This document shows, piece by piece, positions 1 through 64,000 of a stretch of 64,000 bases of DNA. Location: contig JAFWEV010000026.1 in NCBI GenBank assembly GCA_017512745.1, positions 11,377 through 75,376 on the forward strand. The letters are read 5' to 3'. The translations under genes were made by a program, and so were the position numbers. Position 1 is the first letter of the stretch. Every line of letters starts with the position of its first letter. Below the pieces are notes generated by a model that was not told where the DNA came from, did not search any database, and worked only from the letters and a program-made list of their open reading frames with translations. This stretch comes from Oscillospiraceae bacterium (GTDB lineage: Bacteria > Bacillota > Clostridia > Oscillospirales > Ruminococcaceae).

Positions 1-853
1 CTGTTTCGTAGACCAAATATATCGTGGTAAGAGAGTATATGTGAAACAATACTGGAAGGAAGCATTCCAGTATAATATTCCATTAGTGCCGCATTACCTA
101 TCGATGTCAGTGCTTAACGGTGCAGACAAAATAATGATAGAGAGGATGAAAGGCCTTTCGGAATCGGGAATTTATAATTTAGCCTATCAAATATCGCAAG
201 TAATGATGCTTTTTAATGTTGCGCTTACGCAAACAATTGAACCTTGGCTATATAAGAAGATTAATGATGGCGAAACAACGGAGATAAAAAGAATTGCATA
301 TCCGTCGTGGGTTTTTATTGCAATCATGAATCTGCTACTAATTGCGTTCGCTCCTGAAATTGTATATCTATTTGCTCCAAAAGCGTATTATGATGCAATA
401 TGGGTGATTGCTCCAATCGCAATGAGTGTTTTCTTCATCTTTTTATATGCATTTTTTGCGGTTTTTGAATTTTACTATACAAAGACCAAATTAGCAGCAA
501 TTGCGACTTGCACGGGTGCAGTATTAAATATCGTATTGAATTATATTTTTATAAATAAATATGGGTATTATGCTGCGGGATACACAACCTTATTTTGTTA
601 TATTGTTTATGCAATGTTACATTATTATTTTATGAGAATTATCACCCGCGCAGGTGACATATATGATTCAAAGTTTATATTTCTATTATCGTTGATATTT
701 ATGATGTCGGGATTCTTACTGATGCTGACATATAAGGTTCCCATCTTACGATATGGTCTCTTAATTATGGGTGTAATTGTTGCAGTAATAAAAAGAAAGG
801 TAATAAAAGACTTTATTGCAACTTTAATAAATACAAGAAAAGCTGCTAAATGA
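1..853 (+). CDS. Polysaccharide flippase (Wzx/MOP superfamily), C-terminal part; the ORF is open to the left window edge
   Basis: The frame containing the ATG at 41 has no stop back to nt 2. The product is a string of hydrophobic helices typical of the polysaccharide-biosynthesis-protein C-terminus. It is the first gene of a polysaccharide gene string. Confidence 0.7.
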   Translation, partial: CFVDQIYRGKRVYVKQYWKEAFQYNIPLVPHYLSMSVLNGADKIMIERMKGLSESGIYNLAYQISQVMMLFNVALTQTIEPWLYKKINDGETTEIKRIAYPSWVFIAIMNLLLIAFAPEIVYLFAPKAYYDAIWVIAPIAMSVFFIFLYAFFAVFEFYYTKTKLAAIATCTGAVLNIVLNYIFINKYGYYAAGYTTLFCYIVYAMLHYYFMRIITRAGDIYDSKFIFLLSLIFMMSGFLLMLTYKVPILRYGLLIMGVIVAVIKRKVIKDFIATLINTRKAAK

Positions 854-875
854 ACTAAAGGTTTTTATATAGGGA

Positions 876-2003
876 ATGGGTATGGAAGTAAAAATAATTA
901 CGATTCATGATCCAGATGTAAACTATGGATCGACATTGCAAAGTTGTGGATTATATAATTTTATAACTGATTTGGGGTATAATGCTGAGATAATTAACTA
1001 TAAACCAAACTATAAAACTTTATCACAGCGCATTAAAGGTGTAGCATCAAAACTTTTGTTTTTTAGGAAAGTACGCTCTAGAAGGTGTAAAATTAATAAG
1101 TATTTAGATCAGCATGCAAAACTTACAAGACTTTATAGAAACGCTGAAGAGTTGGACAAGAACCCACCAGTTGCTGATGTCTATATAACAGGGAGCGATG
1201 TAATATGGAATCGGGACATAAATCCTGAAGGTGCAGATTCTTCTTTTTATCTCGGATTCGTGAAAGAAGGAATAAAAATGTCTTATGCACCGAGCATGGG
1301 AGAAATACAGCCCATTGAAAATATAAAATATGTGGCTGATCAAATACATGATTTTAAGTTTATATCAGTACGTGAAGAGCAATCAAAGGAACAATTGATT
1401 AAATATGGGATTAAAAACGTCATGTGCGTATTGGATCCTGTGTTCCTGCTGGATAAGAGGTATTATGAGAAACAAGTCTTGCCGAATTCATACGGTGAGT
1501 ATACTTTAGTTTATCTTATGAGTGACACACCAGAAAAAAGGAGCTTTGTAGATAATATCTCAAGAAAGTATGGAGATCCGGTGATTGCTTTTGGAGGACT
1601 AAAACAAAAGTCTAAATGCGATGCGTTTATCAGAGATGCTGGAGTGGAAGACTTCCTTTCTTTGATTTATAATGCGCAAAATATAGTCACTGATTCGTTT
1701 CACTGTATAGCGTTTTCATTAATATTTGAAAAACAGTTTTTATATTTACCGTCGATTGATTCAAGTATGAGAATTGAAAATCTATTGAACTATGTGAACC
1801 TCGAATATCGAATCGTTAATAGCCAAAATGCCTTAGACAACGAGAGTGCAGTATATGAGTGCATTGATTATGAAAAGACCAGACTGTTACTAAATAATAA
1901 GATAATAGAATCCAAAACCTACTTAACAAATGCACTGAATGAGTGTCAGAGTGAAATAACAAAGGAGGCAATTGATGCAACCGAAATATTCCATAGAGCT
2001 TAA
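876..2003 (+). CDS. Polysaccharide pyruvyl transferase family protein (WcaK/CsaB-like)
   Basis: The N-terminus KIITIHDPDVNYGSTLQSCGLYNF and the overall size and architecture are typical of the PS_pyruv_trans family. The gene lies in an EPS locus. Confidence 0.65.
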   Translation: MGMEVKIITIHDPDVNYGSTLQSCGLYNFITDLGYNAEIINYKPNYKTLSQRIKGVASKLLFFRKVRSRRCKINKYLDQHAKLTRLYRNAEELDKNPPVADVYITGSDVIWNRDINPEGADSSFYLGFVKEGIKMSYAPSMGEIQPIENIKYVADQIHDFKFISVREEQSKEQLIKYGIKNVMCVLDPVFLLDKRYYEKQVLPNSYGEYTLVYLMSDTPEKRSFVDNISRKYGDPVIAFGGLKQKSKCDAFIRDAGVEDFLSLIYNAQNIVTDSFHCIAFSLIFEKQFLYLPSIDSSMRIENLLNYVNLEYRIVNSQNALDNESAVYECIDYEKTRLLLNNKIIESKTYLTNALNECQSEITKEAIDATEIFHRA

Positions 2004-3735
2004 TATACTTATGACAATGAGTTTGCTAAAAGCTCATGGTATCACTAATGTTGTAATTAGTCCTGGTGGAACAAATGTATGTTTGGTAACAAGTCTCATG
2101 TATGATGAAGCTTTTACACTGTATTCATGTGTTGACGAACGTTCGGCAGCTTATATGGCCTGTGGTATTGCTGAGGAGACAGGAGCCCCAGTTGCATTGT
2201 GTTGCACGGGAGCCACAGCTTCGAGGAACTATGTTCCGGCTTTAACAGAGGCGTTTTATAGAAAGCTTCCAATACTTGTTTTGACAACATCTCAATATGA
2301 AGGTAAGGTCGGGCATCTTTTTCCTCAAGTCACTGATAGATGGCAACAGATGAACGATATTGTATATTACAGTACACATATTCCAGTTAGAATAAACGGA
2401 GAGTTAGACAGATGGCACTATAATGTTGAGATAAATAAAGCTATTCTTGCTTTATCCAGATACGGTGGTGGACCCTCGCATATTAATTTGGCCACAGATT
2501 CTAGTATAGATTTCAGTGTTGAGAGTCTTCCGCAAGAGCGTGTAATTAGACGATTTGAGGCGGGTGATATAATGCCAACCATATCGTCAAAAAGAGTTGC
2601 AGTATATGTGGGAAATCATAAAAAATGGAACCAAGAGTTAACAAATGCTGTTGATTTATTTTGTGAAAAGTATAATGCTGCAGTTCTCTGCGATAATACG
2701 AGTGGATATCACGGTGGTTATCGCGTTGAAGCTTGTATCATTGCAACACAAGTGCAGTATCAATCACCGTTGCTTGATATTGATTTATTAATACATATTG
2801 GAGATGTTTCTGGAGCATATATGAATTTATCTCCTAAAAGAGTCTGGCGGGTAAATCCTGATGGAGAAGTTAGAGACACATTTTATACTTTAGAGAATGT
2901 GTTTCAAATGAGCGAAGAAATGTTTTTTAGATACTATTTGGATGCTAGCGATAGCTTCAAGGTTTTATCGCAGAGTCATTACGCTAAAGAACTACAACAA
3001 GAAACTGCGCGGTTAAGATCCCAGATTCCTGAACTGCCTTTCTCCAATGCTTGGATTGCCCAAAATACAGTCAATAAACTACCCAAGAATTGTGAAGTCC
3101 ATTTTGGTATTTTGAATTCATTAAGAACCTGGAATGCTTTTCACATAGACGATTCCATTGATTGCTTTTGTAATACAGGGGGATTCGGTATTGATGGGTG
3201 TCTATCCTCAGCAATCGGGGCTTCATTTGTGAACACGGATAAAATCTGCTTTTGCATATTGGGGGACCTTGCATTCTTTTATGATATGAATTCTGTAGGG
3301 AATCGACACATTTCAAGTAATCTTAGAGTTATTATGGTTAACAACGGATGTGGTGCTGAATTTCACATCCCTGCTTGTGTTACAAAGCGCGCTGGTATGG
3401 ATGAAGTGTTTATTAATAGATTTACGGCAGCTTCAGGTCACTATGGTGTCAAGTCCTTATCGCTGATAAAGAACTTTACTGAAGATTTAGGGTTTGAATA
3501 CGTAGCTATACATGATAAAGATCATTATCTTGAGTATGTGGATAAAATAACTTCGGAAGAAAAAAGGAATAAGCCACTATTTGTTGAAGTATTTACTGAG
3601 GCAAAGGATGATGCAAGTGCATTAAAAGAGATGACAACCATATTAACTTCAACAAAAGGAGCTATAAAAGAACTTGCTAAGAGCATTTTAGGGGCGAAAA
3701 ACATACAAAAAATAAAAAACAGTTTCGATTTATAA
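1975..3735 (+). CDS. Thiamine-diphosphate-dependent enzyme, MenD/acetolactate-synthase-like
   Basis: AAGGAGG at 1962-1968 lies 6 nt upstream of the ATG at 1975. The N-terminal ThDP pyrimidine-binding region reads VVISPGGTNV...DERSAAYMACGIAEETGAPVALCCTGATASRNYVPALTEA. The C-terminal GDLAFFYDMNS...NNGCG resembles the ThDP GDG-X-NN motif. Confidence 0.75.
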   Translation: MQPKYSIELNILMTMSLLKAHGITNVVISPGGTNVCLVTSLMYDEAFTLYSCVDERSAAYMACGIAEETGAPVALCCTGATASRNYVPALTEAFYRKLPILVLTTSQYEGKVGHLFPQVTDRWQQMNDIVYYSTHIPVRINGELDRWHYNVEINKAILALSRYGGGPSHINLATDSSIDFSVESLPQERVIRRFEAGDIMPTISSKRVAVYVGNHKKWNQELTNAVDLFCEKYNAAVLCDNTSGYHGGYRVEACIIATQVQYQSPLLDIDLLIHIGDVSGAYMNLSPKRVWRVNPDGEVRDTFYTLENVFQMSEEMFFRYYLDASDSFKVLSQSHYAKELQQETARLRSQIPELPFSNAWIAQNTVNKLPKNCEVHFGILNSLRTWNAFHIDDSIDCFCNTGGFGIDGCLSSAIGASFVNTDKICFCILGDLAFFYDMNSVGNRHISSNLRVIMVNNGCGAEFHIPACVTKRAGMDEVFINRFTAASGHYGVKSLSLIKNFTEDLGFEYVAIHDKDHYLEYVDKITSEEKRNKPLFVEVFTEAKDDASALKEMTTILTSTKGAIKELAKSILGAKNIQKIKNSFDL

Positions 3736-3746
3736 GGAGATACCCT

Positions 3747-4577
3747 ATGCTGTCAATCAAAAAGTGGGCGAAGAAGTTTCGAAAACAAGTTCCGGTATAT
3801 ATTCCAATACTGAAATCTGAATTGTTACAAGGTAGGACAGCATTGATTACAGGAGGAACTCGAGGGCTTGGCTTCGCAATAGCCGATGCCTTCCTCAAAG
3901 CTGGGGCAAAAGTAATTATCACTGGTCGAGAAGAGACTTCATTGATGGTAGCCAGGCAAAAGTTAGTGAATAGTACCGGAGTTAATGAAAGTTTTATACA
4001 GACTGCTGTTTTAGATTTGATGAGAATTGAGGATATAGGTACAGTTTTTGCTCAGATCTCGCAAAAGAATCGAATTGATATTTTGGTAAACAACGCGGGT
4101 GTATCGAATCGAATGAAGTTCGGCGAGATGTCTGAAGAAGAATATGATACAGTAATGGATACAAATTTAAAAGGCGTATATTTTATCTCCCAAACAGTCT
4201 CTAACTATATGCTCAGTAGCGGTATAGAAGGAAATATTCTAAATATTTCATCATCATCAGGGTTGAGACCTGCAACATTACCATATACTTTATCTAAATG
4301 GGGAATTGGGGCATTTACTGAAGGATTGGCTAAAAAATTAATAGGCTATGGCATTGTCGTTAATGCCATTGCACCGGGGCAAGCGGCAACTACTATGATT
4401 AATAATGAGGAGGATATAAACAATCCGAGAGCTCCTCTTAATCGATTGGTTACACCAGTAGAAGTAGCAAATATGGCAGTAATACTTGTAAGTGATCTTG
4501 CTAGAACAATTGTTGGTGATACCATTTATATGACTGGAGGGAGTGGGTTGCTAACACTGGACGATATAGACTATTAA
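3747..4577 (+). CDS. SDR-family oxidoreductase
   Basis: Contains TGGTRGLG (the TGxxxGxG Rossmann motif), NNAG, and YTLSK (the YxxxK catalytic motif). AAGGAG lies upstream of the ATG. Confidence 0.85.
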   Translation: MLSIKKWAKKFRKQVPVYIPILKSELLQGRTALITGGTRGLGFAIADAFLKAGAKVIITGREETSLMVARQKLVNSTGVNESFIQTAVLDLMRIEDIGTVFAQISQKNRIDILVNNAGVSNRMKFGEMSEEEYDTVMDTNLKGVYFISQTVSNYMLSSGIEGNILNISSSSGLRPATLPYTLSKWGIGAFTEGLAKKLIGYGIVVNAIAPGQAATTMINNEEDINNPRAPLNRLVTPVEVANMAVILVSDLARTIVGDTIYMTGGSGLLTLDDIDY

Positions 4578-4597
4578 CATTTTTTTCGGAGGAATAA

Positions 4598-5641
4598 ATG
4601 GCGAGTGAGATTCTTATAGATATTATGAATGAAAACAATTTTGACGCAGGAACGAAAGCAAGAAATGATGTAAGAAATATATTGAGTAGTATGGGATTCC
4701 AAACAGTAGTCCTTTTTAACAGAACACATAATAATATTAAACGAATTATAGAAATCATAAATGCCAGCCAAAGCATTGGAAAGACTATTAAGAATAAAGA
4801 TTTGATAGTTTTGCAATATCCATATCAACCTAAGGTGATGCAGTTATTGATTAATCGAATTAATAGAATTAGAAAAAAGACAAAGTGTACGTTTGTAATT
4901 TTAATTCATGATGTATTATATCTCCGCAATGAGAACAACTCTAAAAATTCTATTGACTTACAAGCTACGGAAGTGAAGTTCTTTAATGAGGCGGACGCAG
5001 TGATTGTTCATAACCATGCAATGAAGGAAGAACTGAGTTCCGCTGGAGTATCAGCCAAAATGTTCGAATTAGGTATTTTTGATTACTTATATTGCGGAGA
5101 GCCCGCTTTTATTACACATTCAGCTAAAACAACCATTGTTTTTGCGGGAAATCTTTCACCTGAAAAATCTGGGTTCATTTACAAATATAACGAAACAGGG
5201 TTAGTTGCATTTAATCTTTATGGAACAAAACCAGATAATCTCAATTCTTGCTTTGAGTATAAGGGTAGTTATTCACCTGAAAATCTTATTGAGGCGTTAG
5301 AGGGGAATTATGGTCTTGTGTGGGATGGACCATCTCCTGATAGTTGTATTGGGAATTATGGTAATTATTTACGGTATAATAACCCACACAAACTGTCGTT
5401 ATATATAGCAGCGGGGCTTCCTGTGGTTGTTTGGAAAGAGTCAGCACTCGCTGACTATGTTGTAGATAATAGTTTGGGGGTGACTATTTCTTCTTTAAGT
5501 GAGTTGCCAAGAATTCCAAATCCTAATTCAATGGCATACCAATACTTATTGCAAGGAGTTAGAGAATTGCATTCCAAACTGCAAAGTGGCGAGATGCTAA
5601 AATCAGTTATTTTAGCTATATATCAAGAACTCTATGATTGA
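4598..5641 (+). CDS. Putative glycosyltransferase (galactofuranosyltransferase-like sugar transferase)
   Basis: The C-terminal region YLRYNNPHKLSLYIAAGLPVVVW resembles sugar transferases found in Firmicutes EPS loci. The family assignment is from memory only. Confidence 0.45.
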   Translation: MASEILIDIMNENNFDAGTKARNDVRNILSSMGFQTVVLFNRTHNNIKRIIEIINASQSIGKTIKNKDLIVLQYPYQPKVMQLLINRINRIRKKTKCTFVILIHDVLYLRNENNSKNSIDLQATEVKFFNEADAVIVHNHAMKEELSSAGVSAKMFELGIFDYLYCGEPAFITHSAKTTIVFAGNLSPEKSGFIYKYNETGLVAFNLYGTKPDNLNSCFEYKGSYSPENLIEALEGNYGLVWDGPSPDSCIGNYGNYLRYNNPHKLSLYIAAGLPVVVWKESALADYVVDNSLGVTISSLSELPRIPNPNSMAYQYLLQGVRELHSKLQSGEMLKSVILAIYQELYD

Positions 5642-5949
5642 GGGCATTTATTTAACTGTTATGCTATATTTTTATTACAGCGAGGACGGAATAATAATCA
5701 ATTATATAATATGTATTTGGAGCAGTTAAGAATGACGTATCTTCACAAGGAATCCATTCACTATGAATTAATTCACTAATACAGTAGTTCCTAAAAGCGA
5801 TAGTTCTTGAGCAATGGATTATTAGAAACATATGATAATCAACTCCTATTACAATAAGGTGGATGAATTTTGTCATATGATTATTCATATATATATAGGA
5901 GTGGTTTCTTATTCAATCATAATCTACTAATGTTTTTATGGAGGTATAA

Positions 5950-7389
5950 ATGGATAGGTTCCGTGATAAAACAGAAATAAGCATCAAGGATCTGACAGCA
6001 GTTTTATTATCAAAAACAGTTCTTATCTTTATATGTGTTATATTAATTGGTGCTATTGGACTTGGCTATGTGATGGTTATTGGTAGAGATATAAAGGCTA
6101 GGGTGCCAACAGATGAGGAGATAGCAACAGCAAGAGAACTGTTGTCCCCCACAGACGCGGGTACCGTGGATAGAGTCTATGCGCAATATGTCTCATATTC
6201 TCAATATAAAGAATCTCTCCAAAAATATTTTGACAATTTTTTGTTTACAGAGGATGACACTGAAAACTACATTCAGATGACAACTATTTTTAGCATGTCT
6301 TCAAATGTATACGGGGCTAATAACGTATTTACATCATTATCTTTAACTCCAGAGATATACGATGAGATATCTACAATTCTTCCAGATGAAGAGACTGTTT
6401 CTGAAATCTATCAAAGAGTTTGGATCAGTTCAGGAGAGAGGAATGGGTTGACTTTACTTAATGAGGATGAAGATGGTGTATTTGTCCCTAATGAATTTAC
6501 AATAACTGTTAATGTGATTGCGAAAAGTAAGGAACAATGCCAGAAAATTGAGGCTATTATCGATAAAGCTCTTGACGCACAATTAACTGCTCTTAGAAAA
6601 TTTGATCCAAATGCTACACTTTCTTTTATTGGGAGTAATTGTTCAGAAAACTTGAGGAGTTGGGTTATAGCCAGACAGAATGATGCTATCAGCCAGCTGA
6701 ACTCTGTTGAGAATACTATAAAGAACTTCAACAACAATCAGGTGAACAATCTTTCTGCAGAGCAGAAAGCATATTATAACCTTCTTATTGCAAGAGATGC
6801 TGACCAGCCTTTAAGAATTCAAGGACCATCGAAGAAGAAGTTCCTTGTAATCGGAGCATTCGGAGGATTCGTTCTTGCCTGTGGATATGTTGTGCTTAAA
6901 TATTTGTTTACTGCATCTATAAAAACTAAAGAAGATATTTCTCTTGCATACAATATACCGGTGCTTAATACAATTACCATTGATGGTAAAAAGCATCCAT
7001 TGTTTGATAAGCTAATCAGAAAGCTAAGGGATATAGATGGCCGGGATATGGATGTGTCTATAGAAATGGCTGCTTCAGACATTGGAATTCTTATGGATAA
7101 ATCCGGAACGGATTCGCTGTATCTTATCGAGACATCCGGAACAGATGATGAAAGCGGTATTGCAGCAAAGCTTGTAGATAAGATCAAATCGGAAAATGAC
7201 AACTACAATGTATGTGTAGGAAAGCCCTTAGATTCTGCTGAAGAACTTAAGAAAATGGCATCTGCGGATAATGTAGTACTTTTAGCTGAGATCCAGAAAA
7301 CAAAAATGGATCTTACAGATAAGTATTATGAATTGTTCCAGAGATATGGTTCGAACGTATTGGGTTCAATTGTCTCTGTAAAGCCGTAA
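5950..7389 (+). CDS. Wzz/chain-length-determinant protein fused to a degenerate BY-kinase-like C-terminal domain
   Basis: There is an N-terminal TM helix (VLIFICVILIGAIGLGYVMVI), a long coiled periplasmic-type region, and a second TM helix (FLVIGAFGGFVLACGYVVLKYLF). The roughly 150-aa tail has a P-loop-ATPase-like pattern but no GK[ST] Walker A. Confidence 0.6.
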   Translation: MDRFRDKTEISIKDLTAVLLSKTVLIFICVILIGAIGLGYVMVIGRDIKARVPTDEEIATARELLSPTDAGTVDRVYAQYVSYSQYKESLQKYFDNFLFTEDDTENYIQMTTIFSMSSNVYGANNVFTSLSLTPEIYDEISTILPDEETVSEIYQRVWISSGERNGLTLLNEDEDGVFVPNEFTITVNVIAKSKEQCQKIEAIIDKALDAQLTALRKFDPNATLSFIGSNCSENLRSWVIARQNDAISQLNSVENTIKNFNNNQVNNLSAEQKAYYNLLIARDADQPLRIQGPSKKKFLVIGAFGGFVLACGYVVLKYLFTASIKTKEDISLAYNIPVLNTITIDGKKHPLFDKLIRKLRDIDGRDMDVSIEMAASDIGILMDKSGTDSLYLIETSGTDDESGIAAKLVDKIKSENDNYNVCVGKPLDSAEELKKMASADNVVLLAEIQKTKMDLTDKYYELFQRYGSNVLGSIVSVKP

Positions 7390-7416
7390 AACTTTTTAAA
7401 AACTATCGATTATAAA

Positions 7417-7462
7417 ACCCAATTAAGATTCTGGAATTGAAAGAATCTTAATTGGGTATTTG
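7417..7462 (+). terminator. Rho-independent terminator ending the polysaccharide operon
   Basis: A perfect 16-bp stem, ACCCAATTAAGATTCT / AGAATCTTAATTGGGT, has a 9-nt loop and is followed by ATTTGTGTG. Confidence 0.8.
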
Positions 7463-7578
7463 TGTGTGATTAATTATAAATACCTAAAGAAATATAGGCT
7501 GCTGGGTAGTCATCAAACATTTTTGCAAGAACAATGCTAAAATAAAAATATGAGTATGAATATGAAGAGGAGTATGCT

Positions 7579-8475
7579 ATGAAAGTTATCAATTTCGGAT
7601 CATTAAATGTTGATCATGTCTACAGGGTACCGCATGCCGTCGCAGAGGGAGAGACGCTTGCCTGTGGTTCTCTTCAGAAGCTCATGGGAGGAAAAGGCCT
7701 TAACCAATCAATAGCGATCGCAAAAGCAGGCGCGAAGGTCATTCACGGAGGCTTGATCGGCGATGAGGGACAGTTCCTGGTGGATTTTCTCAGTGAGAGC
7801 GGTGTCGATGTATCAAAAATCGGACATACAGACGAGCCGCAGGGACACGCAGTAATACAGGTCAACGATAACGGAAACAACTGCATCATTGTTTTCGGCG
7901 GATCAAACCAATGCGTCACGAAAGAGTATATTGATGATCTCCTCAGCGAGACGGAAGAAGGAGACATCGTTGTTCTGGAGAACGAAGTATCCAATATCGA
8001 TTACATTATGGCCAGAGCACACGAGAAAAAGTGCCCTGTTGTCTTCAATGCATCACCTATTGATGACAAAGTTGTCGCTTTAGACTACAGCAACGTCGAC
8101 TGGCTCATCATCAACGAAATCGAAGGGGCAGCAATAGCTAAAACGGACTCCATAGATGATATTATCCCCGAGATCACGAAAAAATATCCGGAGATCAGTG
8201 TAGTTCTGACTCTCGGCGAAGAGGGCTCGATCTGTTATTCAAAGGGGCAGGTATACAGACAGAAAGCATACAAGGCAGATGTAGTCGATACAACAGCTGC
8301 GGGTGATACTTTCCTCGGATACTTTGTCGCGGGACTTATCAACGGAGATGATATGCAGACGATCCTCAAGACGGCAAGTGCTGCATCTTCAATAGCAGTT
8401 TCAATAATGGGGGCAGCTGCGTCTGTTCCTACAGTGGACAAAGTTAAAGAATATCTAAAAAATATAGGCGAATAA
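7579..8475 (+). CDS. rbsK: Ribokinase
   Basis: The N-terminus GSLNVDHVYRV...GGKGLNQSIA and the C-terminal DTTAAGDTFLGYFVAG are classic ribokinase/PfkB signatures. Confidence 0.8.
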   Translation: MKVINFGSLNVDHVYRVPHAVAEGETLACGSLQKLMGGKGLNQSIAIAKAGAKVIHGGLIGDEGQFLVDFLSESGVDVSKIGHTDEPQGHAVIQVNDNGNNCIIVFGGSNQCVTKEYIDDLLSETEEGDIVVLENEVSNIDYIMARAHEKKCPVVFNASPIDDKVVALDYSNVDWLIINEIEGAAIAKTDSIDDIIPEITKKYPEISVVLTLGEEGSICYSKGQVYRQKAYKADVVDTTAAGDTFLGYFVAGLINGDDMQTILKTASAASSIAVSIMGAAASVPTVDKVKEYLKNIGE

Positions 8476-8497
8476 TCGATTAGGAACGTTTTGAATA

Positions 8498-9859
8498 ATG
8501 AAATTACTGACAAGGGATAGTAATTATTACCAATCCCTTCTTACGCTTGCCATACCTGTTGCTTTACAGAACCTCATAACATTCACTGTCAATTTCGCGG
8601 ACAATGTCATGGTTGGTGCGCTCGGGGATTACGCAGTGTCTGGGGTATTTCTCGGAAATCAGATACAAACACTTCTGCAGATGTTTTCCGGCGGTATAGA
8701 AGGTGCGATCCTCATTCTGGGAGCACAGTACTGGGGAAAGAAAAATGCTCTCGGAGTCAAGAGGATAGTTGCTATCGGACTGCAGCTGTCTGTCATGGTC
8801 AGTGTGTTTTTGACCGTGTTCTGTTCGTTTGCTCCGAATTTCATAATTGGGCTGTTTACAGGGGATCCGACATCAATAGCTAACGGAGTAATCTATCTGA
8901 GAATAGTATGTTTCTCATATGTGTTCTTCTGCATCACTCAGAGCCTTATTGCATGCATGAGAAGCATGGGAATGGCAAAAATAGGAACAATGGTCTCCCT
9001 GATATCTCTGTTCGTAAATGTTGGGCTGAACTATGTATTGATCAACGGTAAACTCGGATTCCCGCGGCTGGAAGTCAAAGGGGCTGCCATCGCGACACTT
9101 ATAGCAAGGATGGTTGAGACCGCCGTGATCTCTGTGTTCGTATTCGTCAGGGACAAAGAACTGAGACTCACGGTAAAAGACAGTCTGTATGTGGACAAGG
9201 ATATCCGCAAAGACTTCATAAAATACGGCCTTCCGATCGTGGGCGGCAATATGGTCTGGAGCGTAAATCTGCTGTGCAATTCTGCAATACTCGGGAGATT
9301 CGGACCCAGTGTTGTGACGGCCGCCAGCATAGTCAATTCCCTCAATACGTTTGCATATATCGGACTGAACGGTGCTTCTGCCGGAGTGAGTGTTCTCACG
9401 GGAAGAACCATAGGCGAACACAGAATGGATAAGATAAAGGAGTATTCTTACTCCAGTCAGATCATCATGCTGCTGGTCGGCATAACGACTGGAGTGCTGA
9501 TATTCTCAATCAAAGGACTGTTCATAGGATTCTATAAAGGGATAACACCTGAGGCAGCCGATTATTCGATGCAGTTTGCGCGAGTTCTTTCCGTGACGAT
9601 AATCGGTACGGCATATCAGGCGTGCTGCCTTGCAGGTATAGTGAAGGCGGGCGGAGATACGGCATTTGTTTTCAAGAACGATATGATCTTTGTATTCCTT
9701 GTTGTTCTTCCCTCTGCTGTAATAGCGGCATATTTCGGAGCGCCGCCATGGATCGTGTTTGCTTTCCTGAAGTGTGATCAGCTGCTAAAATGCATAGTCG
9801 CATATTTCAAGATCAACAGTTTCAACTGGGTAAAAGATCTGACCAGGGATACTGTGTAA
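8498..9859 (+). CDS. MATE-family efflux transporter
   Basis: A 12-TM protein of about 450 aa with a typical MATE N-terminus (LLTLAIPVALQNLITFTVNFADNVMVG). Confidence 0.85.
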   Translation: MKLLTRDSNYYQSLLTLAIPVALQNLITFTVNFADNVMVGALGDYAVSGVFLGNQIQTLLQMFSGGIEGAILILGAQYWGKKNALGVKRIVAIGLQLSVMVSVFLTVFCSFAPNFIIGLFTGDPTSIANGVIYLRIVCFSYVFFCITQSLIACMRSMGMAKIGTMVSLISLFVNVGLNYVLINGKLGFPRLEVKGAAIATLIARMVETAVISVFVFVRDKELRLTVKDSLYVDKDIRKDFIKYGLPIVGGNMVWSVNLLCNSAILGRFGPSVVTAASIVNSLNTFAYIGLNGASAGVSVLTGRTIGEHRMDKIKEYSYSSQIIMLLVGITTGVLIFSIKGLFIGFYKGITPEAADYSMQFARVLSVTIIGTAYQACCLAGIVKAGGDTAFVFKNDMIFVFLVVLPSAVIAAYFGAPPWIVFAFLKCDQLLKCIVAYFKINSFNWVKDLTRDTV

Positions 9860-9976
9860 ATTGCTTTGACCTATATGTGTTTTGCATACTACGGATCAGT
9901 GACGAGCAGTTCTTACTGATTGACTGCAAACATATCGGAATATAGAATTAACGTGTTGCCAAAAGACAGAAAGGTC

Positions 9977-11257
9977 ATGTTAACGGATATGAACAGCGAT
10001 AAACTCGACAGAAAACACTATTCATTTACTATTCTCATTGCCCTGATCGTTCTTAAGATCGGAGCCGGAGCAGCTGCAGCATGCACAGCGAATTTCATTG
10101 CGCCTGTCGTTAAGGAATTCGGGTGTATGGTCAGTCAGTTTACTCTGATGACAAGCATAATGGCCGTATCGATGTCGCTGCTTTATACAACTGCTGCCAA
10201 TACGCTTAACCGCTTTCGGATAGGGCGCGTCATGGGAATCGCAGCGCTGTTTCAGACAATCGGAATTGCGATGCTCGCGACATACCATTCGATAGGTTGG
10301 TTTTATGTATCAGGCGTTATCATCGGTTCTTCCCAGGCATTTACCGGACTGGTGGCTACGCCGATCGTAGTCAATATGTGGTTTAAAAAGAAGACAGGGA
10401 CAGTTCTGGGTATCGTTATTGCCGTACAGCAGATATCTTCGGTGTGTTTCGGCCTGCTCACGGGACAACTGATCACCAGTTTCGGCTGGAGAATAGCGTA
10501 TGTTGTCCTGGCAGTCGTGATGGGGATCACGGTTCCGTTCCTGTTCATTCTTATGAAAAGTCCGGAAGAGGTTGGATGTGAACCGTTCGGTGCAGGAGAA
10601 GTTGTCGCTCAGGATCTTAAGGCAGGAAATAACAACAAGTGGGGACTGACTCTAAAAGAAGCTCTCAGAAAACCTGCTTTCTGGATCGCATGGCTGACAT
10701 GTCTTATGTACAGTTACGGAACAGGCGGCTTTACTCATTTCGCCTCATATTCGACACTTGAACTCGGAGAGAGCACCAACTTCGGAGCATGGGCGGGTAT
10801 GTGCATGAGTCTCGGAGGAATAGTATGCAGTCTGCTGCTCGGCAGGATCAATGACAGATTCGGAGTAAAAGCCGGACTTATCTGGGGCGCGTTTTTCTGC
10901 GCAGCCGGCTTCAGTATTGCAATCATTTCAAAGAACAGTCACTACCTTATATTCGCCGGAGCTTTTGTGACCGGTCTTGCATACAGTATGTATACGGTCC
11001 AGTGTCCGCTGATAGCGAGAAGTGTTGTAGGCGACAGGAACTACTCCGGTATATGGGCAGTCATGATGGTCGCAAACAGCCTCATAGGTGGAGGACTTTC
11101 GTTCACAATAGGACTTTTCTATGATAAGACGGGAACATATAGAGGAGCGTTCATCATGTGCATAGGAATGTTTATCGCTGCATTGATCACGGGATCCATA
11201 GCTGTGAATATGGCCAAACAATATAAAGATGAAAAAAGAATAAGCCTTCAGGAATGA
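9977..11257 (+). CDS. MFS transporter
   Basis: A polytopic membrane protein with an MFS-like two-halves layout. The ORF track begins at a TTG at 9920, but the ATG at 9977 has GAAAGG upstream and is the more likely start. Confidence 0.7.
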   Translation: MLTDMNSDKLDRKHYSFTILIALIVLKIGAGAAAACTANFIAPVVKEFGCMVSQFTLMTSIMAVSMSLLYTTAANTLNRFRIGRVMGIAALFQTIGIAMLATYHSIGWFYVSGVIIGSSQAFTGLVATPIVVNMWFKKKTGTVLGIVIAVQQISSVCFGLLTGQLITSFGWRIAYVVLAVVMGITVPFLFILMKSPEEVGCEPFGAGEVVAQDLKAGNNNKWGLTLKEALRKPAFWIAWLTCLMYSYGTGGFTHFASYSTLELGESTNFGAWAGMCMSLGGIVCSLLLGRINDRFGVKAGLIWGAFFCAAGFSIAIISKNSHYLIFAGAFVTGLAYSMYTVQCPLIARSVVGDRNYSGIWAVMMVANSLIGGGLSFTIGLFYDKTGTYRGAFIMCIGMFIAALITGSIAVNMAKQYKDEKRISLQE

Positions 11258-11339
11258 CGGCTTATTCCGGAAAATCACTGAAAACCGCTCGCTTCGGACA
11301 TCTGTGGGGATGTTGTCCAAGGCGGGCTTTTTGTCAGAG

Positions 11340-11537
11340 TCAGGAAATATGATTATATACGAATGCGCTCAGGATGAAGAAAACAAAGCTCAGAATCAGA
11401 CAGGCAACAAAAACGATGGCGGATTTTTTGCGCCTGGTGCTGTGCTTTTCACTGAAGAAAAAGAACGTGATAACTATAGGAAGAGCGCAGAAACAGGCCA
11501 TGGACAGAATAAAAAATACGGTCACCAGAGTGTTCAA
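11340..11537 (-). CDS. Possible small hydrophobic membrane protein (65 aa, TTG start)
   Basis: It has two to three hydrophobic segments and AAGGA about 13 nt upstream of the TTG on the minus strand. No family was recognised, and it overlaps other short ORFs. Confidence 0.25.
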   Translation of the reverse strand: MNTLVTVFFILSMACFCALPIVITFFFFSEKHSTRRKKSAIVFVACLILSFVFFILSAFVYNHIS

Positions 11538-11608
11538 GACAGCGTACCATCCTTGTCATCAGAGTTAAAAAATAAATGAGATCGAAATCATAGTCGCTTC
11601 TGACCAAA

Positions 11609-11637
11609 TTGACTTTGAATACAGTGTATTGTAGCAT
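11609..11637 (+). promoter_or_regulatory. Putative sigma-A promoter for the PrsA-like gene
   Basis: TTGACT, a 17-nt spacer, then TAGCAT (followed by AAT), about 30 nt upstream of the ATG at 11667. Confidence 0.3.
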
Positions 11638-11666
11638 AATATTATTCAGTTATCAGGTATTTTCAG

Positions 11667-12872
11667 ATGAGTAAAAACAAAAATATCAATATTCAAGAGA
11701 GTTCTTCAGTGAATCCCGAAAGTAAAAACAATACTTTGGAGGAGGCACTGTCAGCAAAAAAGAAATCTGCCGGGAATACGGCAGCCGTTTCTGCCGATTC
11801 GAAAAAAAAGAGCGATAAAAAGAAGAAAACCGCAAAGATCGCTGCGATAGTACTGGCTTCTGTCGCAGGCGTATTTCTTATGATATTTATCTGGATGAAA
11901 GCATATGCCCCGGAAATGCTGACGGGCTTTTTCAACAACCCTCTCAAATCCGGAAAGACAATAATGACGGTCAACGGCAATGAGATAAGTTCAGAAGAAT
12001 ATCTGAGCTATCTGATGCCTGTAAAAAAGGTGTTTGAAGATCAGTACGGAGCGGGAGTCTGGGGCAATAACCCGGATCTGGAGAAAAAGCTGATCGAATC
12101 TGTTGAAGACTATGTTGTTTCACAGTATGTGCTTCTTGCATGGGCGGAGGAATACGGGATCACCATAGACGGAGTTACCGAAGAGGAATTCGGTGAGCAG
12201 AAACAGAATATCATTGCTCAGTTCGGGAGTGAAGCCGGTTACAAGGCAGCGCTAAAAGAACTGTATACAACGGAAGAGGTATACGATCTGCAGATTAAGC
12301 AGGATATCGTTATCACAAAATTGAGCAAAGCGATTGCCGAAGCTGATGACAGTTATTTCGTCGTAAGTGATGACGATGTCAGAGAGTATTATGAATCCAA
12401 CGGCCTTTACACTATAAAACATATTCTTTTCTCAATAGCAGACTCTTCTATAGAAGATGTAAAAAAGAAGGCGGATACCGCTGACGAAGTGCTTGCCGAG
12501 ATTCTCGGCGGAGCGGATTTTGACACTTTGGCAAAACTCTATTCAGATGATCAGGAACAGACCGATTACTCCAAAGGATATATATGTGCACCGGGCGCAC
12601 AGGAACCCGAATTGGAGAAAGCGGCACTGTCTATTGGAACTGACGAAGTCTACCCTGAAGTCGTCGTAGCAACTTACGGGTATCATATAGTCAAACGTAT
12701 CGATCCGTCCAATGAACTGCTTCATGCAGAACTGGACGATATCATACTTGATGGAAGGGTACAGGCAAAAAAGGATGAGATCAGAAACAGGATCAGTGTC
12801 ACATATTGTTCCAATTATGATGATATAACCATCTCGTTTATCGATTACCTCGCAAAACAGACAAAGAACTGA
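11667..12872 (+). CDS. Membrane-anchored parvulin-type peptidyl-prolyl isomerase (PrsA/SurA-like foldase)
   Basis: A Lys-rich N-terminus is followed by a TM helix (IAAIVLASVAGVFLMIFIW). The PpiC-type domain reads YTIKHILF...GADFDTLAKLYSDD...YGYHIVKR. Confidence 0.75.
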   Translation: MSKNKNINIQESSSVNPESKNNTLEEALSAKKKSAGNTAAVSADSKKKSDKKKKTAKIAAIVLASVAGVFLMIFIWMKAYAPEMLTGFFNNPLKSGKTIMTVNGNEISSEEYLSYLMPVKKVFEDQYGAGVWGNNPDLEKKLIESVEDYVVSQYVLLAWAEEYGITIDGVTEEEFGEQKQNIIAQFGSEAGYKAALKELYTTEEVYDLQIKQDIVITKLSKAIAEADDSYFVVSDDDVREYYESNGLYTIKHILFSIADSSIEDVKKKADTADEVLAEILGGADFDTLAKLYSDDQEQTDYSKGYICAPGAQEPELEKAALSIGTDEVYPEVVVATYGYHIVKRIDPSNELLHAELDDIILDGRVQAKKDEIRNRISVTYCSNYDDITISFIDYLAKQTKN

Positions 12873-12921
12873 CAGTATCAGCCAGTGCTGATTATACAGT
12901 CAAGATATGAGGATCCGAAAA

Positions 12922-13884
12922 ATGAATAGAACCGATAACGATAATAATTACATAGTCTGTGTGGGTTCCGCACTGGTGGATTGTATTGTTAAAGGATTTG
13001 ACCCCGAGCCGATTTCGGCATCGGGTTTTTTTGCTGCATCCGCGGAACTGTCAACAGGAGGAGAAGCTCTTAATCAGGCTGTCGCATTTACAAAGATGGG
13101 AAAGAAGGTCCGGATAGTCTGTTTTACGGGAGAAGATCACGCAGGGAATATAGTTGACAGCACTCTGAAACAGCATGGTATAGACATATCGTTTGTGAGA
13201 AAAGTACCCGAAGAGCATACACCTGTTGCTCTCATATTCACCGATGATACCGGAGACAGAAAGTCCGTCACCAATTCAGCTCACAGGTATAATTTTCATC
13301 CGGAGAGAGACATGTCGTATATGGACGGAGCTGCTGCCGTATCTCTCGGTTCGCTCTTCAGGGCTCCGTTTGACGATCCGCAGGTTGTTTATGAGATAGT
13401 AAGCGAAGCGAAAAAGAGAGGGCTTCCGGTATACGCGGATACAAAGCTGCTCATACTGAGCAGGTTATCGCTGGAGGATTTCAGGGATTCACTGTCGATG
13501 ATAGACTGCATATTCCCCAATGAGAAAGAGGGACGTTTCTATTCGGGGAAAGATGATCCGGAAGGGATGGCGGACGGATTTCTCAAATACGGAGTGAAGA
13601 GTGTCATAGTCAAGCTGGGATCTGAGGGATGTCTTTACAAAGACGGTGAAATGACGATAAGACTTCCCGGGCTTCCTGTTACAGCGGTAGACGCTACCGG
13701 AGCGGGAGATAATTTCGCCGCCGGGTTTATCTCGATGAGATCCGAGGGCAGAAGTATTGAAGAGTCGCTTCGCTTTGCAAACACGTGCGGGGCGCTGAGC
13801 ACGACCGTCATAGGTTCTGCCGGAGGAGTCAGAGACAGATCTCAGGTATTTGAGGCAATGGCGGCATTCTATGACCGATCATAG
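12922..13884 (+). CDS. PfkB-family carbohydrate kinase
   Basis: Contains VCVGSALVD...GGEALNQAVA and DATGAGDNFAAGF. GAGGA at 12909-12913 favours the ATG at 12922 over 12907. Confidence 0.8.
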   Translation: MNRTDNDNNYIVCVGSALVDCIVKGFDPEPISASGFFAASAELSTGGEALNQAVAFTKMGKKVRIVCFTGEDHAGNIVDSTLKQHGIDISFVRKVPEEHTPVALIFTDDTGDRKSVTNSAHRYNFHPERDMSYMDGAAAVSLGSLFRAPFDDPQVVYEIVSEAKKRGLPVYADTKLLILSRLSLEDFRDSLSMIDCIFPNEKEGRFYSGKDDPEGMADGFLKYGVKSVIVKLGSEGCLYKDGEMTIRLPGLPVTAVDATGAGDNFAAGFISMRSEGRSIEESLRFANTCGALSTTVIGSAGGVRDRSQVFEAMAAFYDRS

Positions 13885-15130
13885 TGAGTATACAGATCAT
13901 CAGATAAGGAGGAGAACGGATTTGGGAAAAGAACAGTATGAAAATTCCTTGAGCAGACAGGTGCGAACTCTCGATGAGCTTGCGGAGATACAGGTACGGA
14001 AATGCTTTGATCTCGACAAACTGCGCAGGGTCCTCGACGAGAAGAAAGCATCAGCCATCAAACGGGTGATCATCGTCGGATGCGGTGATTCATATTCTGC
14101 GGCCGGTGCGATGTCATCGGGATTCAGGAAGCTCTCCGGTATCAGAAAAGTAAACACCCCTGACCCTATGGATTTCTGCAGATTCTATCCTGCAAACAGA
14201 ATCCTGAGAGAGTGTTTGCCTGAAGAAGCGCTTTTTATCGGACTAAGCGCATCCGGATCATCTGCCAGAGTCGCGGAAGCTCTGGAAAAAGCGAATAAAA
14301 ACGGGCTGTACACCTTACTGATCACCCGGAAACCGGAATCACTGTGCGGAAAAGCGGCGGATGCATGTCTGGATGTTGAGACACCTGAGGGATGCAATAC
14401 ACCGGGACTCAGATCATATTATGCCTCCCTTGTCGCGCTTGCAGCGGTTGCTGCCTATCTAGGGAAAAGCAACGGGAACCTGTCGGAAGAAGAGTTCTAC
14501 GATGCAGGGGCTTCCATTGCCGCATATACAAGAGATTTCATGAAGGATATCGATCGCATAGAAGACCAGATGTTCGACCTTGCATGTGAACTGAAGGACT
14601 ATACCAAATTTGAAGTGATCGCCGACTGGAACGAGGGATATTCCGCTCAGTTCATTGAACAGAAATTTATAGAGTGCAGCGGTGTTTACTGCGATCACAC
14701 GACAAGTGAGGAGTTTGCGCATATAAGTATGATGCACAGGCTCCCGAACGAGATCGTGACAATGGTGCTGATAAACAAAGCAGACCTGAGCCTGAGCAGG
14801 ATGAAGGACACTGTCAACGGATCAGTCATTCTGGGAAGGCCGACTATTGTTGTAACTGACTGTGAGGCTTCCGAGTTTGAGGAGAAGAAGGCTTTTGATC
14901 CGGATTCGATCAACTCGCTCTACAAACCTGCAGTAGGATCTGGCCTGGTCATGGCGGAGACTGACGCTAAGCCTGTGATATGTAAGATAGCTGAAGCACC
15001 CGAACAGTGGATGTCGCCATTTGTGGATTATATACCCGGAGCACTGCTGGCATCTTATCATGCAGCTCTGAATGAGACATTCTTCTTTGCCGGTACATAT
15101 GATTTTCGCAATGAGATCTCAGTCGGATGA
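13871..15130 (+). CDS. Double SIS-domain sugar-phosphate isomerase/deglycase-like protein (GlmS-isomerase/FrlB/AgaS superfamily)
   Basis: Contains VIIVGCGDSYSAAGAM and LSASGSSARVAEALEKANKNG (SIS motifs). The start overlaps the kinase stop. Confidence 0.7.
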   Translation: MTDHSEYTDHQIRRRTDLGKEQYENSLSRQVRTLDELAEIQVRKCFDLDKLRRVLDEKKASAIKRVIIVGCGDSYSAAGAMSSGFRKLSGIRKVNTPDPMDFCRFYPANRILRECLPEEALFIGLSASGSSARVAEALEKANKNGLYTLLITRKPESLCGKAADACLDVETPEGCNTPGLRSYYASLVALAAVAAYLGKSNGNLSEEEFYDAGASIAAYTRDFMKDIDRIEDQMFDLACELKDYTKFEVIADWNEGYSAQFIEQKFIECSGVYCDHTTSEEFAHISMMHRLPNEIVTMVLINKADLSLSRMKDTVNGSVILGRPTIVVTDCEASEFEEKKAFDPDSINSLYKPAVGSGLVMAETDAKPVICKIAEAPEQWMSPFVDYIPGALLASYHAALNETFFFAGTYDFRNEISVG

Positions 15131-15149
15131 AGGAGGGAGGACCTGAACT

Positions 15150-16316
15150 ATGTTTAAGAAAATGAAAACGGAGAAGAATTACAGGCCTTTTTATTTCCAG
15201 GATTCTTTCCATGCCCAGTGCGTAGATGTTGATACACTGACCCTGATTCAGTTTGACAGATCGTATTCCAGCATACAGAACATTCTGTCTCTTCCGATAC
15301 TCAGGAAATTCAAACACATCATTGTTTCCGGGTGTGGAGATTCCAACATTGCGACATTCTGCCTCAAGGAAGCCTTTGAAAGGTATCTGCCGGATGTGTG
15401 GTTCGAGGCTGTAGAATCCATCGAGCTTAGCCGTCATTATGAATTTGCCGAGGATAATTCTGACACTGTGGCGATATTTGTCAGTTTTTCCGGAGGCGTA
15501 TTCAGAACGACAGAGGCTTTGCTCCAGTGCAGAAAGCATGGAGTATTCACCATCGCACAGACGAGTCACCCCGATTCAGAGATGGCCAAAGAGGCGGATG
15601 TCCTTTATTTCACAGATACTCCCGAAGGAGACAACCATGCCGGATTGAGAACTTTTTACAGCAACATAATAGCGGGTATCATCTTCGCTGCTTCCGTCGC
15701 AGAGATCAGAACCGGCAATTCCTATATACCCGAATTGAGGGAACAGGTAAGCAGGTATCATGACGCATTCTTTAAAGAATTTGAGGAAATTGATCTCAGC
15801 TGTTTCAGAACAGCGATCCATTGGCTCGATAAGAAATATCTTGAGGTCGTTGCAGACGGACCGCTCTTCTGGTCCGGCAGATTTGTACAGGCTAAGATAG
15901 TTGAGCTGTCCGGAGATGTCTGTTCCACCATTGACAGCGAGAATTTCTTCCATGTCAACCAGTTTATCCGTCCGGGCGAAGATATAGGAGAGATGGTGAT
16001 TCTCGACGGCAACGACCCGAATGCCGATGCGATCACCGGAGCTGTAAATATTATGACAGACCAGGGAAAAGAGGTTTTCCTGATGTCTGACAAAACGCCG
16101 GACGAACTCGGGATAAAAGGAGAAGTCGCATATTGTCATATGCCTTTCCCGGACAGGGAATGGGATTTTCTCAAAGTCATATACGGATATCTTCCGGGAT
16201 CCATTTTTGCGGGATACAGACACACAACTCTCGGTGAACCCATGTTCAGGGGAGGACAGGAGCCCGACGTATTTATTCCGATGTATTTCTCCCCCATAGA
16301 TGTCGTAGACAGATAA
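15150..16316 (+). CDS. Second double SIS-domain protein (paralogous class)
   Basis: Contains IIVSGCGDSNIATF and VSFSGGVFRTTEALLQCRKHG. Confidence 0.7.
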   Translation: MFKKMKTEKNYRPFYFQDSFHAQCVDVDTLTLIQFDRSYSSIQNILSLPILRKFKHIIVSGCGDSNIATFCLKEAFERYLPDVWFEAVESIELSRHYEFAEDNSDTVAIFVSFSGGVFRTTEALLQCRKHGVFTIAQTSHPDSEMAKEADVLYFTDTPEGDNHAGLRTFYSNIIAGIIFAASVAEIRTGNSYIPELREQVSRYHDAFFKEFEEIDLSCFRTAIHWLDKKYLEVVADGPLFWSGRFVQAKIVELSGDVCSTIDSENFFHVNQFIRPGEDIGEMVILDGNDPNADAITGAVNIMTDQGKEVFLMSDKTPDELGIKGEVAYCHMPFPDREWDFLKVIYGYLPGSIFAGYRHTTLGEPMFRGGQEPDVFIPMYFSPIDVVDR

Positions 16317-16350
16317 AAAGATATATATAAGATAGGAGTAGTAATTAAAA

Positions 16351-16824
16351 ATGAAAAAACTGGCTATCGCCGCTGAGGCTTCCGCATTCCATCTGAAGGT
16401 GAAACTGGTGGAATTCATGAAAGAAAAAGGATATGATTTCACAGACCTGACCGGAGAAAGCATGATGTCATACATAGAGGCAGGAAAAGCTGTCGGCGAG
16501 GGAGTGTCATCCGGCAAATATGATATAGCTGTCGTCCTTTGCGGCTCAGGCATGGGTGTAAACCTTGTTGCAAACAGATATCCCGGAGTTTACTGCGGAC
16601 TCTGTGAGAGCTACGACACAGCCAGAATGGCAAGAACCATAACGAACTGCAATGTGCTGGCGATGGGAGGAAATTTCATCGCATATACTTTGGCCTGCAG
16701 GATGCTGGAAGTCTTTGTTGAAACCGAGTTCACCGAAGATATGGATCCCGAACTTGCATCAGCTCTAAAAAATTGGTATGCGGACATGAACAAGCTGGAT
16801 ATGGAGCTCCACAATAAAGGCTGA
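16351..16824 (+). CDS. rpiB: RpiB/LacA/LacB-family sugar-phosphate isomerase
   Basis: Contains VVLCGSGMGVNLVANRYPGVYCGLC...ARMARTITNCNVLAMGG, and the size is about 150 aa. Confidence 0.8.
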   Translation: MKKLAIAAEASAFHLKVKLVEFMKEKGYDFTDLTGESMMSYIEAGKAVGEGVSSGKYDIAVVLCGSGMGVNLVANRYPGVYCGLCESYDTARMARTITNCNVLAMGGNFIAYTLACRMLEVFVETEFTEDMDPELASALKNWYADMNKLDMELHNKG

Positions 16825-16849
16825 TAAGAAAAAGAGATAACAAAAATAC

Positions 16850-16888
16850 AGGATTCATGTAGCATATCTGCACATGGATCCTTTTTGC
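16850..16888. terminator. Bidirectional terminator between convergent rpiB and yesL-like genes
   Basis: An 11-bp stem AGGATTCATGT / ACATGGATCCT (one G-U pair) is followed by TTTT and preceded by an A-rich tract. Confidence 0.65.
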
Positions 16889-16916
16889 TTATATGAGCAA
16901 ACTCTTACCGGTAAGC

Positions 16917-17543
16917 TTATTGATTGTATTTTGCCAGACAGTGCTTGATGATCATAGCATCGGCATAGGTGACCAGTGAGAATACGATCAAGCCCCAGAC
17001 AGGCAGATAAAACGCGGCGATCTGTGGGAAGAAGAACAGCACTGCGAACGGAGCTGCATTCAATATCACCATGAGTATCGTTAGCGGCAGATTTGATACA
17101 GCCAGATAAAAGGAATAGGCGAGAAGCTGCTTAACGGGCTGGTCGTTCATGGCGATAAGCGGAAACAGGTAAGAAGATAGCGCTATGACCACAACAAAAA
17201 CAAAAACAAGAAGGACCTGGATATAAGTGCCGCCCGGTATGGCTGCAGCCGAACCGGCGGTATTTGTTATGAACAGGTAATCGGTAAGAATAAGAGCAGT
17301 CATAACAAGAACGACCGACCACGGCAGAAGCGTTTTCTTCAGCTTGCCGGCAAATGTGCTGAAAAACACCTCCAGGGAAGAACTGCTGTCTTCGATCACA
17401 TTGGATATCATCTGGTAAAGTGCAGCCCATGATGCACCTGCTGTAACAAGAGGTATGCAGCAGATGATAAACAGCACATTGTACATTATCAGATTGAACA
17501 TTGTACTGAGCATTTTGAATAGGAAGGAATCGGGCTTGAACAT
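16917..17543 (-). CDS. YesL-family (DUF624) membrane protein
   Basis: The N-terminus FNLIMYNVLFIICCIPLVTAGASWAALYQM is characteristic of DUF624 proteins that accompany sugar ABC importers. Confidence 0.75.
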   Translation of the reverse strand: MFKPDSFLFKMLSTMFNLIMYNVLFIICCIPLVTAGASWAALYQMISNVIEDSSSSLEVFFSTFAGKLKKTLLPWSVVLVMTALILTDYLFITNTAGSAAAIPGGTYIQVLLVFVFVVVIALSSYLFPLIAMNDQPVKQLLAYSFYLAVSNLPLTILMVILNAAPFAVLFFFPQIAAFYLPVWGLIVFSLVTYADAMIIKHCLAKYNQ

Positions 17544-17786
17544 GGGATCACCTGAACAAAAGAGTGTTTTTGCCGAATCGATTTGTTTTATTATAACATC
17601 TCAAAAATATTTGACGCTGAAAAAAGCATATTATTTCACAATAGAAACTGAACTATGCATTTTTAACAATAAAAGCCGCAAATTTTATACACAGTCACTA
17701 TATCATATTTATTGAAGTTTCCTATAAAATATAAGTGTATTTGGCTTTGTATGTGCCAAAAAATAAAAATTTGGAAGAGGTATAAC

Positions 17787-19214
17787 ATGAAGGGAAAACA
17801 GTTACTGGCTCTTTTGCTTGCTGCTGTAATGATGCTTGGAATCCTTGCCGGATGCGGTGGCTCCGGAAATGAAACTCCTGCACCTGCATCTACTCCGGAT
17901 TCATCATCCGAGGGCGGCGAAGCAACAAACGACATCTCCGGAAAGTCTATTATTTTGATTTCATCTGCGAGATCTTATGACGGAATGGATGATGCGTATC
18001 AGGCAGCTTGTAAGCAGTTTTACGATGAGACTGGTTGTGAAGTCACAACACAGTTCAACGGAAACTTTACAGAGCTGATCCAGACATTCCAGGCAGCAAA
18101 GATCTCTGGCGCAACATATGATATGAGTTCTCTTGGTTCAGGAAACCTCCATCAGGCAGTTGCGAAGTCCGGAATGGTTATGGACATCACTCCGCTTGCA
18201 CAACAGCTCAAAGGCAGAATTGTTGAAGGCGGTATTGAGCAGCACACGATTGACGGACATACCTTCGGTATCCCGTTCAGCGGTGTATCCACCATGGGAT
18301 TCTTTGTAAACAGAACCATGCTTGACGAGCTCGGACTCGACCTCCAGAACGGCTACACATATGATGAACTCAAGGCAGTTGCCGATGCAGTCAAGGCTGC
18401 AAAGGGCTTTACAGCTGTTGTTCACTGTGGCGCTGACTGGTGGTGGTGGCCGTCTTGGTTCTTTACCACATTTGCTCAGGAGACACACAATGACTCCATC
18501 AATCAGATCGAAGAATGGCTGAAGGGCAACAGGAGCATGGAGCAGGAAGATGCTATCAATGCTTTCAATGATATCCTTAAGTTCTTCCAGGATGGAATCA
18601 TGGATGCTGATTCACTCCAGTATGACGGAACTTCCGTGGCAGCTCTCTTTGCTCAGCAGAAATGCTTAGGCTTCTTTGCTTCTGCAACAAACATCAAGAA
18701 TGTCGGCGATGTTGACTTTGACGTTGACTATCTCACATATCCTGTAATGGTTGAAGGAGCTATTGCTCAGTCTTCCGGCGGTGCTGACGAAGGTATCAAC
18801 ATTCTTACACTCGGAGATCCCGCAAACGTTGCAGCTTCTGCAAAGTTCATCGAGTTCATGACAAGACCGGAAGTCAATGGCCCGATCATGCAGCTCAGCG
18901 GAAACTTCGGATACGCAGTAAAGGGTGTTGACGGAGTTGAGTCTCAGATCTCTGATGAGGCATTCGAACTCTACACAGACAACACAATCATGTATCTTGA
19001 CTGGTTCTGGGCAGCAGAGCACAACGATGCAGTCGTTAAGGCGATCCAGGGCCTCGTAGCTCAGGAAATCGACGGTGCAGAAGCAGCAAAGCGCGTTCAG
19101 GACAACTGGCAGCAGACTGTTGATGAGAATGATTATTCTTATGAATGGTGGAATTCCGATTCTTGGAGTTGGGATGCTGTTGCAATGCCGTATGAGGTAG
19201 ATCTCGGACTTTGA
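17787..19214 (+). CDS. ABC sugar transporter substrate-binding lipoprotein
   Basis: The ATG at 17787 follows GGAAGAGG. The signal peptide has a lipobox (LGILAGC) and a Ser/Gly/Glu linker, and the fold is the family-1 solute-binding type. Confidence 0.85.
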   Translation: MKGKQLLALLLAAVMMLGILAGCGGSGNETPAPASTPDSSSEGGEATNDISGKSIILISSARSYDGMDDAYQAACKQFYDETGCEVTTQFNGNFTELIQTFQAAKISGATYDMSSLGSGNLHQAVAKSGMVMDITPLAQQLKGRIVEGGIEQHTIDGHTFGIPFSGVSTMGFFVNRTMLDELGLDLQNGYTYDELKAVADAVKAAKGFTAVVHCGADWWWWPSWFFTTFAQETHNDSINQIEEWLKGNRSMEQEDAINAFNDILKFFQDGIMDADSLQYDGTSVAALFAQQKCLGFFASATNIKNVGDVDFDVDYLTYPVMVEGAIAQSSGGADEGINILTLGDPANVAASAKFIEFMTRPEVNGPIMQLSGNFGYAVKGVDGVESQISDEAFELYTDNTIMYLDWFWAAEHNDAVVKAIQGLVAQEIDGAEAAKRVQDNWQQTVDENDYSYEWWNSDSWSWDAVAMPYEVDLGL

Positions 19215-19251
19215 TTTTGACAATTAGTGTCAAAAGTTTTATGTAAGTTTT

Positions 19252-19290
19252 TTCTGCCACTCACCACAGGGTGGGTGGCAGAACTTTTTA
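19252..19290 (+). terminator. Intra-operon hairpin/attenuating terminator after the binding-protein gene
   Basis: A 14-bp stem TTCTGCCACTCACC / GGTGGGTGGCAGAA has loop ACAG and is followed by CTTTTT. Confidence 0.7.
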
Positions 19291-19316
19291 AAAACCAGGT
19301 GGAGGTAGGCGAATAG

Positions 19317-20240
19317 ATGAGTGCAAAGTCAAAGGCACCTAAGAGCCCTCTGATGAGAGAGAGCATTGGGGATATGTTGTTTCCCTATCTGATGATAGTA
19401 CCGGCATTCCTCTTATTCATGGTTTTTACCATCTACCCGTTTGCATTCGGATTCTATGTAAGTTTCCATAAGTGGGACGGTCTTACAGCCATGAAATGGC
19501 TGGGGCTGAGGAACTACATAAATGTTGTGACTGACCCTGAATTCTGGGCTGCCATGAAACACACGGTCATCTACGCTTTATGTGTTACCATTGTCAAAAA
19601 CATTATCGCGGTTATCCTGGCACTGTTTCTGGCTAGAGACCATCTGCCGGGACGGACACTGTTCAGAACTGCTACATACTTGCCGGTAACCTTGTCCTAT
19701 GTTGTTATCGGTGTTCTCTGGAAATGGATATTTAACCCCACATTCGGTCTTTTGAATCCATTCATGCGTGCAATCGGTCTAGGCAATTACATTGTCGGAT
19801 GGTTAAGCGATGAAAGGATCGCATTGTATTCAGTTATCTTTGTTGATATATGGAAATGGATAGGTTTCCATATGGTCATGTACCTGGCAGGTCTGACCAG
19901 TATATCTAAAGACTACTATGAAGCTGCTGCTATTGACGGAGCTTCCGGATGGCAGCGTTTTAGACATATTACGGTTCCGCAGCTCAACAGTACAATATTC
20001 ACAAATATCCTCATGTCGATGAGTGGTGCGTTTACAGCAAACTACGCGATCGTCAACATGATGACGGGCGGCGGACCAAACGGCTCGACAGAAGTCGCAG
20101 CTACCTTAATTGTTAAGACCGGTCTTAAGTATATAAATCTCGGAAAAGCGAATGCCATGACATTTGTATTGTTCCTGTTTACGTTTGCAATGGGAATGTT
20201 CCAGCTTAAGACTATTTCACATGACGAGAACTACGAATAA
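19317..20240 (+). CDS. Carbohydrate ABC transporter permease (MalF/UgpA-like)
   Basis: A 6-TM protein with the EAA-type loop YYEAAAIDGASGWQRFRHITVPQL. Confidence 0.85.
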   Translation: MSAKSKAPKSPLMRESIGDMLFPYLMIVPAFLLFMVFTIYPFAFGFYVSFHKWDGLTAMKWLGLRNYINVVTDPEFWAAMKHTVIYALCVTIVKNIIAVILALFLARDHLPGRTLFRTATYLPVTLSYVVIGVLWKWIFNPTFGLLNPFMRAIGLGNYIVGWLSDERIALYSVIFVDIWKWIGFHMVMYLAGLTSISKDYYEAAAIDGASGWQRFRHITVPQLNSTIFTNILMSMSGAFTANYAIVNMMTGGGPNGSTEVAATLIVKTGLKYINLGKANAMTFVLFLFTFAMGMFQLKTISHDENYE

Positions 20241-20254
20241 GGGAGGCGGACATT

Positions 20255-21094
20255 ATGGTTGAATCTAAAAAATTCGAAGTCGGCTCTCTGGTTATATGCT
20301 ATATAATCATGGCTATAGTTCTTGTACTGACGGTGTATCCGCTTCTGTGGATGATCTTCAGTTCATGTAAAACAGTCAATGAGTTCTACTCGAACTCGTG
20401 GCTGCCCCCTGTCCAGTGGTATTTCGGCAATTTCATCACCGCCTGGACAAGAGCAAAGATGGGTGTCCGCTATCTGAACAGCCTTCTCATTACGGGAACA
20501 TATCTTCTGATCAATATTCCGGTATCAATGTGTGCTTCCTACTCTTTCTCGAGACTTCAGTTCAAGGGAAGGAAAAAGCTGTATACAGCAATGCTGTCGG
20601 GAATACTGATCCCGACAGGAGTTCTCACACTCCCCATCTATTCTGTTATGGTCAACTTCCGTCTTATCAATAACAGAATAGGTCTTGCATTCGTTTACGC
20701 CGGTATGTCTGTGGCGTTTTCCACATTCATCATGCATACGTTCTTCGTATCGCTGCCGAAAGGCCTGGAAGAAGCTGCAACGATTGACGGATGCTCCAGA
20801 TTCGGAGCTTTTGCCAGAGTCATTGTTCCTCTGACAAAACCCGGTATTATGATCCTGCTTATCTACAACGGTATTTCAAACTGGGGCGAATACCATTTGG
20901 CAAGCCTTGTTCTTACAACAAATGCCAAACAGACGGTTCCCGTCGGAATGGCTTTGTTCCAGGATAATCAGGCAATTGAATATACGGTTTTATTTGCAGC
21001 ATTAACGTTGGCTACAGTCCCGCTGGTTGTGCTATATGTTTTCTGCCAAAAGGCGTTCATTACAGGTATGACTGCTGGTGCTGTTAAAGGCTGA
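20255..21094 (+). CDS. Carbohydrate ABC transporter permease (MalG/UgpE-like)
   Basis: Contains the EAA loop LEEAATIDGCSRFGAFARVIVPLTKPG. Confidence 0.85.
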   Translation: MVESKKFEVGSLVICYIIMAIVLVLTVYPLLWMIFSSCKTVNEFYSNSWLPPVQWYFGNFITAWTRAKMGVRYLNSLLITGTYLLINIPVSMCASYSFSRLQFKGRKKLYTAMLSGILIPTGVLTLPIYSVMVNFRLINNRIGLAFVYAGMSVAFSTFIMHTFFVSLPKGLEEAATIDGCSRFGAFARVIVPLTKPGIMILLIYNGISNWGEYHLASLVLTTNAKQTVPVGMALFQDNQAIEYTVLFAALTLATVPLVVLYVFCQKAFITGMTAGAVKG

Positions 21095-21131
21095 TCTCTG
21101 TTGCTTACAGCAGATAATATCATCTATTTTT

Positions 21132-21166
21132 CGGCGCCGAATAGTCTTTATTCGGTGCCGTTTTTA
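21132..21166 (+). terminator. Rho-independent terminator after the permease genes
   Basis: The stem CGGCGCCGAAT / ATTCGGTGCCG is followed by TTTTT. Confidence 0.65.
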
Positions 21167-21191
21167 GGTGGACATCATTTTTGTGAATAGG

Positions 21192-23864
21192 ATGGTTTGG
21201 TTAATGATCAACATAACTAAGGTATTGATAAATCTATCGGAACAGATCAGCACATTTGAATCCCGTCCTTCATTTGCTCTGTATATCGAAGCGGACAGAG
21301 AAGTTGCCGTAAACAGGGTTATGCTCGAAGTATATGAGTCCGGCGAGTCAGTGTATTCTTCGGCACTGGATGTTTCATCTCTTGCGGATATACAGTTGCC
21401 TGAAGAAGTGCATCTGCATCCGCATAAAACCTATAAGGTAAGATTCAGGGTGATCGACAATACCAGCGGAGAAGAGAGCGGCTGGAGCGGTTTCAGCACA
21501 TTTCTTACAGGGTTTTCGGAAGATTCAGGCTGGCAGGCCAGTTTTGTCAGCGCCGGATGTCCTGAAGAGGAAAAAGGTGTGTCGCCGGTCTACTGTTTTG
21601 AAAAGACATTCCCCAGCTGCAAGAAACCGGCCGAAGCCAGACTGTATATCACGGCAAAAGGATTGTATACCGCTTTTGTCAACGGAGAGAGAGTCGGGGA
21701 AGATGTCCTTACACCCGGTGATATGAGTTATCAGCATCACCTGGCCTATCAGACATACATAGTGACCGATCTTGTACAGAAGGGAGACAACGTCCTTTCC
21801 GTACTTGTGGGGGACGGATGGTACAAAGGCTACGTATCATCTTCCTGGCACAGAAACTATTACGGGGATCAGAGGGAACTTCTCTGCGAGCTGCATCTCA
21901 GATACTCAGACGGATCAGAAGAGATAATACCGTCCGACGATACTTTTACATGGCATAAAACGAACATTCTTATGTCCGAGATCTATCCCGGAGAGACCCG
22001 AGACATGACAGTTCCTGAGTCTGAAAAGAAAAGTGTATCGGTCTGCGGTGTTCCTAAAAAAGGATATCTGCATCCGGCTTTCTCCTGTCCTCCGCATTAT
22101 GAAGATCCTGTCAGTCCTGTGAGACTGATAAAGACTCCGAAAGGCGAGACAGTGATCGATTTCGGAAGAGTCATGACCGGAGTCACTGAGGTGAGAGTCC
22201 GGGGAGAGCGTGGAGACCGTGTGGAATTCCGCTTCGGAGATACACTTGATACTGAAGGAAACTTTTACAATGACAATGTCGAATTGTTCAGTCTGCGGGA
22301 TCATGACAGACCGATAGTGCAGAAGATCACATACATCCTTGAAGGAAAAGGAAATGAAGTATACAGACCGCTCTTTACATATCAGTGCTTCAGATATGTT
22401 AAGGTCGTCGATTTCCCGGGAGAGATAACTCTTGAGAATGTAACAGCTTACCCGATCACCTCATTCACGGAGCAGACCGGCATTTTCTCCTGCGGCGACG
22501 AGCTTATAAATACGCTGTACAGAAATGTCATCAATACTGAAAAAGCCACATTTATCGACATCCCAGTCGCAGGTCCGATGAGGGCGGAGAGACTCGGATG
22601 GACAGGGGACAATCAGCTGATGTTCCCCACAGCCATGAGGACGATGTTTGACTCATACCGCTTCCTTCTTAAGTGGCTGGAAGAGGTGAAGTATTCCCAG
22701 GGAGAAGACGGGCAGGTCGGAACGCTGTCCCCATATATCAACTTCAAGGAAGGGTCAACAGTAAAAGACTTCAAGCCCGAGGCGTCTGCTATATGGGGAG
22801 ACGCTGCGGTCATATGTCCGTGGAGACTGTATGAGTTCTACGGGGACAAAGCGATTCTGAGCAGATACAGAGACCTTGCAAAGGGTTATGTCGACTATAT
22901 GCATCTTTCCGGCGATGATGAACTGACATTCACCGAGGGAGAGACCTTCGGAGACTGGTTTGCGCTGGATAACGGTCCTGATGCATATGCGGGAAAGACA
23001 GACAAGAAGCTGCTCGGATCATTCTATTACTACAGATCAACATATCTGCTGTCCAGAATACTTGAGGAGCTGGGTGATGAACAGAGTGAACACTATCTGT
23101 CACTCTCTCTCAAGATAAGGGATAAACTGAGAGATCTGTATTTTGAAGACGGACTGATTACGGAAGTGACCCAGGCTGCATGTGCGCTTGCGATTGAGTT
23201 CGATATTGCTCCTGACAAGAGCAAAACAGCTGCGCAGCTGGCAGAACTGATAGAGAGAGATGGAGGGCATATGCTTGCTGGATTTACCGGAGCATCAGTC
23301 ATTCTGCAAGCTCTCTGCAATACCGGATACAGTGATCTCGCATTAAAGCTCGCCATGAACAGGGATTACCCCTCGTGGCTGTACACCGTGGAGAAAGGTG
23401 CGACCACTGTATGGGAACACTTTAACGGTATCAAGGAAGACGGCACTCTGTGGTCTCCGAACATGAATTCGTTCTGTCATCTGACTTTCGGGACGATAGC
23501 TGACTGGATGTTCGGATATCTTCTGGGCATACGCCAGAAAGAAGGAGGCGTTTCCTATAAGGAATTCGTGATCGATCCTGTCATAAGCAGAAGACTGGGA
23601 TATGCGCGCGGATCGATGGATACAGTTTACGGAAAGATATCGGTTTCATGGGAAGTGTCGGGAAACACGGTAAGGCTGACGGCGAAGGTACCGTACGGTA
23701 CCGATTGTGAGATCTCTCTTCCTATGGTGAACGCCCCTGAGACTCTTACTGCAGAAATTCGTTCGGAAGGATATAAAGAAGTCGATATCAGTGAGACCGG
23801 CATCAGGATCCGGGTGTCACAGGGAACACATGAATTCGTTTATGCAATGGCTCAGATGGCCTGA
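21192..23864 (+). CDS. GH78 alpha-L-rhamnosidase
   Basis: Contains AERLGWTGDNQ and YPSWLYTVEKGATTVWEHFNGIKEDG, both GH78 hallmarks. The GTG at 21168 in the ORF track starts only 2 nt after the terminator, so the ATG at 21192 or 21204 is the more likely start. Confidence 0.85.
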   Translation: MVWLMINITKVLINLSEQISTFESRPSFALYIEADREVAVNRVMLEVYESGESVYSSALDVSSLADIQLPEEVHLHPHKTYKVRFRVIDNTSGEESGWSGFSTFLTGFSEDSGWQASFVSAGCPEEEKGVSPVYCFEKTFPSCKKPAEARLYITAKGLYTAFVNGERVGEDVLTPGDMSYQHHLAYQTYIVTDLVQKGDNVLSVLVGDGWYKGYVSSSWHRNYYGDQRELLCELHLRYSDGSEEIIPSDDTFTWHKTNILMSEIYPGETRDMTVPESEKKSVSVCGVPKKGYLHPAFSCPPHYEDPVSPVRLIKTPKGETVIDFGRVMTGVTEVRVRGERGDRVEFRFGDTLDTEGNFYNDNVELFSLRDHDRPIVQKITYILEGKGNEVYRPLFTYQCFRYVKVVDFPGEITLENVTAYPITSFTEQTGIFSCGDELINTLYRNVINTEKATFIDIPVAGPMRAERLGWTGDNQLMFPTAMRTMFDSYRFLLKWLEEVKYSQGEDGQVGTLSPYINFKEGSTVKDFKPEASAIWGDAAVICPWRLYEFYGDKAILSRYRDLAKGYVDYMHLSGDDELTFTEGETFGDWFALDNGPDAYAGKTDKKLLGSFYYYRSTYLLSRILEELGDEQSEHYLSLSLKIRDKLRDLYFEDGLITEVTQAACALAIEFDIAPDKSKTAAQLAELIERDGGHMLAGFTGASVILQALCNTGYSDLALKLAMNRDYPSWLYTVEKGATTVWEHFNGIKEDGTLWSPNMNSFCHLTFGTIADWMFGYLLGIRQKEGGVSYKEFVIDPVISRRLGYARGSMDTVYGKISVSWEVSGNTVRLTAKVPYGTDCEISLPMVNAPETLTAEIRSEGYKEVDISETGIRIRVSQGTHEFVYAMAQMA

Positions 23865-23972
23865 TCAGAGTGTCCGGATCATGCATTTTCTGCCTGTTCC
23901 GTTTGACATTTTTGCCAATCTTGAAGGCTCATAATTTAACAGGCAGATGTACCTGTTATGATATAATTTAAA

Positions 23973-25100
23973 ATGAAGAAAAGTGTATTTACAGAAAGGA
24001 ATGGTTATATGACGAGGAAGATCAATGAAGGCGACATAATCAATGTCGGTGTAATCGGCTGCGGTCAGATAGCACAGATGATGCATCTGCCATATATCAC
24101 ACACGATGAACATCTAAGGCTTTATTCCATATGTGATATATCTCAGAACATCCTCGATAACGTAGGTGCGAAATATCATGTTCCTGCGGAACACCGCTAT
24201 CTTGATGCCGGAGAAATGGTCAAAGACGATAAGCTGGATGCTGTGGTCATAGCGACAAACGATCATTATGATCCGGCTGTCAAAGCTGCGAAAGCCGGCA
24301 AGCACATGCTAGTGGAAAAACCGTTTATGTATTCTGTCGCCGAATGCGACGAAGTGATAGCCCTCTGCAAAGAGAACAATCTCATACTGCAGGTAGGGTA
24401 CATGAAGCGCCATGATCCGGGATTCCAGTATGCATTTGAGAAGATCAAGACTCTGAAGGACGTCAATCTCGTGCGTGTTCATGATTACGGCGGAAGTTTT
24501 GACTTCACGACCCAGATCTACGATCTGTATCCGAAGTCTGACCTTTCCCAGGAGACGCTCGATGCCATAAGGAAGAAGATCGATGACACATGCATAGCCG
24601 AGATCGGTGAGGACAGAGCAGATATAATGCAGAGTTACAGCCTGATATGCGGACTCTCCTCTCACGATACGATACTGATGAGGCACTGCTTCGGATATCC
24701 TGAAGTACTGTTTGCATACGTTCCGAAGCCGGGATTTGTAACGGCATTCCTGAGATTTGAGAACGGAGTGCAGGGAATACTGGAGTCAGGCCTCGTTATG
24801 AACCGCCGTTCATGGGATGAGAGCATCTGGGTTTATTCAAATGAATGCAATCTCTCTATCCACTTCCCGTGGCCGTATCTGAAGAATGCCCCGACAATAG
24901 TAAAGATCAATGAGAACGAGCCGGGATCGATGGTCAACTATGATAAGGAAGTTATAGGATCGTTTGATGAAGCGTATCGCAGAGAGTGGAAGCATTTCTA
25001 TCAGTGCATCGTTGAGGGCAAAGAACCGATCAACAGCGGTGCTGATGCCAGAAACGACATCAAGCTTGCGAGCGATATCATTCGTGCGGTAAAGATCTGA
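23973..25100 (+). CDS. Gfo/Idh/MocA-family NAD(P)-dependent oxidoreductase
   Basis: Contains VGVIGCGQIAQ (Rossmann motif) and HMLVEKP (the EKP motif). The alternative ATG at 24009 has a better RBS. Confidence 0.85.
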   Translation: MKKSVFTERNGYMTRKINEGDIINVGVIGCGQIAQMMHLPYITHDEHLRLYSICDISQNILDNVGAKYHVPAEHRYLDAGEMVKDDKLDAVVIATNDHYDPAVKAAKAGKHMLVEKPFMYSVAECDEVIALCKENNLILQVGYMKRHDPGFQYAFEKIKTLKDVNLVRVHDYGGSFDFTTQIYDLYPKSDLSQETLDAIRKKIDDTCIAEIGEDRADIMQSYSLICGLSSHDTILMRHCFGYPEVLFAYVPKPGFVTAFLRFENGVQGILESGLVMNRRSWDESIWVYSNECNLSIHFPWPYLKNAPTIVKINENEPGSMVNYDKEVIGSFDEAYRREWKHFYQCIVEGKEPINSGADARNDIKLASDIIRAVKI

Positions 25101-25113
25101 TTGAGGTGAAGGA

Positions 25114-25965
25114 ATGAAAATCGGTTATACAGTTTGGACATGGATGAGAGAGGAATTTAACAGCGAGACGCCCACCGAAGGTGCAGAAGCTCATTTCGAG
25201 GAGGCCGTCAGATCTATCTCTTATCTCGGATATGAGTGTATTGAGAATTTCAACTTTATGGTCCCGATATACGAGGATAGACCTGATGACCTTAAAGCGC
25301 TGCTGAAGAAACACAATCTTGAGTTCGTCAATCTGTACCATACCTACCATTGGGATGGCACGGACGAGACTCTGCAGAAGTGGCTGGACAAGGGCGAAAG
25401 GACATGCAGATTCCTGCAGGAGATGGGAGCAAAATATCTCAACATGCAGGGATATACGTGGCATGATGCCCCGTATTACAGACCGGACAACAAAGAACTT
25501 CTGGATATACATGTAGATGCTTTTACAAAGATGGGTGCCATAGCCAAGAAATATGGTGTTCAGGCATGTCTCCATCCTCACGGAGGCACACCGATGTTCT
25601 CCGAGAGTTCCATCGATTACTTCTTCAGCAAAGCGGATAATGATTTGGTCAAACTCACCCTTGATACTGCGCATACCACTCTTGGCGGAATGGACCCCGT
25701 TTATGCCATTGAGAAGTACAGGGATCTTCTGGTATACGTTCATCTCAAGGATCTTGACCCCGATGAGACCAACATAAAAACAAGACCGAATGACAGATTC
25801 TGTTCATTGGGACAGGGCTTCATCGATTTCAGAAATGTCATCCTTGCGCTCAGAAGGATCGGATATGACGGTGTTCTGTGTGTCGAAAATGACAATCCGA
25901 GGATCTGCAACTATCAGTCCGCAGAATTCTCTCGCGAGTATATTAAGTCCGTGCTTGGTATGTAA
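25114..25965 (+). CDS. Xylose-isomerase-like TIM-barrel protein (sugar phosphate isomerase/epimerase family), tandem copy 1
   Basis: Contains the LHPH, DTAH and CVEND metal-ligand-like motifs of the AP_endonuc_2 fold. Confidence 0.8.
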   Translation: MKIGYTVWTWMREEFNSETPTEGAEAHFEEAVRSISYLGYECIENFNFMVPIYEDRPDDLKALLKKHNLEFVNLYHTYHWDGTDETLQKWLDKGERTCRFLQEMGAKYLNMQGYTWHDAPYYRPDNKELLDIHVDAFTKMGAIAKKYGVQACLHPHGGTPMFSESSIDYFFSKADNDLVKLTLDTAHTTLGGMDPVYAIEKYRDLLVYVHLKDLDPDETNIKTRPNDRFCSLGQGFIDFRNVILALRRIGYDGVLCVENDNPRICNYQSAEFSREYIKSVLGM

Positions 25966-25998
25966 TTGCCATTGCCATATATTAATTGGAGGGGAAAA

Positions 25999-26853
25999 AT
26001 GAAATTAGCCTACACTGTTTGGACGTGGATGCTTGAGGAGTACGCTCCGGATGCTCCTACTTCCATGGGAAAACCGCATTTCGAAGAAGCCGTTCAGTCG
26101 ATTTCCTATCTGGGATACAGATACATCGAGAACTTCAACTTTATCGTTCCGATGTATGAGAATGATCCTCAGGAACTTCTCGATCTGCTCAAGAAGAACC
26201 GCCTTGAGCTGGTGAATCTGTATCACACCTATTACTATGACGGAACACAGGAAACGCTCGACAAATGGCTTGATCTCGGAGAGAGAACATGTAAGATACT
26301 TCAGCTCTGCGGAGCGAAGTACATCAATCTTCAGGGGAACATCTGGCAGGATGAACCATTCTACCGCCCCGACAACCATCCGCTCATCGATGCCTATGTC
26401 GATGCGTTCATGAAGATGGGAGCAATCGCAAAGAAGTACGACATTCAGGCATGCATGCATCCTCACGCCGGAACAGCGATGTTCTCGGAGAGCCAGATCG
26501 ATTATTTCATTGAGAAGTGCGATATGGATCTCGTTCATCTCACACTCGATACAGCTCATATCACTCTTGCGGGAATGGATGCGTGCTATGCATTCGACAA
26601 ATATGCAAAGTATATCGACTATGTACACTTCAAGGATCTGGATCCCGATGAGAACAACTGGGAGCGTCGCCCTGTAGAGAGATTCTGTGCACCCGGACAG
26701 GGATTTATCGATTTCAAGAATATCCTTAAGGTCCTCAGGAAAAACGGATATGACGGTGTTATCTGCATAGAGAATGACAGACCCAGGATCTGCAGCTATG
26801 AATCCGCTGAGACAGCGATAAGATACGCCCACAGCACTCTCGATCTGTACTGA
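25999..26853 (+). CDS. Xylose-isomerase-like TIM-barrel protein, tandem copy 2
   Basis: GGAGGGG at 25988-25994 precedes the ATG at 25999. It is a paralogue of copies 1 and 3. Confidence 0.8.
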   Translation: MKLAYTVWTWMLEEYAPDAPTSMGKPHFEEAVQSISYLGYRYIENFNFIVPMYENDPQELLDLLKKNRLELVNLYHTYYYDGTQETLDKWLDLGERTCKILQLCGAKYINLQGNIWQDEPFYRPDNHPLIDAYVDAFMKMGAIAKKYDIQACMHPHAGTAMFSESQIDYFIEKCDMDLVHLTLDTAHITLAGMDACYAFDKYAKYIDYVHFKDLDPDENNWERRPVERFCAPGQGFIDFKNILKVLRKNGYDGVICIENDRPRICSYESAETAIRYAHSTLDLY

Positions 26854-26875
26854 TAAAGAAGAAAGGAATAGTAAA

Positions 26876-27721
26876 ATGAAGCTAGCTTATACGATCTGGA
26901 CATGGCAGCTTGAAGAATATACAGGAACAAGTTCCCGCCATCTCGAACGTTTCGAAGAGGCGATAAGATCCATAAAGTATCTTGGATATGACTATGTTGA
27001 GGATTTCAACTTCATCGTTCCGTGGTTCATAGATAATCCGGAGAAACTGAAAGCGATCCTGGACAAGTACGACATGAAGCTCGTCAATCTCTATCATACT
27101 TATTATTATGACGGAACTCAGGAAACACTGGACAAATGGCTCGATCTCGGAGACAAGACTTGCCGCCTGCTGAAGTACTGCGGTGCGAAACAGCTCAATC
27201 TTCAGGGCAATATCTGGCAGGATAAGCCGTTCTTCCGCCCGGATAATCCGGAGCTCATCGATGCGTACATCGATGCATTCATGAAGATGGGAAGAATTGC
27301 GAAGGACTACGGTATCCAGGCATGCCTGCATCCTCATGGCGGTACGGCCATGTTCTCTGAGAGCCAGATAGATTATTTCATCGAGCATTGTGACATGGAT
27401 CTTGTCAGACTGACCATGGATACAGCCCATACAGCTCTTGCCGGAATGGATCCGTGCTATGCATTCAACAAGTATGCAAAGTATATCTCATATGTACATC
27501 TCAAGGATATCGATCCCGATGAGTCACTCTATCCTGAATGGCCGATGAAGAGATTCTGCGCGCCGGGACAGGGATATCTCGATTTCAGGAATATCATCAA
27601 GACCCTGGAAAACAACGGATATGACGGAGTCGTCTGCATTGAGAACGACTACCCGAAGGTATGCAGCTATGAGTCCGCGCAGTCTGCAAGAAATTATATG
27701 CGCGCAATAGTCAATATGTGA
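26876..27721 (+). CDS. Xylose-isomerase-like TIM-barrel protein, tandem copy 3
   Basis: It shares an identical 24-aa run, LVNLYHTYYYDGTQETLDKWLDLG, with copy 2. Confidence 0.8.
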   Translation: MKLAYTIWTWQLEEYTGTSSRHLERFEEAIRSIKYLGYDYVEDFNFIVPWFIDNPEKLKAILDKYDMKLVNLYHTYYYDGTQETLDKWLDLGDKTCRLLKYCGAKQLNLQGNIWQDKPFFRPDNPELIDAYIDAFMKMGRIAKDYGIQACLHPHGGTAMFSESQIDYFIEHCDMDLVRLTMDTAHTALAGMDPCYAFNKYAKYISYVHLKDIDPDESLYPEWPMKRFCAPGQGYLDFRNIIKTLENNGYDGVVCIENDYPKVCSYESAQSARNYMRAIVNM

Positions 27722-27745
27722 CCATAATGAAACCATAAATCAGAC

Positions 27746-27777
27746 GGAGTGTGAAACAGACATCTGTTTCACACTCC
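27746..27777 (+). other. Perfect 15-bp hairpin without a U-tract, between the TIM-barrel array and the ABC operon
   Basis: GGAGTGTGAAACAGA-CA-TCTGTTTCACACTCC is followed immediately by the GGAAGGA RBS of the next gene. Confidence 0.7.
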
Positions 27778-27790
27778 GGAAGGATTACAA

Positions 27791-28738
27791 ATGATAAAAG
27801 TATCAAATCTTACAAAAAGATACGGAGATAAGCTTGCAGTCAGGGGAATAAGCTTTGAGATAGACAACAATGGGGTTGTGGGTTTTCTTGGACCGAACGG
27901 AGCCGGGAAATCTACAACTATGAATATGATTACAGGATATATCTCAATGACATCCGGAAGTGTAACTGTCGACGGCGTCGATCTTCTTCATGATCCCATG
28001 ACTGTCAAAAAGAATATAGGATATCTGCCGGAACTGCCGCCTCTCTATAAAGATCTTACCGTAACGGAATACCTGAATGTGGTATATGGCCTCAAAAAAT
28101 GCAAACTCAACAGAGAGGAGCATTTAAACCATATCTGCGAGGAAGTCGGCATATTGCCGGTAAAAGACAGACTGATCAGTAATCTTTCCAAAGGTTATCA
28201 GCAGAGGGTTGGGATCGCGCAGGCCCTTGTGGGCGATCCCAAAATACTGATACTCGATGAGCCGACGGTCGGGCTCGATCCTTCTCAGATAATTGAGATC
28301 AGAAATCTTATAAAAGACCTCGGAAAGACAAGGATCATCATTTTAAGTACGCACATTCTCTCTGAAGTACAGCTTATGTGCGAGCGAATCATCATTATCA
28401 GCCAGGGAAGAATAGTTGCCGACGACAGTGTCGACAATATTGAACTTGTCGGAGAAAAGGGAACGCTCGTAGCGGAGATCATAGGCAACACGGATGAGGT
28501 TATAAATACACTGGAGAAGATCGACGGAGTCAGAAAGGTCGATTTTTCCGAGAATAAATATACTATCCTGAGCTCCGGAGATCTGGAAGTCCGTAAGAGG
28601 ATATTCTATGCTCTCGCGGAGAATAAGATGCCGCTCATTTCGATATATGAGGCAAAACAGACGCTTGAATCATTATTCATTGAACTGACTGATGATACAT
28701 ATGCCGATACATATGAAGAGGGAGGGGAGGAACAATGA
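27791..28738 (+). CDS. ABC transporter ATP-binding protein (ABC-2/GldA-like)
   Basis: Contains Walker A GPNGAGKST, signature LSKGYQQR and Walker B ILILDEP. Confidence 0.9.
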   Translation: MIKVSNLTKRYGDKLAVRGISFEIDNNGVVGFLGPNGAGKSTTMNMITGYISMTSGSVTVDGVDLLHDPMTVKKNIGYLPELPPLYKDLTVTEYLNVVYGLKKCKLNREEHLNHICEEVGILPVKDRLISNLSKGYQQRVGIAQALVGDPKILILDEPTVGLDPSQIIEIRNLIKDLGKTRIIILSTHILSEVQLMCERIIIISQGRIVADDSVDNIELVGEKGTLVAEIIGNTDEVINTLEKIDGVRKVDFSENKYTILSSGDLEVRKRIFYALAENKMPLISIYEAKQTLESLFIELTDDTYADTYEEGGEEQ

Positions 28739-29448
28739 TCGAGATCTGCAAGAAGGAATACAAACAGTTTTTTGTTTCCCCCAGAGGATATGTCATAGTA
28801 GCGATCTACTTCTTTATCAGTTCGCTGTATTTCTGCACGGTAAATCTGTCAAATGTTCTGGTCGAACTCTCCTATGATTTTGCATTCCAGTCTAACTGGC
28901 TGCTTATGTTTCTGCTTCCGATGCTGACTATGAGGCTGCTCGCCGAAGAGAAGAAGACTAAGACGGATCAGCTGCTTCTGACAAGCCCGGTTTCCGTAAA
29001 TGATATCGTTTATGGAAAGTTTTTCGGTGCGCTGATCGTTTATCTGATATGTATTTCCTGCAATGCTCTGTTTTTTGCGATCGTATCCACCCATTCAGCT
29101 GTCTTCCTCTGGAGAGAATTTGTCTGCAGAATGCTTGGGATGATACTGCTTGGCAGTGCTATCATCTCGATCGACATGTTCATATCCGCTCTGACGGAAA
29201 GCCAGCTGCTGGCTGCATTTGTCGCTATGGGCGTAAACATCCTGATGCTGATTACGCGGTCATACGTGGCGACGATCACATCGCCCGTCCTTCAGTTCCT
29301 GGCGGGACTGCTATCGGTATTCGGACGGTTTTACGATACGTTTGCAATGGGTGTTTTCAACATACCGAACGCTGTGTATTATGTCAGTTTCACCGTCTTC
29401 TTCCTGTTTATAACCGCTCAGATCATTGAGAAGAGAAGATGGGGTTGA
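28735..29448 (+). CDS. ABC-2 type permease (GldF-like)
   Basis: A 6-TM protein of about 237 aa. Its start overlaps the ATPase stop by 4 nt (ATGA). Confidence 0.7.
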   Translation: MIEICKKEYKQFFVSPRGYVIVAIYFFISSLYFCTVNLSNVLVELSYDFAFQSNWLLMFLLPMLTMRLLAEEKKTKTDQLLLTSPVSVNDIVYGKFFGALIVYLICISCNALFFAIVSTHSAVFLWREFVCRMLGMILLGSAIISIDMFISALTESQLLAAFVAMGVNILMLITRSYVATITSPVLQFLAGLLSVFGRFYDTFAMGVFNIPNAVYYVSFTVFFLFITAQIIEKRRWG

Positions 29449-29461
29449 TGAGGATAACGGT

Positions 29462-30940
29462 ATGAATGAGAATAAATCAAAAATTGGGTTATTAGACAGG
29501 ATAAGACTGGGATTGGCCGCCAACACGAAGGTGAAGTTCGGCACGATCACGGCTGTTATAATTCTGGTCGCATTCATTCTGTTTGTCGGGATCAATCTGG
29601 TGTTCAAGATCCTTGATGTCACTGTCGGAATGGATATAGACATGACAACTCAGAAGCTGTATTCCATCGATCCTACGGCAAAGGAATTCCTTCAGTCACT
29701 GGATAAGGAAGTGACAATAACGGTTATTCAGGAAGAATCCGGATTTGATGTCAGGACGGTGCAGGCGCTGAATAATTATGACGTAATCTCGCCGAACATT
29801 ACCTATCAGTATGTTAACCTTGAACTTAATCCAAGCTATGCCAATTTTCTGAAGAACGAGGATCTCAAGGATTCTTCCATCATCGTGCAGTGCGGTAACA
29901 GATATCGGATAGTGGACGAATCCGAAATGTTCTACACGGGAACCGGAGCAAAGATACTCGGACTGAGGATAGATCAGAAACTGTGTTCTGCCATCAATTA
30001 TGTCACCAGTGATGAGGTATCTTATCTTGCTGTCATCTCCGGACATGGAGAACAGGTAACCAATGAGCTGAATGAGATATGCGGGACTACCAACAAGACA
30101 GTGGTCACGGTATCGCTTCTGACCGACAATCTTCCTGAAGATACGGACACGGTTATCATCTCAGAACCGACAGTTGACTATACTCCTGCGGAGATAAAGA
30201 AGCTTGAGGATTATATGCTGAAAGGTCAGAAAACCATAGTAGTTTTCATGGATGCGCAGGTCGGAGAGCTTCCGGTGCTCGAAGAATATCTCTCTGAATG
30301 GGGACTGAATCTTCAGAATGACATTGTTGTTGATACCGATCACTATTGGGGCGGCAATGAGACATATCTGCTTGCCGGATACGATAAGGCCACTACCGTC
30401 GGGAAGTCCGCCCTTGAAGAGAATCTCAACCTGGCAATACCGCTTGCAAGATCAATAGAGATCGACAGCTCAGACAATAATCTTTCCAACTGCACGCAGT
30501 TTGCGATCATCAAATCGTTCGGGTCTGCGTATTCAAAGGCAATAAACGGTGATCTTAGTGATACGGTCAAATCCATCGGTAAAGAACCGGGTGACAAAGA
30601 GGGAACATTTATTCTTGGAGCGGGCAGCACGAAACTCTTCTCGAAAGTGGAAGGTCAGAATATCGAGAGCACTCTGATCGTATACGGATCGGCAGCAATG
30701 CTGAGTGATTCAATGCTGACATCTTCCGTGCTCGGAAACAGGACCGTAGTTCTGGACTCTCTTCTGTATCACTCGCAGAAACTGGATATGATGAATATCC
30801 CGATTGTCGCCATAAAGGATTATTCGATCAACATTGATTCCGCATCAGCAAATATCGTGAGGATAGTTCTGATGTATGCGATCCCGCTTATCATACTTGT
30901 TTACGGCGGATATATTTGGATCTCCAGGAAAAAAAGATGA
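29462..30940 (+). CDS. GldG-like ABC-transport auxiliary component
   Basis: It has N- and C-terminal TM anchors flanking a large extracytoplasmic domain. Its position after GldA/GldF-like genes is typical of the family. Confidence 0.6.
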   Translation: MNENKSKIGLLDRIRLGLAANTKVKFGTITAVIILVAFILFVGINLVFKILDVTVGMDIDMTTQKLYSIDPTAKEFLQSLDKEVTITVIQEESGFDVRTVQALNNYDVISPNITYQYVNLELNPSYANFLKNEDLKDSSIIVQCGNRYRIVDESEMFYTGTGAKILGLRIDQKLCSAINYVTSDEVSYLAVISGHGEQVTNELNEICGTTNKTVVTVSLLTDNLPEDTDTVIISEPTVDYTPAEIKKLEDYMLKGQKTIVVFMDAQVGELPVLEEYLSEWGLNLQNDIVVDTDHYWGGNETYLLAGYDKATTVGKSALEENLNLAIPLARSIEIDSSDNNLSNCTQFAIIKSFGSAYSKAINGDLSDTVKSIGKEPGDKEGTFILGAGSTKLFSKVEGQNIESTLIVYGSAAMLSDSMLTSSVLGNRTVVLDSLLYHSQKLDMMNIPIVAIKDYSINIDSASANIVRIVLMYAIPLIILVYGGYIWISRKKR

Positions 30941-32340
30941 CGAAAAGCACAAAAAAACTGATTCTGATGATCGTTGCGCTTCTTGTAGTGGCGGCGGCTA
31001 CTGTAGCTGTTGTACTTATCGTTCGCAATAAGCAGCAGCCGGCAGATGATACTCCGGGGAGCATCACTACATATGAAGTGCTTAATACGGATGTCTCAGA
31101 AGTTGAGTTTATAGAGATCATCAATTCTGCGGGAGACACCTACATAATCCGCAATAACGGCGGATATGACGGGGTGATCGACGGGATAGACGAAGAGGTC
31201 CCGCTTTCTGCCATAACATACTCGGGGTTTGTCTCAAGATTTACCAGCATCAAGAGCTATCATGAACCTATACCTGTGACTGCTGAATCGGACATGGGAG
31301 AATACGGACTCAAAGACCCGTATGGTACAGTTGTGCTTCATAAGAAAGACGGATCGGAGATAAGACTGCTGATCGGTGAGCAGACTGTAAAAAAGAACGG
31401 ATATTACCTGTGGGAAGAGGGCTCCGGCAATCTGTACATTGTAGAAAACATGTATCACACTTCAATGGATTATGATGGTCAGTCCTTTATCGATAGACAG
31501 CTTGAAATCGTGGATCAGTCGAGGATATTTACGGTAAGACAGCTTTCTATAGTGAATAATGTGGACCCGAACAGATCGTTTACGATACAGCTGAAAGATG
31601 ATTCTGTTGAAGATCTGTCGATATATCAGTATGAAGTGGTGAGTCCGGAATACTTTGACGCAGATGACAATAAGATATATGAAAATATTTTTACATATCT
31701 GAACCCGCTTACAGCGGAGGGCATATACACGCTGGATGTATCCGAAGAAAACCTCAGAGCACTCGGGTTGTATGAACCGCAATACATCCTCGAGTACATA
31801 AACAACAGCCTGAAGACGACCATATATTTCGCCAGAACTGAAGACGGGACGCCCGTTGCGATGTATCCCGGAGGAAAGGTCGTATACAAGCTCGGGGATT
31901 CTTCTGTGCATTTCCTTGATATCGGCCTGTCTGACGTCGTCAGCGCGTTTATTGTTCTCCAGGATATCGATGATCTCAAAGCATTGAGTGCGGTCATTGG
32001 GAATGGAGAAGAAATGACCTTCGAGCTGCCGGATACGGAAGGTGATCACGAGGTCAGGGTCAACGGCAGTGAAAAAACCATTGATATTGAGGACTTCAGA
32101 AATCTGTATTCTCTTGCGATCTCCATAAAGATCATGAACGACGCACGCGAGGACGAGCAGAGTGGAGAAAGGATCATGGAGATAAAGTATGTGTGCGCGG
32201 ATGATTCCGAACATGTAGTGGATTTCTATGAGGTTGACGGAAGATATGCGTACGTCACTCTGAACGGGAACGGCAGATTTACAGTCAAACTTTCTGATGT
32301 TGAGGCATTTCAGGCAAAACTTGAGGAACTCATACGGTAA
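30937..32340 (+). CDS. DUF4340-like membrane-anchored protein
   Basis: It has a single N-terminal TM helix (LILMIVALLVVAAATVAVVLIV) and a large beta-rich ectodomain. The start overlaps by 4 nt (ATGA). DUF4340 commonly follows GldG-like genes. Confidence 0.5.
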   Translation: MTKSTKKLILMIVALLVVAAATVAVVLIVRNKQQPADDTPGSITTYEVLNTDVSEVEFIEIINSAGDTYIIRNNGGYDGVIDGIDEEVPLSAITYSGFVSRFTSIKSYHEPIPVTAESDMGEYGLKDPYGTVVLHKKDGSEIRLLIGEQTVKKNGYYLWEEGSGNLYIVENMYHTSMDYDGQSFIDRQLEIVDQSRIFTVRQLSIVNNVDPNRSFTIQLKDDSVEDLSIYQYEVVSPEYFDADDNKIYENIFTYLNPLTAEGIYTLDVSEENLRALGLYEPQYILEYINNSLKTTIYFARTEDGTPVAMYPGGKVVYKLGDSSVHFLDIGLSDVVSAFIVLQDIDDLKALSAVIGNGEEMTFELPDTEGDHEVRVNGSEKTIDIEDFRNLYSLAISIKIMNDAREDEQSGERIMEIKYVCADDSEHVVDFYEVDGRYAYVTLNGNGRFTVKLSDVEAFQAKLEELIR

Positions 32341-32402
32341 TGTTGGTAATTCGGCCGAAAGGCCGGTCCATATAACAAAACTGAATGCAGAGGTGATTAG
32401 AA

Positions 32403-33395
32403 ATGAGCAGACTTGTTACTATTTTTACTGGACAGTGGGCAGATCTGGACTTTGAGACAATGTGTCAGAAGGCCAAGGAAATGGGCTACGAAGGACTGGA
32501 GATCGCGTGCTGGGGCAATCAGCTGGATCCGGAGAAGGCAGCAAAAGATGATGAATATGTTGCCTGGATCAAAGCTACACTGGATAAATACGGTTTGCAG
32601 TGCCGTGCTATCGGCGCTCATATCATCGGCCAGTGCGTAGGTGATGATCCCGATCCTCGTCTTGACAATTTTGCTCCGTCTGCCCTCGCAGGAAAGCCCG
32701 ATGAGATCAGAGCATGGGCGATCCAGCAGATGAAATACTGCGCGATCGCAGCAAAGAAGCTCGGAGCTTATGTGGTGACCGGATTCACAGGATCCCCGAT
32801 CTGGAAATACCTGTATTCGTTCCCACAGACGACAGAGGATATGGTCGAAGCAGGTTTTGACCGCATTGTTGAGCTTTGGAGCCCGATCCTTGATGTATTC
32901 AAGGAAAACGGGATCAAGTTCGCACATGAGGTCCATCCGGCTGAGATAGCATTCGATTACTACTCTACGAAGAAACTCCTTGAGAAATTCAAAGACAGAC
33001 CCGAATTCGGACTCAATTTTGATCCGAGCCATCTTATATGGCAGGGTATCACCCCTCACATCTTCCTTGAGGACTTCATTGACAGAGTCTATCATGTGCA
33101 CATCAAGGATGCAGCGGTTACTCTCAACGGAAAGAACGGAATACTCGGATCACATATCGACTTTGGCGATCTGAGACGCGGATGGAACTTCCGTTCTCCC
33201 GGACATGGTGATGTCAACTTTGAGGAGATCATCAGAGTACTCAATGCCTACAATTATCAGGGACCGCTTTCTGTGGAATGGGAAGACAGCGGAATGGACC
33301 GTGAATACGGCGGAAAAGAAGCTGCAGCTTTTGTTAAGAAGATCGATTTTGCACCGTCTAATGTAAAATTCGACGAAGCGTTGAAATCTGACTGA
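32403..33395 (+). CDS. Xylose-isomerase-like TIM-barrel protein (sugar phosphate isomerase/epimerase family)
   Basis: Contains GYEGLEIACWG..., HEVHPAEIAF, HVHIKD and SVEWED motifs of the fold. Confidence 0.8.
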   Translation: MSRLVTIFTGQWADLDFETMCQKAKEMGYEGLEIACWGNQLDPEKAAKDDEYVAWIKATLDKYGLQCRAIGAHIIGQCVGDDPDPRLDNFAPSALAGKPDEIRAWAIQQMKYCAIAAKKLGAYVVTGFTGSPIWKYLYSFPQTTEDMVEAGFDRIVELWSPILDVFKENGIKFAHEVHPAEIAFDYYSTKKLLEKFKDRPEFGLNFDPSHLIWQGITPHIFLEDFIDRVYHVHIKDAAVTLNGKNGILGSHIDFGDLRRGWNFRSPGHGDVNFEEIIRVLNAYNYQGPLSVEWEDSGMDREYGGKEAAAFVKKIDFAPSNVKFDEALKSD

Positions 33396-33411
33396 TTTGG
33401 AGGACACTATT

Positions 33412-34551
33412 ATGGCAAGAGACTTTTTAAGGTATGGAATGGTAGGAGGACTCGGCTTCATAGGAGCGGTCCACAGAGCGGCAAACAGATTTGATTTTAA
33501 AACGGAACTTGTGGCGGGATGTTTTTCAAGAAGCGAAGAGAAGAACAAAGAAGCCGCGGATACATTCAATGTAGAGAGAGTCTATTCCGATTATAAGGAA
33601 ATGGCCAGAAAAGAGGCCGAACTCGAAGACGGGATCGATTTCGTATCAGTGGTCACACCTAATGTCGCCCACTATGAGATATGCAAGGAATTCCTGCTCA
33701 ACGGAATAAACGTTGTCTGCGAGAAGCCCCTCTGCTTCACGATCGAACAGGCTAAGGAGCTCAAGAAGATAGCCGAAGAGAAGGATCTTATGTTCGGCGT
33801 TACATACACATACATGGGATATCCGATGGTCAAACTCGCTAAGCAGATGGTCGAGGAAGGCAAAATAGGTAAAATCATCAATGTTAATGCCGAATATCCG
33901 CAGGAATGGCTCATAGATGCTCTCAACGGCGATTCCTCTACGACAGCCAAACTGTCAGGATGGAGATCTGATCCGGCAGTGGCAGGAGCAGCTAACTGCA
34001 TAGGAGATATCGGAACGCACATAGAAAATGTAGTCGCCTATGTCACGGGACTCAAGATAAAGAGAGTCGCAGCAGCAGTTGACTATTTCGGACAGGACCT
34101 CGATCTCAACGCCAACATTCTTGTAGAGTACGATAACGGTGCAAGAGGAGTTTACTGGTGCTCACAGGTGAGCATGGGTCATTATAATGATCTGGTATTC
34201 AGGATCTTTGGAACCAACGGTTCCATTGAATGGCATCAGGAGAATCCGGAATATCTCAAAGTATGCCTCCGCAATAAGCCGATGGAATACTATTACAGAG
34301 GAACAGGCAACATCTACGGAAATGCACTTGCTAATCAGCGCGTTCCCAGCGGTCATGTCGAAGGCTTCCATGTGGCATTTGCCAACATTTACAGAGCATA
34401 TGGCAAAGCACTCCTGAAGAAGATGAACGGCGAAGAACTGACAAAAGAAGATATGGATTTCCCGACCGTCGACGACGGGCTTGAAGGAGTCAAGTTCATC
34501 ACGGCGTGCGTTGAATCCGGCAAGAAAGACTCTGAGTGGGTAACGTTATGA
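33412..34551 (+). CDS. Gfo/Idh/MocA-family oxidoreductase
   Basis: GGAGGA lies upstream of the ATG at 33412. Contains YGMVGGLGFIGAVH and VVCEKP. Confidence 0.85.
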   Translation: MARDFLRYGMVGGLGFIGAVHRAANRFDFKTELVAGCFSRSEEKNKEAADTFNVERVYSDYKEMARKEAELEDGIDFVSVVTPNVAHYEICKEFLLNGINVVCEKPLCFTIEQAKELKKIAEEKDLMFGVTYTYMGYPMVKLAKQMVEEGKIGKIINVNAEYPQEWLIDALNGDSSTTAKLSGWRSDPAVAGAANCIGDIGTHIENVVAYVTGLKIKRVAAAVDYFGQDLDLNANILVEYDNGARGVYWCSQVSMGHYNDLVFRIFGTNGSIEWHQENPEYLKVCLRNKPMEYYYRGTGNIYGNALANQRVPSGHVEGFHVAFANIYRAYGKALLKKMNGEELTKEDMDFPTVDDGLEGVKFITACVESGKKDSEWVTL

Positions 34552-35339
34552 GTAAAAAGGCATCATCAAAGAAAAAAGCAATGATCTACTGGGGCGGATG
34601 GCCTGGACATGATCCTGAGCTGGTTGCTCACAGGTTTGAGAGAATATTGAAGAATGAGAATTTTGACGTAGATGTATTTGAAGGACTCGATATTCTTGAC
34701 GATTACGAGAAACTCACGACATATGACCTGATCGTTCCCGAATTTACGCAGGGATCTCTTCCGAACTGTGATCAGAAAGAGCTCAATCTCGAGAATGCAG
34801 TAGGGCAGGGAGTAGGTCTTGCAGGTTGCCACGGCGGAATGTGCGATTCTTTCAGGGAATGCGTTCAGTATCAGTTTATGACAGGCAGCCAGTGGGTTGC
34901 CCACCCGGGCATGGACGGAATCGACTACATGGTCAATATCCTCAAGACGGATGATCCGCTTCTCGAGGGCATAGAGGACTTCATGGTCTCCTCTGAACAG
35001 TACTATCTGCACGTCGATCCCGCAGTCAAGGTTCTGGCAACCACCAGATTCCCGATAGTCTGGGAATACAATATCACGAATCCGCCGGTGGATATGCCTG
35101 TCGTTTATACGAAGATGTGGGGGCTCGGAAGAGTATTCTACAGTTCTCTCGGACATCATGACGATGTATTTGACAAAGCTCCTTCATCCGAAGAGATAAT
35201 GCGCAGAGGCTTTCTCTGGGCGGCTCAGAGCAAAGAAATAGCGGAAAAAGCCGGAAAGAAATTCCCGTTCTCACATGGACCCCAGGGCACGTTTGGTGCA
35301 GCAAGGACATATCTGACAAGCGAGGATTATGAGTTATGA
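34548..35339 (+). CDS. ThuA-domain protein, tandem copy 1
   Basis: Shows the ThuA-like pattern GLAGCHGG...FMTGSQWVAHPG...EQYYLHVDP. The start overlaps the upstream stop by 4 nt (ATGA). Confidence 0.65.
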   Translation: MSKKASSKKKAMIYWGGWPGHDPELVAHRFERILKNENFDVDVFEGLDILDDYEKLTTYDLIVPEFTQGSLPNCDQKELNLENAVGQGVGLAGCHGGMCDSFRECVQYQFMTGSQWVAHPGMDGIDYMVNILKTDDPLLEGIEDFMVSSEQYYLHVDPAVKVLATTRFPIVWEYNITNPPVDMPVVYTKMWGLGRVFYSSLGHHDDVFDKAPSSEEIMRRGFLWAAQSKEIAEKAGKKFPFSHGPQGTFGAARTYLTSEDYEL

Positions 35340-36091
35340 AAAAGGCTATGATTTATTGGGGCGGATGGCCCGGACATGACCCCGAACTTGTCGCAAACAG
35401 ATTTGCGAAGATCCTTGAGAACGAGAACTTTGAAGTCGACGTATTCGAAGGACTTGACGTTCTTGACGATTACGAAAAGCTGATGAGCTATGATCTGATC
35501 GTGCCGGAATACACACAGGGATCTCTCCCGAACGGCGACCAGAAAGAGCTCAATCTCGTCAACGCGGTCGGCCAGGGTGTAGGTCTTGCGGGCTGTCACG
35601 GCGGTATGTGTGACTCATTCAGACAGTGTGTTCTGTACCAGTTTATGACCGGCAGTCAGTGGATTGCTCACCCCGGCATGGATGGCATCGACTATATGGT
35701 CAATATCAAGAAGACCGACGACCCGCTTCTTGAAGGCATCGAGGATTTCATGGTCTCTTCTGAACAGTATTATCTGCACGTCGACCCTGCGGTAAATGTT
35801 CTTGCAACGACGACATTCCCACTCGTTTGGGAATATAATGTCACAAATCCGCCGACGGAAGTTCCGGTAGTCTACACAAAGATGTGGGGACTAGGAAGAG
35901 TGTTCTACAGCTCACTCGGTCATCACGATGATGTTTTTGACAAATATCCTTCATCATCTGAGATCATGAGAAGGGGATTCATCTGGGCGGCTCAGAGCAA
36001 GGAGATCGCACAGAAAGCCGGAAAGAAATTCCCGTTCTCACACGGACCGGCGGGAACTCACGGCGCCGCAAGAAATCTTCTCAAATACTGA
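35336..36091 (+). CDS. ThuA-domain protein, tandem copy 2
   Basis: Well over 80 percent identical to copy 1 by eye. The start overlaps by 4 nt (ATGA). Confidence 0.65.
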   Translation: MKKAMIYWGGWPGHDPELVANRFAKILENENFEVDVFEGLDVLDDYEKLMSYDLIVPEYTQGSLPNGDQKELNLVNAVGQGVGLAGCHGGMCDSFRQCVLYQFMTGSQWIAHPGMDGIDYMVNIKKTDDPLLEGIEDFMVSSEQYYLHVDPAVNVLATTTFPLVWEYNVTNPPTEVPVVYTKMWGLGRVFYSSLGHHDDVFDKYPSSSEIMRRGFIWAAQSKEIAQKAGKKFPFSHGPAGTHGAARNLLKY

Positions 36092-36101
36092 TTGATTTAA
36101 A

Positions 36102-36140
36102 CCCGGGCGGGACCATCCGCCCGGGGATCAGTTCTTTTTT
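36102..36140 (+). terminator. Rho-independent terminator
   Basis: A GC-rich stem CCCGGGCGG / CCGCCCGGG is followed, after a short spacer, by TTCTTTTTT. Confidence 0.7.
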
Positions 36141-36168
36141 GAAATATATTCTGAATGAGAGGTTTTAT

Positions 36169-36813
36169 ATGGAGATTTTATCGGTTTATTCAGCGGAATT
36201 TAAAAGGTATGGAAAGGTCCTGGATGAATTTCCGACCGCGGAACTCGTAGAAGCGATGAGCAAGACTCCTGTGACGGATCACGTGGAGTATGTACCGGTC
36301 GATGAGAATATCCAGAAACTACCGATCACGGAAGTCGTCAGCCGCAATCTGTACGGCGGCATGCCTGTAGAGATGGGATGGTGCAACGGGCATAATACCA
36401 AGATGAACTGCCTCGAGTATCACAGGGACAGCGAATTCAACATGGGCGCTACAGAGTATATACTCCTGGTTGCCAGGATCGATGATATTGAGGACGGCAA
36501 GTTGGATTCCTCTAAGGTGAAGGCGTTTAAAGCTCCTGCAGGGGTCATGATCGAAACATATGCAACAACACTGCATTTTGCTCCCTGTCATGTCCATGAG
36601 GAAACGGGCTTCCAGGTCCTGATAGTGCTTCCGTACGGCACCAATTTTGACAAACCGGAGATAGAGAGACTGACATGGGAAGATGATCTTCTATTTGCCC
36701 AGAACAAATGGCTTATAGCTCATGCAGATGCTGCTGAAGCACAGCAAGGCGCGTATGTCGGAATCACAGGAGAAAATGTGGATATATCAGATTTATTAAA
36801 GGAGATCGAATAG
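36169..36813 (+). CDS. DUF4867-family protein
   Basis: GAGAGG lies upstream of the ATG at 36169. The sequence recalls DUF4867 proteins that usually neighbour FucI-like isomerases (from memory). Confidence 0.5.
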   Translation: MEILSVYSAEFKRYGKVLDEFPTAELVEAMSKTPVTDHVEYVPVDENIQKLPITEVVSRNLYGGMPVEMGWCNGHNTKMNCLEYHRDSEFNMGATEYILLVARIDDIEDGKLDSSKVKAFKAPAGVMIETYATTLHFAPCHVHEETGFQVLIVLPYGTNFDKPEIERLTWEDDLLFAQNKWLIAHADAAEAQQGAYVGITGENVDISDLLKEIE

Positions 36814-38291
36814 TGTTCAGCAAAAATATTCCGGACGTCAAGCTGGGATTGGTCGCTGTTTCGAGAGACTGCTTCCCGATAGCTCTTTCCGAAGCGCGCA
36901 GAAAAGCACTTGTAGAAACTTATAACGGTGAGATATATGAGTGCCCTGTGACGGTTGAAAATGAAAAAGACGCCGTCAGAGCAGTGGAGGATATCAGAAA
37001 AAACGATGTCAATGCGCTTATCGTGTTTCTGGGCAATTTCGGTCCCGAGACGCCTGAGACCATCATAACCCGGATGTTCGGCGGCCCCGTAATGTATATT
37101 GCTGCCGCGGAGGGAGACGGAGACCTTATAAACGGCAGAGGTGATGCATATTGCGGACTTCTGAACTGCTCATACAATCTCGGTATGAGACATTTGTCTG
37201 CATTTATTCCGGACCATGCTGTCATAACGGCAGATGAGTTTACCGGTGCGGTGAATGATTTTGTTCCGCTTGCGAGAGCTGTTATAGGAATCAAAGATCT
37301 TAAGATCATCACATTCGGACCGAGACCGCAGGACTTCTTTGCCTGCAATGCCCCGATCAAAGGCTTATATGAACTCGGCGTGGAAGTTGAAGAAAACAGT
37401 GAGCTGGATCTCCTGGTCAGCTTCAGAGAGCATGCAGAAGATCCGAGGATCGACGATGTATGCAAGGATATGGCTGAGGAGATGGGAGAGGGTAAATATT
37501 ATCCCGATCTTCTCAAGAAACTTGCACAGTTTGAACTCACGCTACTGGACTGGGCAGAAAATCATAAGGGTGCAAGAAAATATGTTGCTTTTGCGGACAA
37601 GTGCTGGCCGGCATTCCCAACGGAATTTGGATTTGAGCCCTGCTACGTCAATTCGAGGCTCGCTTCAAGAGGCATACCGGTAGCTTGCGAAGTCGACATC
37701 TACGGTGCTCTTAGCGAATACATCGGCGCATGCATAAATGAGGATGCTGTGACGTTGCTCGATATCAACAATACCGTTCCGAAGTATATTTATGATGAGG
37801 ACATCAAAGGCAGATTCGATTATAAAGCTACGGATCTGTTCATGGGATTCCACTGCGGAAATACCCCGTCATGCAAGATGTGTGAGGACAGGGCTGTCAA
37901 ATATCAGCTGATCCAGAACAGACTTCTCGAAGATGGCGGAACACCGGATTTCACAAGAGGAACCCTTGAAGGAGATATCGCTGCCGGAGAGATCACGTTC
38001 TACAGACTCCAGTGCGACAGCACCGGAACACTGAGAGCCTATGTTGCCGAGGGAGAAGTCCTTCCGGTGCCCACCAGAAGCTTTGGCGGAATCGGCATAT
38101 TCGCGATCAGCGAGATGGAGAGGTTCTACAGGAACGTTCTCGTGGAGAAGCGCTATCCGCATCATGGCGCTGTTGCGTTCTCCCATTGCGGAAAAGTATT
38201 GTTCAATCTCTTTAAATATCTCGGCATAGCTGATATTGAGTATAACAGACCGGTAGGCATGCTCTATCCAAAAGAGAATCCGTTTGTGTAA
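36813..38291 (+). CDS. L-fucose/L-arabinose isomerase-family protein
   Basis: About 490 aa with the N-terminal KLGLVAVSRDCFP pattern and GFHCGNTP. The GTG start overlaps the previous stop by 1 nt. Confidence 0.65.
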   Translation: MFSKNIPDVKLGLVAVSRDCFPIALSEARRKALVETYNGEIYECPVTVENEKDAVRAVEDIRKNDVNALIVFLGNFGPETPETIITRMFGGPVMYIAAAEGDGDLINGRGDAYCGLLNCSYNLGMRHLSAFIPDHAVITADEFTGAVNDFVPLARAVIGIKDLKIITFGPRPQDFFACNAPIKGLYELGVEVEENSELDLLVSFREHAEDPRIDDVCKDMAEEMGEGKYYPDLLKKLAQFELTLLDWAENHKGARKYVAFADKCWPAFPTEFGFEPCYVNSRLASRGIPVACEVDIYGALSEYIGACINEDAVTLLDINNTVPKYIYDEDIKGRFDYKATDLFMGFHCGNTPSCKMCEDRAVKYQLIQNRLLEDGGTPDFTRGTLEGDIAAGEITFYRLQCDSTGTLRAYVAEGEVLPVPTRSFGGIGIFAISEMERFYRNVLVEKRYPHHGAVAFSHCGKVLFNLFKYLGIADIEYNRPVGMLYPKENPFV

Positions 38292-38300
38292 TAGTTGAAT

Positions 38301-38338
38301 AAAACAGCAAGCAGATAAGTTCTGCTTGCTGTTTTATA
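38301..38338 (+). terminator. Rho-independent terminator
   Basis: A 14-bp stem AAAACAGCAAGCAG / CTGCTTGCTGTTTT. Confidence 0.8.
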
Positions 38339-38603
38339 CAAAAATAAATGACATATTTGTATATTGGAATTCATTGTATTCAGTTTCTTTTTTTAATATT
38401 ATTAATGTGTATTGGTATCAATACGTAACAGGCCACAGCAGAATTACTCCACCGAAAGTAATCTGTGCAGGCTGAAAAGAAGGGAGAAAAAAAGTCCGAT
38501 AACTCTCGGTGCGGCATTGGTGGAGACATGCCGTAATGCGTAGCCTTAACCGGAACGTGAGATACAGATTTTGCGGAGGCTGCTGTATCAGAGTTGCAAA
38601 AAG

Positions 38604-39803
38604 ATGGCGAGTGTAAGACTCTGTAACATTAAGAAGATCTATCCGAACGAAGAAAACAAGAAGAAGAAAAAAGTCAAAAAAGAAGATATGCCTATAATCG
38701 CAGAAGATGAAAAGGTAAATCTTCAGGTAACAGATGAAGGCGTTGTTGCGGTTCAGGAGTTCAATCTTGATATTGCTGATGGAGAATTCATTGTTCTGGT
38801 CGGACCTTCCGGATGCGGAAAGTCCACAACACTTCGTATGATAGCCGGATTGGAAAAAATTACAGAAGGCGAGTTGTATATCGGAGATAAGCTTGTCAAT
38901 TATCTTCCTCCGAAAGACAGAGATATTGCTATGGTTTTCCAGAACTATGCACTATATCCGCATATGACGGTATTTGAGAACATGGCTTTTTCTCTGAAAA
39001 TGAAGAAAACTCCTAAAGAAGAGATCGCTCAGAAAGTCAATGAGGCGGCTGAGATCCTGGGTATTACGGAATATCTGGACAGAAAGCCTAAAGCGCTTTC
39101 CGGCGGACAGCGTCAGAGAGTTGCGATCGGAAGAGCAATAGTAAGAAATCCGAAAGCTCTGCTTATGGATGAACCGCTGTCAAACCTTGATGCGAAACTC
39201 CGTAACCAGATGAGATCGGAGATCATCAAATTAAGAAATAAAATCAAAACAACATTTGTATATGTTACGCATGACCAGACCGAGGCTATGACTCTGGGCG
39301 ACCGTATCGTTGTTATGAAAGACGGATTTATCCAGCAGATCGGCACACCCCAGGAAGTATTTGATCACCCGGCAAACCTGTTTGTTGCAGGATTTATCGG
39401 TGTACCTCAGATGAACTTCTTCTCGAACCTTGAGCTCTATAAGGTTAACGGAAAGTTTGCAGTAAATATCGGAGGTAAAGAATTTATATTTACTGATGAG
39501 CAGCAGGCTTTGCTTGAAGCTAACGCAAAAGAAGGCCAGAAGATTATCGCAGGTGTACGTCCTGTTCATATTTCGCTTTCGGATTCGGAAAACGGATTTA
39601 AGACGATAATGGACGTTTCCGAGATGATGGGAAGTGAAATATATTTGCATCTTGATCTTGGTGACCAGGATGTCGTCTGCATTGTTCCGACTGCCGGACT
39701 TGATGTTTCCAGGTTCCAGCGCGGCAAAGAGATCTATCTTGATTGCGATCCTTCACTCATCCAGATATTTGATGCTGAAACAGAAAAGAGCCTTTTGATG
39801 TAA
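38604..39803 (+). CDS. msmX: MsmX/MalK/UgpC-type sugar ABC transporter ATPase (orphan, no adjacent permeases)
   Basis: Contains Walker [10 protein letters not shown], signature LSGGQRQR, Walker B LLMDEP, and a C-terminal TOBE-like domain. The Lys-rich insert [14 protein letters not shown] precedes the P-loop. Confidence 0.85.
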
Positions 39804-39845
39804 TTATTCTGATGGGCTCTCATGTGAATTACAGATTATGATTAC

Positions 39846-39877
39846 ACAGACAGCCTTATCATAATAAGGCTGTCTGT
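39846..39877 (+). terminator. Hairpin/terminator after msmX
   Basis: A 13-bp stem ACAGACAGCCTTA / TAAGGCTGTCTGT with a weak T-tract. Confidence 0.55.
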
Positions 39878-39901
39878 TACCATTATTCAGGGGTTATAAA
39901 G

Positions 39902-40750
39902 ATGTATTTTGGGTTGTTCAACAATGAAATAGATATTGCGGATATAAGAGAGAATTTTGAATTTATCGCTTCGCTTGGATGTACGACAACACAGTTCGAT
40001 TTTATAAATCTTCTTGGTGACAGCATCCCCGGATCGATCGAAGCCGGAATGATAGATGATATCATTGAGGGCTCGAAACGGTCGGGTGTAACGGTCTGTG
40101 CTGTGAGCGGTACATATAATATGGCTCACCCTGATGAGGAGTACAGAAAGGAATACAGGAACAGGCTTCCCGGATTTTTCTCGGCATGCAGAAAGCTGGG
40201 AAGTCAGATGGTCACCTTGTGTACGGGAACAAGAAGCACCGAATTCATGTGGAAGTACAGCCCTGACAACTCAAGCGAAAAAGCCTGGACAGACATGACT
40301 GATGAGGTCAAAACTGCAGTGAAATATGCTGAAGCGGAAGGACTTGTTCTCGGGGTAGAATGCGAGGCAGCAAATATTATTTCAAATCCGGATAAGGCGA
40401 GGAAGCTGCTCGATGAAGTCGGGTCACCATCTTTGAAGATGATCCTTGACGGAGCCAATCTGTTCGATAACGGCATTGTCTCAAAAGAGAGATCGAGGGA
40501 GACGCTCGGTAGGGCATTTGAACTTCTCTCTGACGATATCCGTATGGCACACGGAAAGGATATCAAAGCGGGGTCAGGTATTGATTTCTGCCCGGCCGGT
40601 AGGGGAACTGTGGATTTTGAATATATGCTTCAAAATCTTATAGATATGAACTTTGACGGCCCCATGATAATACATGGCATAAGGAAGATGGAGGATTTTG
40701 CCCCCGCCGTGACATTTATGCGTTCTTTATACGACCGGTTAAGCCGGTGA
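39902..40750 (+). CDS. Xylose-isomerase-like TIM-barrel protein
   Basis: Its size and the motifs LGVECEA and MAHGKD fit the sugar phosphate isomerase/epimerase family. Confidence 0.65.
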   Translation: MYFGLFNNEIDIADIRENFEFIASLGCTTTQFDFINLLGDSIPGSIEAGMIDDIIEGSKRSGVTVCAVSGTYNMAHPDEEYRKEYRNRLPGFFSACRKLGSQMVTLCTGTRSTEFMWKYSPDNSSEKAWTDMTDEVKTAVKYAEAEGLVLGVECEAANIISNPDKARKLLDEVGSPSLKMILDGANLFDNGIVSKERSRETLGRAFELLSDDIRMAHGKDIKAGSGIDFCPAGRGTVDFEYMLQNLIDMNFDGPMIIHGIRKMEDFAPAVTFMRSLYDRLSR

Positions 40751-40907
40751 TGATCAACGGATCCCGCAAAAGAAGTAGATCCTGTAAACAATCTGCGGAA
40801 ATGTCAACAAATAGAAGTCGTGAAGTTTGTGGAAAGATAAAGTGAAAAAAGGCTGTGTATAGTCTATAATATAGTTAGATTATTAAAATGGAGGGGAAGT
40901 GGTCTTT

Positions 40908-41303
40908 ATGAAAAAAGACAGATTATTAAATAAAGAAATCATAGCTGAAGTAGCAGCTCTGGGGCATACAGAGTACTTCGTCATCTGTGACTGCGGATTA
41001 CCCATTCCGAAGGGTGTGAAGGTAATTGATATATCTATCAAAGCCGGAAACCCCAAGTTTTTGGATGTCCTGGATGCCGTAGATGATGAGCTGGTCGTGG
41101 AGTCGATCATACTCGCTTCGGAGATCGATGAAAAGAGTCCGGCACTTGCCAAAGAGATGGAAGCCAGATTCCCGCTCAGCGTTACGAAGAAAGTTCCTCA
41201 TGAAGAATTTAAGGAACTCACAAAGAACGCTAAGTGCATCGTAAGAACCGGCGAGACTACTTCCTATGCAAATGTAATTCTTATCGGCGGAGTCAATTTC
41301 TGA
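40908..41303 (+). CDS. rbsD: D-ribose pyranase
   Basis: MKKDRLLNKEI...LGHTEYFVICDCGLPIPKG...IVRTGETTSYANVILIGGVNF aligns end to end with E. coli and B. subtilis RbsD. Confidence 0.8.
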   Translation: MKKDRLLNKEIIAEVAALGHTEYFVICDCGLPIPKGVKVIDISIKAGNPKFLDVLDAVDDELVVESIILASEIDEKSPALAKEMEARFPLSVTKKVPHEEFKELTKNAKCIVRTGETTSYANVILIGGVNF

Positions 41304-41359
41304 TCACATCTGCTCCCGGAAGGTTCCGGAAAGCATAACTATTGAAAGGATCAACAATA

Positions 41360-42106
41360 ATGGCAGCAAAAAAAGCTTTTATTTTCTACGGTGGATGGGA
41401 CGGACATGAGCCTGATCTGGTCAGCGCCAGATTCAAGAAGATGCTAGAAAATGAGAATTTTGAAGTTATCAGAGAAGACAGTCTGGACAGGCTTGATGAT
41501 CTGGAGTTCCTGAGAAGTTGTGACCTCATAGTACCGTGCTGGACACAGGGTGATCTCGATGATCCTAAGTGCTACAATGTCGCTGATGCAGTCCTTGAGG
41601 GAGTCGGACTTGCAGGGTGCCACGGCGGAATGTGCGATTCATTCAGATGGAGTGTTGAATGGCAGTTCATGACAGGCTCGCAGTGGGTATCTCATCCGGG
41701 TGATCCGTGGCTTCACCACTGTTCCAAGCTCACTCCGGAGAATCTGGAATACAACCGCAAATACAATCCTGATTCCGGAAAACCCGGTGCATTCTGGACA
41801 CATTACACGGTCAACTTCAAAAAGAATTCATCTTCTCCGCTTATTGCCGGACTTGATGATTTTGAAGTGTATACGGAACAGTATTATCTGCACGTTGATC
41901 CGTGCATCGATGTCTTGGCTTCCACCAGGGTGAGGACGGCAGGACCTCATGCGGCCAACGGCGAAGTGGACATGCCGGTCGTCTACACAAAGATGTGGGG
42001 CAAGGGCAGAGTTTTCTACAACTCTCTCGGACATCATGATGATATCTTTGATATCCCGCAGGTATCCGAAGTTCAGAGGAGAGGATTCCTCTGGGCTACA
42101 AGATAA
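41360..42106 (+). CDS. ThuA-domain protein, third and diverged copy
   Basis: Contains FIFYGGWDGHEP, GLAGCHGGMCDSF, EQYYLHVDP and YNSLGHHDD, shared with the two copies at 34.5-36.1 kb. Confidence 0.65.
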   Translation: MAAKKAFIFYGGWDGHEPDLVSARFKKMLENENFEVIREDSLDRLDDLEFLRSCDLIVPCWTQGDLDDPKCYNVADAVLEGVGLAGCHGGMCDSFRWSVEWQFMTGSQWVSHPGDPWLHHCSKLTPENLEYNRKYNPDSGKPGAFWTHYTVNFKKNSSSPLIAGLDDFEVYTEQYYLHVDPCIDVLASTRVRTAGPHAANGEVDMPVVYTKMWGKGRVFYNSLGHHDDIFDIPQVSEVQRRGFLWATR

Positions 42107-42163
42107 AAAAGTAAAATGAAAAATTTCTGAAAGCAATTCAGAGAAAAATATGGAGGCAAATCT

Positions 42164-43138
42164 ATGAAGTGTAAAGGCGTATTTGTTGAAGACTACATGA
42201 AGCTCGGTATCCGTGATTACGAAGTACCGGAAATGGCTGCAGATCAGGTCCTCATCAAGACAATGGCAACAGGACTCTGCTGCTGGGACAGCTGGCTCTA
42301 CCGTGGAGTAAGTGCACCCGGCCCGTATCCGTATGTCATGGGACATGAGGGAACAGGAATTGTAGAAAAAGTCGGAAGTCTTGTAAAGAATCTTAAACCT
42401 GGTGACTATGTATCAAGCATCAGCGGCGGCGCTATGGCTGAGTATGATGTTATCGATGCAAAAGCACTGATCAAACTTCCGAATGATGTCAAGGATTGGG
42501 GAAGAGTGGTTTATGAACCGACAGCTTGTGTTGTTAACCTTCTCCAGAAGAGTGAGATCATGATGGGCGACCATGTCGTTCTTGTCGGAGCTGGTTACAT
42601 GGGCACACTGTGCCTTGAAGGCCTTACAAGATGCTCACAGGCAGGACGTATCACTGTTTTCGAGATCAGAGATGACAGAGTCGAGATGGCCAAGAAATAC
42701 GGTGCAACAGAGGTTCTTAATCCTGAGAGCGAAGAAGGAAAGAAGTGCATCGAAGAGATCAAGGCAGCAGGCGGCTGCGATGTAGCAATCGATTTCGGCG
42801 CATCCGTATCCGGATATGATCTTGCAAACTCTCTCGTTCGCCAGGGCGGAAAGTTTATCATCGGATCATTCCATCGCACAGACATGACATTCTTCGGACC
42901 CGATTGGCATCTCGGTGGCAAGCATGTTCTCAATCTGCCTCCTCAGAGCAATCCGTATCATTTCAAAGAGTGGACACCGAGAGTTGATACACTCATCAAG
43001 AAGGGTGTCTTCACACCTGGAGATCTTGTCACACATGAAGCATACTTCGAGGATATGGACGCAATGGAGTTCATGTTCCAGAGAGCATGTGACAAGGGCG
43101 ATGATTACATGAAAGGCGCAATCCTGTTTTACAAATAA
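42164..43138 (+). CDS. Zinc-type medium-chain dehydrogenase/reductase (MDR)
   Basis: Contains GLCCWDS...GHEGTGIV (the Zn-ligand region) and VLVGAGYMG (Rossmann motif). Confidence 0.8.
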   Translation: MKCKGVFVEDYMKLGIRDYEVPEMAADQVLIKTMATGLCCWDSWLYRGVSAPGPYPYVMGHEGTGIVEKVGSLVKNLKPGDYVSSISGGAMAEYDVIDAKALIKLPNDVKDWGRVVYEPTACVVNLLQKSEIMMGDHVVLVGAGYMGTLCLEGLTRCSQAGRITVFEIRDDRVEMAKKYGATEVLNPESEEGKKCIEEIKAAGGCDVAIDFGASVSGYDLANSLVRQGGKFIIGSFHRTDMTFFGPDWHLGGKHVLNLPPQSNPYHFKEWTPRVDTLIKKGVFTPGDLVTHEAYFEDMDAMEFMFQRACDKGDDYMKGAILFYK

Positions 43139-43158
43139 TCAGTACCCTGTATGATTCA

Positions 43159-43189
43159 GTGCTTGGCAGAATGCACTTCTGCCAAGCAC
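43159..43189 (+). other. Intercistronic perfect 12-bp hairpin
   Basis: GTGCTTGGCAGA-ATGCACT-TCTGCCAAGCAC with no U-tract. It lies inside the spurious N-terminal extension of the next ORF. Confidence 0.65.
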
Positions 43190-43219
43190 TACATAACTAA
43201 TAAGGAGAGTATCTATAGA

Positions 43220-44089
43220 ATGGAAGATTTGTTCCCACGCACAATGGTCGGCGGCGTTTCAGTCCCGAGAATGCTTGCAGGGTGCAACTGGATATCCGGA
43301 TGGAGTCATAGAAGTCCCGCACAGGATAAGATGATCCAGGCTGTTCACAGCACTCCGGACAGTGTTGCGGATATTTTTGAAGTGTTTATGAATCAGGGTG
43401 TCGATGCATGTCTTGGCCTGTTCAATGTCGACACAGACCTTATTGATGCCGTTAAGATGGCTGAAGACAGAACCGGCAAAAAGATGATAATCTTTGATAC
43501 ACCGGTACTTAATGTAGATGACAATCCAATTGCGAGAATGGAAGCGGAAGAGGCGATAAAGAAGTGTGCTGAAAGAGGCGCTACTTTCTGCCTGCCGATC
43601 CACTCCTGTGTTGAGCAGTTGGTTAATAAGAATAAAAAGACTATCGAGAGATTGCCGGATTATCTCAAGATGATACGTGATCACGGAATGATCCCGGGAC
43701 TTTCAGCCCATATGCCGGAAATAGTTCATTACTCTGATGAGAATGAATATGATGTAGAAACTTATATACAGATCTATAACTGTATGGGATTCCTGATGCA
43801 GGTCGAAATCGAGAGTGTTGCAAAGACGATACATAATGCCAAGAAGCCTGTCATCGCTATCAAACCCTGTGCAGCCGGCAGAGTCACACCGTATGTCGGT
43901 CTGAACTTCGTATATAACACGATCAGAGATATTGATATGGTTGCTATAGGCTGTTTCAAACCGTTCGAAGCAGCAGAGGATCTGGAATACGCGAGAGCAG
44001 CTCTTGAGAGAAGAATGCCTGAAATAGCTTCCAGAGGAAGCCCGGTCGTAACGCCGGCTATCGAAGGAAAGATCAATCATCACGACTGA
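43220..44089 (+). CDS. Conserved-looking protein of unknown function (289 aa)
   Basis: AAGGAGAG lies 9 nt upstream of the ATG at 43220. The composition and codon usage are coding-like, and no family was recognised. Confidence 0.6.
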   Translation: MEDLFPRTMVGGVSVPRMLAGCNWISGWSHRSPAQDKMIQAVHSTPDSVADIFEVFMNQGVDACLGLFNVDTDLIDAVKMAEDRTGKKMIIFDTPVLNVDDNPIARMEAEEAIKKCAERGATFCLPIHSCVEQLVNKNKKTIERLPDYLKMIRDHGMIPGLSAHMPEIVHYSDENEYDVETYIQIYNCMGFLMQVEIESVAKTIHNAKKPVIAIKPCAAGRVTPYVGLNFVYNTIRDIDMVAIGCFKPFEAAEDLEYARAALERRMPEIASRGSPVVTPAIEGKINHHD

Positions 44090-44130
44090 TAATCATCAAA
44101 ATAAAATTGAGATTTCTTCTTATCCTTTTT

Positions 44131-44166
44131 CCTGTCGCAGCATCACCATGCTGCGGCAGGTTTTTT
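44131..44166 (+). terminator. Rho-independent terminator
   Basis: A 13-bp stem CCTGTCGCAGCAT / ATGCTGCGGCAGG (one G-U pair) has loop CACC and is followed by TTTTTT. Confidence 0.85.
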
Positions 44167-44261
44167 GATGGAAGGATTATGTATACGGTATTTTCAAAAC
44201 TGCAAAAATGTGAGACAATATGTGCTGTAAATGTTCGTTCCGGGAAGGATGGAATCGGAGC

Positions 44262-44412
44262 GGATATAGCGCCAGGCCCCAAGAGGGTGACGAGGTTTGG
44301 CAGTTGTCGAAAGACTCGGCGGATGCTGCCACGGCTTATATTCAGGTGAGTCGTAAGAGAGAAAAGAAAAAGCGGAATCAAAACCGTAACAGAGATTCTC
44401 TTAACACTGTAT
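44262..44412 (+). ncRNA. glmS RNA: glmS ribozyme (GlcN6P-dependent self-cleaving riboswitch)
   Basis: The conserved core reads in order: A/GCGCC (cleavage site at about 44268/44269), the P1 hairpin CCCC-AAGA-GGGU, GACGAGG, the P2 helix UGGCAG...CUGCCA enclosing UUGUCGAAAGACUCGGCGGAUG, then CGG. The downstream A-rich P3/P4-like region has AAGAGA/TCTCTT pairing. Confidence 0.85.
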
Positions 44413-44494
44413 ATGAGACATTCCATGACAGGGACTTATGTCTTATGTCAATTTGGTTATGTCTTATCAATATTACAGATTAGGAGTTTTTATT

Positions 44495-45298
44495 ATGCGA
44501 GTAGTTATACAGGAAAATTACGAAAATATGTGCAAGTGGGCAGCGGATTATATCGCTGCCAAGATCAAAGCTCATAACGAAGGACCGGAAAAGGACCGCC
44601 CGTTTGTCTTAGGTCTTCCCACAGGCTCTTCTCCCATAGGAGTATATAAGGAACTGGCAAGACAGAATCAGGCAGGCGAATTGAGTTTCGCAAATGTCGT
44701 CACATTCAATATGGATGAATATCTGGGTCTTCCTCATGAGCATGATCAGAGCTACTGGTATTTCATGCATGACAACTTCTTCGACCATCTCGTGGATATG
44801 AAGCCGGAGAATATCAACATCCTCAACGGTATGACCGACGATCCTGAAGGCGAGTGCAGGAGATATGAGGAGAAGATAGCTTCCTACGGCGGAATAGATT
44901 TGTTCATGGGAGGAATCGGTGTCGACGGACATATAGCATTCAATGAGCCGTTCACGTCTCTTACATCAAGAACCGGTGTCCGCAATCTGACAACAGATAC
45001 AAGGATCGTAAACTCCCGCTTCTTCGGAAACGATCCGGAAAAAGTTCCGTCTCAGGCTCTTTCCGTAGGTGTCGGAACAGTTACGGATTCAAAAGAAGTT
45101 CTTATCCTTATCAACGGTCACAACAAGGCGAGAGCTCTTGCTGCGACAGTTGAGGGCAGCGTGAGCCACAAGTGGACATGCTCAGCTCTTCAGATGCATA
45201 ACGGCGCTATCATTGCCTGCGACGAGGCTGCATGCGGAGAACTCATGGTAGACACATATAAGTATTTCCTCGATATTGAGAAGAAAGAGAGACTTTAA
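44495..45298 (+). CDS. nagB: Glucosamine-6-phosphate deaminase/isomerase (E. coli-type NagB)
   Basis: Contains [39 protein letters not shown] and [11 protein letters not shown], and is collinear with E. coli NagB. TAGGAG lies upstream of the ATG. Confidence 0.9.
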
Positions 45299-45301
45299 TA
45301 G

Positions 45302-45964
45302 ATGTATACAATTAAGGATCTTTATGACCTTGATCACACACTGGCAAAGGACTATCTCCTCAAATACACATATCCGTGGGAGGCACTCAAGGGAATAAAG
45401 GAATTTATCCTTGAACTCGGCCCTACACTCGGAGATGAGTACGAGGAGAGAGAACCTCAGGTCTGGGTCCACAAGACCGCAAAGATCTATCCTTCGGCGT
45501 ATCTCGGTGCGCCGTGTATCATAGGGCCCAATACAGAGGTCCGTCACTGCGCATTCATAAGGGGATCTGCTCTTGTGGGGGCCGACTGTGTAGTCGGAAA
45601 CTCGGTGGAACTCAAGAACGTCATCCTTTTTGACCATGTGCAGACACCGCATTACAACTATGTAGGCGATTCGATCCTCGGATACTTCAGCCACATGGGC
45701 GCAGGTTCAGTAACTTCCAATGTTAAGAGCGACAAAAAGCTTGTCGTTGTCCATAACGGATCGGAAAACATAGAAACAGGCGTCAAAAAGTTCGGCGCTA
45801 TGCTGGGCGATTACGTCGAAGTAGGCTGCAATGCAGTCTGCAATCCGGGAACAGTCATCGGAAGACATTCGAACGTCTACCCGACATCATGTGTTCGCGG
45901 GGTCGTTCCCGAGAACAGCATTTGGAAAGACAGCGGCGTTGTAGTAAGCAAGGAGGATCGTTAA
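45302..45964 (+). CDS. Left-handed beta-helix (hexapeptide) acyltransferase, GlmU C-terminal-domain-like
   Basis: Hexapeptide repeats are present. HYNYVGDSILG...GAGSVTSNVK...GDYVEVGCNAVCNPGTVIG resembles the GlcN-1-P N-acetyltransferase domain of GlmU. No nucleotidyltransferase domain is present. Confidence 0.6.
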   Translation: MYTIKDLYDLDHTLAKDYLLKYTYPWEALKGIKEFILELGPTLGDEYEEREPQVWVHKTAKIYPSAYLGAPCIIGPNTEVRHCAFIRGSALVGADCVVGNSVELKNVILFDHVQTPHYNYVGDSILGYFSHMGAGSVTSNVKSDKKLVVVHNGSENIETGVKKFGAMLGDYVEVGCNAVCNPGTVIGRHSNVYPTSCVRGVVPENSIWKDSGVVVSKEDR

Positions 45965-45965
45965 C

Positions 45966-47312
45966 ATGGGAAAGTATTTCGGAACTGACGGATTCAGAGG
46001 CGAGGCGAATAAGGATCTCACCTTTGAGCACGCGATAAAGATCGGCCGTTTCCTCGGCTGGTACTACGGTGCTAATCAGGGCAAGACAGCAAAGATCGTA
46101 ATCGGCAAGGATACGAGAAGAAGTTCGTATATGTTTGAATATGCACTCTGCACGGGCCTTATGGCAAGCGGCGCAGACGCATATATCATGCATGTCACAA
46201 CGACCCCTTCGGTCGCATACATTACTAGAGTCGATGATTTTGACTGCGGTATCATGATCTCCGCATCCCATAACCCGTACTATGACAACGGCATCAAGCT
46301 GCTCAACGGCAACGGCGAGAAGATGGACGAAGAGACCATCCTCAAAGTCGAGGATTATATCGACGGCAAGATAGAAGTGCCGGTAGCAGGCAGGGAGAAC
46401 ATCGGAAGAACGGTAGACTATGTTGCAGGAAGAAACCGCTATATAGGTCACCTTATCTCCATGTCAAAGTACAGCTTCAAGGATGTCAAGGTAGGTCTCG
46501 ATGTAGCGAACGGCGCCGCATGGCAGATCGCAAAGGGCGTATTCGACGCGCTCGGTGCAAAGACATATGTCATGAACGATCATCCGGACGGCTACAACAT
46601 CAACACTGACTGCGGAAGCACTCATATCGAGCACCTGCAGAAATTTGTTGTGGATAACGGTCTTGATATCGGATTTGCATATGACGGAGACGCCGACAGA
46701 TGTCTTACTGTTGACGAGAAGGGCAATGTCGTAACAGGCGACCATACTCTCTATATCTACGGTCTCTACATGAAAGAGCGCGGAAAACTGCTCAATAATA
46801 CAGTCGTCACGACAGTCATGAGCAACTTCGGACTGTACAAGGCGCTCGACAAAGTCGGCATCGACTATGAGAAGACTAAAGTCGGCGACAAGTATGTATA
46901 TGAGAACATGATCGAGAACGGTCACCGCATCGGCGGTGAGCAGAGCGGACATACGATCTTCTCAAAGTATGAGACGACGGGAGACGGTATCCTTACAAGC
47001 CTTAAACTCATGGAGGTCATGCTCGCAAAACAGAAACCTATGAGCGAGCTTGCAGCACCCGTGGTGTTCTATCCTCAGGTCCTCAAGAACGTCAGGGTAA
47101 AATCAAAACCGGAAGCGCAGAACGATCCCGATGTTCAGGCTGCAGTCAAGAAAGTTGCAGATCAGCTCGGAGATACAGGACGCATTCTCGTTCGCGAGAG
47201 CGGTACGGAACCTGTGATCCGTGTTATGGTTGAGGCTGAAAGCGATGAACTCTGTGAGAAACTGGTCGACTCCGTGATTGAAGTCATTACAGCAAAAGGA
47301 CATCTAGCCTGA
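45966..47312 (+). CDS. glmM: Phosphoglucosamine mutase
   Basis: Contains KYFGTDGFRG, the active-site loop SASHNPYYDNGIK, GFAYDGDADR and GGEQSGH. Confidence 0.9.
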   Translation: MGKYFGTDGFRGEANKDLTFEHAIKIGRFLGWYYGANQGKTAKIVIGKDTRRSSYMFEYALCTGLMASGADAYIMHVTTTPSVAYITRVDDFDCGIMISASHNPYYDNGIKLLNGNGEKMDEETILKVEDYIDGKIEVPVAGRENIGRTVDYVAGRNRYIGHLISMSKYSFKDVKVGLDVANGAAWQIAKGVFDALGAKTYVMNDHPDGYNINTDCGSTHIEHLQKFVVDNGLDIGFAYDGDADRCLTVDEKGNVVTGDHTLYIYGLYMKERGKLLNNTVVTTVMSNFGLYKALDKVGIDYEKTKVGDKYVYENMIENGHRIGGEQSGHTIFSKYETTGDGILTSLKLMEVMLAKQKPMSELAAPVVFYPQVLKNVRVKSKPEAQNDPDVQAAVKKVADQLGDTGRILVRESGTEPVIRVMVEAESDELCEKLVDSVIEVITAKGHLA

Positions 47313-47331
47313 TCAACAAAAATAAAAAAAG

Positions 47332-47380
47332 AAGCCTGCTCATATATGCGCTGACTGTGCATATATGGGCAGGCTTTTGT
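47332..47380. terminator. Bidirectional terminator between convergent glmM and the MATE gene
   Basis: An 18-bp stem AAGCCTGCTCATATATGC / GCATATATGGGCAGGCTT is flanked by A-rich and T-rich tracts. Confidence 0.85.
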
Positions 47381-47392
47381 TGCTGCTTTTTG

Positions 47393-48754
47393 TTAAGAGT
47401 CTTTGGTCAGGTTCTTGAGCCATCTCATTCGTAGAACGGCTATAAGACCTACCATTGCCTTGAGAGGCATATCTATCCTGTTTATCGCAACTACCGCGAT
47501 CGCCGGAAGATGCCACTTGAATGCGGCGAGCCATCCGAGAGGTATGGCGATACCCCACATTACAACTATGTCGGTCCAGAAACCTATATGACCGGAACCG
47601 CCCGCGCGGAGCACTCCGACCAGCGCCATGATCTCAAATGCCTGACAGAAGATATTCGCCGCGAACACATACATCATGGCTTTCGCAAGAGCTGCGGTTT
47701 CGACTGAGATGTTATACAGAAGAATGAAGTACCTGCCCGTCAGAATAAGCATCAATGCGGAGAATATACCGAGAATAAGGGCCAGGAGCATCGTCGATCT
47801 GGAAGCCTGTTTAGCTCCTTCTATATCGTCCGAGCCGAGGATCTTTCCGACTATTGTGCTTGTCGACTTGCCCGCTCCGGATATGAGAGATTCGATGAGA
47901 TAATCGAAATTGTAGCAGATGTTGTACGCAGTGACTGCCGCCGTACTCAGCTGTCCGGTTATGATGGAGCCCATCGAGTTCGCAAAGCTCCAGGTGACAT
48001 CGTGGGCAAATACCGGTTTTATAACTGCAATATAGTGCTTAAGCATCTGTTTGTCGCGGGAGAAAATATCTTTTATGGTCACGCCGATACGCCTGTCTTT
48101 CCCGAGAGCTGTAATAGTGTAGACGAGGTCTGTGAATCTTCCGCAGAGATAACCTATGGCAGCGCCAGCGACGCCCATTTTCGGCAGACCGAGTTTTCCG
48201 AAGATCAGGATGAAGTTGACCAGCAGATTTATGGGATAGGATATAAGGCTGCCGTACAGGTAAAGAGTCGGCCTCTCCAGAGACGATTCGACCTGGTAAA
48301 TGATCGTTGAAATGGCATGGAAGAATAAGCCTACCGCCACGATCCTCAGGTAGATGATCCCCATATCAATGACTGCGGGATCTGAGCTGAAGATCCGCAT
48401 AAGCAGCCTCGGAGCGGTGAGAAACAGTGTCGAGAAACATACCGTTACGAGGAAACCTGTCCGCAGCGCGATACCAAATATCGACCTTATGGATTTAGTG
48501 TCGTTTTTGCCCCAGTACTGTGCTGAGAGGATCCTCCCTGCGCCGGATACCGACATTATAAAAGTATTGAAGATAGCGACTATATTAATGGCCTGTGTCG
48601 ACGCGGCGATCTCTATCTCGCCGAACCGTCCGAACATCAGGCTGTTTATTATATTCACTCCGTACAGAAGAAGCTGCTGGACCGTCAGGGGCAGCATCAG
48701 TCTCCATATCCACTTTCTGAATTCAGGATTCCTTAAAGAATAGTTTTCAAGCAT
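47393..48754 (-). CDS. MATE-family efflux transporter
   Basis: A 12-TM protein of 453 aa with a MATE-like N-terminus (LMLPLTVQQLLLYGVNIINSLMFG). Confidence 0.85.
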   Translation of the reverse strand: MLENYSLRNPEFRKWIWRLMLPLTVQQLLLYGVNIINSLMFGRFGEIEIAASTQAINIVAIFNTFIMSVSGAGRILSAQYWGKNDTKSIRSIFGIALRTGFLVTVCFSTLFLTAPRLLMRIFSSDPAVIDMGIIYLRIVAVGLFFHAISTIIYQVESSLERPTLYLYGSLISYPINLLVNFILIFGKLGLPKMGVAGAAIGYLCGRFTDLVYTITALGKDRRIGVTIKDIFSRDKQMLKHYIAVIKPVFAHDVTWSFANSMGSIITGQLSTAAVTAYNICYNFDYLIESLISGAGKSTSTIVGKILGSDDIEGAKQASRSTMLLALILGIFSALMLILTGRYFILLYNISVETAALAKAMMYVFAANIFCQAFEIMALVGVLRAGGSGHIGFWTDIVVMWGIAIPLGWLAAFKWHLPAIAVVAINRIDMPLKAMVGLIAVLRMRWLKNLTKDS

Positions 48755-48838
48755 GATCCGATCTGAAACCTTTATATTATTAACCTAGAACAGTTTATTA
48801 GTTAGGCTCTTTTTTTGCAAGACTCGGGGTGATTAATG

Positions 48839-48868
48839 TTGTATGGCAGTCGCGGTATTAGGTATAAT
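48839..48868 (+). promoter_or_regulatory. Putative sigma-A promoter of the trpF-like operon
   Basis: TTGTAT, an 18-nt spacer, then TATAAT. It lies about 40 nt upstream of the GGAGG RBS at 48897. Confidence 0.45.
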
Positions 48869-48909
48869 TTAAGTGTGAAAATATGCGTAAAAAAACGGAG
48901 GTAAGTCTT

Positions 48910-49602
48910 ATGATCACTCAAATATACGGCTGTGCCGGAATCGAAGATGTAATGCTTTGCTCTAAGCTCGGAGTGGATAATGTAGGAATAAGTTTCGGAG
49001 ATGTCAAACACTTAGGCCCGCATCAGAGGACCGCTGCTGAGTGCAGAGATTTCTTCGCTCTCTTCCCGGACAATATCACAAAAGTCGGTCTTACGATCGC
49101 GTCGGACGTAGACGAGATCATCCATGACCTTTCCATCTGCATGCCGGATATATATCACCTCTCCGGTGATATCGAGAATATTCCGCCTGAGGAAGTCGAG
49201 AGGATAAGAAAGGCTTATCCCGAGCTCAAGATCATGCAGGCTATCCCGGTACTCGGCGGGGTGCCCCTTGAGGAGCAGAAAGTCCTGAAACTCATCAAGG
49301 ACTACGAAGAGGTGACGGATTTCTTCCTCATCGACACAAAGGATCTCTCGAGCGAGATAGGCATCGGCGCAACAGGCGCAATCCACGACAGATATATAGA
49401 CAAGGCGATCGTTGAGAGCACAAAGGTCCCGTGCATAATCGCGGGCGGACTTGACGCTTCCAATGTCGCGGAAGCCATCCATATCGCGCATCCGTACGGT
49501 GTAGATTCCTGCACGCTCACAAGCTGGGACAGAAGCACCGGCAAGCGCGGAAAAGATCCTGTAAAGCTTGAAGCTTTCGTGAGGGCCGCACAGAATGCCT
49601 GA
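48910..49602 (+). CDS. TrpF-fold (phosphoribosylanthranilate isomerase-like) protein outside any trp context
   Basis: Collinear with TrpF: QIYGCAG versus KICGIT, FLIDTK versus LLDTK, IAGGLDASNV versus LSGGLNPENV, and YGVDS versus FAVDVSS. The canonical catalytic Cys position is occupied by Tyr. Confidence 0.6.
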   Translation: MITQIYGCAGIEDVMLCSKLGVDNVGISFGDVKHLGPHQRTAAECRDFFALFPDNITKVGLTIASDVDEIIHDLSICMPDIYHLSGDIENIPPEEVERIRKAYPELKIMQAIPVLGGVPLEEQKVLKLIKDYEEVTDFFLIDTKDLSSEIGIGATGAIHDRYIDKAIVESTKVPCIIAGGLDASNVAEAIHIAHPYGVDSCTLTSWDRSTGKRGKDPVKLEAFVRAAQNA

Positions 49603-50572
49603 CAGATACTCTAAAGCAATAGTTCTGGGAGATGCGTGCGTCGATATGACGATAAAGCTCCCGCATTTCAAAGACGGCAGGATGGAGAATTTCGAGAATC
49701 CGTCACTTGCCGGCGGCGGCACATGCGCAAATACCGCGGTGGCGCTGTCAAAACTCGATGTTGATACGGCGTTCATGGGAACGGTCGGACAGGATTCCTT
49801 CGGAAGATATCTTATAGATGAATTCGAATCCATGGGCATCGACAGGGAATTCGTTCAGGTCGACCCGGAATCGGATACTGTATGCTGTTTTGCATTTCTC
49901 GATGACACAGGTGAGAGACATATCTGGGGCTGGCCAAAGAAGAGACAGTCATATACTCAGCTGGACCTCTCAAAGATAAATCTTGAGAAACTGAAGACCG
50001 CGTCATGGCTGCATGCTTCCGGTATGAACTATCTCGCCGACGGACCCATGCGTACGATAATGCCGTATCTGTTCAAGGTGGCGTTTGAAGCGGGAGTACC
50101 CACATCCCTGGATCTCAACACCAGAACCAACACGCCGGAAGAACTGGATCCGGAGATAAAGAAGGCGGTACTGGCGACTGTTCCGTACTGCACATATTTC
50201 ATGGGTTCCGCAAAAGACGAGTTCTACAGTCTCTATCCCTGTGATGACTGGCGCGACAGCGTGAGACACTTCGTGGCTCCCGGAAGAACTGTCGTCGCGC
50301 GCTCCGGCTCGGAAGGGTCATGGGTGTTCACTCCGGAAGGAGAGGAGTTTGCAGTCCCGGCATATAAGGTGACTGCGGTCAACACGACAGGCGCGGGAGA
50401 CTCGTTCAACGCAGGCTTTGTAGCAGGTATACTTCACGGAAAAAACGTTAAGGATGCCGTTAGATGGGGCAGCGCCGTTGCCGCATATAAAGTGTCGCAC
50501 GGCGGATCCAGGGCAACGCCTGATCTTGACGGACTCAGGGAATTCTTCGGATCGTACGGTGAAGAGGCATAA
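49595..50572 (+). CDS. PfkB-family carbohydrate kinase
   Basis: Contains LGDACVD, GGGTCANTAVAL and NTTGAGDSFNAGF. It overlaps the upstream gene by 8 nt. Confidence 0.8.
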   Translation: MPDRYSKAIVLGDACVDMTIKLPHFKDGRMENFENPSLAGGGTCANTAVALSKLDVDTAFMGTVGQDSFGRYLIDEFESMGIDREFVQVDPESDTVCCFAFLDDTGERHIWGWPKKRQSYTQLDLSKINLEKLKTASWLHASGMNYLADGPMRTIMPYLFKVAFEAGVPTSLDLNTRTNTPEELDPEIKKAVLATVPYCTYFMGSAKDEFYSLYPCDDWRDSVRHFVAPGRTVVARSGSEGSWVFTPEGEEFAVPAYKVTAVNTTGAGDSFNAGFVAGILHGKNVKDAVRWGSAVAAYKVSHGGSRATPDLDGLREFFGSYGEEA

Positions 50573-50577
50573 GTCTG

Positions 50578-51501
50578 ATGGCAAAGGAAAAGAATAACAG
50601 CAAAAGCCTGATGGCTACTATCGCCGGACTTGCGGGAATATTCATCTGGGGCGTCAGCACATTCTTTACGAGATCTCTCACAGAGAGCCTCGGCATATTC
50701 ACACAGGCTGCCATAACCGCATTTTTCGGGGGAGTCGTCTCTCTCATAATGCAGGCTATTGGCGGAGACCTCAAGGGCAACATAAAGAGAGCGCCGAAGC
50801 TCTACTGGCTGATCACCATACCGCTGTATATGGTATACAAGATATCCGTATCGATGGCTGTCGGCGCGGCGGCGGACCGCTCGCAGGTGCTAACATCCAA
50901 CCTCATAAGCCAGATGTGGCCGCTCATGACATTGGTATTCACGGTGGTCATATTCAGAAATAAGATAAAGAAACTGTTCCCCATAGGAGTTCTCATACCC
51001 GCGCTTGGACTTCTTGTGGCCAATTCCGGGAAGAATTTCGATATAGGATCCATATTCATAAATATAGGCAAGGCATGGCTTCCGTGCTTCTTTGCGCTGC
51101 TCTCCGCAGTGGCATGGGGACTCTATTCAAATCTGTCGAGAAAGATCACGATGGGGCTCAATGCCGGGTGCGTCGGTATCCTCATGATGGTGTCGGGCGT
51201 TGTCTGCGAGATAATCGCGATCACAAGGCATGAGGTCCCGCACTTTACCTGGGATGCCATGGGAAGCCTGCTGTTCTCCGTAATAGCGGTTGCAGGCGCG
51301 GCGACATTCTTCTGGGATCTCGCGATGAGAAACGGCAATTCGATGCTCGTGATCGTAGTGTCGAACTTCCTTCCGGTCATATCCTCCATACTCTCGGCAT
51401 GGCTTCTCGGAGTCAGCATTGAGGTGTCGCTCATAGTCGGCGCGTTCATGGTCGTCATTGGAACGATAATCTCCAAGAAGTGTATCCTGGAGGAAAAGTG
51501 A
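50578..51501 (+). CDS. EamA/DMT-family transporter
   Basis: A 10-TM protein of about 300 aa with two EamA-like halves. Confidence 0.7.
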   Translation: MAKEKNNSKSLMATIAGLAGIFIWGVSTFFTRSLTESLGIFTQAAITAFFGGVVSLIMQAIGGDLKGNIKRAPKLYWLITIPLYMVYKISVSMAVGAAADRSQVLTSNLISQMWPLMTLVFTVVIFRNKIKKLFPIGVLIPALGLLVANSGKNFDIGSIFINIGKAWLPCFFALLSAVAWGLYSNLSRKITMGLNAGCVGILMMVSGVVCEIIAITRHEVPHFTWDAMGSLLFSVIAVAGAATFFWDLAMRNGNSMLVIVVSNFLPVISSILSAWLLGVSIEVSLIVGAFMVVIGTIISKKCILEEK

Positions 51502-52163
51502 TGGCGAGATTTTCCACTCTTATCTTTGATTTCGACGGGACCGTGGCATACACTGCGCCCGACGTGTGGGATGCGGTCGAAGCGGGAACGCTGGTGTTCG
51601 GCAAGAAGATAGATCCGGACTACAGGGCAGACCCGAGAAATCTCTCTCTTCATCCGAGAAAGATATTCGAAGACTGCCTGGGACCGCTCACGGATGAGGA
51701 ATATCGGAAAGCGCAGAATGCGCTGAGTCAGCTTTACGGACAGGATACGGATTATCCCAAGACCGTGCTGTACCCCGGAATGGATGAGTTTCTGGACAGG
51801 GCAAAACAGGAGGGGATCTCCTGCGGGATCGTCACAAGAAAGTCCGCCAGATCCCTGGGAAGGATACTTGACGCTCACGGCTGGAGACACTGGTTTTACG
51901 ACTGGTACGGGTCGGAATCCCTCGGGGGACATAAGACAAAAGCGGAGCTTATAGATGCTCTTCTCAAAAAGATGCCAGATGCCTCAAGACCCGTGTATAT
52001 AGGGGATTCGGCGGGAGATATCGCTGCGGCAAAGGAACTGGGGATTCCGTCGGTGGCTCTCACATACGGTGACGGAGACACTGAAGAGCTTCTCGCCCAG
52101 AATGCGGATAAGGTATGTTATACGGTACCCGATTTATATATGTGGGTCTTCAATAAGGAATAA
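51501..52163 (+). CDS. HAD-superfamily phosphatase (phosphoglycolate-phosphatase-like)
   Basis: Contains LIFDFDGTV (the DxDG motif) and YIGDSAGDIAAAKELG. The start and the upstream stop share one base (TGATG). Confidence 0.8.
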   Translation: MARFSTLIFDFDGTVAYTAPDVWDAVEAGTLVFGKKIDPDYRADPRNLSLHPRKIFEDCLGPLTDEEYRKAQNALSQLYGQDTDYPKTVLYPGMDEFLDRAKQEGISCGIVTRKSARSLGRILDAHGWRHWFYDWYGSESLGGHKTKAELIDALLKKMPDASRPVYIGDSAGDIAAAKELGIPSVALTYGDGDTEELLAQNADKVCYTVPDLYMWVFNKE

Positions 52164-52186
52164 TTGCTCAAGGCAGGTATTAGGAT

Positions 52187-53371
52187 ATGTTAAACAATTT
52201 CAGACATGTTGTAGGAACAAGATTTATTTTCGGCGATGACGCGCACGAGCATATCGGCGAAGAACTCAAAAAAGAAGGCGCGAAGAAAGTCCTCATAGTG
52301 CATGACTCGGGGAAATTCCTGTTTGACACGGGACTTCTCCAGCATGTAAAGGATCTCTTTGCGGCCGAGGGAATAGAGGCGTATGAACTTCCCGGCATCC
52401 AGCCCAATCCGAGACTTGCAAAGGTGAGAGAAGGAATCGATATCGTAAGAAAAGAGAATATCGACTGGCTCGTAGGCTTGGGCGGCGGATCCAGCATCGA
52501 CACTGCCAAGGCTGTCGCCGCAGGCGCTCTCTATGACGGAGACGTGTGGGATTTCTTCGAGGGGAAGGCAAGAATAGAAAAAGCTCTTCCCGTTGCGGTC
52601 ATCCTCACTATCCCCGCTACGGGAAGCGAGTCCGGCGCCGTTACGGTCATCAACAACACAGAGCTCGAGAGAAAAGCTCTTACAAGCTCCGAGGCGATAA
52701 GGCCGAAGATAGCGTTCATGAATCCGATGCTCACTCTGTCGCTTCCTCCTTTCGGAACGGCATGCGGCATTGCGGATATGTTCTCCCACATGATGGAGAG
52801 ATATTTCTCGGACAGCGATGAACTCAACTGCATCGACTATATGCTGGAAGGTCTCATGAAGGCTGTCGTCACTTTCGGAACGAAAGTCATGGAGGATCCC
52901 AAGAACTACAGATACCGCGCCGAGATCATGTGGATAGGCACAGTGGCTCACAACAACACGGTAGGCGTGGGACGCAATCAGGACTGGGCATCCCATGATA
53001 TAGCGAATGAGCTTTCCGCTCTCTACGATACTCCTCACGGAGCATCCCTCACGATCATCACTCCCTACTGGATGAGATATGTATACAAGGATCATCTCTG
53101 GAGATTCGTGAGATACGCAGAGCAGGTCTTCGACGTGCCTCATGAGGGAACGGATGAGGAGATAGCGCTTAAGGGCATAGAGGCTATGGAGAAGTTCTTT
53201 AAGGATACTCTCAGACTGCCTACATGCTTCTCCGACTTCAACATCCCGACGGACGAACTCGAAAAGATGTCGTATATGGCTGAAAAGGAAGACGGTTACG
53301 ACCATATAGGCAGTTTCAAGGTGCTGAGAGCTCCCGAGATCCTCGAGATCTTCAAGGCCGCTGCGCACTGA
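52187..53371 (+). CDS. Iron-containing (class III) alcohol dehydrogenase
   Basis: Contains GLGGGSSIDTAKA, and its size and His-rich metal site are typical of the Fe-ADH/butanol dehydrogenase family. Confidence 0.85.
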   Translation: MLNNFRHVVGTRFIFGDDAHEHIGEELKKEGAKKVLIVHDSGKFLFDTGLLQHVKDLFAAEGIEAYELPGIQPNPRLAKVREGIDIVRKENIDWLVGLGGGSSIDTAKAVAAGALYDGDVWDFFEGKARIEKALPVAVILTIPATGSESGAVTVINNTELERKALTSSEAIRPKIAFMNPMLTLSLPPFGTACGIADMFSHMMERYFSDSDELNCIDYMLEGLMKAVVTFGTKVMEDPKNYRYRAEIMWIGTVAHNNTVGVGRNQDWASHDIANELSALYDTPHGASLTIITPYWMRYVYKDHLWRFVRYAEQVFDVPHEGTDEEIALKGIEAMEKFFKDTLRLPTCFSDFNIPTDELEKMSYMAEKEDGYDHIGSFKVLRAPEILEIFKAAAH

Positions 53372-53422
53372 AACGGCCGGTCCGCATACCGGAAATACAT
53401 GACGGTCTACAGATAATAAAAT

Positions 53423-53457
53423 ACTCGCTGCAGTATTCGCTGCAGCGAGTTTTTTGT
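53423..53457. terminator. Bidirectional terminator between the Fe-ADH and the convergent AraC gene
   Basis: An 11-bp stem ACTCGCTGCAG / CTGCAGCGAGT is followed by TTTTTT and preceded by AATAAAAT. Confidence 0.8.
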
Positions 53458-53484
53458 GGTTCTTGTCCTGTTAAAGAAGTTCTG

Positions 53485-54258
53485 TTATCCGTGATGCTGT
53501 TTTCTGTACTGCGCCGGTGTGACCCCGGTCTCTTCCTTAAAGCACTGTATAAAGTAATTAGTGGTGTTGAAGGCAAGATGCTCCGCTATGCCCGAGACCG
53601 GATATTCCGTGCTCTTGAGTATCAGTTTTGCGCGGTCGATCTTTTTCCTCTTTATATATGTGTTGATGGATACGCCGGTCTCGCTTTTGAATTTTTCGGA
53701 GAGATAGTATTCGGAATATCCGCACAGGATCGCGAGATCTTTTATGTGGATCTTTCTGTCAACGCTGAGCTCTATATAATCGCAGCATTTCTGTATGGCG
53801 TAGGAATAGCCTTTATCGGCATTCGCATGGTGCACACGGAAAATGAAATCGTGATACATGGCTGCGGCCAGAGATTCGAGCTCGCCTATGTCCCTGCTGT
53901 CCTCGGCAGCCTGGATGTAGTGATCCCCGAGCGGATATGCTATCTCCGGCGACAGCCCGCCTTCCATGGCAGCCCTACAGACAAGAGTCGAAAACACTAT
54001 CAGATTAGTCTTGGCCTGCCGCAGGGGATCACGGCCTTTCACCGGCACTCCGGGACTCAGCCCCGCGCTGTAATTGAGGACGTCATGATAGTTTATATCG
54101 CCTTCGCGGACCATCGCGAGCAGTGCTTTCTCCGCGCTGTACACCTTGTTTCTGTCATGCCCTTCCCTTGGGGATATTTTGTAACTCTGCCCGGCTTTGG
54201 GAATAGCCTTTTCAAGTGTGATGTAATCGACCTGAACGTGTGAATCAAGCGTGTCCAT
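53485..54258 (-). CDS. AraC-family transcriptional regulator
   Basis: The C-terminal HTH_AraC region reads IKDLAILCGYSEYYLSEKFK...GIAEHLAFNTTNYFIQCFK. AAGGAGGG lies 5-6 nt upstream of the ATG at 54258, and the GTG at 54300 in the ORF track is less likely. Confidence 0.85.
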   Translation of the reverse strand: MDTLDSHVQVDYITLEKAIPKAGQSYKISPREGHDRNKVYSAEKALLAMVREGDINYHDVLNYSAGLSPGVPVKGRDPLRQAKTNLIVFSTLVCRAAMEGGLSPEIAYPLGDHYIQAAEDSRDIGELESLAAAMYHDFIFRVHHANADKGYSYAIQKCCDYIELSVDRKIHIKDLAILCGYSEYYLSEKFKSETGVSINTYIKRKKIDRAKLILKSTEYPVSGIAEHLAFNTTNYFIQCFKEETGVTPAQYRKQHHG

Positions 54259-54469
54259 AAGTCCCTCCTTACCGGGAAACGGCGTATGGTATCTTTCCAC
54301 TCAAATGATAGCATCCCGCAACACGGTGAATCAAGACAGATTCCCGAATTTTTGTAACTTTTCCCGAGCTTATGACTTTTGCGCGCATATACTGTTTTTG
54401 TACAATTGATACATAAAAGAGCGGAAAGCCGCACAGAAAAACGATTAATTTTCCGGAGGGATCAGTAAA

Positions 54470-55936
54470 ATGGCAAAGGAAAAACTCACTCAGAGCCAGA
54501 TAGACGGCGTCGAATACAGACGCGCAAAGCTCTGGCAGATCATTCTAGTCGCATGCAATGCCTTCAACGGCATGGCAGTTTATTCACTCATCAACATGGC
54601 CAGTTATTCGGCGAGCATCGGTTACGGCATAGCCACGGTGGCTGTAGGCGGACTGCTCATGTTCACACGAATTTTTGATGCTATAACAGACCCGCTTCTC
54701 GCCTTCCTGTATGACAGAGTAAACACCCGCTGGGGCAAGATCAGACCCCTTATGCTGCTTGGCTGGTTCATCCAGAGCGCAGGACTTATCTGCATGTTCA
54801 TTCTCTTCTCGAGCAAGGGACACGGAGTCGTAACATTCATCGGATTCTATCTCCTCTATGTCGTCGGCTATACCATCGTGAACATGACAGCCCAGACCCT
54901 TCCTGCGCTCATAAGCAACGACCCGAAACAGAGACCGACCGTCGGCGTATGGCAGACAGCACTTAACTACATGATCCCGATGGCTCTCACTATAGTCCTC
55001 AACATGAAGCTCCTCCCGATGTACGGCGGAACATACAATCAGCAGTTCCTCAACGCGGCATGCCTTATCTGCGTGGCAATGTCCCTCTTCGGAGTCATCA
55101 TGACATGCATCGGCGTTTCCGCATATGACAAACCGGAGAACTTCAGAGGAACCAACAAGGTCGACGAAAGACTGAAACTCAAGGACATGATCGATGTGCT
55201 CGGACACAACAGACCGCTCCAGAGCTACATTATCTCCGCTGCTTCGGATAAGATCGCGCAGCAGGCTCAGTCCGCATCCATCGTCAGCACACTGCTTCTC
55301 GGAATACTTATCGGCAACATGGGCATGGGTACTCTTGTCACGGTCGTCGGAAGTTTCCCGTCCATCATTTTCGCGATTTTCGGCGCGAGATATGCCGGCA
55401 AGCACGGCCATAAGGAATCCATCGTCACATGGACCAGAAACTGCATCATCGCGAATGTAGTCATGATAGCCTTCTTCTGCATAATAGATCCGAAGTCCAT
55501 CGCAGGAGCTGGCATCACCAAATACATATTCATGTTCCTCACGCTCATCTGCAGCGGATTCGCAATGTGCGTAACAACCGCGAACACAGGCTTTATGGCC
55601 GATATCATCGACTATGAGCTCGACCGCAGCGGAAAATACATCCCCGCAGTGGTATCCGGAACATACAGTCTTATAGACAAGATCGTATCTTCCTTCTCCG
55701 CGCTTATAGCAACAGCATGCGTGGCGCTTGTCGGATACACGTCCACAATGCCCCAGCCGGGCGATGAGGCGACGACCGGAGTATTCATTGTAACAATGTT
55801 CCTCAAATACGGACTTGCGATCATCGGATGGATAGTCACTCTCATCGCGATGCGCGGCTGCAAACTCGGAAAAGCCGAAATGGTCGAGGTGCAGAAGAGG
55901 ATCGAGGATAGGAAAGCGGCACTCAAGTCGGAGTGA
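54470..55936 (+). CDS. GPH-family (glycoside-pentoside-hexuronide:cation symporter) MFS transporter
   Basis: Contains the signature FDAITDPLLAFLYDRVNTRWGKIRP and has 12 TM helices. Confidence 0.85.
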   Translation: MAKEKLTQSQIDGVEYRRAKLWQIILVACNAFNGMAVYSLINMASYSASIGYGIATVAVGGLLMFTRIFDAITDPLLAFLYDRVNTRWGKIRPLMLLGWFIQSAGLICMFILFSSKGHGVVTFIGFYLLYVVGYTIVNMTAQTLPALISNDPKQRPTVGVWQTALNYMIPMALTIVLNMKLLPMYGGTYNQQFLNAACLICVAMSLFGVIMTCIGVSAYDKPENFRGTNKVDERLKLKDMIDVLGHNRPLQSYIISAASDKIAQQAQSASIVSTLLLGILIGNMGMGTLVTVVGSFPSIIFAIFGARYAGKHGHKESIVTWTRNCIIANVVMIAFFCIIDPKSIAGAGITKYIFMFLTLICSGFAMCVTTANTGFMADIIDYELDRSGKYIPAVVSGTYSLIDKIVSSFSALIATACVALVGYTSTMPQPGDEATTGVFIVTMFLKYGLAIIGWIVTLIAMRGCKLGKAEMVEVQKRIEDRKAALKSE

Positions 55937-55966
55937 TCATCTTTTGACACGGCAAAGGAGATACCA

Positions 55967-58198
55967 ATGCGCAAAAAGACAGTATTAAAAGACGGCTGGC
56001 GATTCCTGAAGCATGATATGCCTGTCGGCACAGCCATGGAATATGCCGCCCGCGGCGAAGCCGTGACCGTTCCCCATACATGGAATGCCGCAGACGGACA
56101 GGACGGCGGGAATGACTATCACCGCGGAAGATGCTGGTATGTGAGAGAGTTGTCCCCGGAAGAATGCGCCGGAGAGAGACTGTTTCTCGAGATAAACGGC
56201 GCGGCGATGAGCGCCGAAGTCTATCTCAACGGAGAAAAGATCGCGGAACACCGCGGCGGATACTCCGCTTTCAGGGCAGAACTCACAGAGAAACTCGCAG
56301 AGAAGAACACACTAGCAATATCCGTCGACAACAGCGACAACGATACCGTTTATCCCCAGAAAGCCGATTTCACTTTCTACGGCGGACTGTACCGCAGCGT
56401 GAACCTCATCGCGGTACCCGCAGAACACTTTGAGCTTATCAAAGACGGAACACCCGGAATAAAGGTCACGCCGGTGGCGGATCTTGAGAAAAAGACGGCT
56501 GTTGTGACCGTAGAGACGTGGCAGAACGCGGACAGCGTTGAGATGACGCTGACCGGGGTCGACTCCGAAGGGAATCCTGTTGAACTCAGGAAGACAGTAC
56601 CTTCTCAGGAAGGTTATGCCGCAGCCGAGTTCACGATAGAAAATGTCCGTCTGTGGGACGGACTCCGTGATCCGTATCTCTACACTGCGTCGGCAAGACT
56701 CGGCAGCGGAGATGAGGTATCCGCAGGATTCGGGTGCAGGGTATATGAGTTTGATGCCGGAAAAGGATTCTTCCTCAACGGCAGAAGCTACCCGCTGCGC
56801 GGAGTCTCAAGACATCAGGACCTCAAGGGAAGAGGCAATGCCCTGAGTGTGGAAGACCACAGAGCGGATATGGACATAGTAAGGGAACTCGGAGCAAACA
56901 CTCTCAGGCTCGCCCACTACCAGCACGCTCAGGAATTCTACGATCTGTGCGACGAGAACGGTATTGTTGTATGGGCGGAGATCCCGTACATCACGATGCA
57001 TATGAGCGGCGGAAGACAGAACACTCTCGATCAGATGAGAGAACTGATCACGCAATGCTACAACCATCCTTCCATAGCGGTATGGGGACTTTCCAATGAG
57101 ATCACCGCCGCGAGCACCGTGAATGAGGAACTTCTGGAAAACCACAGAGCGCTGAACGAACTCTGTCACAGGCTGGACCCGACAAGGAAGACAACCATGG
57201 CGAATGTGTTCATGCTCGAGACCGACAGCCCTATTCTGGACATCCCGGATGTCAACAGCTACAATCTCTATTTCGGCTGGTATGTCGGAGATATGGAACA
57301 GACGGACGAATTCTTCGATGAGTTCCACGAGAAGTATCCGGATAAGGTCATGGGCTTCTCCGAGTACGGGGCGGACGCAAACCCCGCGTTCCATTCCTCA
57401 AATCCTGAAAAGGGCGATTACACCGAGGAATTCCAGCTCAGGTATCACGAGCACATGCTCCGGATGATCGAAGCCCGCCCATGGCTCTGGGCGACCCACG
57501 TGTGGAATCTCTTCGACTTCGCTGCGGACGGCCGTGACGAAGGCGGAAAGCACGGAGAAAACCAGAAAGGTCTTGTGACGTTCGACAGGGGCCTCAGGAA
57601 AGACGCGTTCTACCTGTATAAGGCAGCCTGGAATAAAGAAGAGCCTTTCGTGCACCTCTGCGGGAAGAGATATGAAAACCGCTGCGAGGATGAGACCGAG
57701 ATCGCGATCTGCAGCAACCTGAATAAAATTACTCTGTATGTCGATGACGTAAAAGTTGCAGAACAGGAAGGAAACGTGATCTTCCGCTTCAGGATCCCGC
57801 TCATAGGCGAACATCTCATACGGGCTGAAGCAGAAGGATGTTCCGATACTATGGTCATAAGAAGAGTATCCGAACCCGACGGGAATTACATCTTCAACAA
57901 GTCGGCCGCTTCGGTAAACAACTGGTTTGACGCGGAAGAGGTAGATGAGAGCTGTTTCTCCGTTCAGGATACGCTCGCCGAACTGAGAGCGGATCCCCGC
58001 GCAGGCGCAGTGGTCGAAGCCATGATGGCAAAAGCCAGCGCGGCGAGAGGCGATGTCGCTGACGCCGTAAAGGACAATCCGGCGCTTCAGAAGATGCTCG
58101 GCAGAATGAAACTGATGAGCCTCCTCCAGCAGGGCGGAGCCGATGCGGAGAGCATAAAGCAGCTCAACAGGGTACTCCAGGGAATAAAGAAATCATGA
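55967..58198 (+). CDS. GH2 glycoside hydrolase (beta-galactosidase/beta-glucuronidase class)
   Basis: Contains NTLRLAHYQH, WGLSNEI (acid/base Glu) and GFSEYGAD (nucleophile Glu). Confidence 0.85.
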   Translation: MRKKTVLKDGWRFLKHDMPVGTAMEYAARGEAVTVPHTWNAADGQDGGNDYHRGRCWYVRELSPEECAGERLFLEINGAAMSAEVYLNGEKIAEHRGGYSAFRAELTEKLAEKNTLAISVDNSDNDTVYPQKADFTFYGGLYRSVNLIAVPAEHFELIKDGTPGIKVTPVADLEKKTAVVTVETWQNADSVEMTLTGVDSEGNPVELRKTVPSQEGYAAAEFTIENVRLWDGLRDPYLYTASARLGSGDEVSAGFGCRVYEFDAGKGFFLNGRSYPLRGVSRHQDLKGRGNALSVEDHRADMDIVRELGANTLRLAHYQHAQEFYDLCDENGIVVWAEIPYITMHMSGGRQNTLDQMRELITQCYNHPSIAVWGLSNEITAASTVNEELLENHRALNELCHRLDPTRKTTMANVFMLETDSPILDIPDVNSYNLYFGWYVGDMEQTDEFFDEFHEKYPDKVMGFSEYGADANPAFHSSNPEKGDYTEEFQLRYHEHMLRMIEARPWLWATHVWNLFDFAADGRDEGGKHGENQKGLVTFDRGLRKDAFYLYKAAWNKEEPFVHLCGKRYENRCEDETEIAICSNLNKITLYVDDVKVAEQEGNVIFRFRIPLIGEHLIRAEAEGCSDTMVIRRVSEPDGNYIFNKSAASVNNWFDAEEVDESCFSVQDTLAELRADPRAGAVVEAMMAKASAARGDVADAVKDNPALQKMLGRMKLMSLLQQGGADAESIKQLNRVLQGIKKS

Positions 58199-59040
58199 AA
58201 AAAGGCGTACAGCAGATAATGCTCGGCAGTGTGTGCGGGAGTGAATCTTCCGCACTCGCTGTGCTTGAAAAGATAAGGAAGTCGGGGTACGACGGACTGG
58301 AACTGAACCGCTTTATGGTGCATCCGTCCGGCCTAATGGTCCGGCTCCTCACGAAAGCCGCCGGGATGCCTACTGGGAACGGCGGAAAGCTTCCGTGGCC
58401 TCAGCTCGTTAAGGAAAGCGGACTTGAAGTCATAAGCCTGCATACAGACCTCGGCAGTCTGGAGAAGGACATCCCGGGTCAGGCAAAGGAGGCGAGGGAT
58501 TTCGGAACGGACAGGATGGTCATAACCGGAATGTACCGTTTTGACTATTCCGATGAGGCGGAACTGAGAAAGCTCGCCGGAAGACTGAATGACGCCGGAA
58601 AGGCTGTCAGGGATGAGGGCATAAGGCTTTTTTATCACAATCACAACGTCGAGCTTCTGAGGACCGCGGGCGGCGCGAGAGCGTACGATATTCTCATAAA
58701 TGAGACCGATCCGGATCTTGTGAACTTCGAGTTCGACAGCTACTGGTTCACGGACGCGGGAGCCGACGCAAAGGAATGGATGAGGAAGCTGGGAAGCCGC
58801 ATGAAACTCTGGCATATAACCGACCGCGGAACGAGACAGACGGGACCCGCGATGACGCCGATCCTGAAAGAGGACTGCGTGGAGCTTGGGACCGGGAATA
58901 TGGATCTTGACGGACTTGCCGCCATAGCAGAACAGAACGGCGCCGAAGCCGTGATACTTGAGAGCCACAGAAACTGGATAGACAAGGATCCCGTAAAGAG
59001 CTTCCAGCTCTCTTCCGCATGGCTTAACGAAAGGTTTTGA
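58195..59040 (+). CDS. Xylose-isomerase-like TIM-barrel protein embedded between glycosidase genes
   Basis: Contains YDGLELN, YHNH and FEFDSYW. The start overlaps the GH2 stop by 4 nt (ATGA). Confidence 0.7.
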   Translation: MKKGVQQIMLGSVCGSESSALAVLEKIRKSGYDGLELNRFMVHPSGLMVRLLTKAAGMPTGNGGKLPWPQLVKESGLEVISLHTDLGSLEKDIPGQAKEARDFGTDRMVITGMYRFDYSDEAELRKLAGRLNDAGKAVRDEGIRLFYHNHNVELLRTAGGARAYDILINETDPDLVNFEFDSYWFTDAGADAKEWMRKLGSRMKLWHITDRGTRQTGPAMTPILKEDCVELGTGNMDLDGLAAIAEQNGAEAVILESHRNWIDKDPVKSFQLSSAWLNERF

Positions 59041-59047
59041 GGATAAA

Positions 59048-61303
59048 ATGGACGTTTTTAAAGAAGCCGTATGGATAGACCCCGAACTGCCGCACAGCAA
59101 AGATGAGCGCCAGCCTGCAAGCGTACTGCGCAGATCTTTTACTGTGTCTCCGGCAGAAAAAACGGGTGATCCAGCAAGACTGTTCATCACATGCCACGGC
59201 CTGTATGAGGCGAAGATAAACGGCAGCCGCGTTGGTGATTTCATACTGGCTCCGGGCTGCGACAACTATAAGAAGCGCCTGCAGTATCAGGTATATGACG
59301 TCTCGGAACTGTTGAGAACCGGAGAAAACCTGATCGAGGTGACTCTCGGCGACGGATGGTACCGCGGAAATGTCGGTATCGACGGAATATGCAATTACTA
59401 CGGAAACGATCTTGCCCTTCTGTGCAGACTTGCGCTGGGGGACAGGACCGTTTTGGTTTCCGACGAAAGCTGGGAGGCGTCCCAGAGCGGACCGGTCCGT
59501 CTCAACGACCTTCAGAAGGGCGAAGAATACGACGCGCGCATGGAGACACCGGAAGACTGGCACGGTGTGACTCTGAGAGAGTGGTCGAGGGATATTCTCG
59601 TCGGTCCCGAAGGATGTGTCCCCGTTATTGAACAGGAGCGCTTTGAGGGCAGACTCATAAAGACCCCGAACGGCGAGACGGTAATAGATTTCGGGCAGAA
59701 TCTCGCGGGATATGTTGAGATGAAACTCGACGCTTCGGAAGGTCAGAAGATAACGCTGTGGCACGGGGAGACCCTCGATGAAAACGGCAATTTCACACAG
59801 AAGAATTTCGACCCGGGCGACCGCAACAAAAACGGCGGCATACCGCAGAGGATCGACTATATCTGCAGGGACGGACTGAATACATACAAACCTCATTTCG
59901 CGATATTTGGATTCCGCTATGCGAAGATAGAGACCGACGCCGATCTCTCCGGAGCCGAGTTCACATCCGTGGCAGTATACTCAAGAATGCCCCAGACGGG
60001 ATTCTTCGAATGCGGCAACAGCGACGTGAACAGACTCTTTGAGAACGCTCTCTGGAGTATGCGCTCGAATTTCTGCGATATCCCGACCGACTGCCCCACA
60101 AGGGAGAGAGCGGGATGGACGGGAGACGCCGGGGTGTTTGCTCCGACAGGGCTCATGCTCGCCGACTGCGCTCCCGTGCTCAGAAAATGGCTGGCGGAGT
60201 GCCGCATCGAACAGCGGGAGGACGGACTGGTCGAGAATATCGCTCCCGTAAACAACAGCGGAAGCATGATCTCAAATATGCTGCAGGGAGCCGCGGGATG
60301 GGGAGACGCATGCGTCATAGTCCCGTGGGAGATCTACAGCGCGACCGGAGACACATCCGTGCTCGAGGAGAATTACGGCATGATGACCGGATGGCTCGGA
60401 TTCTGTCTTGACCGCGCGTCGAAGACCCGGATAAAGAACAGAAAGAATCCGTACAGGAAATATCTTGTAGATCACGGATTCCATTTCGGCGAGTGGTGCG
60501 AGCCGGACGTGAACAATATGCAGACGATGAAGCAGAACATGACGAACGGAGCGCCTGAAGTTGCGACGGCCTACCTGCACAGATCTGCAGATCTTTTGTC
60601 CCGTATCGCCGGAGTTCTCGGAAAAGACAAAGACGCAGAAAAATATGCGGAGATCGCGGAATCCTCAAAACAGGCATACAGATATACATGTACCTGCAAA
60701 GGAAAGATCGATTCAAAACGCCAGGCTGAGTACGTAAGGCCCATAGCTTTCGGGCTCCTCGACGGAGATGAGGTGAAGGAAGCGGCGGATACCCTGAATG
60801 AACTGGTGACGGAAAACGGGTATCACCTGAATACCGGATTTCTCGCGACGCCGTTCCTGCTGCCTGTTCTCGCGGAGAACGGACACGCCGATACGGCATA
60901 CAGGCTTCTTCTTCAGGAGGATCGCCCGGGGTGGCTCTACTCGGTTAAAAAGGGCGCCACGACCATCTGGGAGACCTGGGACGGCATAGATGACGACGGA
61001 AAGCCTACGGCGTCGTTAAACCACTATTCCTACGGCGCTGTGGCCGGATGGTGCATCAGCGGGATATGCGGGATCAATGCCGGAGCGGAAGGCATAGTCA
61101 TAAGGCCGTTCCCTAATAAGGAACTTAAGTTTGCAGATGCCGCGCTCGACAGCCGCTTCGGCCGGATAGAGAGCGGATGGAAATACGAAAACGGTAAACT
61201 CAGTTTTGATATACTTGTACCTGAAGGAGCATCTGCCGTACTCATGCTTCCGGGAAGGGAAGCGGAGACGATAGGACCGGGAAGTCATCATTACGAGGAG
61301 TGA
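59048..61303 (+). CDS. GH78 alpha-L-rhamnosidase (second copy, shorter architecture)
   Basis: Contains DCPTRERAGWTGD and WLYSVKKGATTIWETWDGIDDDG. Confidence 0.85.
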   Translation: MDVFKEAVWIDPELPHSKDERQPASVLRRSFTVSPAEKTGDPARLFITCHGLYEAKINGSRVGDFILAPGCDNYKKRLQYQVYDVSELLRTGENLIEVTLGDGWYRGNVGIDGICNYYGNDLALLCRLALGDRTVLVSDESWEASQSGPVRLNDLQKGEEYDARMETPEDWHGVTLREWSRDILVGPEGCVPVIEQERFEGRLIKTPNGETVIDFGQNLAGYVEMKLDASEGQKITLWHGETLDENGNFTQKNFDPGDRNKNGGIPQRIDYICRDGLNTYKPHFAIFGFRYAKIETDADLSGAEFTSVAVYSRMPQTGFFECGNSDVNRLFENALWSMRSNFCDIPTDCPTRERAGWTGDAGVFAPTGLMLADCAPVLRKWLAECRIEQREDGLVENIAPVNNSGSMISNMLQGAAGWGDACVIVPWEIYSATGDTSVLEENYGMMTGWLGFCLDRASKTRIKNRKNPYRKYLVDHGFHFGEWCEPDVNNMQTMKQNMTNGAPEVATAYLHRSADLLSRIAGVLGKDKDAEKYAEIAESSKQAYRYTCTCKGKIDSKRQAEYVRPIAFGLLDGDEVKEAADTLNELVTENGYHLNTGFLATPFLLPVLAENGHADTAYRLLLQEDRPGWLYSVKKGATTIWETWDGIDDDGKPTASLNHYSYGAVAGWCISGICGINAGAEGIVIRPFPNKELKFADAALDSRFGRIESGWKYENGKLSFDILVPEGASAVLMLPGREAETIGPGSHHYEE

Positions 61304-61308
61304 AACAG

Positions 61309-63141
61309 ATGAAATACTATTGCAATCCGATAAACATCAATTACAGATATCAGTTCAACGCAGACCCGAGACTTAAGGGAAAGATACAGATCTGCCGCGA
61401 AGCGGCGGATCCCTCGATGATTTGTTTTGAGGGGCGATACTACATATTCGCCTCGATGACGCTCGGCGTATGGGTATCCGACGATCTCGTCAACTGGGAA
61501 AATCACAGACTCCCTGACGATCTTCCCCTGTATGACTATGCTCCCGACGTGAGAGTAAAAGACGGATGGGTGTATTTCTGTGCGTCAAGAAGAGAAGAGA
61601 AATGCGACTACTGGAGGACAAAGGATATCCTCAACGGCCCGTATGAGAAGATAGACGGAACTTTTCCGTTCTGGGATCCCGATCTTTTCTTTGACGATGA
61701 CGGCAAAGCGTATTTCTACTGGGGATGTTCCAACACGACTCCCGTATGGGGAGTCGAGGTAGATCCCGAAACACTTCTCCCGAAGACGGAACCGGTCGCT
61801 CTCATATACGGCAATCCGGCGGAGATAGGCTATGAGAGAATAGGCGAAGACAACAGTACACTGCCTGCTTCGGAAGAAGAAGTCGAGGTGAAGTATCAGG
61901 CATTCGTTAAGGCGCAGGGCGTGCCTGAAAGCATGCTGCCCGAGAATGTGAAGCCTCTTATACGCGGCATGTTCACGAACAAGCCGTTCATAGAAGGTGC
62001 ATGGATGGATAAACACTGCGGAAAATACTATCTCCAGTACGCCGCTCCCGGAACACAGTACAACACTTATTCCGACGGAGTGTATGTTTCGGATTCGCCC
62101 CTCGGACCGTTTGAGCTCGCCGAGAACAACCCGTACTCATACAAGCCGGGAGGATTCCTACCCGGGGCAGGGCACGGATCGACGATGAAGGACGATCAGG
62201 AGAACTGGTGGCATGTATCCACCATGAGGATATCCGTGAATCACGATTTCGAGCGCAGAGTCGGACTGTGGCGGGCAGGTTTTGACGCCGACGGAGAACT
62301 GTTCTGCGATCAGAGATACGGCGACTGGCCTCAGAGAGTCACAGGATTCAAGCAGGATCCGTGGCAGGTCCCCGAATGGATGCTGCTGAGCTTGGGAAAG
62401 AGCGCATCCGCATCGAGCTGCGCCGAGATCCCGGCAAACGGAAAACAGGAAGCGTATGTGTGCGGACCGGAGAATGCGACGGAAGAAAATGTCAGAATGT
62501 TCTGGAAAGCTGCGGGGGCAGGAAAGGACGAATGGCTCAAGGTGGACCTCGGCAAGGTGTTCGACGTACACGCAGTTCAGATAAATTTCGCGGATATCGG
62601 ACTCGACATCCCTGTGCCCGGCGAGATCCGTCCGGGAAGCCAGGCGAGATATATAGAGGAAGCGGATACCGTGACGCGCTGGAAACTTACAGGTTCCGTT
62701 GACGGCGAGACATGGAAGGTGATAGAGGACAAGACCTGTGCCGTAACGGACCTCTCACATGATCTTGTGGTCATCGAGGACGGCATACAGCTGAGATATC
62801 TGATGCTCTCCGAGATCGAATTGCCGTACGGACAGGCACCGTGCGTATCCGGGCTGAGAGTATTCGGAAAAGGAGACGGAAATGCACCGGAGACCCCCTC
62901 TTTCTCCGCAGTCAGAACAGGGGACATCGACATGGAGGTCAGCATAGAGCCGCAGGAGGACACCGTGGGATACAACATCCTGTTCGGTTCTTCGCCCGAC
63001 AAGCTCTATCACAGCTATATGATCTTCGGATCAGGGAAAAAACGTGTCGGCGCTCTGATCAAGGGAAGAGAGTACTATGTGCGCGTTGACGCTTTCAACG
63101 AAAACGGCATAACGGAAGGCAAATGCATACCGTTGGCATAA
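61309..63141 (+). CDS. GH43 glycoside hydrolase with a C-terminal F5/8-type-C (CBM32-like) domain
   Basis: Contains AADPSMICFEGRYYIFAS and FIEGAWM, motifs of the GH43 five-bladed propeller. The discoidin-like region reads WLKVDLGKVFDVHAVQINF. GAGGAG lies 9 nt upstream of the ATG at 61309. Confidence 0.75.
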   Translation: MKYYCNPININYRYQFNADPRLKGKIQICREAADPSMICFEGRYYIFASMTLGVWVSDDLVNWENHRLPDDLPLYDYAPDVRVKDGWVYFCASRREEKCDYWRTKDILNGPYEKIDGTFPFWDPDLFFDDDGKAYFYWGCSNTTPVWGVEVDPETLLPKTEPVALIYGNPAEIGYERIGEDNSTLPASEEEVEVKYQAFVKAQGVPESMLPENVKPLIRGMFTNKPFIEGAWMDKHCGKYYLQYAAPGTQYNTYSDGVYVSDSPLGPFELAENNPYSYKPGGFLPGAGHGSTMKDDQENWWHVSTMRISVNHDFERRVGLWRAGFDADGELFCDQRYGDWPQRVTGFKQDPWQVPEWMLLSLGKSASASSCAEIPANGKQEAYVCGPENATEENVRMFWKAAGAGKDEWLKVDLGKVFDVHAVQINFADIGLDIPVPGEIRPGSQARYIEEADTVTRWKLTGSVDGETWKVIEDKTCAVTDLSHDLVVIEDGIQLRYLMLSEIELPYGQAPCVSGLRVFGKGDGNAPETPSFSAVRTGDIDMEVSIEPQEDTVGYNILFGSSPDKLYHSYMIFGSGKKRVGALIKGREYYVRVDAFNENGITEGKCIPLA

Positions 63142-63166
63142 GACAACAGAACGGAGGAATTACCAG

Positions 63167-64000
63167 ATGTCATTTCCGAAAGGATTCATGATCGGCGCTG
63201 CGACCGCGGCGCATCAGGTGGAAGGAAACAATAAGAACAGCGATTACTGGCTGCAGGAGCAGATGCCCCACAGCAGTTTTACGGAGCCCTCAGGCATTGC
63301 GTGCGACCATTACAACAGGTATAAGGAAGACATAAAGATGCTTGCGGACGCGGGTCTCAACGCCTACAGGTTCTCTGTGGAATGGGCGCGCATAGAGCCG
63401 CAGGAGGGCGTTTTTGACGAGGCTGAGCTGGAACACTACCGCGATGTCATCAGGTGCTGCAGGGAGAACGGTGTCGAGCCCGTTGTGACGCTCATGCACT
63501 TTACAAGCCCTGCGTGGCTCATAAGAAAAGGCGGCTGGGAAGCTGAGAGCACGGTTTCCGATTTTGCGAGGTATGCCGGATATGTTGCGGAGAAGCTCGG
63601 AAGCGAACTCAATTATGTCTGCACCATAAATGAGGCGAATATGGGACTGCAGCTCGCCGCCATCGCCAAGCGCTTTGAACTTATGGCAAAACAGGCCGCT
63701 GCCAAAGCGGCCGAAGGGACAGTCCAGGTCGGAATGAACTTCCAGAAGATGATGGAGAATATGAAATATGCGGCGATGGAGAATGCCGAAGCATTCGGGA
63801 CGCCGCAGCCGCAGGTATTTGTGAGTTCCAGAACTCCCGAAGGAGACGCTCTTGTCATGAGAGCGCACAGGGCTGCGAAGGAAGCTGTAAAGAAAGCCGC
63901 GCCTCATATCAAAGTCGGACTGACGCTGTCCCTGCACGATCTCCAGGCACTGCCCGGAGGAGAAGAATATGCGGAAAAAGCATGGGATGAGGAATTTTCT
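63167..64000 (+). CDS. GH1 beta-glucosidase, 5' part (runs off the right window edge)
   Basis: It is missing from the ORF track because no stop is reached. The ATG at 63167 follows GGAGG. The translation FPKGFMIGAATAAHQVEGN...YRFSVEWARIEP is a GH1 hallmark, and the frame stays open to nt 64000. Confidence 0.85.
   Translation, partial: MSFPKGFMIGAATAAHQVEGNNKNSDYWLQEQMPHSSFTEPSGIACDHYNRYKEDIKMLADAGLNAYRFSVEWARIEPQEGVFDEAELEHYRDVIRCCRENGVEPVVTLMHFTSPAWLIRKGGWEAESTVSDFARYAGYVAEKLGSELNYVCTINEANMGLQLAAIAKRFELMAKQAAAKAAEGTVQVGMNFQKMMENMKYAAMENAEAFGTPQPQVFVSSRTPEGDALVMRAHRAAKEAVKKAAPHIKVGLTLSLHDLQALPGGEEYAEKAWDEEFS

Follow-up and report, generated by a model that had tools for sequence, protein, structure and literature searches.

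A sugar dehydrogenase gene followed by three tandem TIM-barrel paralogues raises two questions: which reaction the set carries out, and whether the copies are redundant. These questions were addressed in a 64,000-nucleotide stretch of DNA from an Oscillospiraceae bacterium, here called the window. The three paralogues (T1, T2 and T3) most likely act on oxidised (keto) sugars by cleavage or dehydration. They are probably not simple dosage copies, and probably differ in the keto-substrate that each accepts, be it by anomer, sugar epimer or leaving group.

The dehydrogenase and its three paralogues

The leading gene, DH1 (23973..25100, forward strand), encodes a Gfo/Idh/MocA NAD(P)-dependent sugar dehydrogenase (GFO_IDH_MocA, PF01408, 4.9e-24), and its true start is more probably ATG 24009, judging from the ribosome-binding site and the N-termini of homologues. 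Its family alignment (A3) shows E103, K104, P105 and H219 to be invariant, with the EKP motif and the SSHD histidine conserved, and its AF2 model has a pLDDT of 95. DH1 reached the cut-off of no curated NCBIfam family; the best match was IolG (113 bits, cut-off 355), and the BT_2158 and BT_2159 models gave 42 and 33 bits against cut-offs of 750 and 650. Since enzymes acting at C1, C2 and C3 match DH1 equally well in sequence and fold, the position it oxidises is not predictable. A possible internal promoter can be read before DH1 (23937..23967, forward strand; TTAACA, a 19-nt spacer and TATAAT at 23962-23967), overlapped by the palindrome AACAGG-N8-CCTGTT (23938-23957); this evidence is weak because no second copy of the palindrome occurs elsewhere in the window.

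As the initial annotation described, three tandem paralogues of about 280 aa follow on the same strand: T1 (25114..25965, 283 aa), an IolE-like metal TIM barrel, T2 (25999..26853, 284 aa) and T3 (26876..27721, 281 aa), each an AP_endonuc_2/xylose-isomerase-like barrel (PF01261, 5e-37 to 6e-31). T2 starts at ATG 25999; TTG 25966 was rejected in its favour because ATG 25999 has a GGAGGGG ribosome-binding site. The intergenic gaps DH1-T1, T1-T2 and T2-T3 measure 13, 33 and 22 bp and thus leave no room for a small DgpB-like ORF, which had been reported missing.

The copies have diverged along with their coding DNA: T1 and T2 share 64% of amino acids and 64% of nucleotides, T1 and T3 58% and 63%, and T2 and T3 68% and 71%. 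In all three pairs dS is saturated (1.15-2.7) and dN/dS lies between 0.11 and 0.19; all three genes are under purifying selection and have been retained independently. A 24-aa block, LVNLYHTYYYDGTQETLDKWLDLG, is identical between T2 (26209-26280) and T3 (27080-27151), yet its coding DNA carries 10 synonymous differences in 72 nt, a sign of selection rather than of recent gene conversion or misassembly. The earlier description of an old triplication therefore holds, as does that of the HPH (154-156), DTAH (184-187) and ENDxP (258-262) motifs, present in every copy. Across 42 T-family members, H154, P155, H156, D184, H187, H210, K212, D213, E258 and D260 are invariant in all 42 and T185 and A186 nearly so, and the catalytic residues are intact in every T copy. 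Differences among T1-T3 are not significantly enriched on catalytic-face loops. The AF2 model of T1 has a pLDDT of 94.3.

Gene neighbourhood and a proposed route

The importer and rhamnosidase that had been placed directly upstream were both recovered. They comprise a CUT1-type extracellular solute-binding lipoprotein (17712..19214, forward strand; SBP_bac_1 1.2e-20, lipoprotein signal) with its true start probably at ATG 17787 (MKGKQLLALLLAAVMMLGILAGC...), two CUT1 ABC importer permeases (19317-20240 and 20255-21094, forward strand; BPD_transp_1) and a GH78 alpha-L-rhamnosidase (21168..23864, forward strand; four GH78 Pfam domains). The best PDB match of the latter is SaRha78A (3w5m, 2e-113), and it carries no signal peptide and is therefore presumably cytoplasmic. 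Between permeases and GH78, a terminator-like hairpin (21132..21160, forward strand; 13 pairs, then TTTTT) may mark a partial boundary of the operon. Ahead of the importer, the reverse strand encodes a DUF624 (YesL-like) membrane protein (16917..17543; PF04854, 2.5e-8). DUF624 proteins commonly accompany CUT1 sugar importers, and such a gene also follows the T genes in two relatives (L006 and L007).

Directly 3' of T3 lies a perfect 15-bp hairpin (27745..27778) with a T-run on the minus strand only, likely a transcript boundary or stabiliser. The ABC-2 exporter-type module that follows (27791..32340, forward strand; ATPase, ABC-2 permease, ABC_transp_aux/DUF7088 and DUF4340) is syntenic after the T genes in five related loci, and whether it belongs to the T system is uncertain. 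About 4.7 kb downstream of the T genes comes TIM330 (32403..33395, forward strand), a full-length homologue of the 2-hydroxy-3-keto-glucal hydratase AtHYD (phmmer 5.1e-51 to 8ro4; 3e-107 to 2zds), with an E-x-H motif where T1-T3 carry H-x-H (alignment A1). The adjacent DH2 (33397..34551, forward strand), a second Gfo/Idh/MocA oxidoreductase with both Pfam domains, is a candidate 3-keto-sugar reductase or dehydrogenase; it matches PDB 3v5n (8e-100) and also the levoglucosan dehydrogenase (LGDH) model over partial length at 127 bits (cut-off 650). Two ThuA-family genes complete the group (34536..36091, forward strand; PF06283, 9e-41 and 2e-39), and ThuA proteins partner a Gfo/Idh/MocA enzyme in 3-keto-disaccharide formation. 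In the relative L081, the AtHYD homologue, DH2 and ThuA-type genes directly adjoin the T genes.

Across 80 species loci, a DH1 orthologue adjoins one to three T genes in 12, some Gfo/Idh/MocA gene lies within 6.5 kb of the T genes in 34 (directly adjacent in 24 of these), CUT1 permeases are nearby in 33, and TIM330/DH2-type genes in only two, being absent in most other genomes. In Clostridia and Spirochaetes alike, paired DH1 and T genes are repeatedly found with a CUT1 ABC importer, and orthologues of the solute-binding protein occur in DH1-T cassettes of other genomes. The association with GH78, which holds the same position in L001, L081 and L084, is limited to a narrow Oscillospiraceae lineage; outside it, the cassette lacks GH78 and contains a ribokinase, a Zn-ADH and a RhaT-like permease. 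The aglycone-diversified role for flavonoid-type glycosides put forward in the initial annotation is thus conjecture.

From gene content, homology, synteny, the age of the T copies and the selection on them, all of which are observed, we infer a cytoplasmic, oxidative, non-hydrolytic route of sugar processing, including each of its catalytic steps, its substrate and the regiochemistry of DH1. We tentatively favour a glycoside-cleavage pathway that oxidises, eliminates, hydrates and reduces, with T1-T3 as eliminases, while holding it somewhat short of probable. The CUT1 system would import a rhamnosylated glycoside or oligosaccharide, the kind of substrate to which a CUT1 importer with a large lipoprotein and a cytoplasmic GH78 points, and GH78 would remove the rhamnose. 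DH1 would then oxidise one ring hydroxyl of the sugar left behind, yielding a ketone, whereupon the metal-dependent T1-T3 (H-x-H / D / H / E) would deprotonate the carbon adjacent to the carbonyl and drive out the beta substituent (E1cB). Most likely this substituent would be the glycosidic O1 group, giving a 2-hydroxy-3-keto-glycal, and less likely water. TIM330 could hydrate the glycal, and DH2, with ThuA, could reduce the keto-sugar.

This pathway is favoured by DH1-T synteny, the conserved active site, the TIM330-DH2-ThuA neighbours, the agreement in protein size with the levoglucosan and A. tumefaciens pathways compared below, the cytoplasmic GH78 with its conserved position, the lipoprotein of the importer and the retention of the paralogues. 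Against it stand the hairpin and the four-gene ABC-2 module between T3 and TIM330/DH2, the rarity of TIM330/DH2-type genes near T genes elsewhere, the unpredictable oxidation site of DH1, the lack of significant enrichment of T1-T3 differences on catalytic-face loops, and a nearest characterised relative that dehydrates a keto-cyclitol instead of cleaving glycosides. The resemblance to proven eliminases is also weak: profile comparison with known O-glycoside eliminases found distant matches only, at about 1e-15 over partial length (positions 16-211) for AL1/BT1 and 9e-5 for AtOGE (8bvk). The cassette with ribokinase, Zn-ADH and RhaT-like permease does not obviously fit glycoside cleavage. The general logic of a dehydrogenase feeding a TIM-barrel metalloenzyme, as originally advanced, is supported by synteny and the nearby AtHYD homologue; the likeness to DgpC/CGD-alpha that went with it is not. 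If the pathway is correct, T1-T3 would represent a new branch of a known non-hydrolytic route for splitting glycosides.

Family placement, history of the copies and rival readings

Judged by sequence, T1-T3 are members of a small uncharacterised clade; most T-family matches are nameless, and none of the named ones is a Bacillus or Paenarthrobacter protein. The nearest characterised relative by sequence and fold is IolE, at about 22% identity. It is the best match in NCBIfam (TIGR04379, 107-109 bits), in sequence searches of the PDB (T1 alone, 2.4e-12; T-family profile, 2.7e-30) and in Foldseek with the T1 model (TM 0.82), and the H-x-H, D-T-x-H and H-x-K-D motifs align. An unlikely alternative is that T1-T3 are IolE-type dehydratases and that DH1 oxidises a cyclitol, free sugar or sugar alcohol, with three copies for different stereoisomers or substituted cyclitols and no glycosidic cleavage. 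Consistent with this, IolG is the best NCBIfam match of DH1, T. maritima TM0414 its best PDB profile match, and the Zn-ADH of other genomes' cassettes best matches the scyllo-inosose 3-dehydrogenase IolM (206 bits). The scores, however, reach about one third of the cut-offs (108 vs 290 for IolE, 113 vs 355 for IolG), and the window neighbours scanned include no iolB, iolC, iolD or iolJ-type genes. The importer with its large lipoprotein, the cytoplasmic GH78 and the nearby AtHYD-type hydratase homologue also argue against this alternative. An inosose-type closest homologue had been named in advance as evidence against glycoside cleavage; IolE is such a homologue, but its chemistry is still a keto-assisted beta-elimination.

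T1-T3 could instead be keto-sugar epimerases or isomerases in an oxidise-epimerise-reduce shunt like E. coli YcjQRS, making a common glycoside or sugar epimer from an unusual one, with copies that differ in position or substrate; we consider this improbable. The wider cassette in other genomes (LacI regulator, Zn-ADH, Gfo/Idh/MocA, CUT1 ABC importer and PF01261 genes) has the same parts list as ycjNOP-ycjQRS-ycjW, PF01261 consists mostly of epimerases and isomerases, and in structure YcjR (6wn6) matches clearly (E = 5e-14). By T-family profile, though, YcjR reaches only E = 0.004, the psicose-epimerase model scores 22-26 bits against a cut-off of 300, and no Zn-ADH lies beside the cluster in the window. 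The canonical first Glu of epimerase-like barrels, a metal ligand/base, is the invariant H154 in the T family, whereas TIM282 of the window has E-x-E at the site where T1-T3 have H-x-H; the T motif pattern is that of IolE and AL1/BT1.

The history of the copies bears on whether they act separately. The triplication predates the window's genome and is not private to it, since other genomes hold distinct orthologues of T1, of T2 and of T3: P0002-P0005 for T1, P0006 for T2 (78% identical; the first copy in L086 and L087) and P0008 for T3 (77% identical; the second copy in L084). Some relatives have a single gene from a sister clade, alpha, others T1 with alpha or T2 with T3. Neither a T2-type nor a T3-type gene is found without the other, and their order is constant (the window, L084, L086 and L087); multi-copy arrays recur in unrelated lineages, as would suit paralogues that form a hetero-oligomer, especially T2 with T3, and not independent enzymes with different substrates. 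There is little probability in this, however, as single-copy genomes are the majority (72 of 81 sources, counting the window along with the 80 species loci), L001, the closest relative by synteny, has a single T copy, L081 has T1 without T2 and T3, and no copy has lost its catalytic residues.

A DgpA/DgpBC-type deglycosidase for flavonoid C-glycosides is very improbable: DgpA does appear among the profile matches of DH1's N-terminal domain (5e-29) and the host is a member of the gut Clostridia, but DgpC and CarB stay near noise against the T-family profile (7xrf 0.008, 9m3b 0.19, CarB 7bvs 0.14) and outside the Foldseek top 50 for T1, effectively refuting membership of the DgpC family, T1-T3 are shorter than the solved DgpC chains (324 and 336 aa) and the 39-kDa alpha subunit of PuCGE, and no beta-subunit ORF is present.

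Comparison with known systems

IolE (myo-inosose-2 dehydratase; PDB 3cny, 9zmu) shares with T1-T3 a terminal Glu motif besides those named above, a Gfo/Idh/MocA dehydrogenase partner and the chemistry proposed here; unlike IolE, the T genes lie in tandem multi-copy arrays with a CUT1-type importer and GH78, away from iol pathway genes. The YcjQRS shunt, from D-guloside to D-glucoside, resembles the T cassettes of other genomes in its parts and differs at the first Glu of YcjR. DgpA/DgpBC and CarABC also pair a Gfo/Idh/MocA oxidase with a PF01261-superfamily metal enzyme in gut Clostridia, one without significant similarity to T1-T3.

AL1/BT1, whose PDB codes we assigned by inference from molecule names, are PF01261 barrels, roughly 270-290 aa long, that have H-x-H and H-I-K-D motifs and act after a Gfo/Idh/MocA 3-dehydrogenase in non-hydrolytic glycoside cleavage. 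Unlike them, the T system is cytoplasmic and Gram-positive, and no DUF1080 partner was seen at the T locus; the AL1/BT1 paper does describe a Gram-positive fosmid, P2B11, in which two 'isomerase' genes flank two oxidoreductase genes.

The GlycDH/AtOGE/AtHYD/Gfo operon of A. tumefaciens oxidises, eliminates, hydrates and reduces by means of a PF01261 eliminase of about 30 kDa, the PF01261 hydratase AtHYD (41 kDa as expressed) and a Gfo reductase (PMC10628242; PDB 8bvk, 8ro4). The window matches it strongly in TIM330 and only distantly in T1-T3; its hydratase module stands apart from the T genes, and its oxidase is of the NAD-type Gfo/Idh/MocA family whereas GlycDH is FAD-type.

Finally, the levoglucosan pathway LgdA/LgdB1/LgdB2/LgdC combines PF01261 proteins of about 275 and 325 aa with two Gfo/Idh/MocA enzymes (PMC7676230, PMC10066097). 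Against the LGDH model (cut-off 650), DH1 reaches 44 bits and DH2 127. The likeness lies in family and size, the window holding PF01261 proteins of about 280 and 330 aa and two Gfo/Idh/MocA enzymes, and in a neighbourhood with an ABC importer and a LacI regulator; in L003, moreover, a 333-aa PF01261 protein and a full-length LGDH relative (393 bits) come after the T array.

The DH1-T1-T2-T3 gene block and its surroundings

The block opens with DH1, a Gfo/Idh/MocA oxidoreductase (23973-25100; PF01408, 4.9e-24), followed on the same plus strand by three tandem genes for PF01261 "xylose isomerase-like" TIM barrels, T1 (25114-25965), T2 (25999-26853) and T3 (26876-27721). Open reading frames and PF01408/PF01261 matches thus bear out the arrangement described in the initial annotation. 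Ribosome-binding sites and the N-termini of homologues assign the start of T2 to ATG 25999, not TTG 25966, and make ATG 24009 the more probable start of DH1. The intergenic gaps are short (13, 33 and 22 bp) and a search of the block gave no terminator-like site on the plus strand; therefore, co-transcription of the four genes is likely.

Protein identity is 64% between T1 and T2, 58% between T1 and T3 and 68% between T2 and T3, with DNA identity of 63-71%, saturated synonymous sites and dN/dS of 0.11-0.19 in every pair. All three copies carry the HPH, DTAH and ENDxP motifs attributed to them, whose core residues are invariant across a 42-member alignment of the family, with T185 and A186 nearly invariant. 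The 24-aa block reported as identical in copies 2 and 3 was located at 26209-26280 (T2) and 27080-27151 (T3); 10 of its 72 nucleotides differ, all synonymously, which points to constraint rather than recent conversion or mis-assembly. The extent of DNA divergence, these synonymous changes and the existence of separate orthologues for each copy rule out an assembly artefact or recent gene conversion, and the original view of an old triplication stands. Database proteins 100% identical to T1 and to DH1 exist.

Upstream of DH1 lie a divergent DUF624 gene, a CUT1 solute-binding lipoprotein, two permeases, a terminator-like hairpin (21132-21160) and, after it, a GH78 alpha-L-rhamnosidase, in agreement with the rhamnosidase and ABC importer first noted there. 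The GH78 protein lacks a signal peptide, and its closest solved relative is SaRha78A. A single palindrome, AACAGG-N8-CCTGTT (23938-23957), overlaps a TATAAT box immediately 5' of DH1 and is a possible operator; the window contains no further copies, and loose matches number 3 vs. 1.6 expected. Directly upstream of the DUF624 and solute-binding protein genes, the stretch 12907-16824 encodes a PfkB kinase, two SIS-domain proteins and an RpiB/LacAB isomerase, a gene content like that of ketosamine or amino-sugar deglycase-type clusters.

Downstream, a perfect 15-bp hairpin (27745-27778) separates T3 from an ABC-2 ATPase gene; only the minus strand carries its T-run, yet no minus-strand gene lies to its right. 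The four-gene ABC-2 exporter-type module that follows (27791-32340) comprises a GldA/GldF/GldG-like ATPase and permease, an ABC_transp_aux/DUF7088 protein and a DUF4340 protein. It is found 3' of T genes in the window and in four T-family loci of other genomes (L001, L084, L086 and L087) and is absent in L081; it could be a linked exporter of a product or aglycone, or merely a conserved neighbor. After the module come TIM330, a 330-aa PF01261 protein (32403-33395, plus strand), DH2, a second Gfo/Idh/MocA protein (33397-34551, plus strand), two ThuA genes, DUF4867, a FucI-like protein and further sugar genes. The stretches 32403-38291 and 39902-44089 are together dense in keto-sugar-type genes, including TIM330, DH2, three ThuA genes, DUF4867, the FucI-like protein (weakly similar to sulfoquinovose isomerase), a MalK-type ATPase, the epimerase-like PF01261 protein TIM282 and a Zn-ADH.

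A second rhamnoside-type cluster (54470-63141) encodes an MFS_2 (GPH) symporter, GH2, a PF01261 protein, GH78 and GH43 with an F5/8 type C domain. Its TIM barrel (58195-59040) is weakly IolE-like (41 bits) and adjoins the second GH78 (59048-61303), so that the GH78-PF01261 neighborhood occurs twice in the window. The GC content rises from 34-38% at positions 1-8000 to 53-55% at 56000-64000, which suggests a mosaic origin of parts of the sugar-utilization region.

Relationships of the T proteins and DH1

Compared with curated families, T1-T3 reach no cut-off. Their best NCBIfam model is IolE (TIGR04379), with 109.3, 108.2 and 107.1 bits for T1, T2 and T3 vs. an equivalog cut-off of 290; iolB, iolC, iolD, iolJ and iolA were not found among 50 window proteins searched with Pfam, 22 of them also with NCBIfam. 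A search of the PDB with a T-family profile matched IolE 3cny at 2.7e-30 and Brucella IolE 9zmu at 3.9e-20. [quoted passage not shown] Further matches were Art22 (1.8e-14), the Agrobacterium tumefaciens hydratase AtHYD (8ro4, 3e-9) and eliminase AtOGE (8bvk, 9e-5; PMC10628242), YcjR (0.004), and the C-glycoside deglycosidase subunits DgpC/CarB (DgpC 7xrf 0.008, 9m3b 0.19 and CarB 7bvs 0.14). With the T1 AF2 model (pLDDT 94.3), IolE again led the Foldseek results (TM 0.82, 22% identity), followed at similar scores by AtHYD, ketose epimerases, IolI, Art22 and YcjR, and no C-glycoside deglycosidase appeared among the top 50. The profile and fold comparison proposed at the outset thus gave no significant similarity to DgpC/CGD-alpha and identified IolE as the closest characterized relative.

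At the residue level, H-x-H, D-T-x-H, H-x-K-D and a terminal Glu are common to T1-T3 and the IolE structures 3cny/9zmu and are invariant in the family alignment, while H-x-H and H-I-K-D are common to T1-T3 and the 8tc* proteins. At the site of H154-P-H156 in T1-T3, TIM330 has E-V-H and TIM282 has E-C-E; in the hhalign alignment, TIM282 is also without the terminal Glu. Against the PsicseEpim model (cut-off 300), T1 scores 26 bits and T2 22, and T3 is not matched. In the T family, the first Glu of the epimerases, which serves as metal ligand and base, is replaced by H154, and the His two residues later is kept. This latter His is the base in the dehydratase AsbF, and a His (H134) is the catalytic base of AtOGE; therefore, the predicted active site favors elimination or dehydration over epimerization. 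On these comparisons, T1-T3 appear to fall outside the characterized eliminase families and form an uncharacterized clade nearest IolE.

DH1 scores 42.5 and 33.2 bits against the BT_2158 and BT_2159 models (cut-offs 750 and 650), and sequence profiles align well just its Rossmann domain. Its AF2 model (pLDDT 95.1) matches C1-, C2- and C3-acting family members about equally, the similar-scoring matches including aldose C1 oxidoreductases, IolG-like proteins, 3-dehydrogenases, 3-ketoreductases, levoglucosan dehydrogenase (LGDH) and DgpA. With many enzyme types at similar scores, neither the profiles nor the AF2/Foldseek comparison discriminates its regiochemistry. Literature searches on the PDB codes and on IolN/TM0413 returned nothing informative.

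History and distribution of the T family

A first tree indicated a private, lineage-specific triplication, a view revised when metagenome proteins split the copies into separate orthologue groups: T1 with P0002-P0005, T2 with P0006 (78% identical) and T3 with P0008 (77%). A sister clade, alpha, includes the single copy of L001. L001 thus has alpha only, L081 has T1 and alpha, L084, L086 and L087 have T2 and T3, and the window has T1, T2 and T3; T2 and T3 co-occur in every one of these loci where either is present. The separate orthologues and differing subsets indicate that the duplications predate these species and that the copies were differentially retained. The distant loci L003, L006, L007, L012 and L015 contain two or three copies from other, deeper subclades. 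Such recurrent arrays of diverged copies, with catalytic residues intact, argue for functional diversification rather than dosage. Most genomes have a single copy, which makes obligate hetero-oligomers improbable in general; the T2:T3 pair may form one. Differences among T1-T3 include two local hot spots in catalytic-face loops (residues 16-26 and 219-227), with no clear overall enrichment on these loops (three-way identity 0.53 vs. 0.47-0.58 elsewhere).

The T family is small, comprising 93 clusters at 90% identity in a word-indexed search. Among 1.84 billion representatives, 188 matches were found at E <= 1e-30, only about 19 of them at >= 290 bits, and 185,579 species genomes, scanned for the motif, yielded 142 confirmed stretches. 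The hosts are Oscillospiraceae, Lachnospiraceae, other Clostridia, termite-gut Spirochaetes, Anaerolineae and Limnochordia; cultured carriers of a T-family gene include Massiliimalia, Anaerofilum hominis, Blautia sp. XA-2221 and Breznakiella homolactica. In 34 of 80 species loci, a Gfo/Idh/MocA gene occurs no more than 6.5 kb away, and in 24 of these it is the direct neighbor; a DH1 orthologue (at least 300 bits) is present in 12 and CUT1 permeases in 33, all of these counts being lower bounds because many contigs are short.

In the closest relatives, the cassette includes an RbsR-like LacI regulator, a ribokinase (TIGR02152, 323 bits, above cut-off), a Zn-ADH (best match IolM, 206 bits), DH1, a RhaT-like membrane protein, a solute-binding protein with two permeases, one to three T genes and DUF624. 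A tie of the window cluster to the ribokinase, Zn-ADH and RhaT-like genes was rejected, as no orthologues lie beside it. GH78 is limited to the window's sub-lineage (the window, L001, L081-83 and L084). Three tandem genes of about 331 aa stand between GH78 and DH1 in L001 (5791-8826), L081 (5672-8821) and L084 (4894-7938); they encode membrane proteins that match no Pfam family and resemble RhaT only weakly. The window lacks them and has instead the most T copies. A nucleoside hydrolase homologue of the inosine-uridine type occurs in T loci of Breznakiella and several Bacillota MAGs (L046, at 10818-11747 directly beside the T gene, and L024, L027, L029, L038, L045, L047, L049 and L066). Together with the ribokinase of related cassettes, it gives a hint that parts of the family may be connected with ribosides or ribose.

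Pathway reading, significance and comparison with known systems

The strongest contextual clue to mechanism is TIM330, which lies 4.7 kb downstream of the T genes and matches AtHYD 8ro4 at 5.1e-51 over its full length. AtHYD is the A. tumefaciens 2-hydroxy-3-keto-glucal hydratase (PMC10628242), and TIM330 corresponds to the PF01261 hydratases of about 325-350 aa (LgdB2/AtHYD type). DH2, immediately 3' of it and followed by ThuA, is assigned at family level only and could be a keto-sugar reductase candidate. In L081, the TIM330, DH2 and ThuA trio directly adjoins the T genes; in L003, genes for a 333-aa PF01261 protein and a full-length LGDH relative (393 bits) come after the T array. At the other end, DH1 lies 13 bp 5' of T1, and this pairing of a dehydrogenase with a PF01261 protein of about 275-285 aa is conserved. 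The window therefore holds a dehydrogenase, PF01261 proteins of about 280 and 330 aa and a second Gfo/Idh/MocA protein.

Because this parts list matches three published pathways, the favored reading is that DH1 would oxidize an imported, de-rhamnosylated substrate to a keto-glycoside and that T1-T3 would eliminate its glycosidic substituent, a proposal that falls a little short of probable. Its extension to the whole family is more tentative and, in our view, doubtful. In that extension, the T proteins of anaerobic gut bacteria, both Gram-positives and spirochaetes, would form a hitherto unrecognized lineage of 3-keto-glycoside beta-eliminases that arose independently out of IolE-like dehydratases, and recurrent tandem arrays (T1/T2/T3, alpha) would set sugar, anomer or leaving group. 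In the window's lineage, Oscillospiraceae could then cleave plant glycosides, once de-rhamnosylated, in their cytoplasm with no glycoside hydrolase for this step. Export of the freed aglycone might be the task of the co-syntenic ABC-2 module.

That T1-T3 instead perform an IolE-type dehydration of a keto-cyclitol or keto-sugar is unlikely, a reading in keeping with IolE as their nearest characterized relative and with the resemblance of DH1 to IolG and of the cassette Zn-ADH to IolM. A YcjQRS-like epimerization shunt, whose composition the wider cassette shares, is more improbable still, given the His that replaces the epimerase Glu. The profile values and the fold ranking effectively rule out that T1-T3 belong to the DgpBC-type C-glycosidase family, and, as annotated, no small DgpB-like beta-subunit gene stands beside T1-T3, where the gaps span only 13-33 bp. 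The suggested role in flavonoid or aglycone-diversified cleavage gained no specific support.

Oxidative, non-hydrolytic glycoside cleavage has only recently been recognized as a widespread alternative to glycoside hydrolases, and the Oscillospiraceae are gut bacteria of high abundance that have been little cultured and little studied biochemically. To our knowledge, most characterized eliminases originate from Bacteroidota, Agrobacterium, levoglucosan degraders and C-glycoside-cleaving Clostridia. [quoted passage not shown] If the T proteins are plain dehydratases or epimerases, the block is an ordinary uncharacterized sugar operon. The family is rare, well defined and assayable, belongs to gut anaerobes that are poorly studied and has a natural three-isoform array. 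A specialist would find nothing greatly surprising here.

The levoglucosan pathway LgdA/B1/B2/C (PMC7676230, PMC10066097) has the same parts list, LgdB1 being likened to the T proteins by family and size. The same list, in the order oxidize, eliminate, hydrate and reduce, recurs in the Agrobacterium OGE/HYD/Gfo operon (PMC10628242) and in the gut AL/BT and P2B11 clusters. The eliminases of these pathways already derive from several PF01261 lineages; therefore, the T family would represent no new kind of system. The proposed system would work like the known non-hydrolytic glycoside pathways, with an uncharacterized clade as its putative eliminases.

Follow-up and report, generated by a model that had tools for sequence, protein, structure and literature searches.

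The window, a 64,000-nucleotide stretch of DNA (64 kb) that comes from an unbinned metagenome scaffold (L001 in our comparisons), contains a glmS ribozyme followed by three tightly packed genes: nagB, a stand-alone acetyltransferase gene, and glmM. Reading along the forward strand, the features of the locus are the following:

44131..44160, + strand: intrinsic terminator of the upstream gene (13-bp GC-rich stem, then TTTTTT)
44167..44256, + strand: putative promoter region (the sole non-coding stretch between terminator and ribozyme)
44257..44412, + strand: glmS ribozyme, RF00234 (Rfam match, core identity, and covariation)
44482..44486, + strand: Shine-Dalgarno sequence AGGAG of nagB (direct sequence reading; the ATG follows 8 nt later, at 44495)
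44495..45298, + strand: nagB (TIGR00502, PDB matches, catalytic residues)
45302..45964, + strand: gene for a stand-alone left-handed beta-helix (LbH) acetyltransferase (TIGR03992, PDB 5z09/2ggo, motifs)
45966..47312, + strand: glmM, phosphoglucosamine mutase (TIGR01455, four PGM/PMM domains)
47332..47376, + strand: terminator-like hairpin closing the operon (20-bp stem, then a T-rich tail)
47393-48754, - strand: MATE transporter gene, the next gene, convergent with the operon

The three genes form one operon, with gaps of 3 nt between nagB and the acetyltransferase gene and of 1 nt between the latter and glmM, and with terminators on both flanks. This layout agrees with a first-pass annotation of the same DNA, which had described a strong terminator 5' of the ribozyme and the order nagB, GlmU-C-like acetyltransferase, and glmM with gaps of 1-3 nt. 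The T-run that follows the upstream hairpin extends to about 44166 and delimits the transcription unit on its 5' side. A strict sigma-70 consensus scan of 44167-44256 returned no site, and we assigned no promoter hexamers. We also looked for a compositional anomaly of the cluster and saw none.

The leader matches the complete RF00234 covariance model (model positions 1-167 of 167) with 61.2 bits and an E value of 1.2e-11, far above the gathering score of 37, which bears out its initial identification as a glmS ribozyme from the correct order of its core parts. These parts, AGCGCC, GACGAGG, and UCGGCGGAUG, span positions 44268-44334, and the core comprises P1 (GCCC/GGGU), GACGAGG, P2 (UGGCA/UGCCA) around UCGA...UCGGCGGAUG, P3, P4, and P4.1. 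By sequence comparison, it is identical to the core of glmS-linked ribozymes. Since AGCGCC begins at 44268, self-cleavage is expected between A44268 and G44269, and we predict that it depends on GlcN6P. The usual context of this RNA is the 5' UTR of glmS; here, the first gene 3' of it is nagB. The RNA fold is under selection in this nagB-operon context, as seen from covariation in an alignment of 33 orthologous copies. The catalytic core is unchanged across all of them, base-pairing is found in 93.8% of the cells (34-49% in partner-slid controls), 16 of 30 pairs show compensatory changes with both sides altered, and the observed covariation score was reached by none of 500 shuffles. Covariation supports helices P1, P2, P2a, P3, P4, and P4.1 of the nagB-linked ribozyme; the P2.1/P2.2 pseudoknots are invariant and therefore uninformative.

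The arrangement recurs among relatives, that is, 80 species-level genomes or loci carrying the acetyltransferase, mostly ruminant-gut Clostridia MAGs together with the isolates P7 and YRB3002. The ribozyme lies ahead of nagB, the LbH acetyltransferase gene, and glmM in 56 of these 80 loci, in several gene orders, and stays at the 5' end although the genes behind it are shuffled. Such recurrence, along with the compensatory helix changes, indicates that the association of ribozyme and nagB noticed in the first pass is not due to chance. All of the 14 ribozyme loci checked against Rfam, including those of YRB3002 and P7, reach the gathering score, the nagB-linked orthologous ribozymes scoring 37.7-71.4 bits with RF00234. 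In 17 species the cluster lacks the ribozyme; the idea that their loci harbor diverged versions of it was rejected, given that they show neither an Rfam hit nor the core motifs. Seven ribozyme-free NagB-GlmM-LbH loci are situated just downstream of cdaA and cdaR, and polysaccharide-synthesis genes adjoin other loci of the cluster. A metagenome scan with the pattern AGCGCC-N(10-40)-GACGAGG-N(10-24)-TCGNCGG recovered 80 loci, 76 of them chance matches, mostly from soil, and four genuine, three ahead of glmS (L127, L140, and L161) and one ahead of nagB-LbH-glmM (L131), but the pattern is too permissive and therefore yields no usable frequency estimate for ribozyme contexts.

The first gene encodes an E. 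coli-type NagB, as originally annotated, a GlcN6P deaminase/isomerase of the NagB-I family with 380.7 bits for TIGR00502 (cutoff 236.9) and hexameric E. coli-type enzymes as the nearest solved structures (PDB 7lqm, 3hn6, and 1cd5, E 1e-95 to 1e-100). The catalytic residues Asp72, Asp141, His143, Glu148, Arg172, and Lys208 are kept in the 79 operon-linked NagBs, save for one H143R replacement, and Met1 and Tyr254 are also retained. The GlcNAc6P allosteric segment is altered in all 79 orthologs (R158G, K160R, T161N/D, S151T, and A150F/Y), which carry T151, G158, R160, and N/D161 instead of the allosteric-site residues of E. coli-type NagB. Nearly all of 150 representatives of the NagB family have the motif R-x-K-T, whereas G-V-R-[DN] is limited to the operon-linked clade, and the altered signature is almost absent from other members of the family. 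In the E. coli NagB structure, Arg158, Ser151, and Thr161 are residues of the allosteric site. Lys160, Tyr254, and the N-terminus belong to the GlcNAc6P allosteric site of NagB (PMC4008608). Judging from these residues, the allosteric pocket is remodelled throughout the clade, presumably with an effect on function. The nearest canonical NagB is a Bacteroidaceae protein with 65% identity; it is encoded by a stand-alone gene and therefore says nothing about the direction of the reaction.

The 220-aa acetyltransferase aligns only to the C-terminal acetyltransferase half of archaeal and bacterial GlmU, matching TIGR03992 only at positions 215-393 (140.9 bits) and PDB 5z09/2ggo with an E value of 6e-22, ST0452 being the best match, followed by GlmU. 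The motifs E103-x-K105, H117..Y120, and N140..K145 are invariant in 91 copies of the protein, and H117, Y120, and N140 align with H308, Y311, and N331 of ST0452. It is probably a GlcN-1-P N-acetyltransferase of the GlmU C-terminal/ST0452 type, in line with its earlier description as a hexapeptide protein resembling this half of GlmU. The NTP_transferase domain of a bifunctional GlmU is absent from its 220 aa, so that a gene elsewhere must provide the uridylyltransferase step. We found no uridylyltransferase adjoining the cluster among the loci examined; the ORF downstream of it in L062/L055 is F420-ligase-like, and R. albus has an NTP_transf_5 protein. The third gene is indeed glmM: its product scores 535.1 bits with TIGR01455 (cutoff 447.55) and has all four PGM/PMM domains, and every one of 75 orthologs has the phosphoserine motif GIMISASHNP.

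The RNA and the three genes of this operon are thus intact, identifiable, and conserved in evolution. Our best explanation for their association, to which we give a probability of about 0.6, is that NagB acts as an ammonium-dependent GlcN6P synthase under feedback control by the ribozyme. A transcript starting between 44167 and 44256 would carry the ribozyme leader together with nagB, the acetyltransferase gene, and glmM and, when GlcN6P is scarce, would remain intact and allow the three enzymes to be made. NagB, running against its textbook direction, would aminate Fru6P with free ammonium to produce GlcN6P, GlmM would convert GlcN6P into GlcN1P, and the acetyltransferase, using acetyl-CoA, would convert GlcN1P into GlcNAc-1-P, an effectively irreversible step that would pull both preceding equilibria forward. 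Excess GlcN6P would serve as cofactor for self-cleavage of the ribozyme at A44268|G44269, and the cleaved downstream 5'-OH RNA would be degraded, shutting off the operon in a classic feedback loop. An ammonium-dependent route of this kind needs no glutamine and would therefore save ATP, and it would suit the ammonia-rich rumen. An anabolic NagB under product feedback had already been advanced in the first-pass annotation and gains support from the covariation of the ribozyme, the remodelled allosteric segment, and the gene neighborhood; what we infer is which way NagB runs, what the acetyltransferase acts on, and that the mRNA decays after cleavage. The retained catalytic residues, the lack of catabolic neighbors, the links with cdaA-cdaR and polysaccharide genes, and the operons shared with glmS all point that way. 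Synthesis by NagB is also feasible, given a Keq of about 0.2 M and the documented anabolic use of NagB homologues (PMC11593775).

NagB might instead have a homeostatic or catabolic function, with GlcN6P coming from a GlmS encoded elsewhere or from salvage, NagB working as a buffer or bleed valve, and the ribozyme tuning the whole downstream pathway to the GlcN6P supply. We consider this rather unlikely, although enzymology offers it some support: the equilibrium of the reaction favors deamination and the Km of the E. coli enzyme for NH4+ is as high as 31 mM (PMC11593775), so that an anabolic role needs millimolar ammonium and a downstream pull. Eight of the 80 relatives also have GlmS-type genes inside the cluster or no more than 6 kb from it, and R. 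albus has them in EPS clusters; the NagB route may therefore exist alongside another, and NagB may not be the sole source of GlcN6P. However, the adjacent GlmS copies are a patchwork with a median identity of 65%, compared with 85-88% for the cluster proteins. In some relatives nagB even shares an operon with glmS, headed by the ribozyme in L033 and probably L011 and ribozyme-free in L040, L076, and L087, and is therefore regulated like a synthase. The regulatory logic also argues against a homeostatic enzyme, since it would make little sense to close a bleed valve exactly when GlcN6P is high, and, unless the operon itself supplies their substrate, it would be odd to repress GlmM and the acetyltransferase at a time of plentiful substrate. 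Likewise, the site for feed-forward activation by GlcNAc6P is the very one remodelled in 79 of 79 orthologs, and nagA, a GlcNAc/GlcN transporter, and a NagC/NagR-type regulator were found neither in the window (L001 annotation for 35-56 kb and Pfam for most of the rest) nor among the recurrent neighbors of the 80 loci. A tblastn search for GlmS in the 64-kb window gave no match; a canonical ribozyme-glmS pair may lie elsewhere in the genome. The SIS-domain proteins of the window, considered as possible hidden GlmS, were discarded because they lack a glutaminase domain and reach 43-48 bits where the cutoff is about 400. In a GlmS homolog search, no protein from another species was more than 75% identical to the GlmS of L033.

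The opposite regulatory sign, in which cleavage would stabilize or activate the mRNA so that GlcN6P induces catabolism by NagB and salvage by GlmM and the acetyltransferase, seems to us very improbable. Such a switch would make GlcN6P sensing compatible with a catabolic NagB, which is an indirect argument, but the core is identical to that of canonical, OFF-acting glmS ribozymes and, in L033, glmS is the last gene of an operon led by the same ribozyme, for which an ON logic would be perverse. We know of no precedent for an ON-acting glmS ribozyme. Finally, the 17 species with a ribozyme-free cluster could suggest a misassigned RNA or the remnant of a former ribozyme-glmS unit that regulates nothing after gene replacement, but this is scarcely credible in view of the full-length model match in the window, the gathering score reached at 14 of 14 checked loci, the invariant catalytic core, the compensatory changes in 16 of 30 pairs, and the 5' position kept despite the shuffling of gene order.

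The reading of NagB as a feedback-controlled synthase can be extended, much more tentatively, to the large group of ruminant-gut Clostridia as a whole. A NagB lineage that has lost activation by GlcNAc6P would there be the primary, ammonium-dependent GlcN6P synthase, having displaced GlmS from the ribozyme-controlled position and forming with GlmM and the acetyltransferase a compact cassette for glutamine-independent hexosamine synthesis. This cassette may have spread horizontally between rumen lineages, as suggested by cluster proteins that are 83-94% identical across loci and flanking genes that are common only to small subsets. GlmS would then have an accessory role, for example in EPS synthesis or at low ammonia. 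We find this scenario possible but doubtful.

As the textbook case of a ribozyme with a metabolite cofactor, the glmS ribozyme is said to serve glmS alone, and its presence ahead of the nagB operon, here and in over 50 species of related rumen bacteria, is an exception to that description. Its conserved nagB context suggests a portable GlcN6P sensor that evolution has rewired to a different enzyme making GlcN6P, and the regulatory logic would act as a natural "label" of the operon-linked NagB lineage as a synthase. This points to an ammonium-dependent entry into the hexosamine/peptidoglycan pathway in abundant fibre-degrading rumen bacteria. An anabolic NagB would matter for the nitrogen economy of the rumen, for metabolic reconstructions in which organisms are scored as GlcNAc auxotrophs or NagB is wrongly called catabolic, and for antibacterial approaches aimed at GlmS or the glmS ribozyme. 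The clade-specific R158G/K160R pocket would also offer a natural experiment for studying what becomes of allosteric control once the physiological direction of an enzyme is reversed. The anabolic NagB hypothesis is directly testable, since the operon is present in the cultured isolates Ruminococcaceae bacterium P7 and YRB3002.

Compared with the canonical glmS ribozyme of Bacillus subtilis and other Gram-positives (RF00234), the window RNA has the same core (AGCGCC, GACGAGG, UCGGCGG, and the A-rich elements of P4) and a similar 5'-leader position, and GlcN6P-triggered cleavage and feedback repression are presumably alike. In contrast, it precedes nagB, a stand-alone acetyltransferase gene, and glmM instead of glmS, and its P1 is short (4 bp and a 5-nt loop) whereas that of the three glmS-linked examples that we recovered is long. 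glmS is the only target of this ribozyme according to a review (PMC6765202) and to a regulon survey (PMC3766115 supplement). We found no report of an association with a nagB operon in the searchable literature, although the surveys of McCown et al. (2011, 2012) may list isolated non-glmS contexts. A parallel is found in Faecalibacterium prausnitzii, in which glmM is preceded by an HDV-like ribozyme that GlcN6P modulates (Passalacqua et al. 2017, summarised in PMC6765202). This ribozyme is likewise a self-cleaving RNA placed before a non-glmS gene of the UDP-GlcNAc pathway in a gut Clostridia relative, but it belongs to another class, responds to GlcN6P allosterically instead of using it as a catalytic cofactor, and is accompanied by neither nagB nor the acetyltransferase.

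The window NagB shares family, length, catalytic residues, C-terminal helix, Tyr254, and Met1 with the hexameric E. coli enzyme (PDB 1cd5/1dea/1fs5; E 2e-95). The latter is a catabolic deaminase activated by GlcNAc6P, whereas the operon-linked clade has F/Y150, T151, G158, R160, and N/D161 in segment 150-161, and its gene lies outside a nag catabolic operon, with biosynthetic genes and under a product-sensing OFF switch. In Giardia, the NagB homologue Gln6PI is used anabolically during encystation, and overexpression of nagB suppresses E. coli glmS mutants. Anabolic use of NagB homologues is also documented for mammalian GNPDA, which incorporates NH4+ into GlcN6P (PMC11593775). The reversible reaction is the same in all these cases, but they are eukaryotic or artificial laboratory suppression, in contrast with a dedicated and conserved bacterial operon equipped with its own GlcN6P-sensing riboregulator. 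The acetyltransferase has in common with GlmU and the archaeal ST0452/MJ1101 types the left-handed beta-helix domain and the E-x-K, H..Y, and N..K motifs, but GlmU and ST0452 carry a nucleotidyltransferase domain that it lacks. The cdaA-cdaR-glmM(-glmS) module is known from Firmicutes, including B. subtilis. The seven ribozyme-free clusters likewise lie just downstream of cdaA and cdaR, but in them nagB and the LbH gene flank glmM, replacing the downstream ribozyme-glmS, and two opposite-strand genes intervene.

Scanned with Rfam at gathering thresholds, the entire window returned two matches. One of them is the glmS ribozyme (RF00234) that the first-pass annotation had placed, with its core in the right order, in the leader of a nagB-led operon. 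The elements of this locus are the following:

44131-44160: terminator-like hairpin with a T-run, at the end of the upstream gene
44257-44412 (+): glmS ribozyme
44482-44486: AGGAG, preceding the nagB start
44495-45298: nagB, 267 aa, with its start ATG at 44495
45302-45964: gene for a hexapeptide-repeat protein (LbH), 220 aa, 3 nt after nagB
45966-47312: glmM, 448 aa, 1 nt after the LbH gene
47332-47376: terminator-like hairpin 3' of glmM

At 61.2 bits (E 1.2e-11), the ribozyme match exceeds the gathering score of 37 and spans model positions 1-167 of 167, without truncation. Its consensus-aligned parts comprise the P1 hairpin (GCCC/GGGU), GACGAGG, P2 (UGGCA/UGCCA), which encloses UCGA-AAGAC-UCGGCGGAUG, P3, P4, and P4.1. 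With AGCGCC starting at 44268 in the sequence 44050-44700, self-cleavage is expected between A44268 and G44269. By every structural criterion tested, this RNA is a member of RF00234, and only the customary glmS context is missing. A strict consensus scan found no promoter site between 44167 and 44256, so that we infer the transcription start of the operon rather than locate it.

The first gene is an E. coli-type NagB and not glmS (TIGR00502, 380.7 bits, cutoff 236.9). Of solved structures, those nearest to it come from hexameric allosteric enzymes (7lqm, 3hn6, and 5hj5, with E. coli 1cd5 at E 2e-95), and it is far nearer to these than to the monomeric Bacillus/Streptococcus type. LbH corresponds to the acetyltransferase half of GlmU only: it aligns only to positions 215-393 of TIGR03992, the model of archaeal bifunctional GlmU (140.9 bits), and to C-terminal parts of bacterial GlmU models, profile models detected no nucleotidyltransferase domain in it, and among solved structures it is closest to the C-terminal domain of Sulfolobus ST0452 (5z09/2ggo, E 6e-22), with GlmU next. 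The third gene encodes GlmM (TIGR01455, 535.1 bits, cutoff 447.55; four of four PGM/PMM domains), and the gene beyond it, a MATE transporter, is convergent. Given the ribozyme and these three identifications, the earlier description, including the terminator upstream of the leader, proves right in every particular.

The same layout occurs on further metagenome contigs, found through the acetyltransferase protein. A scan for this protein in one genome per GTDB species gave 596 relatives, of which we kept the best 80 (83-90% identical). They come nearly throughout from ruminant-gut MAGs, whose taxonomic labels are heterogeneous, spread over several families and possibly unreliable, and include two cultured isolates, Ruminococcaceae bacterium YRB3002 and P7. 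Gene order was tabulated by tblastn and ribozyme presence by nhmmer.

Table. Ribozyme-led gene orders among the best 80 of 596 relatives (species-level loci; RZ, glmS ribozyme)
RZ-NagB-LbH-GlmM: 38
RZ-NagB-LbH, contig ends: 4
RZ-LbH-NagB-GlmM: 7
RZ-LbH-GlmM-NagB: 3
Ribozyme-led variants, GlmS included or cut short: 4
All ribozyme-positive loci: 56 of 80

Whatever the gene order behind it, the ribozyme keeps its place at the cluster's 5' end. Upstream DNA is cut off in 7 of the remaining 24 loci; the other 17 have at least 500 nt of it, in which neither nhmmer, Rfam, nor core motifs revealed a ribozyme. All 14 nhmmer positives checked with Rfam scored at or above the gathering score (37.7-71.4 bits), and the ribozymes of the isolates YRB3002 and P7 reached 59.2 and 40.7 bits, respectively. 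In an alignment of 33 ribozyme copies, the catalytic core is invariant, 93.8% of the cells in the Rfam-derived helices are paired versus 34-49% with slid partners, and both-sided changes occur in 16 of 30 pairs (132 cells), the observed covariation score being attained in 0 of 500 shuffles. Pairing and covariation indicate that selection maintains the RNA fold in its nagB context: a genuine glmS ribozyme, kept by selection, heads the NagB/GlmU-C-type acetyltransferase/GlmM operon. Its core in the window is that of three canonical glmS-linked metagenomic ribozymes (L161, L127, and L140; alignment A2). The main difference lies in P1, which has 4 bp and a loop of ~5 nt in nagB/LbH-linked copies and ~25 nt extra in these glmS-linked ones.

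Two contigs carry additional RNAs. The 27-kb metagenome contig L003 has two glmS ribozymes, one at NagB-LbH-GlmM (8955-11786) and one at LbH-GlmM without nagB (669-2949), the proteins of the latter being 84% and 90% identical to those of the window; this doubling reflects a genuine duplication or else a chimeric assembly. At locus L072, a Clostridiales-1 RNA (RF01699, 99.5 bits) lies at 4439-4605 (+), ~1.2 kb upstream of the ribozyme.

We aligned 79 operon-linked NagB orthologs to E. coli NagB, using a reference that agrees exactly with the sequence of PDB 1cd5. Residues for catalysis and phosphate binding (Asp72, Asp141, His143, Glu148, Arg172, and Lys208) are conserved in these proteins, and Met1 and Tyr254 are kept. 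The face A segment of the GlcNAc6P allosteric site is changed in all 79 (A150->F/Y, S151->T, R158->G, K160->R, T161->N/D), that is, across the clade. In the crystal structures of the E. coli enzyme, Arg158, Ser151, and Thr161 have roles in this site. Such roles are also documented for Lys160, Tyr254, and the N-terminus (PMC4008608). An exhaustive NagB family search covered 1.84 billion proteins; among the best 150 representatives of clusters at 50% identity, almost all hexameric-type members carry SRT-R-x-K-T-L, G-V-R-[DN] occurs only in fragments of the operon clade's own cluster, and RTGLVT, a further variant, is seen in a single unrelated protein. Conserved catalytic residues together with a changed allosteric segment mark the operon-linked NagB as a distinct lineage whose active site is intact and whose regulatory pocket has been rebuilt; this might be expected had feed-forward activation by GlcNAc6P, a catabolic intermediate, become unwanted. 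The closest canonical relative, a Bacteroidaceae NagB (P0123; loci L211-L215), shares 65% identity, has the canonical allosteric motif and is encoded by a stand-alone gene with no ribozyme, glmM, or LbH neighbour; this similarity hints that the Clostridia lineage may derive by transfer from Bacteroidota. In LbH, H117, Y120, N140, K145, E103, and K105 are invariant (91 copies) and align with ST0452 His308, Tyr311, and Asn331 and with the GlmU-type E-x-K motif, which supports a probable active site of GlcN-1-P N-acetyltransferase type. The GIMISASHNP phosphoserine loop is present in 75 of 75 GlmM copies.

The clusters have anabolic neighbourhoods. Ribozyme-free NagB-GlmM-LbH genes closely follow cdaA (DAC) and cdaR (YbbR), which accompany housekeeping glmM in Firmicutes, in loci L055, L062, L070, L074, L075, L080, and L085, and further loci adjoin polysaccharide-biosynthesis genes. 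An F420-0:gamma-glutamyl-ligase-like ORF follows the cluster in cdaA-cdaR loci (e.g., L055:479-6660). The window's own flanking genes (41342-44089 and 47393-51501) are found in none of the 80 species-level loci (L010-L089), and even the flanking families that recur most often are limited to 7 of 80 and are 45-74% identical; cluster proteins are 83-94% identical. No GC anomaly marks the cluster within the window. A conserved cluster with variable flanks points either to very strong purifying selection or to a horizontal spread of the cassette.

The rest of the window contains plant-glycan utilisation and polysaccharide-synthesis genes. The latter include, at 41-7389 (+), a Polysacc_synt flippase fragment, a pyruvyl transferase, a TPP enzyme, an SDR, and galactofuranosyltransferase-like and chain-length-determinant-like proteins for surface-polysaccharide synthesis, which would be nucleotide-sugar consumers in the same genome region. 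A PfkB-family kinase followed by two SIS-only proteins (426 and 388 aa) is encoded at 12907-16316 (+). We rejected these two as GlmS (weak isomerase-domain similarity, 43-48 bits, and no glutaminase domain); with the adjoining sugar ABC transporter (17712-21094), the module resembles a catabolic unit of the fructosamine deglycase or sugar-phosphate kind. A malK-I RNA motif (RF03069, 94.1 bits, gathering score 60.3) at 38428-38609 (+) is in its expected context, directly 5' of an ABC-transporter ATPase gene (38571-39803; ABC_tran and TOBE_2 in the annotation of L001, a metagenome scaffold with the window's sequence).

It is very probable that the ribozyme feedback-regulates the nagB-LbH-glmM operon, GlcN6P being the cofactor of a cleavage after which the mRNA decays and expression is repressed by feedback (PMC6765202). 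The full reading, to which we assign a probability of roughly 60%, agrees with the first-pass proposal: within this ribozyme-feedback operon, NagB would act as an ammonium-dependent GlcN6P synthase pulled by GlmM and the acetyltransferase. Rumen-like ammonium concentrations are 10-20 mM. The NagB reaction is readily reversible (Keq ~0.2 M), its Km(NH4+) ranges from 31 mM in E. coli to 3.7 mM for the bovine enzyme, and it operates anabolically in some systems (PMC11593775). With 1 mM Fru6P and 10-20 mM ammonium, equilibrium GlcN6P would be ~50-100 micromolar; co-expressed GlmM and the acetyl-CoA-driven acetyltransferase would pull flux forward, which would account for the joint presence of just these three genes behind a GlcN6P sensor, and bypassing glutamine would spare the ATP of glutamine synthetase.

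The serious rival, which we regard as unlikely, is a buffering or catabolic NagB relying on GlmS elsewhere. GlmS-type genes (GATase+SIS) do stand beside the cluster in relatives: at its downstream end in L033 (RZ-LbH-NagB-GlmM-GlmS, 13-nt gap), L011 (RZ-NagB-LbH-GlmM-GT2-GlmS), and the ribozyme-free L040, L076, and L087, and upstream of it in L077, L082, and L013. Between these copies, pairwise identity has a median of 65% (44-90%), the L033 copy reaching at most 75% outside its own species, against 85-88% for NagB, LbH, and GlmM of the same genomes, so that GlmS looks like a patchwork accessory to a tightly conserved three-gene core. In the window, tblastn found no GlmS anywhere in the 64 kb, and a survey combining the L001 annotation (~35-56 kb) with Pfam on most other large ORFs, ~32-35 kb lying outside annotation, found no nagA, GlcNAc transporter, glmS, or glmU. 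In L077 (7-1745), GlmS is immediately 5' of the ribozyme (GlmS-RZ-LbH-NagB-GlmM), an order that makes the ribozyme intercistronic or the beginning of a second transcript, with glmS outside that copy's control. Two Ruminococcus albus strains have a glmS-LbH pair in EPS clusters without ribozyme (L009:8152-11821 and L090:8152-11922), in which a canonical 612-aa GlmS is followed by an LbH paralog (86% identical to that of the window) and an NTP_transf_5 protein, with transposase/integrase genes nearby; the LbH enzyme thus partners either GlmS or NagB. An inverted, ON logic of the ribozyme, the opposite of the repression known for this RNA, is highly improbable, and a relic RNA, given the maintained fold, even more so.

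In the RegPrecise regulon survey, glmS is the only gene regulated by the glmS ribozyme (PMC3766115), and a review states that its context is exclusively glmS (PMC6765202). Full-text searches for glmS ribozymes in connection with nagB, deaminase, glmM, or Ruminococcus produced no report of this arrangement; isolated earlier mentions may exist. What is new here is a known sensor with a new regulon and, by implication, an alternative pathway entry via a distinctive NagB lineage; the nearest conceptual parallel is the Faecalibacterium HDV-like ribozyme upstream of glmM (PMC6765202).
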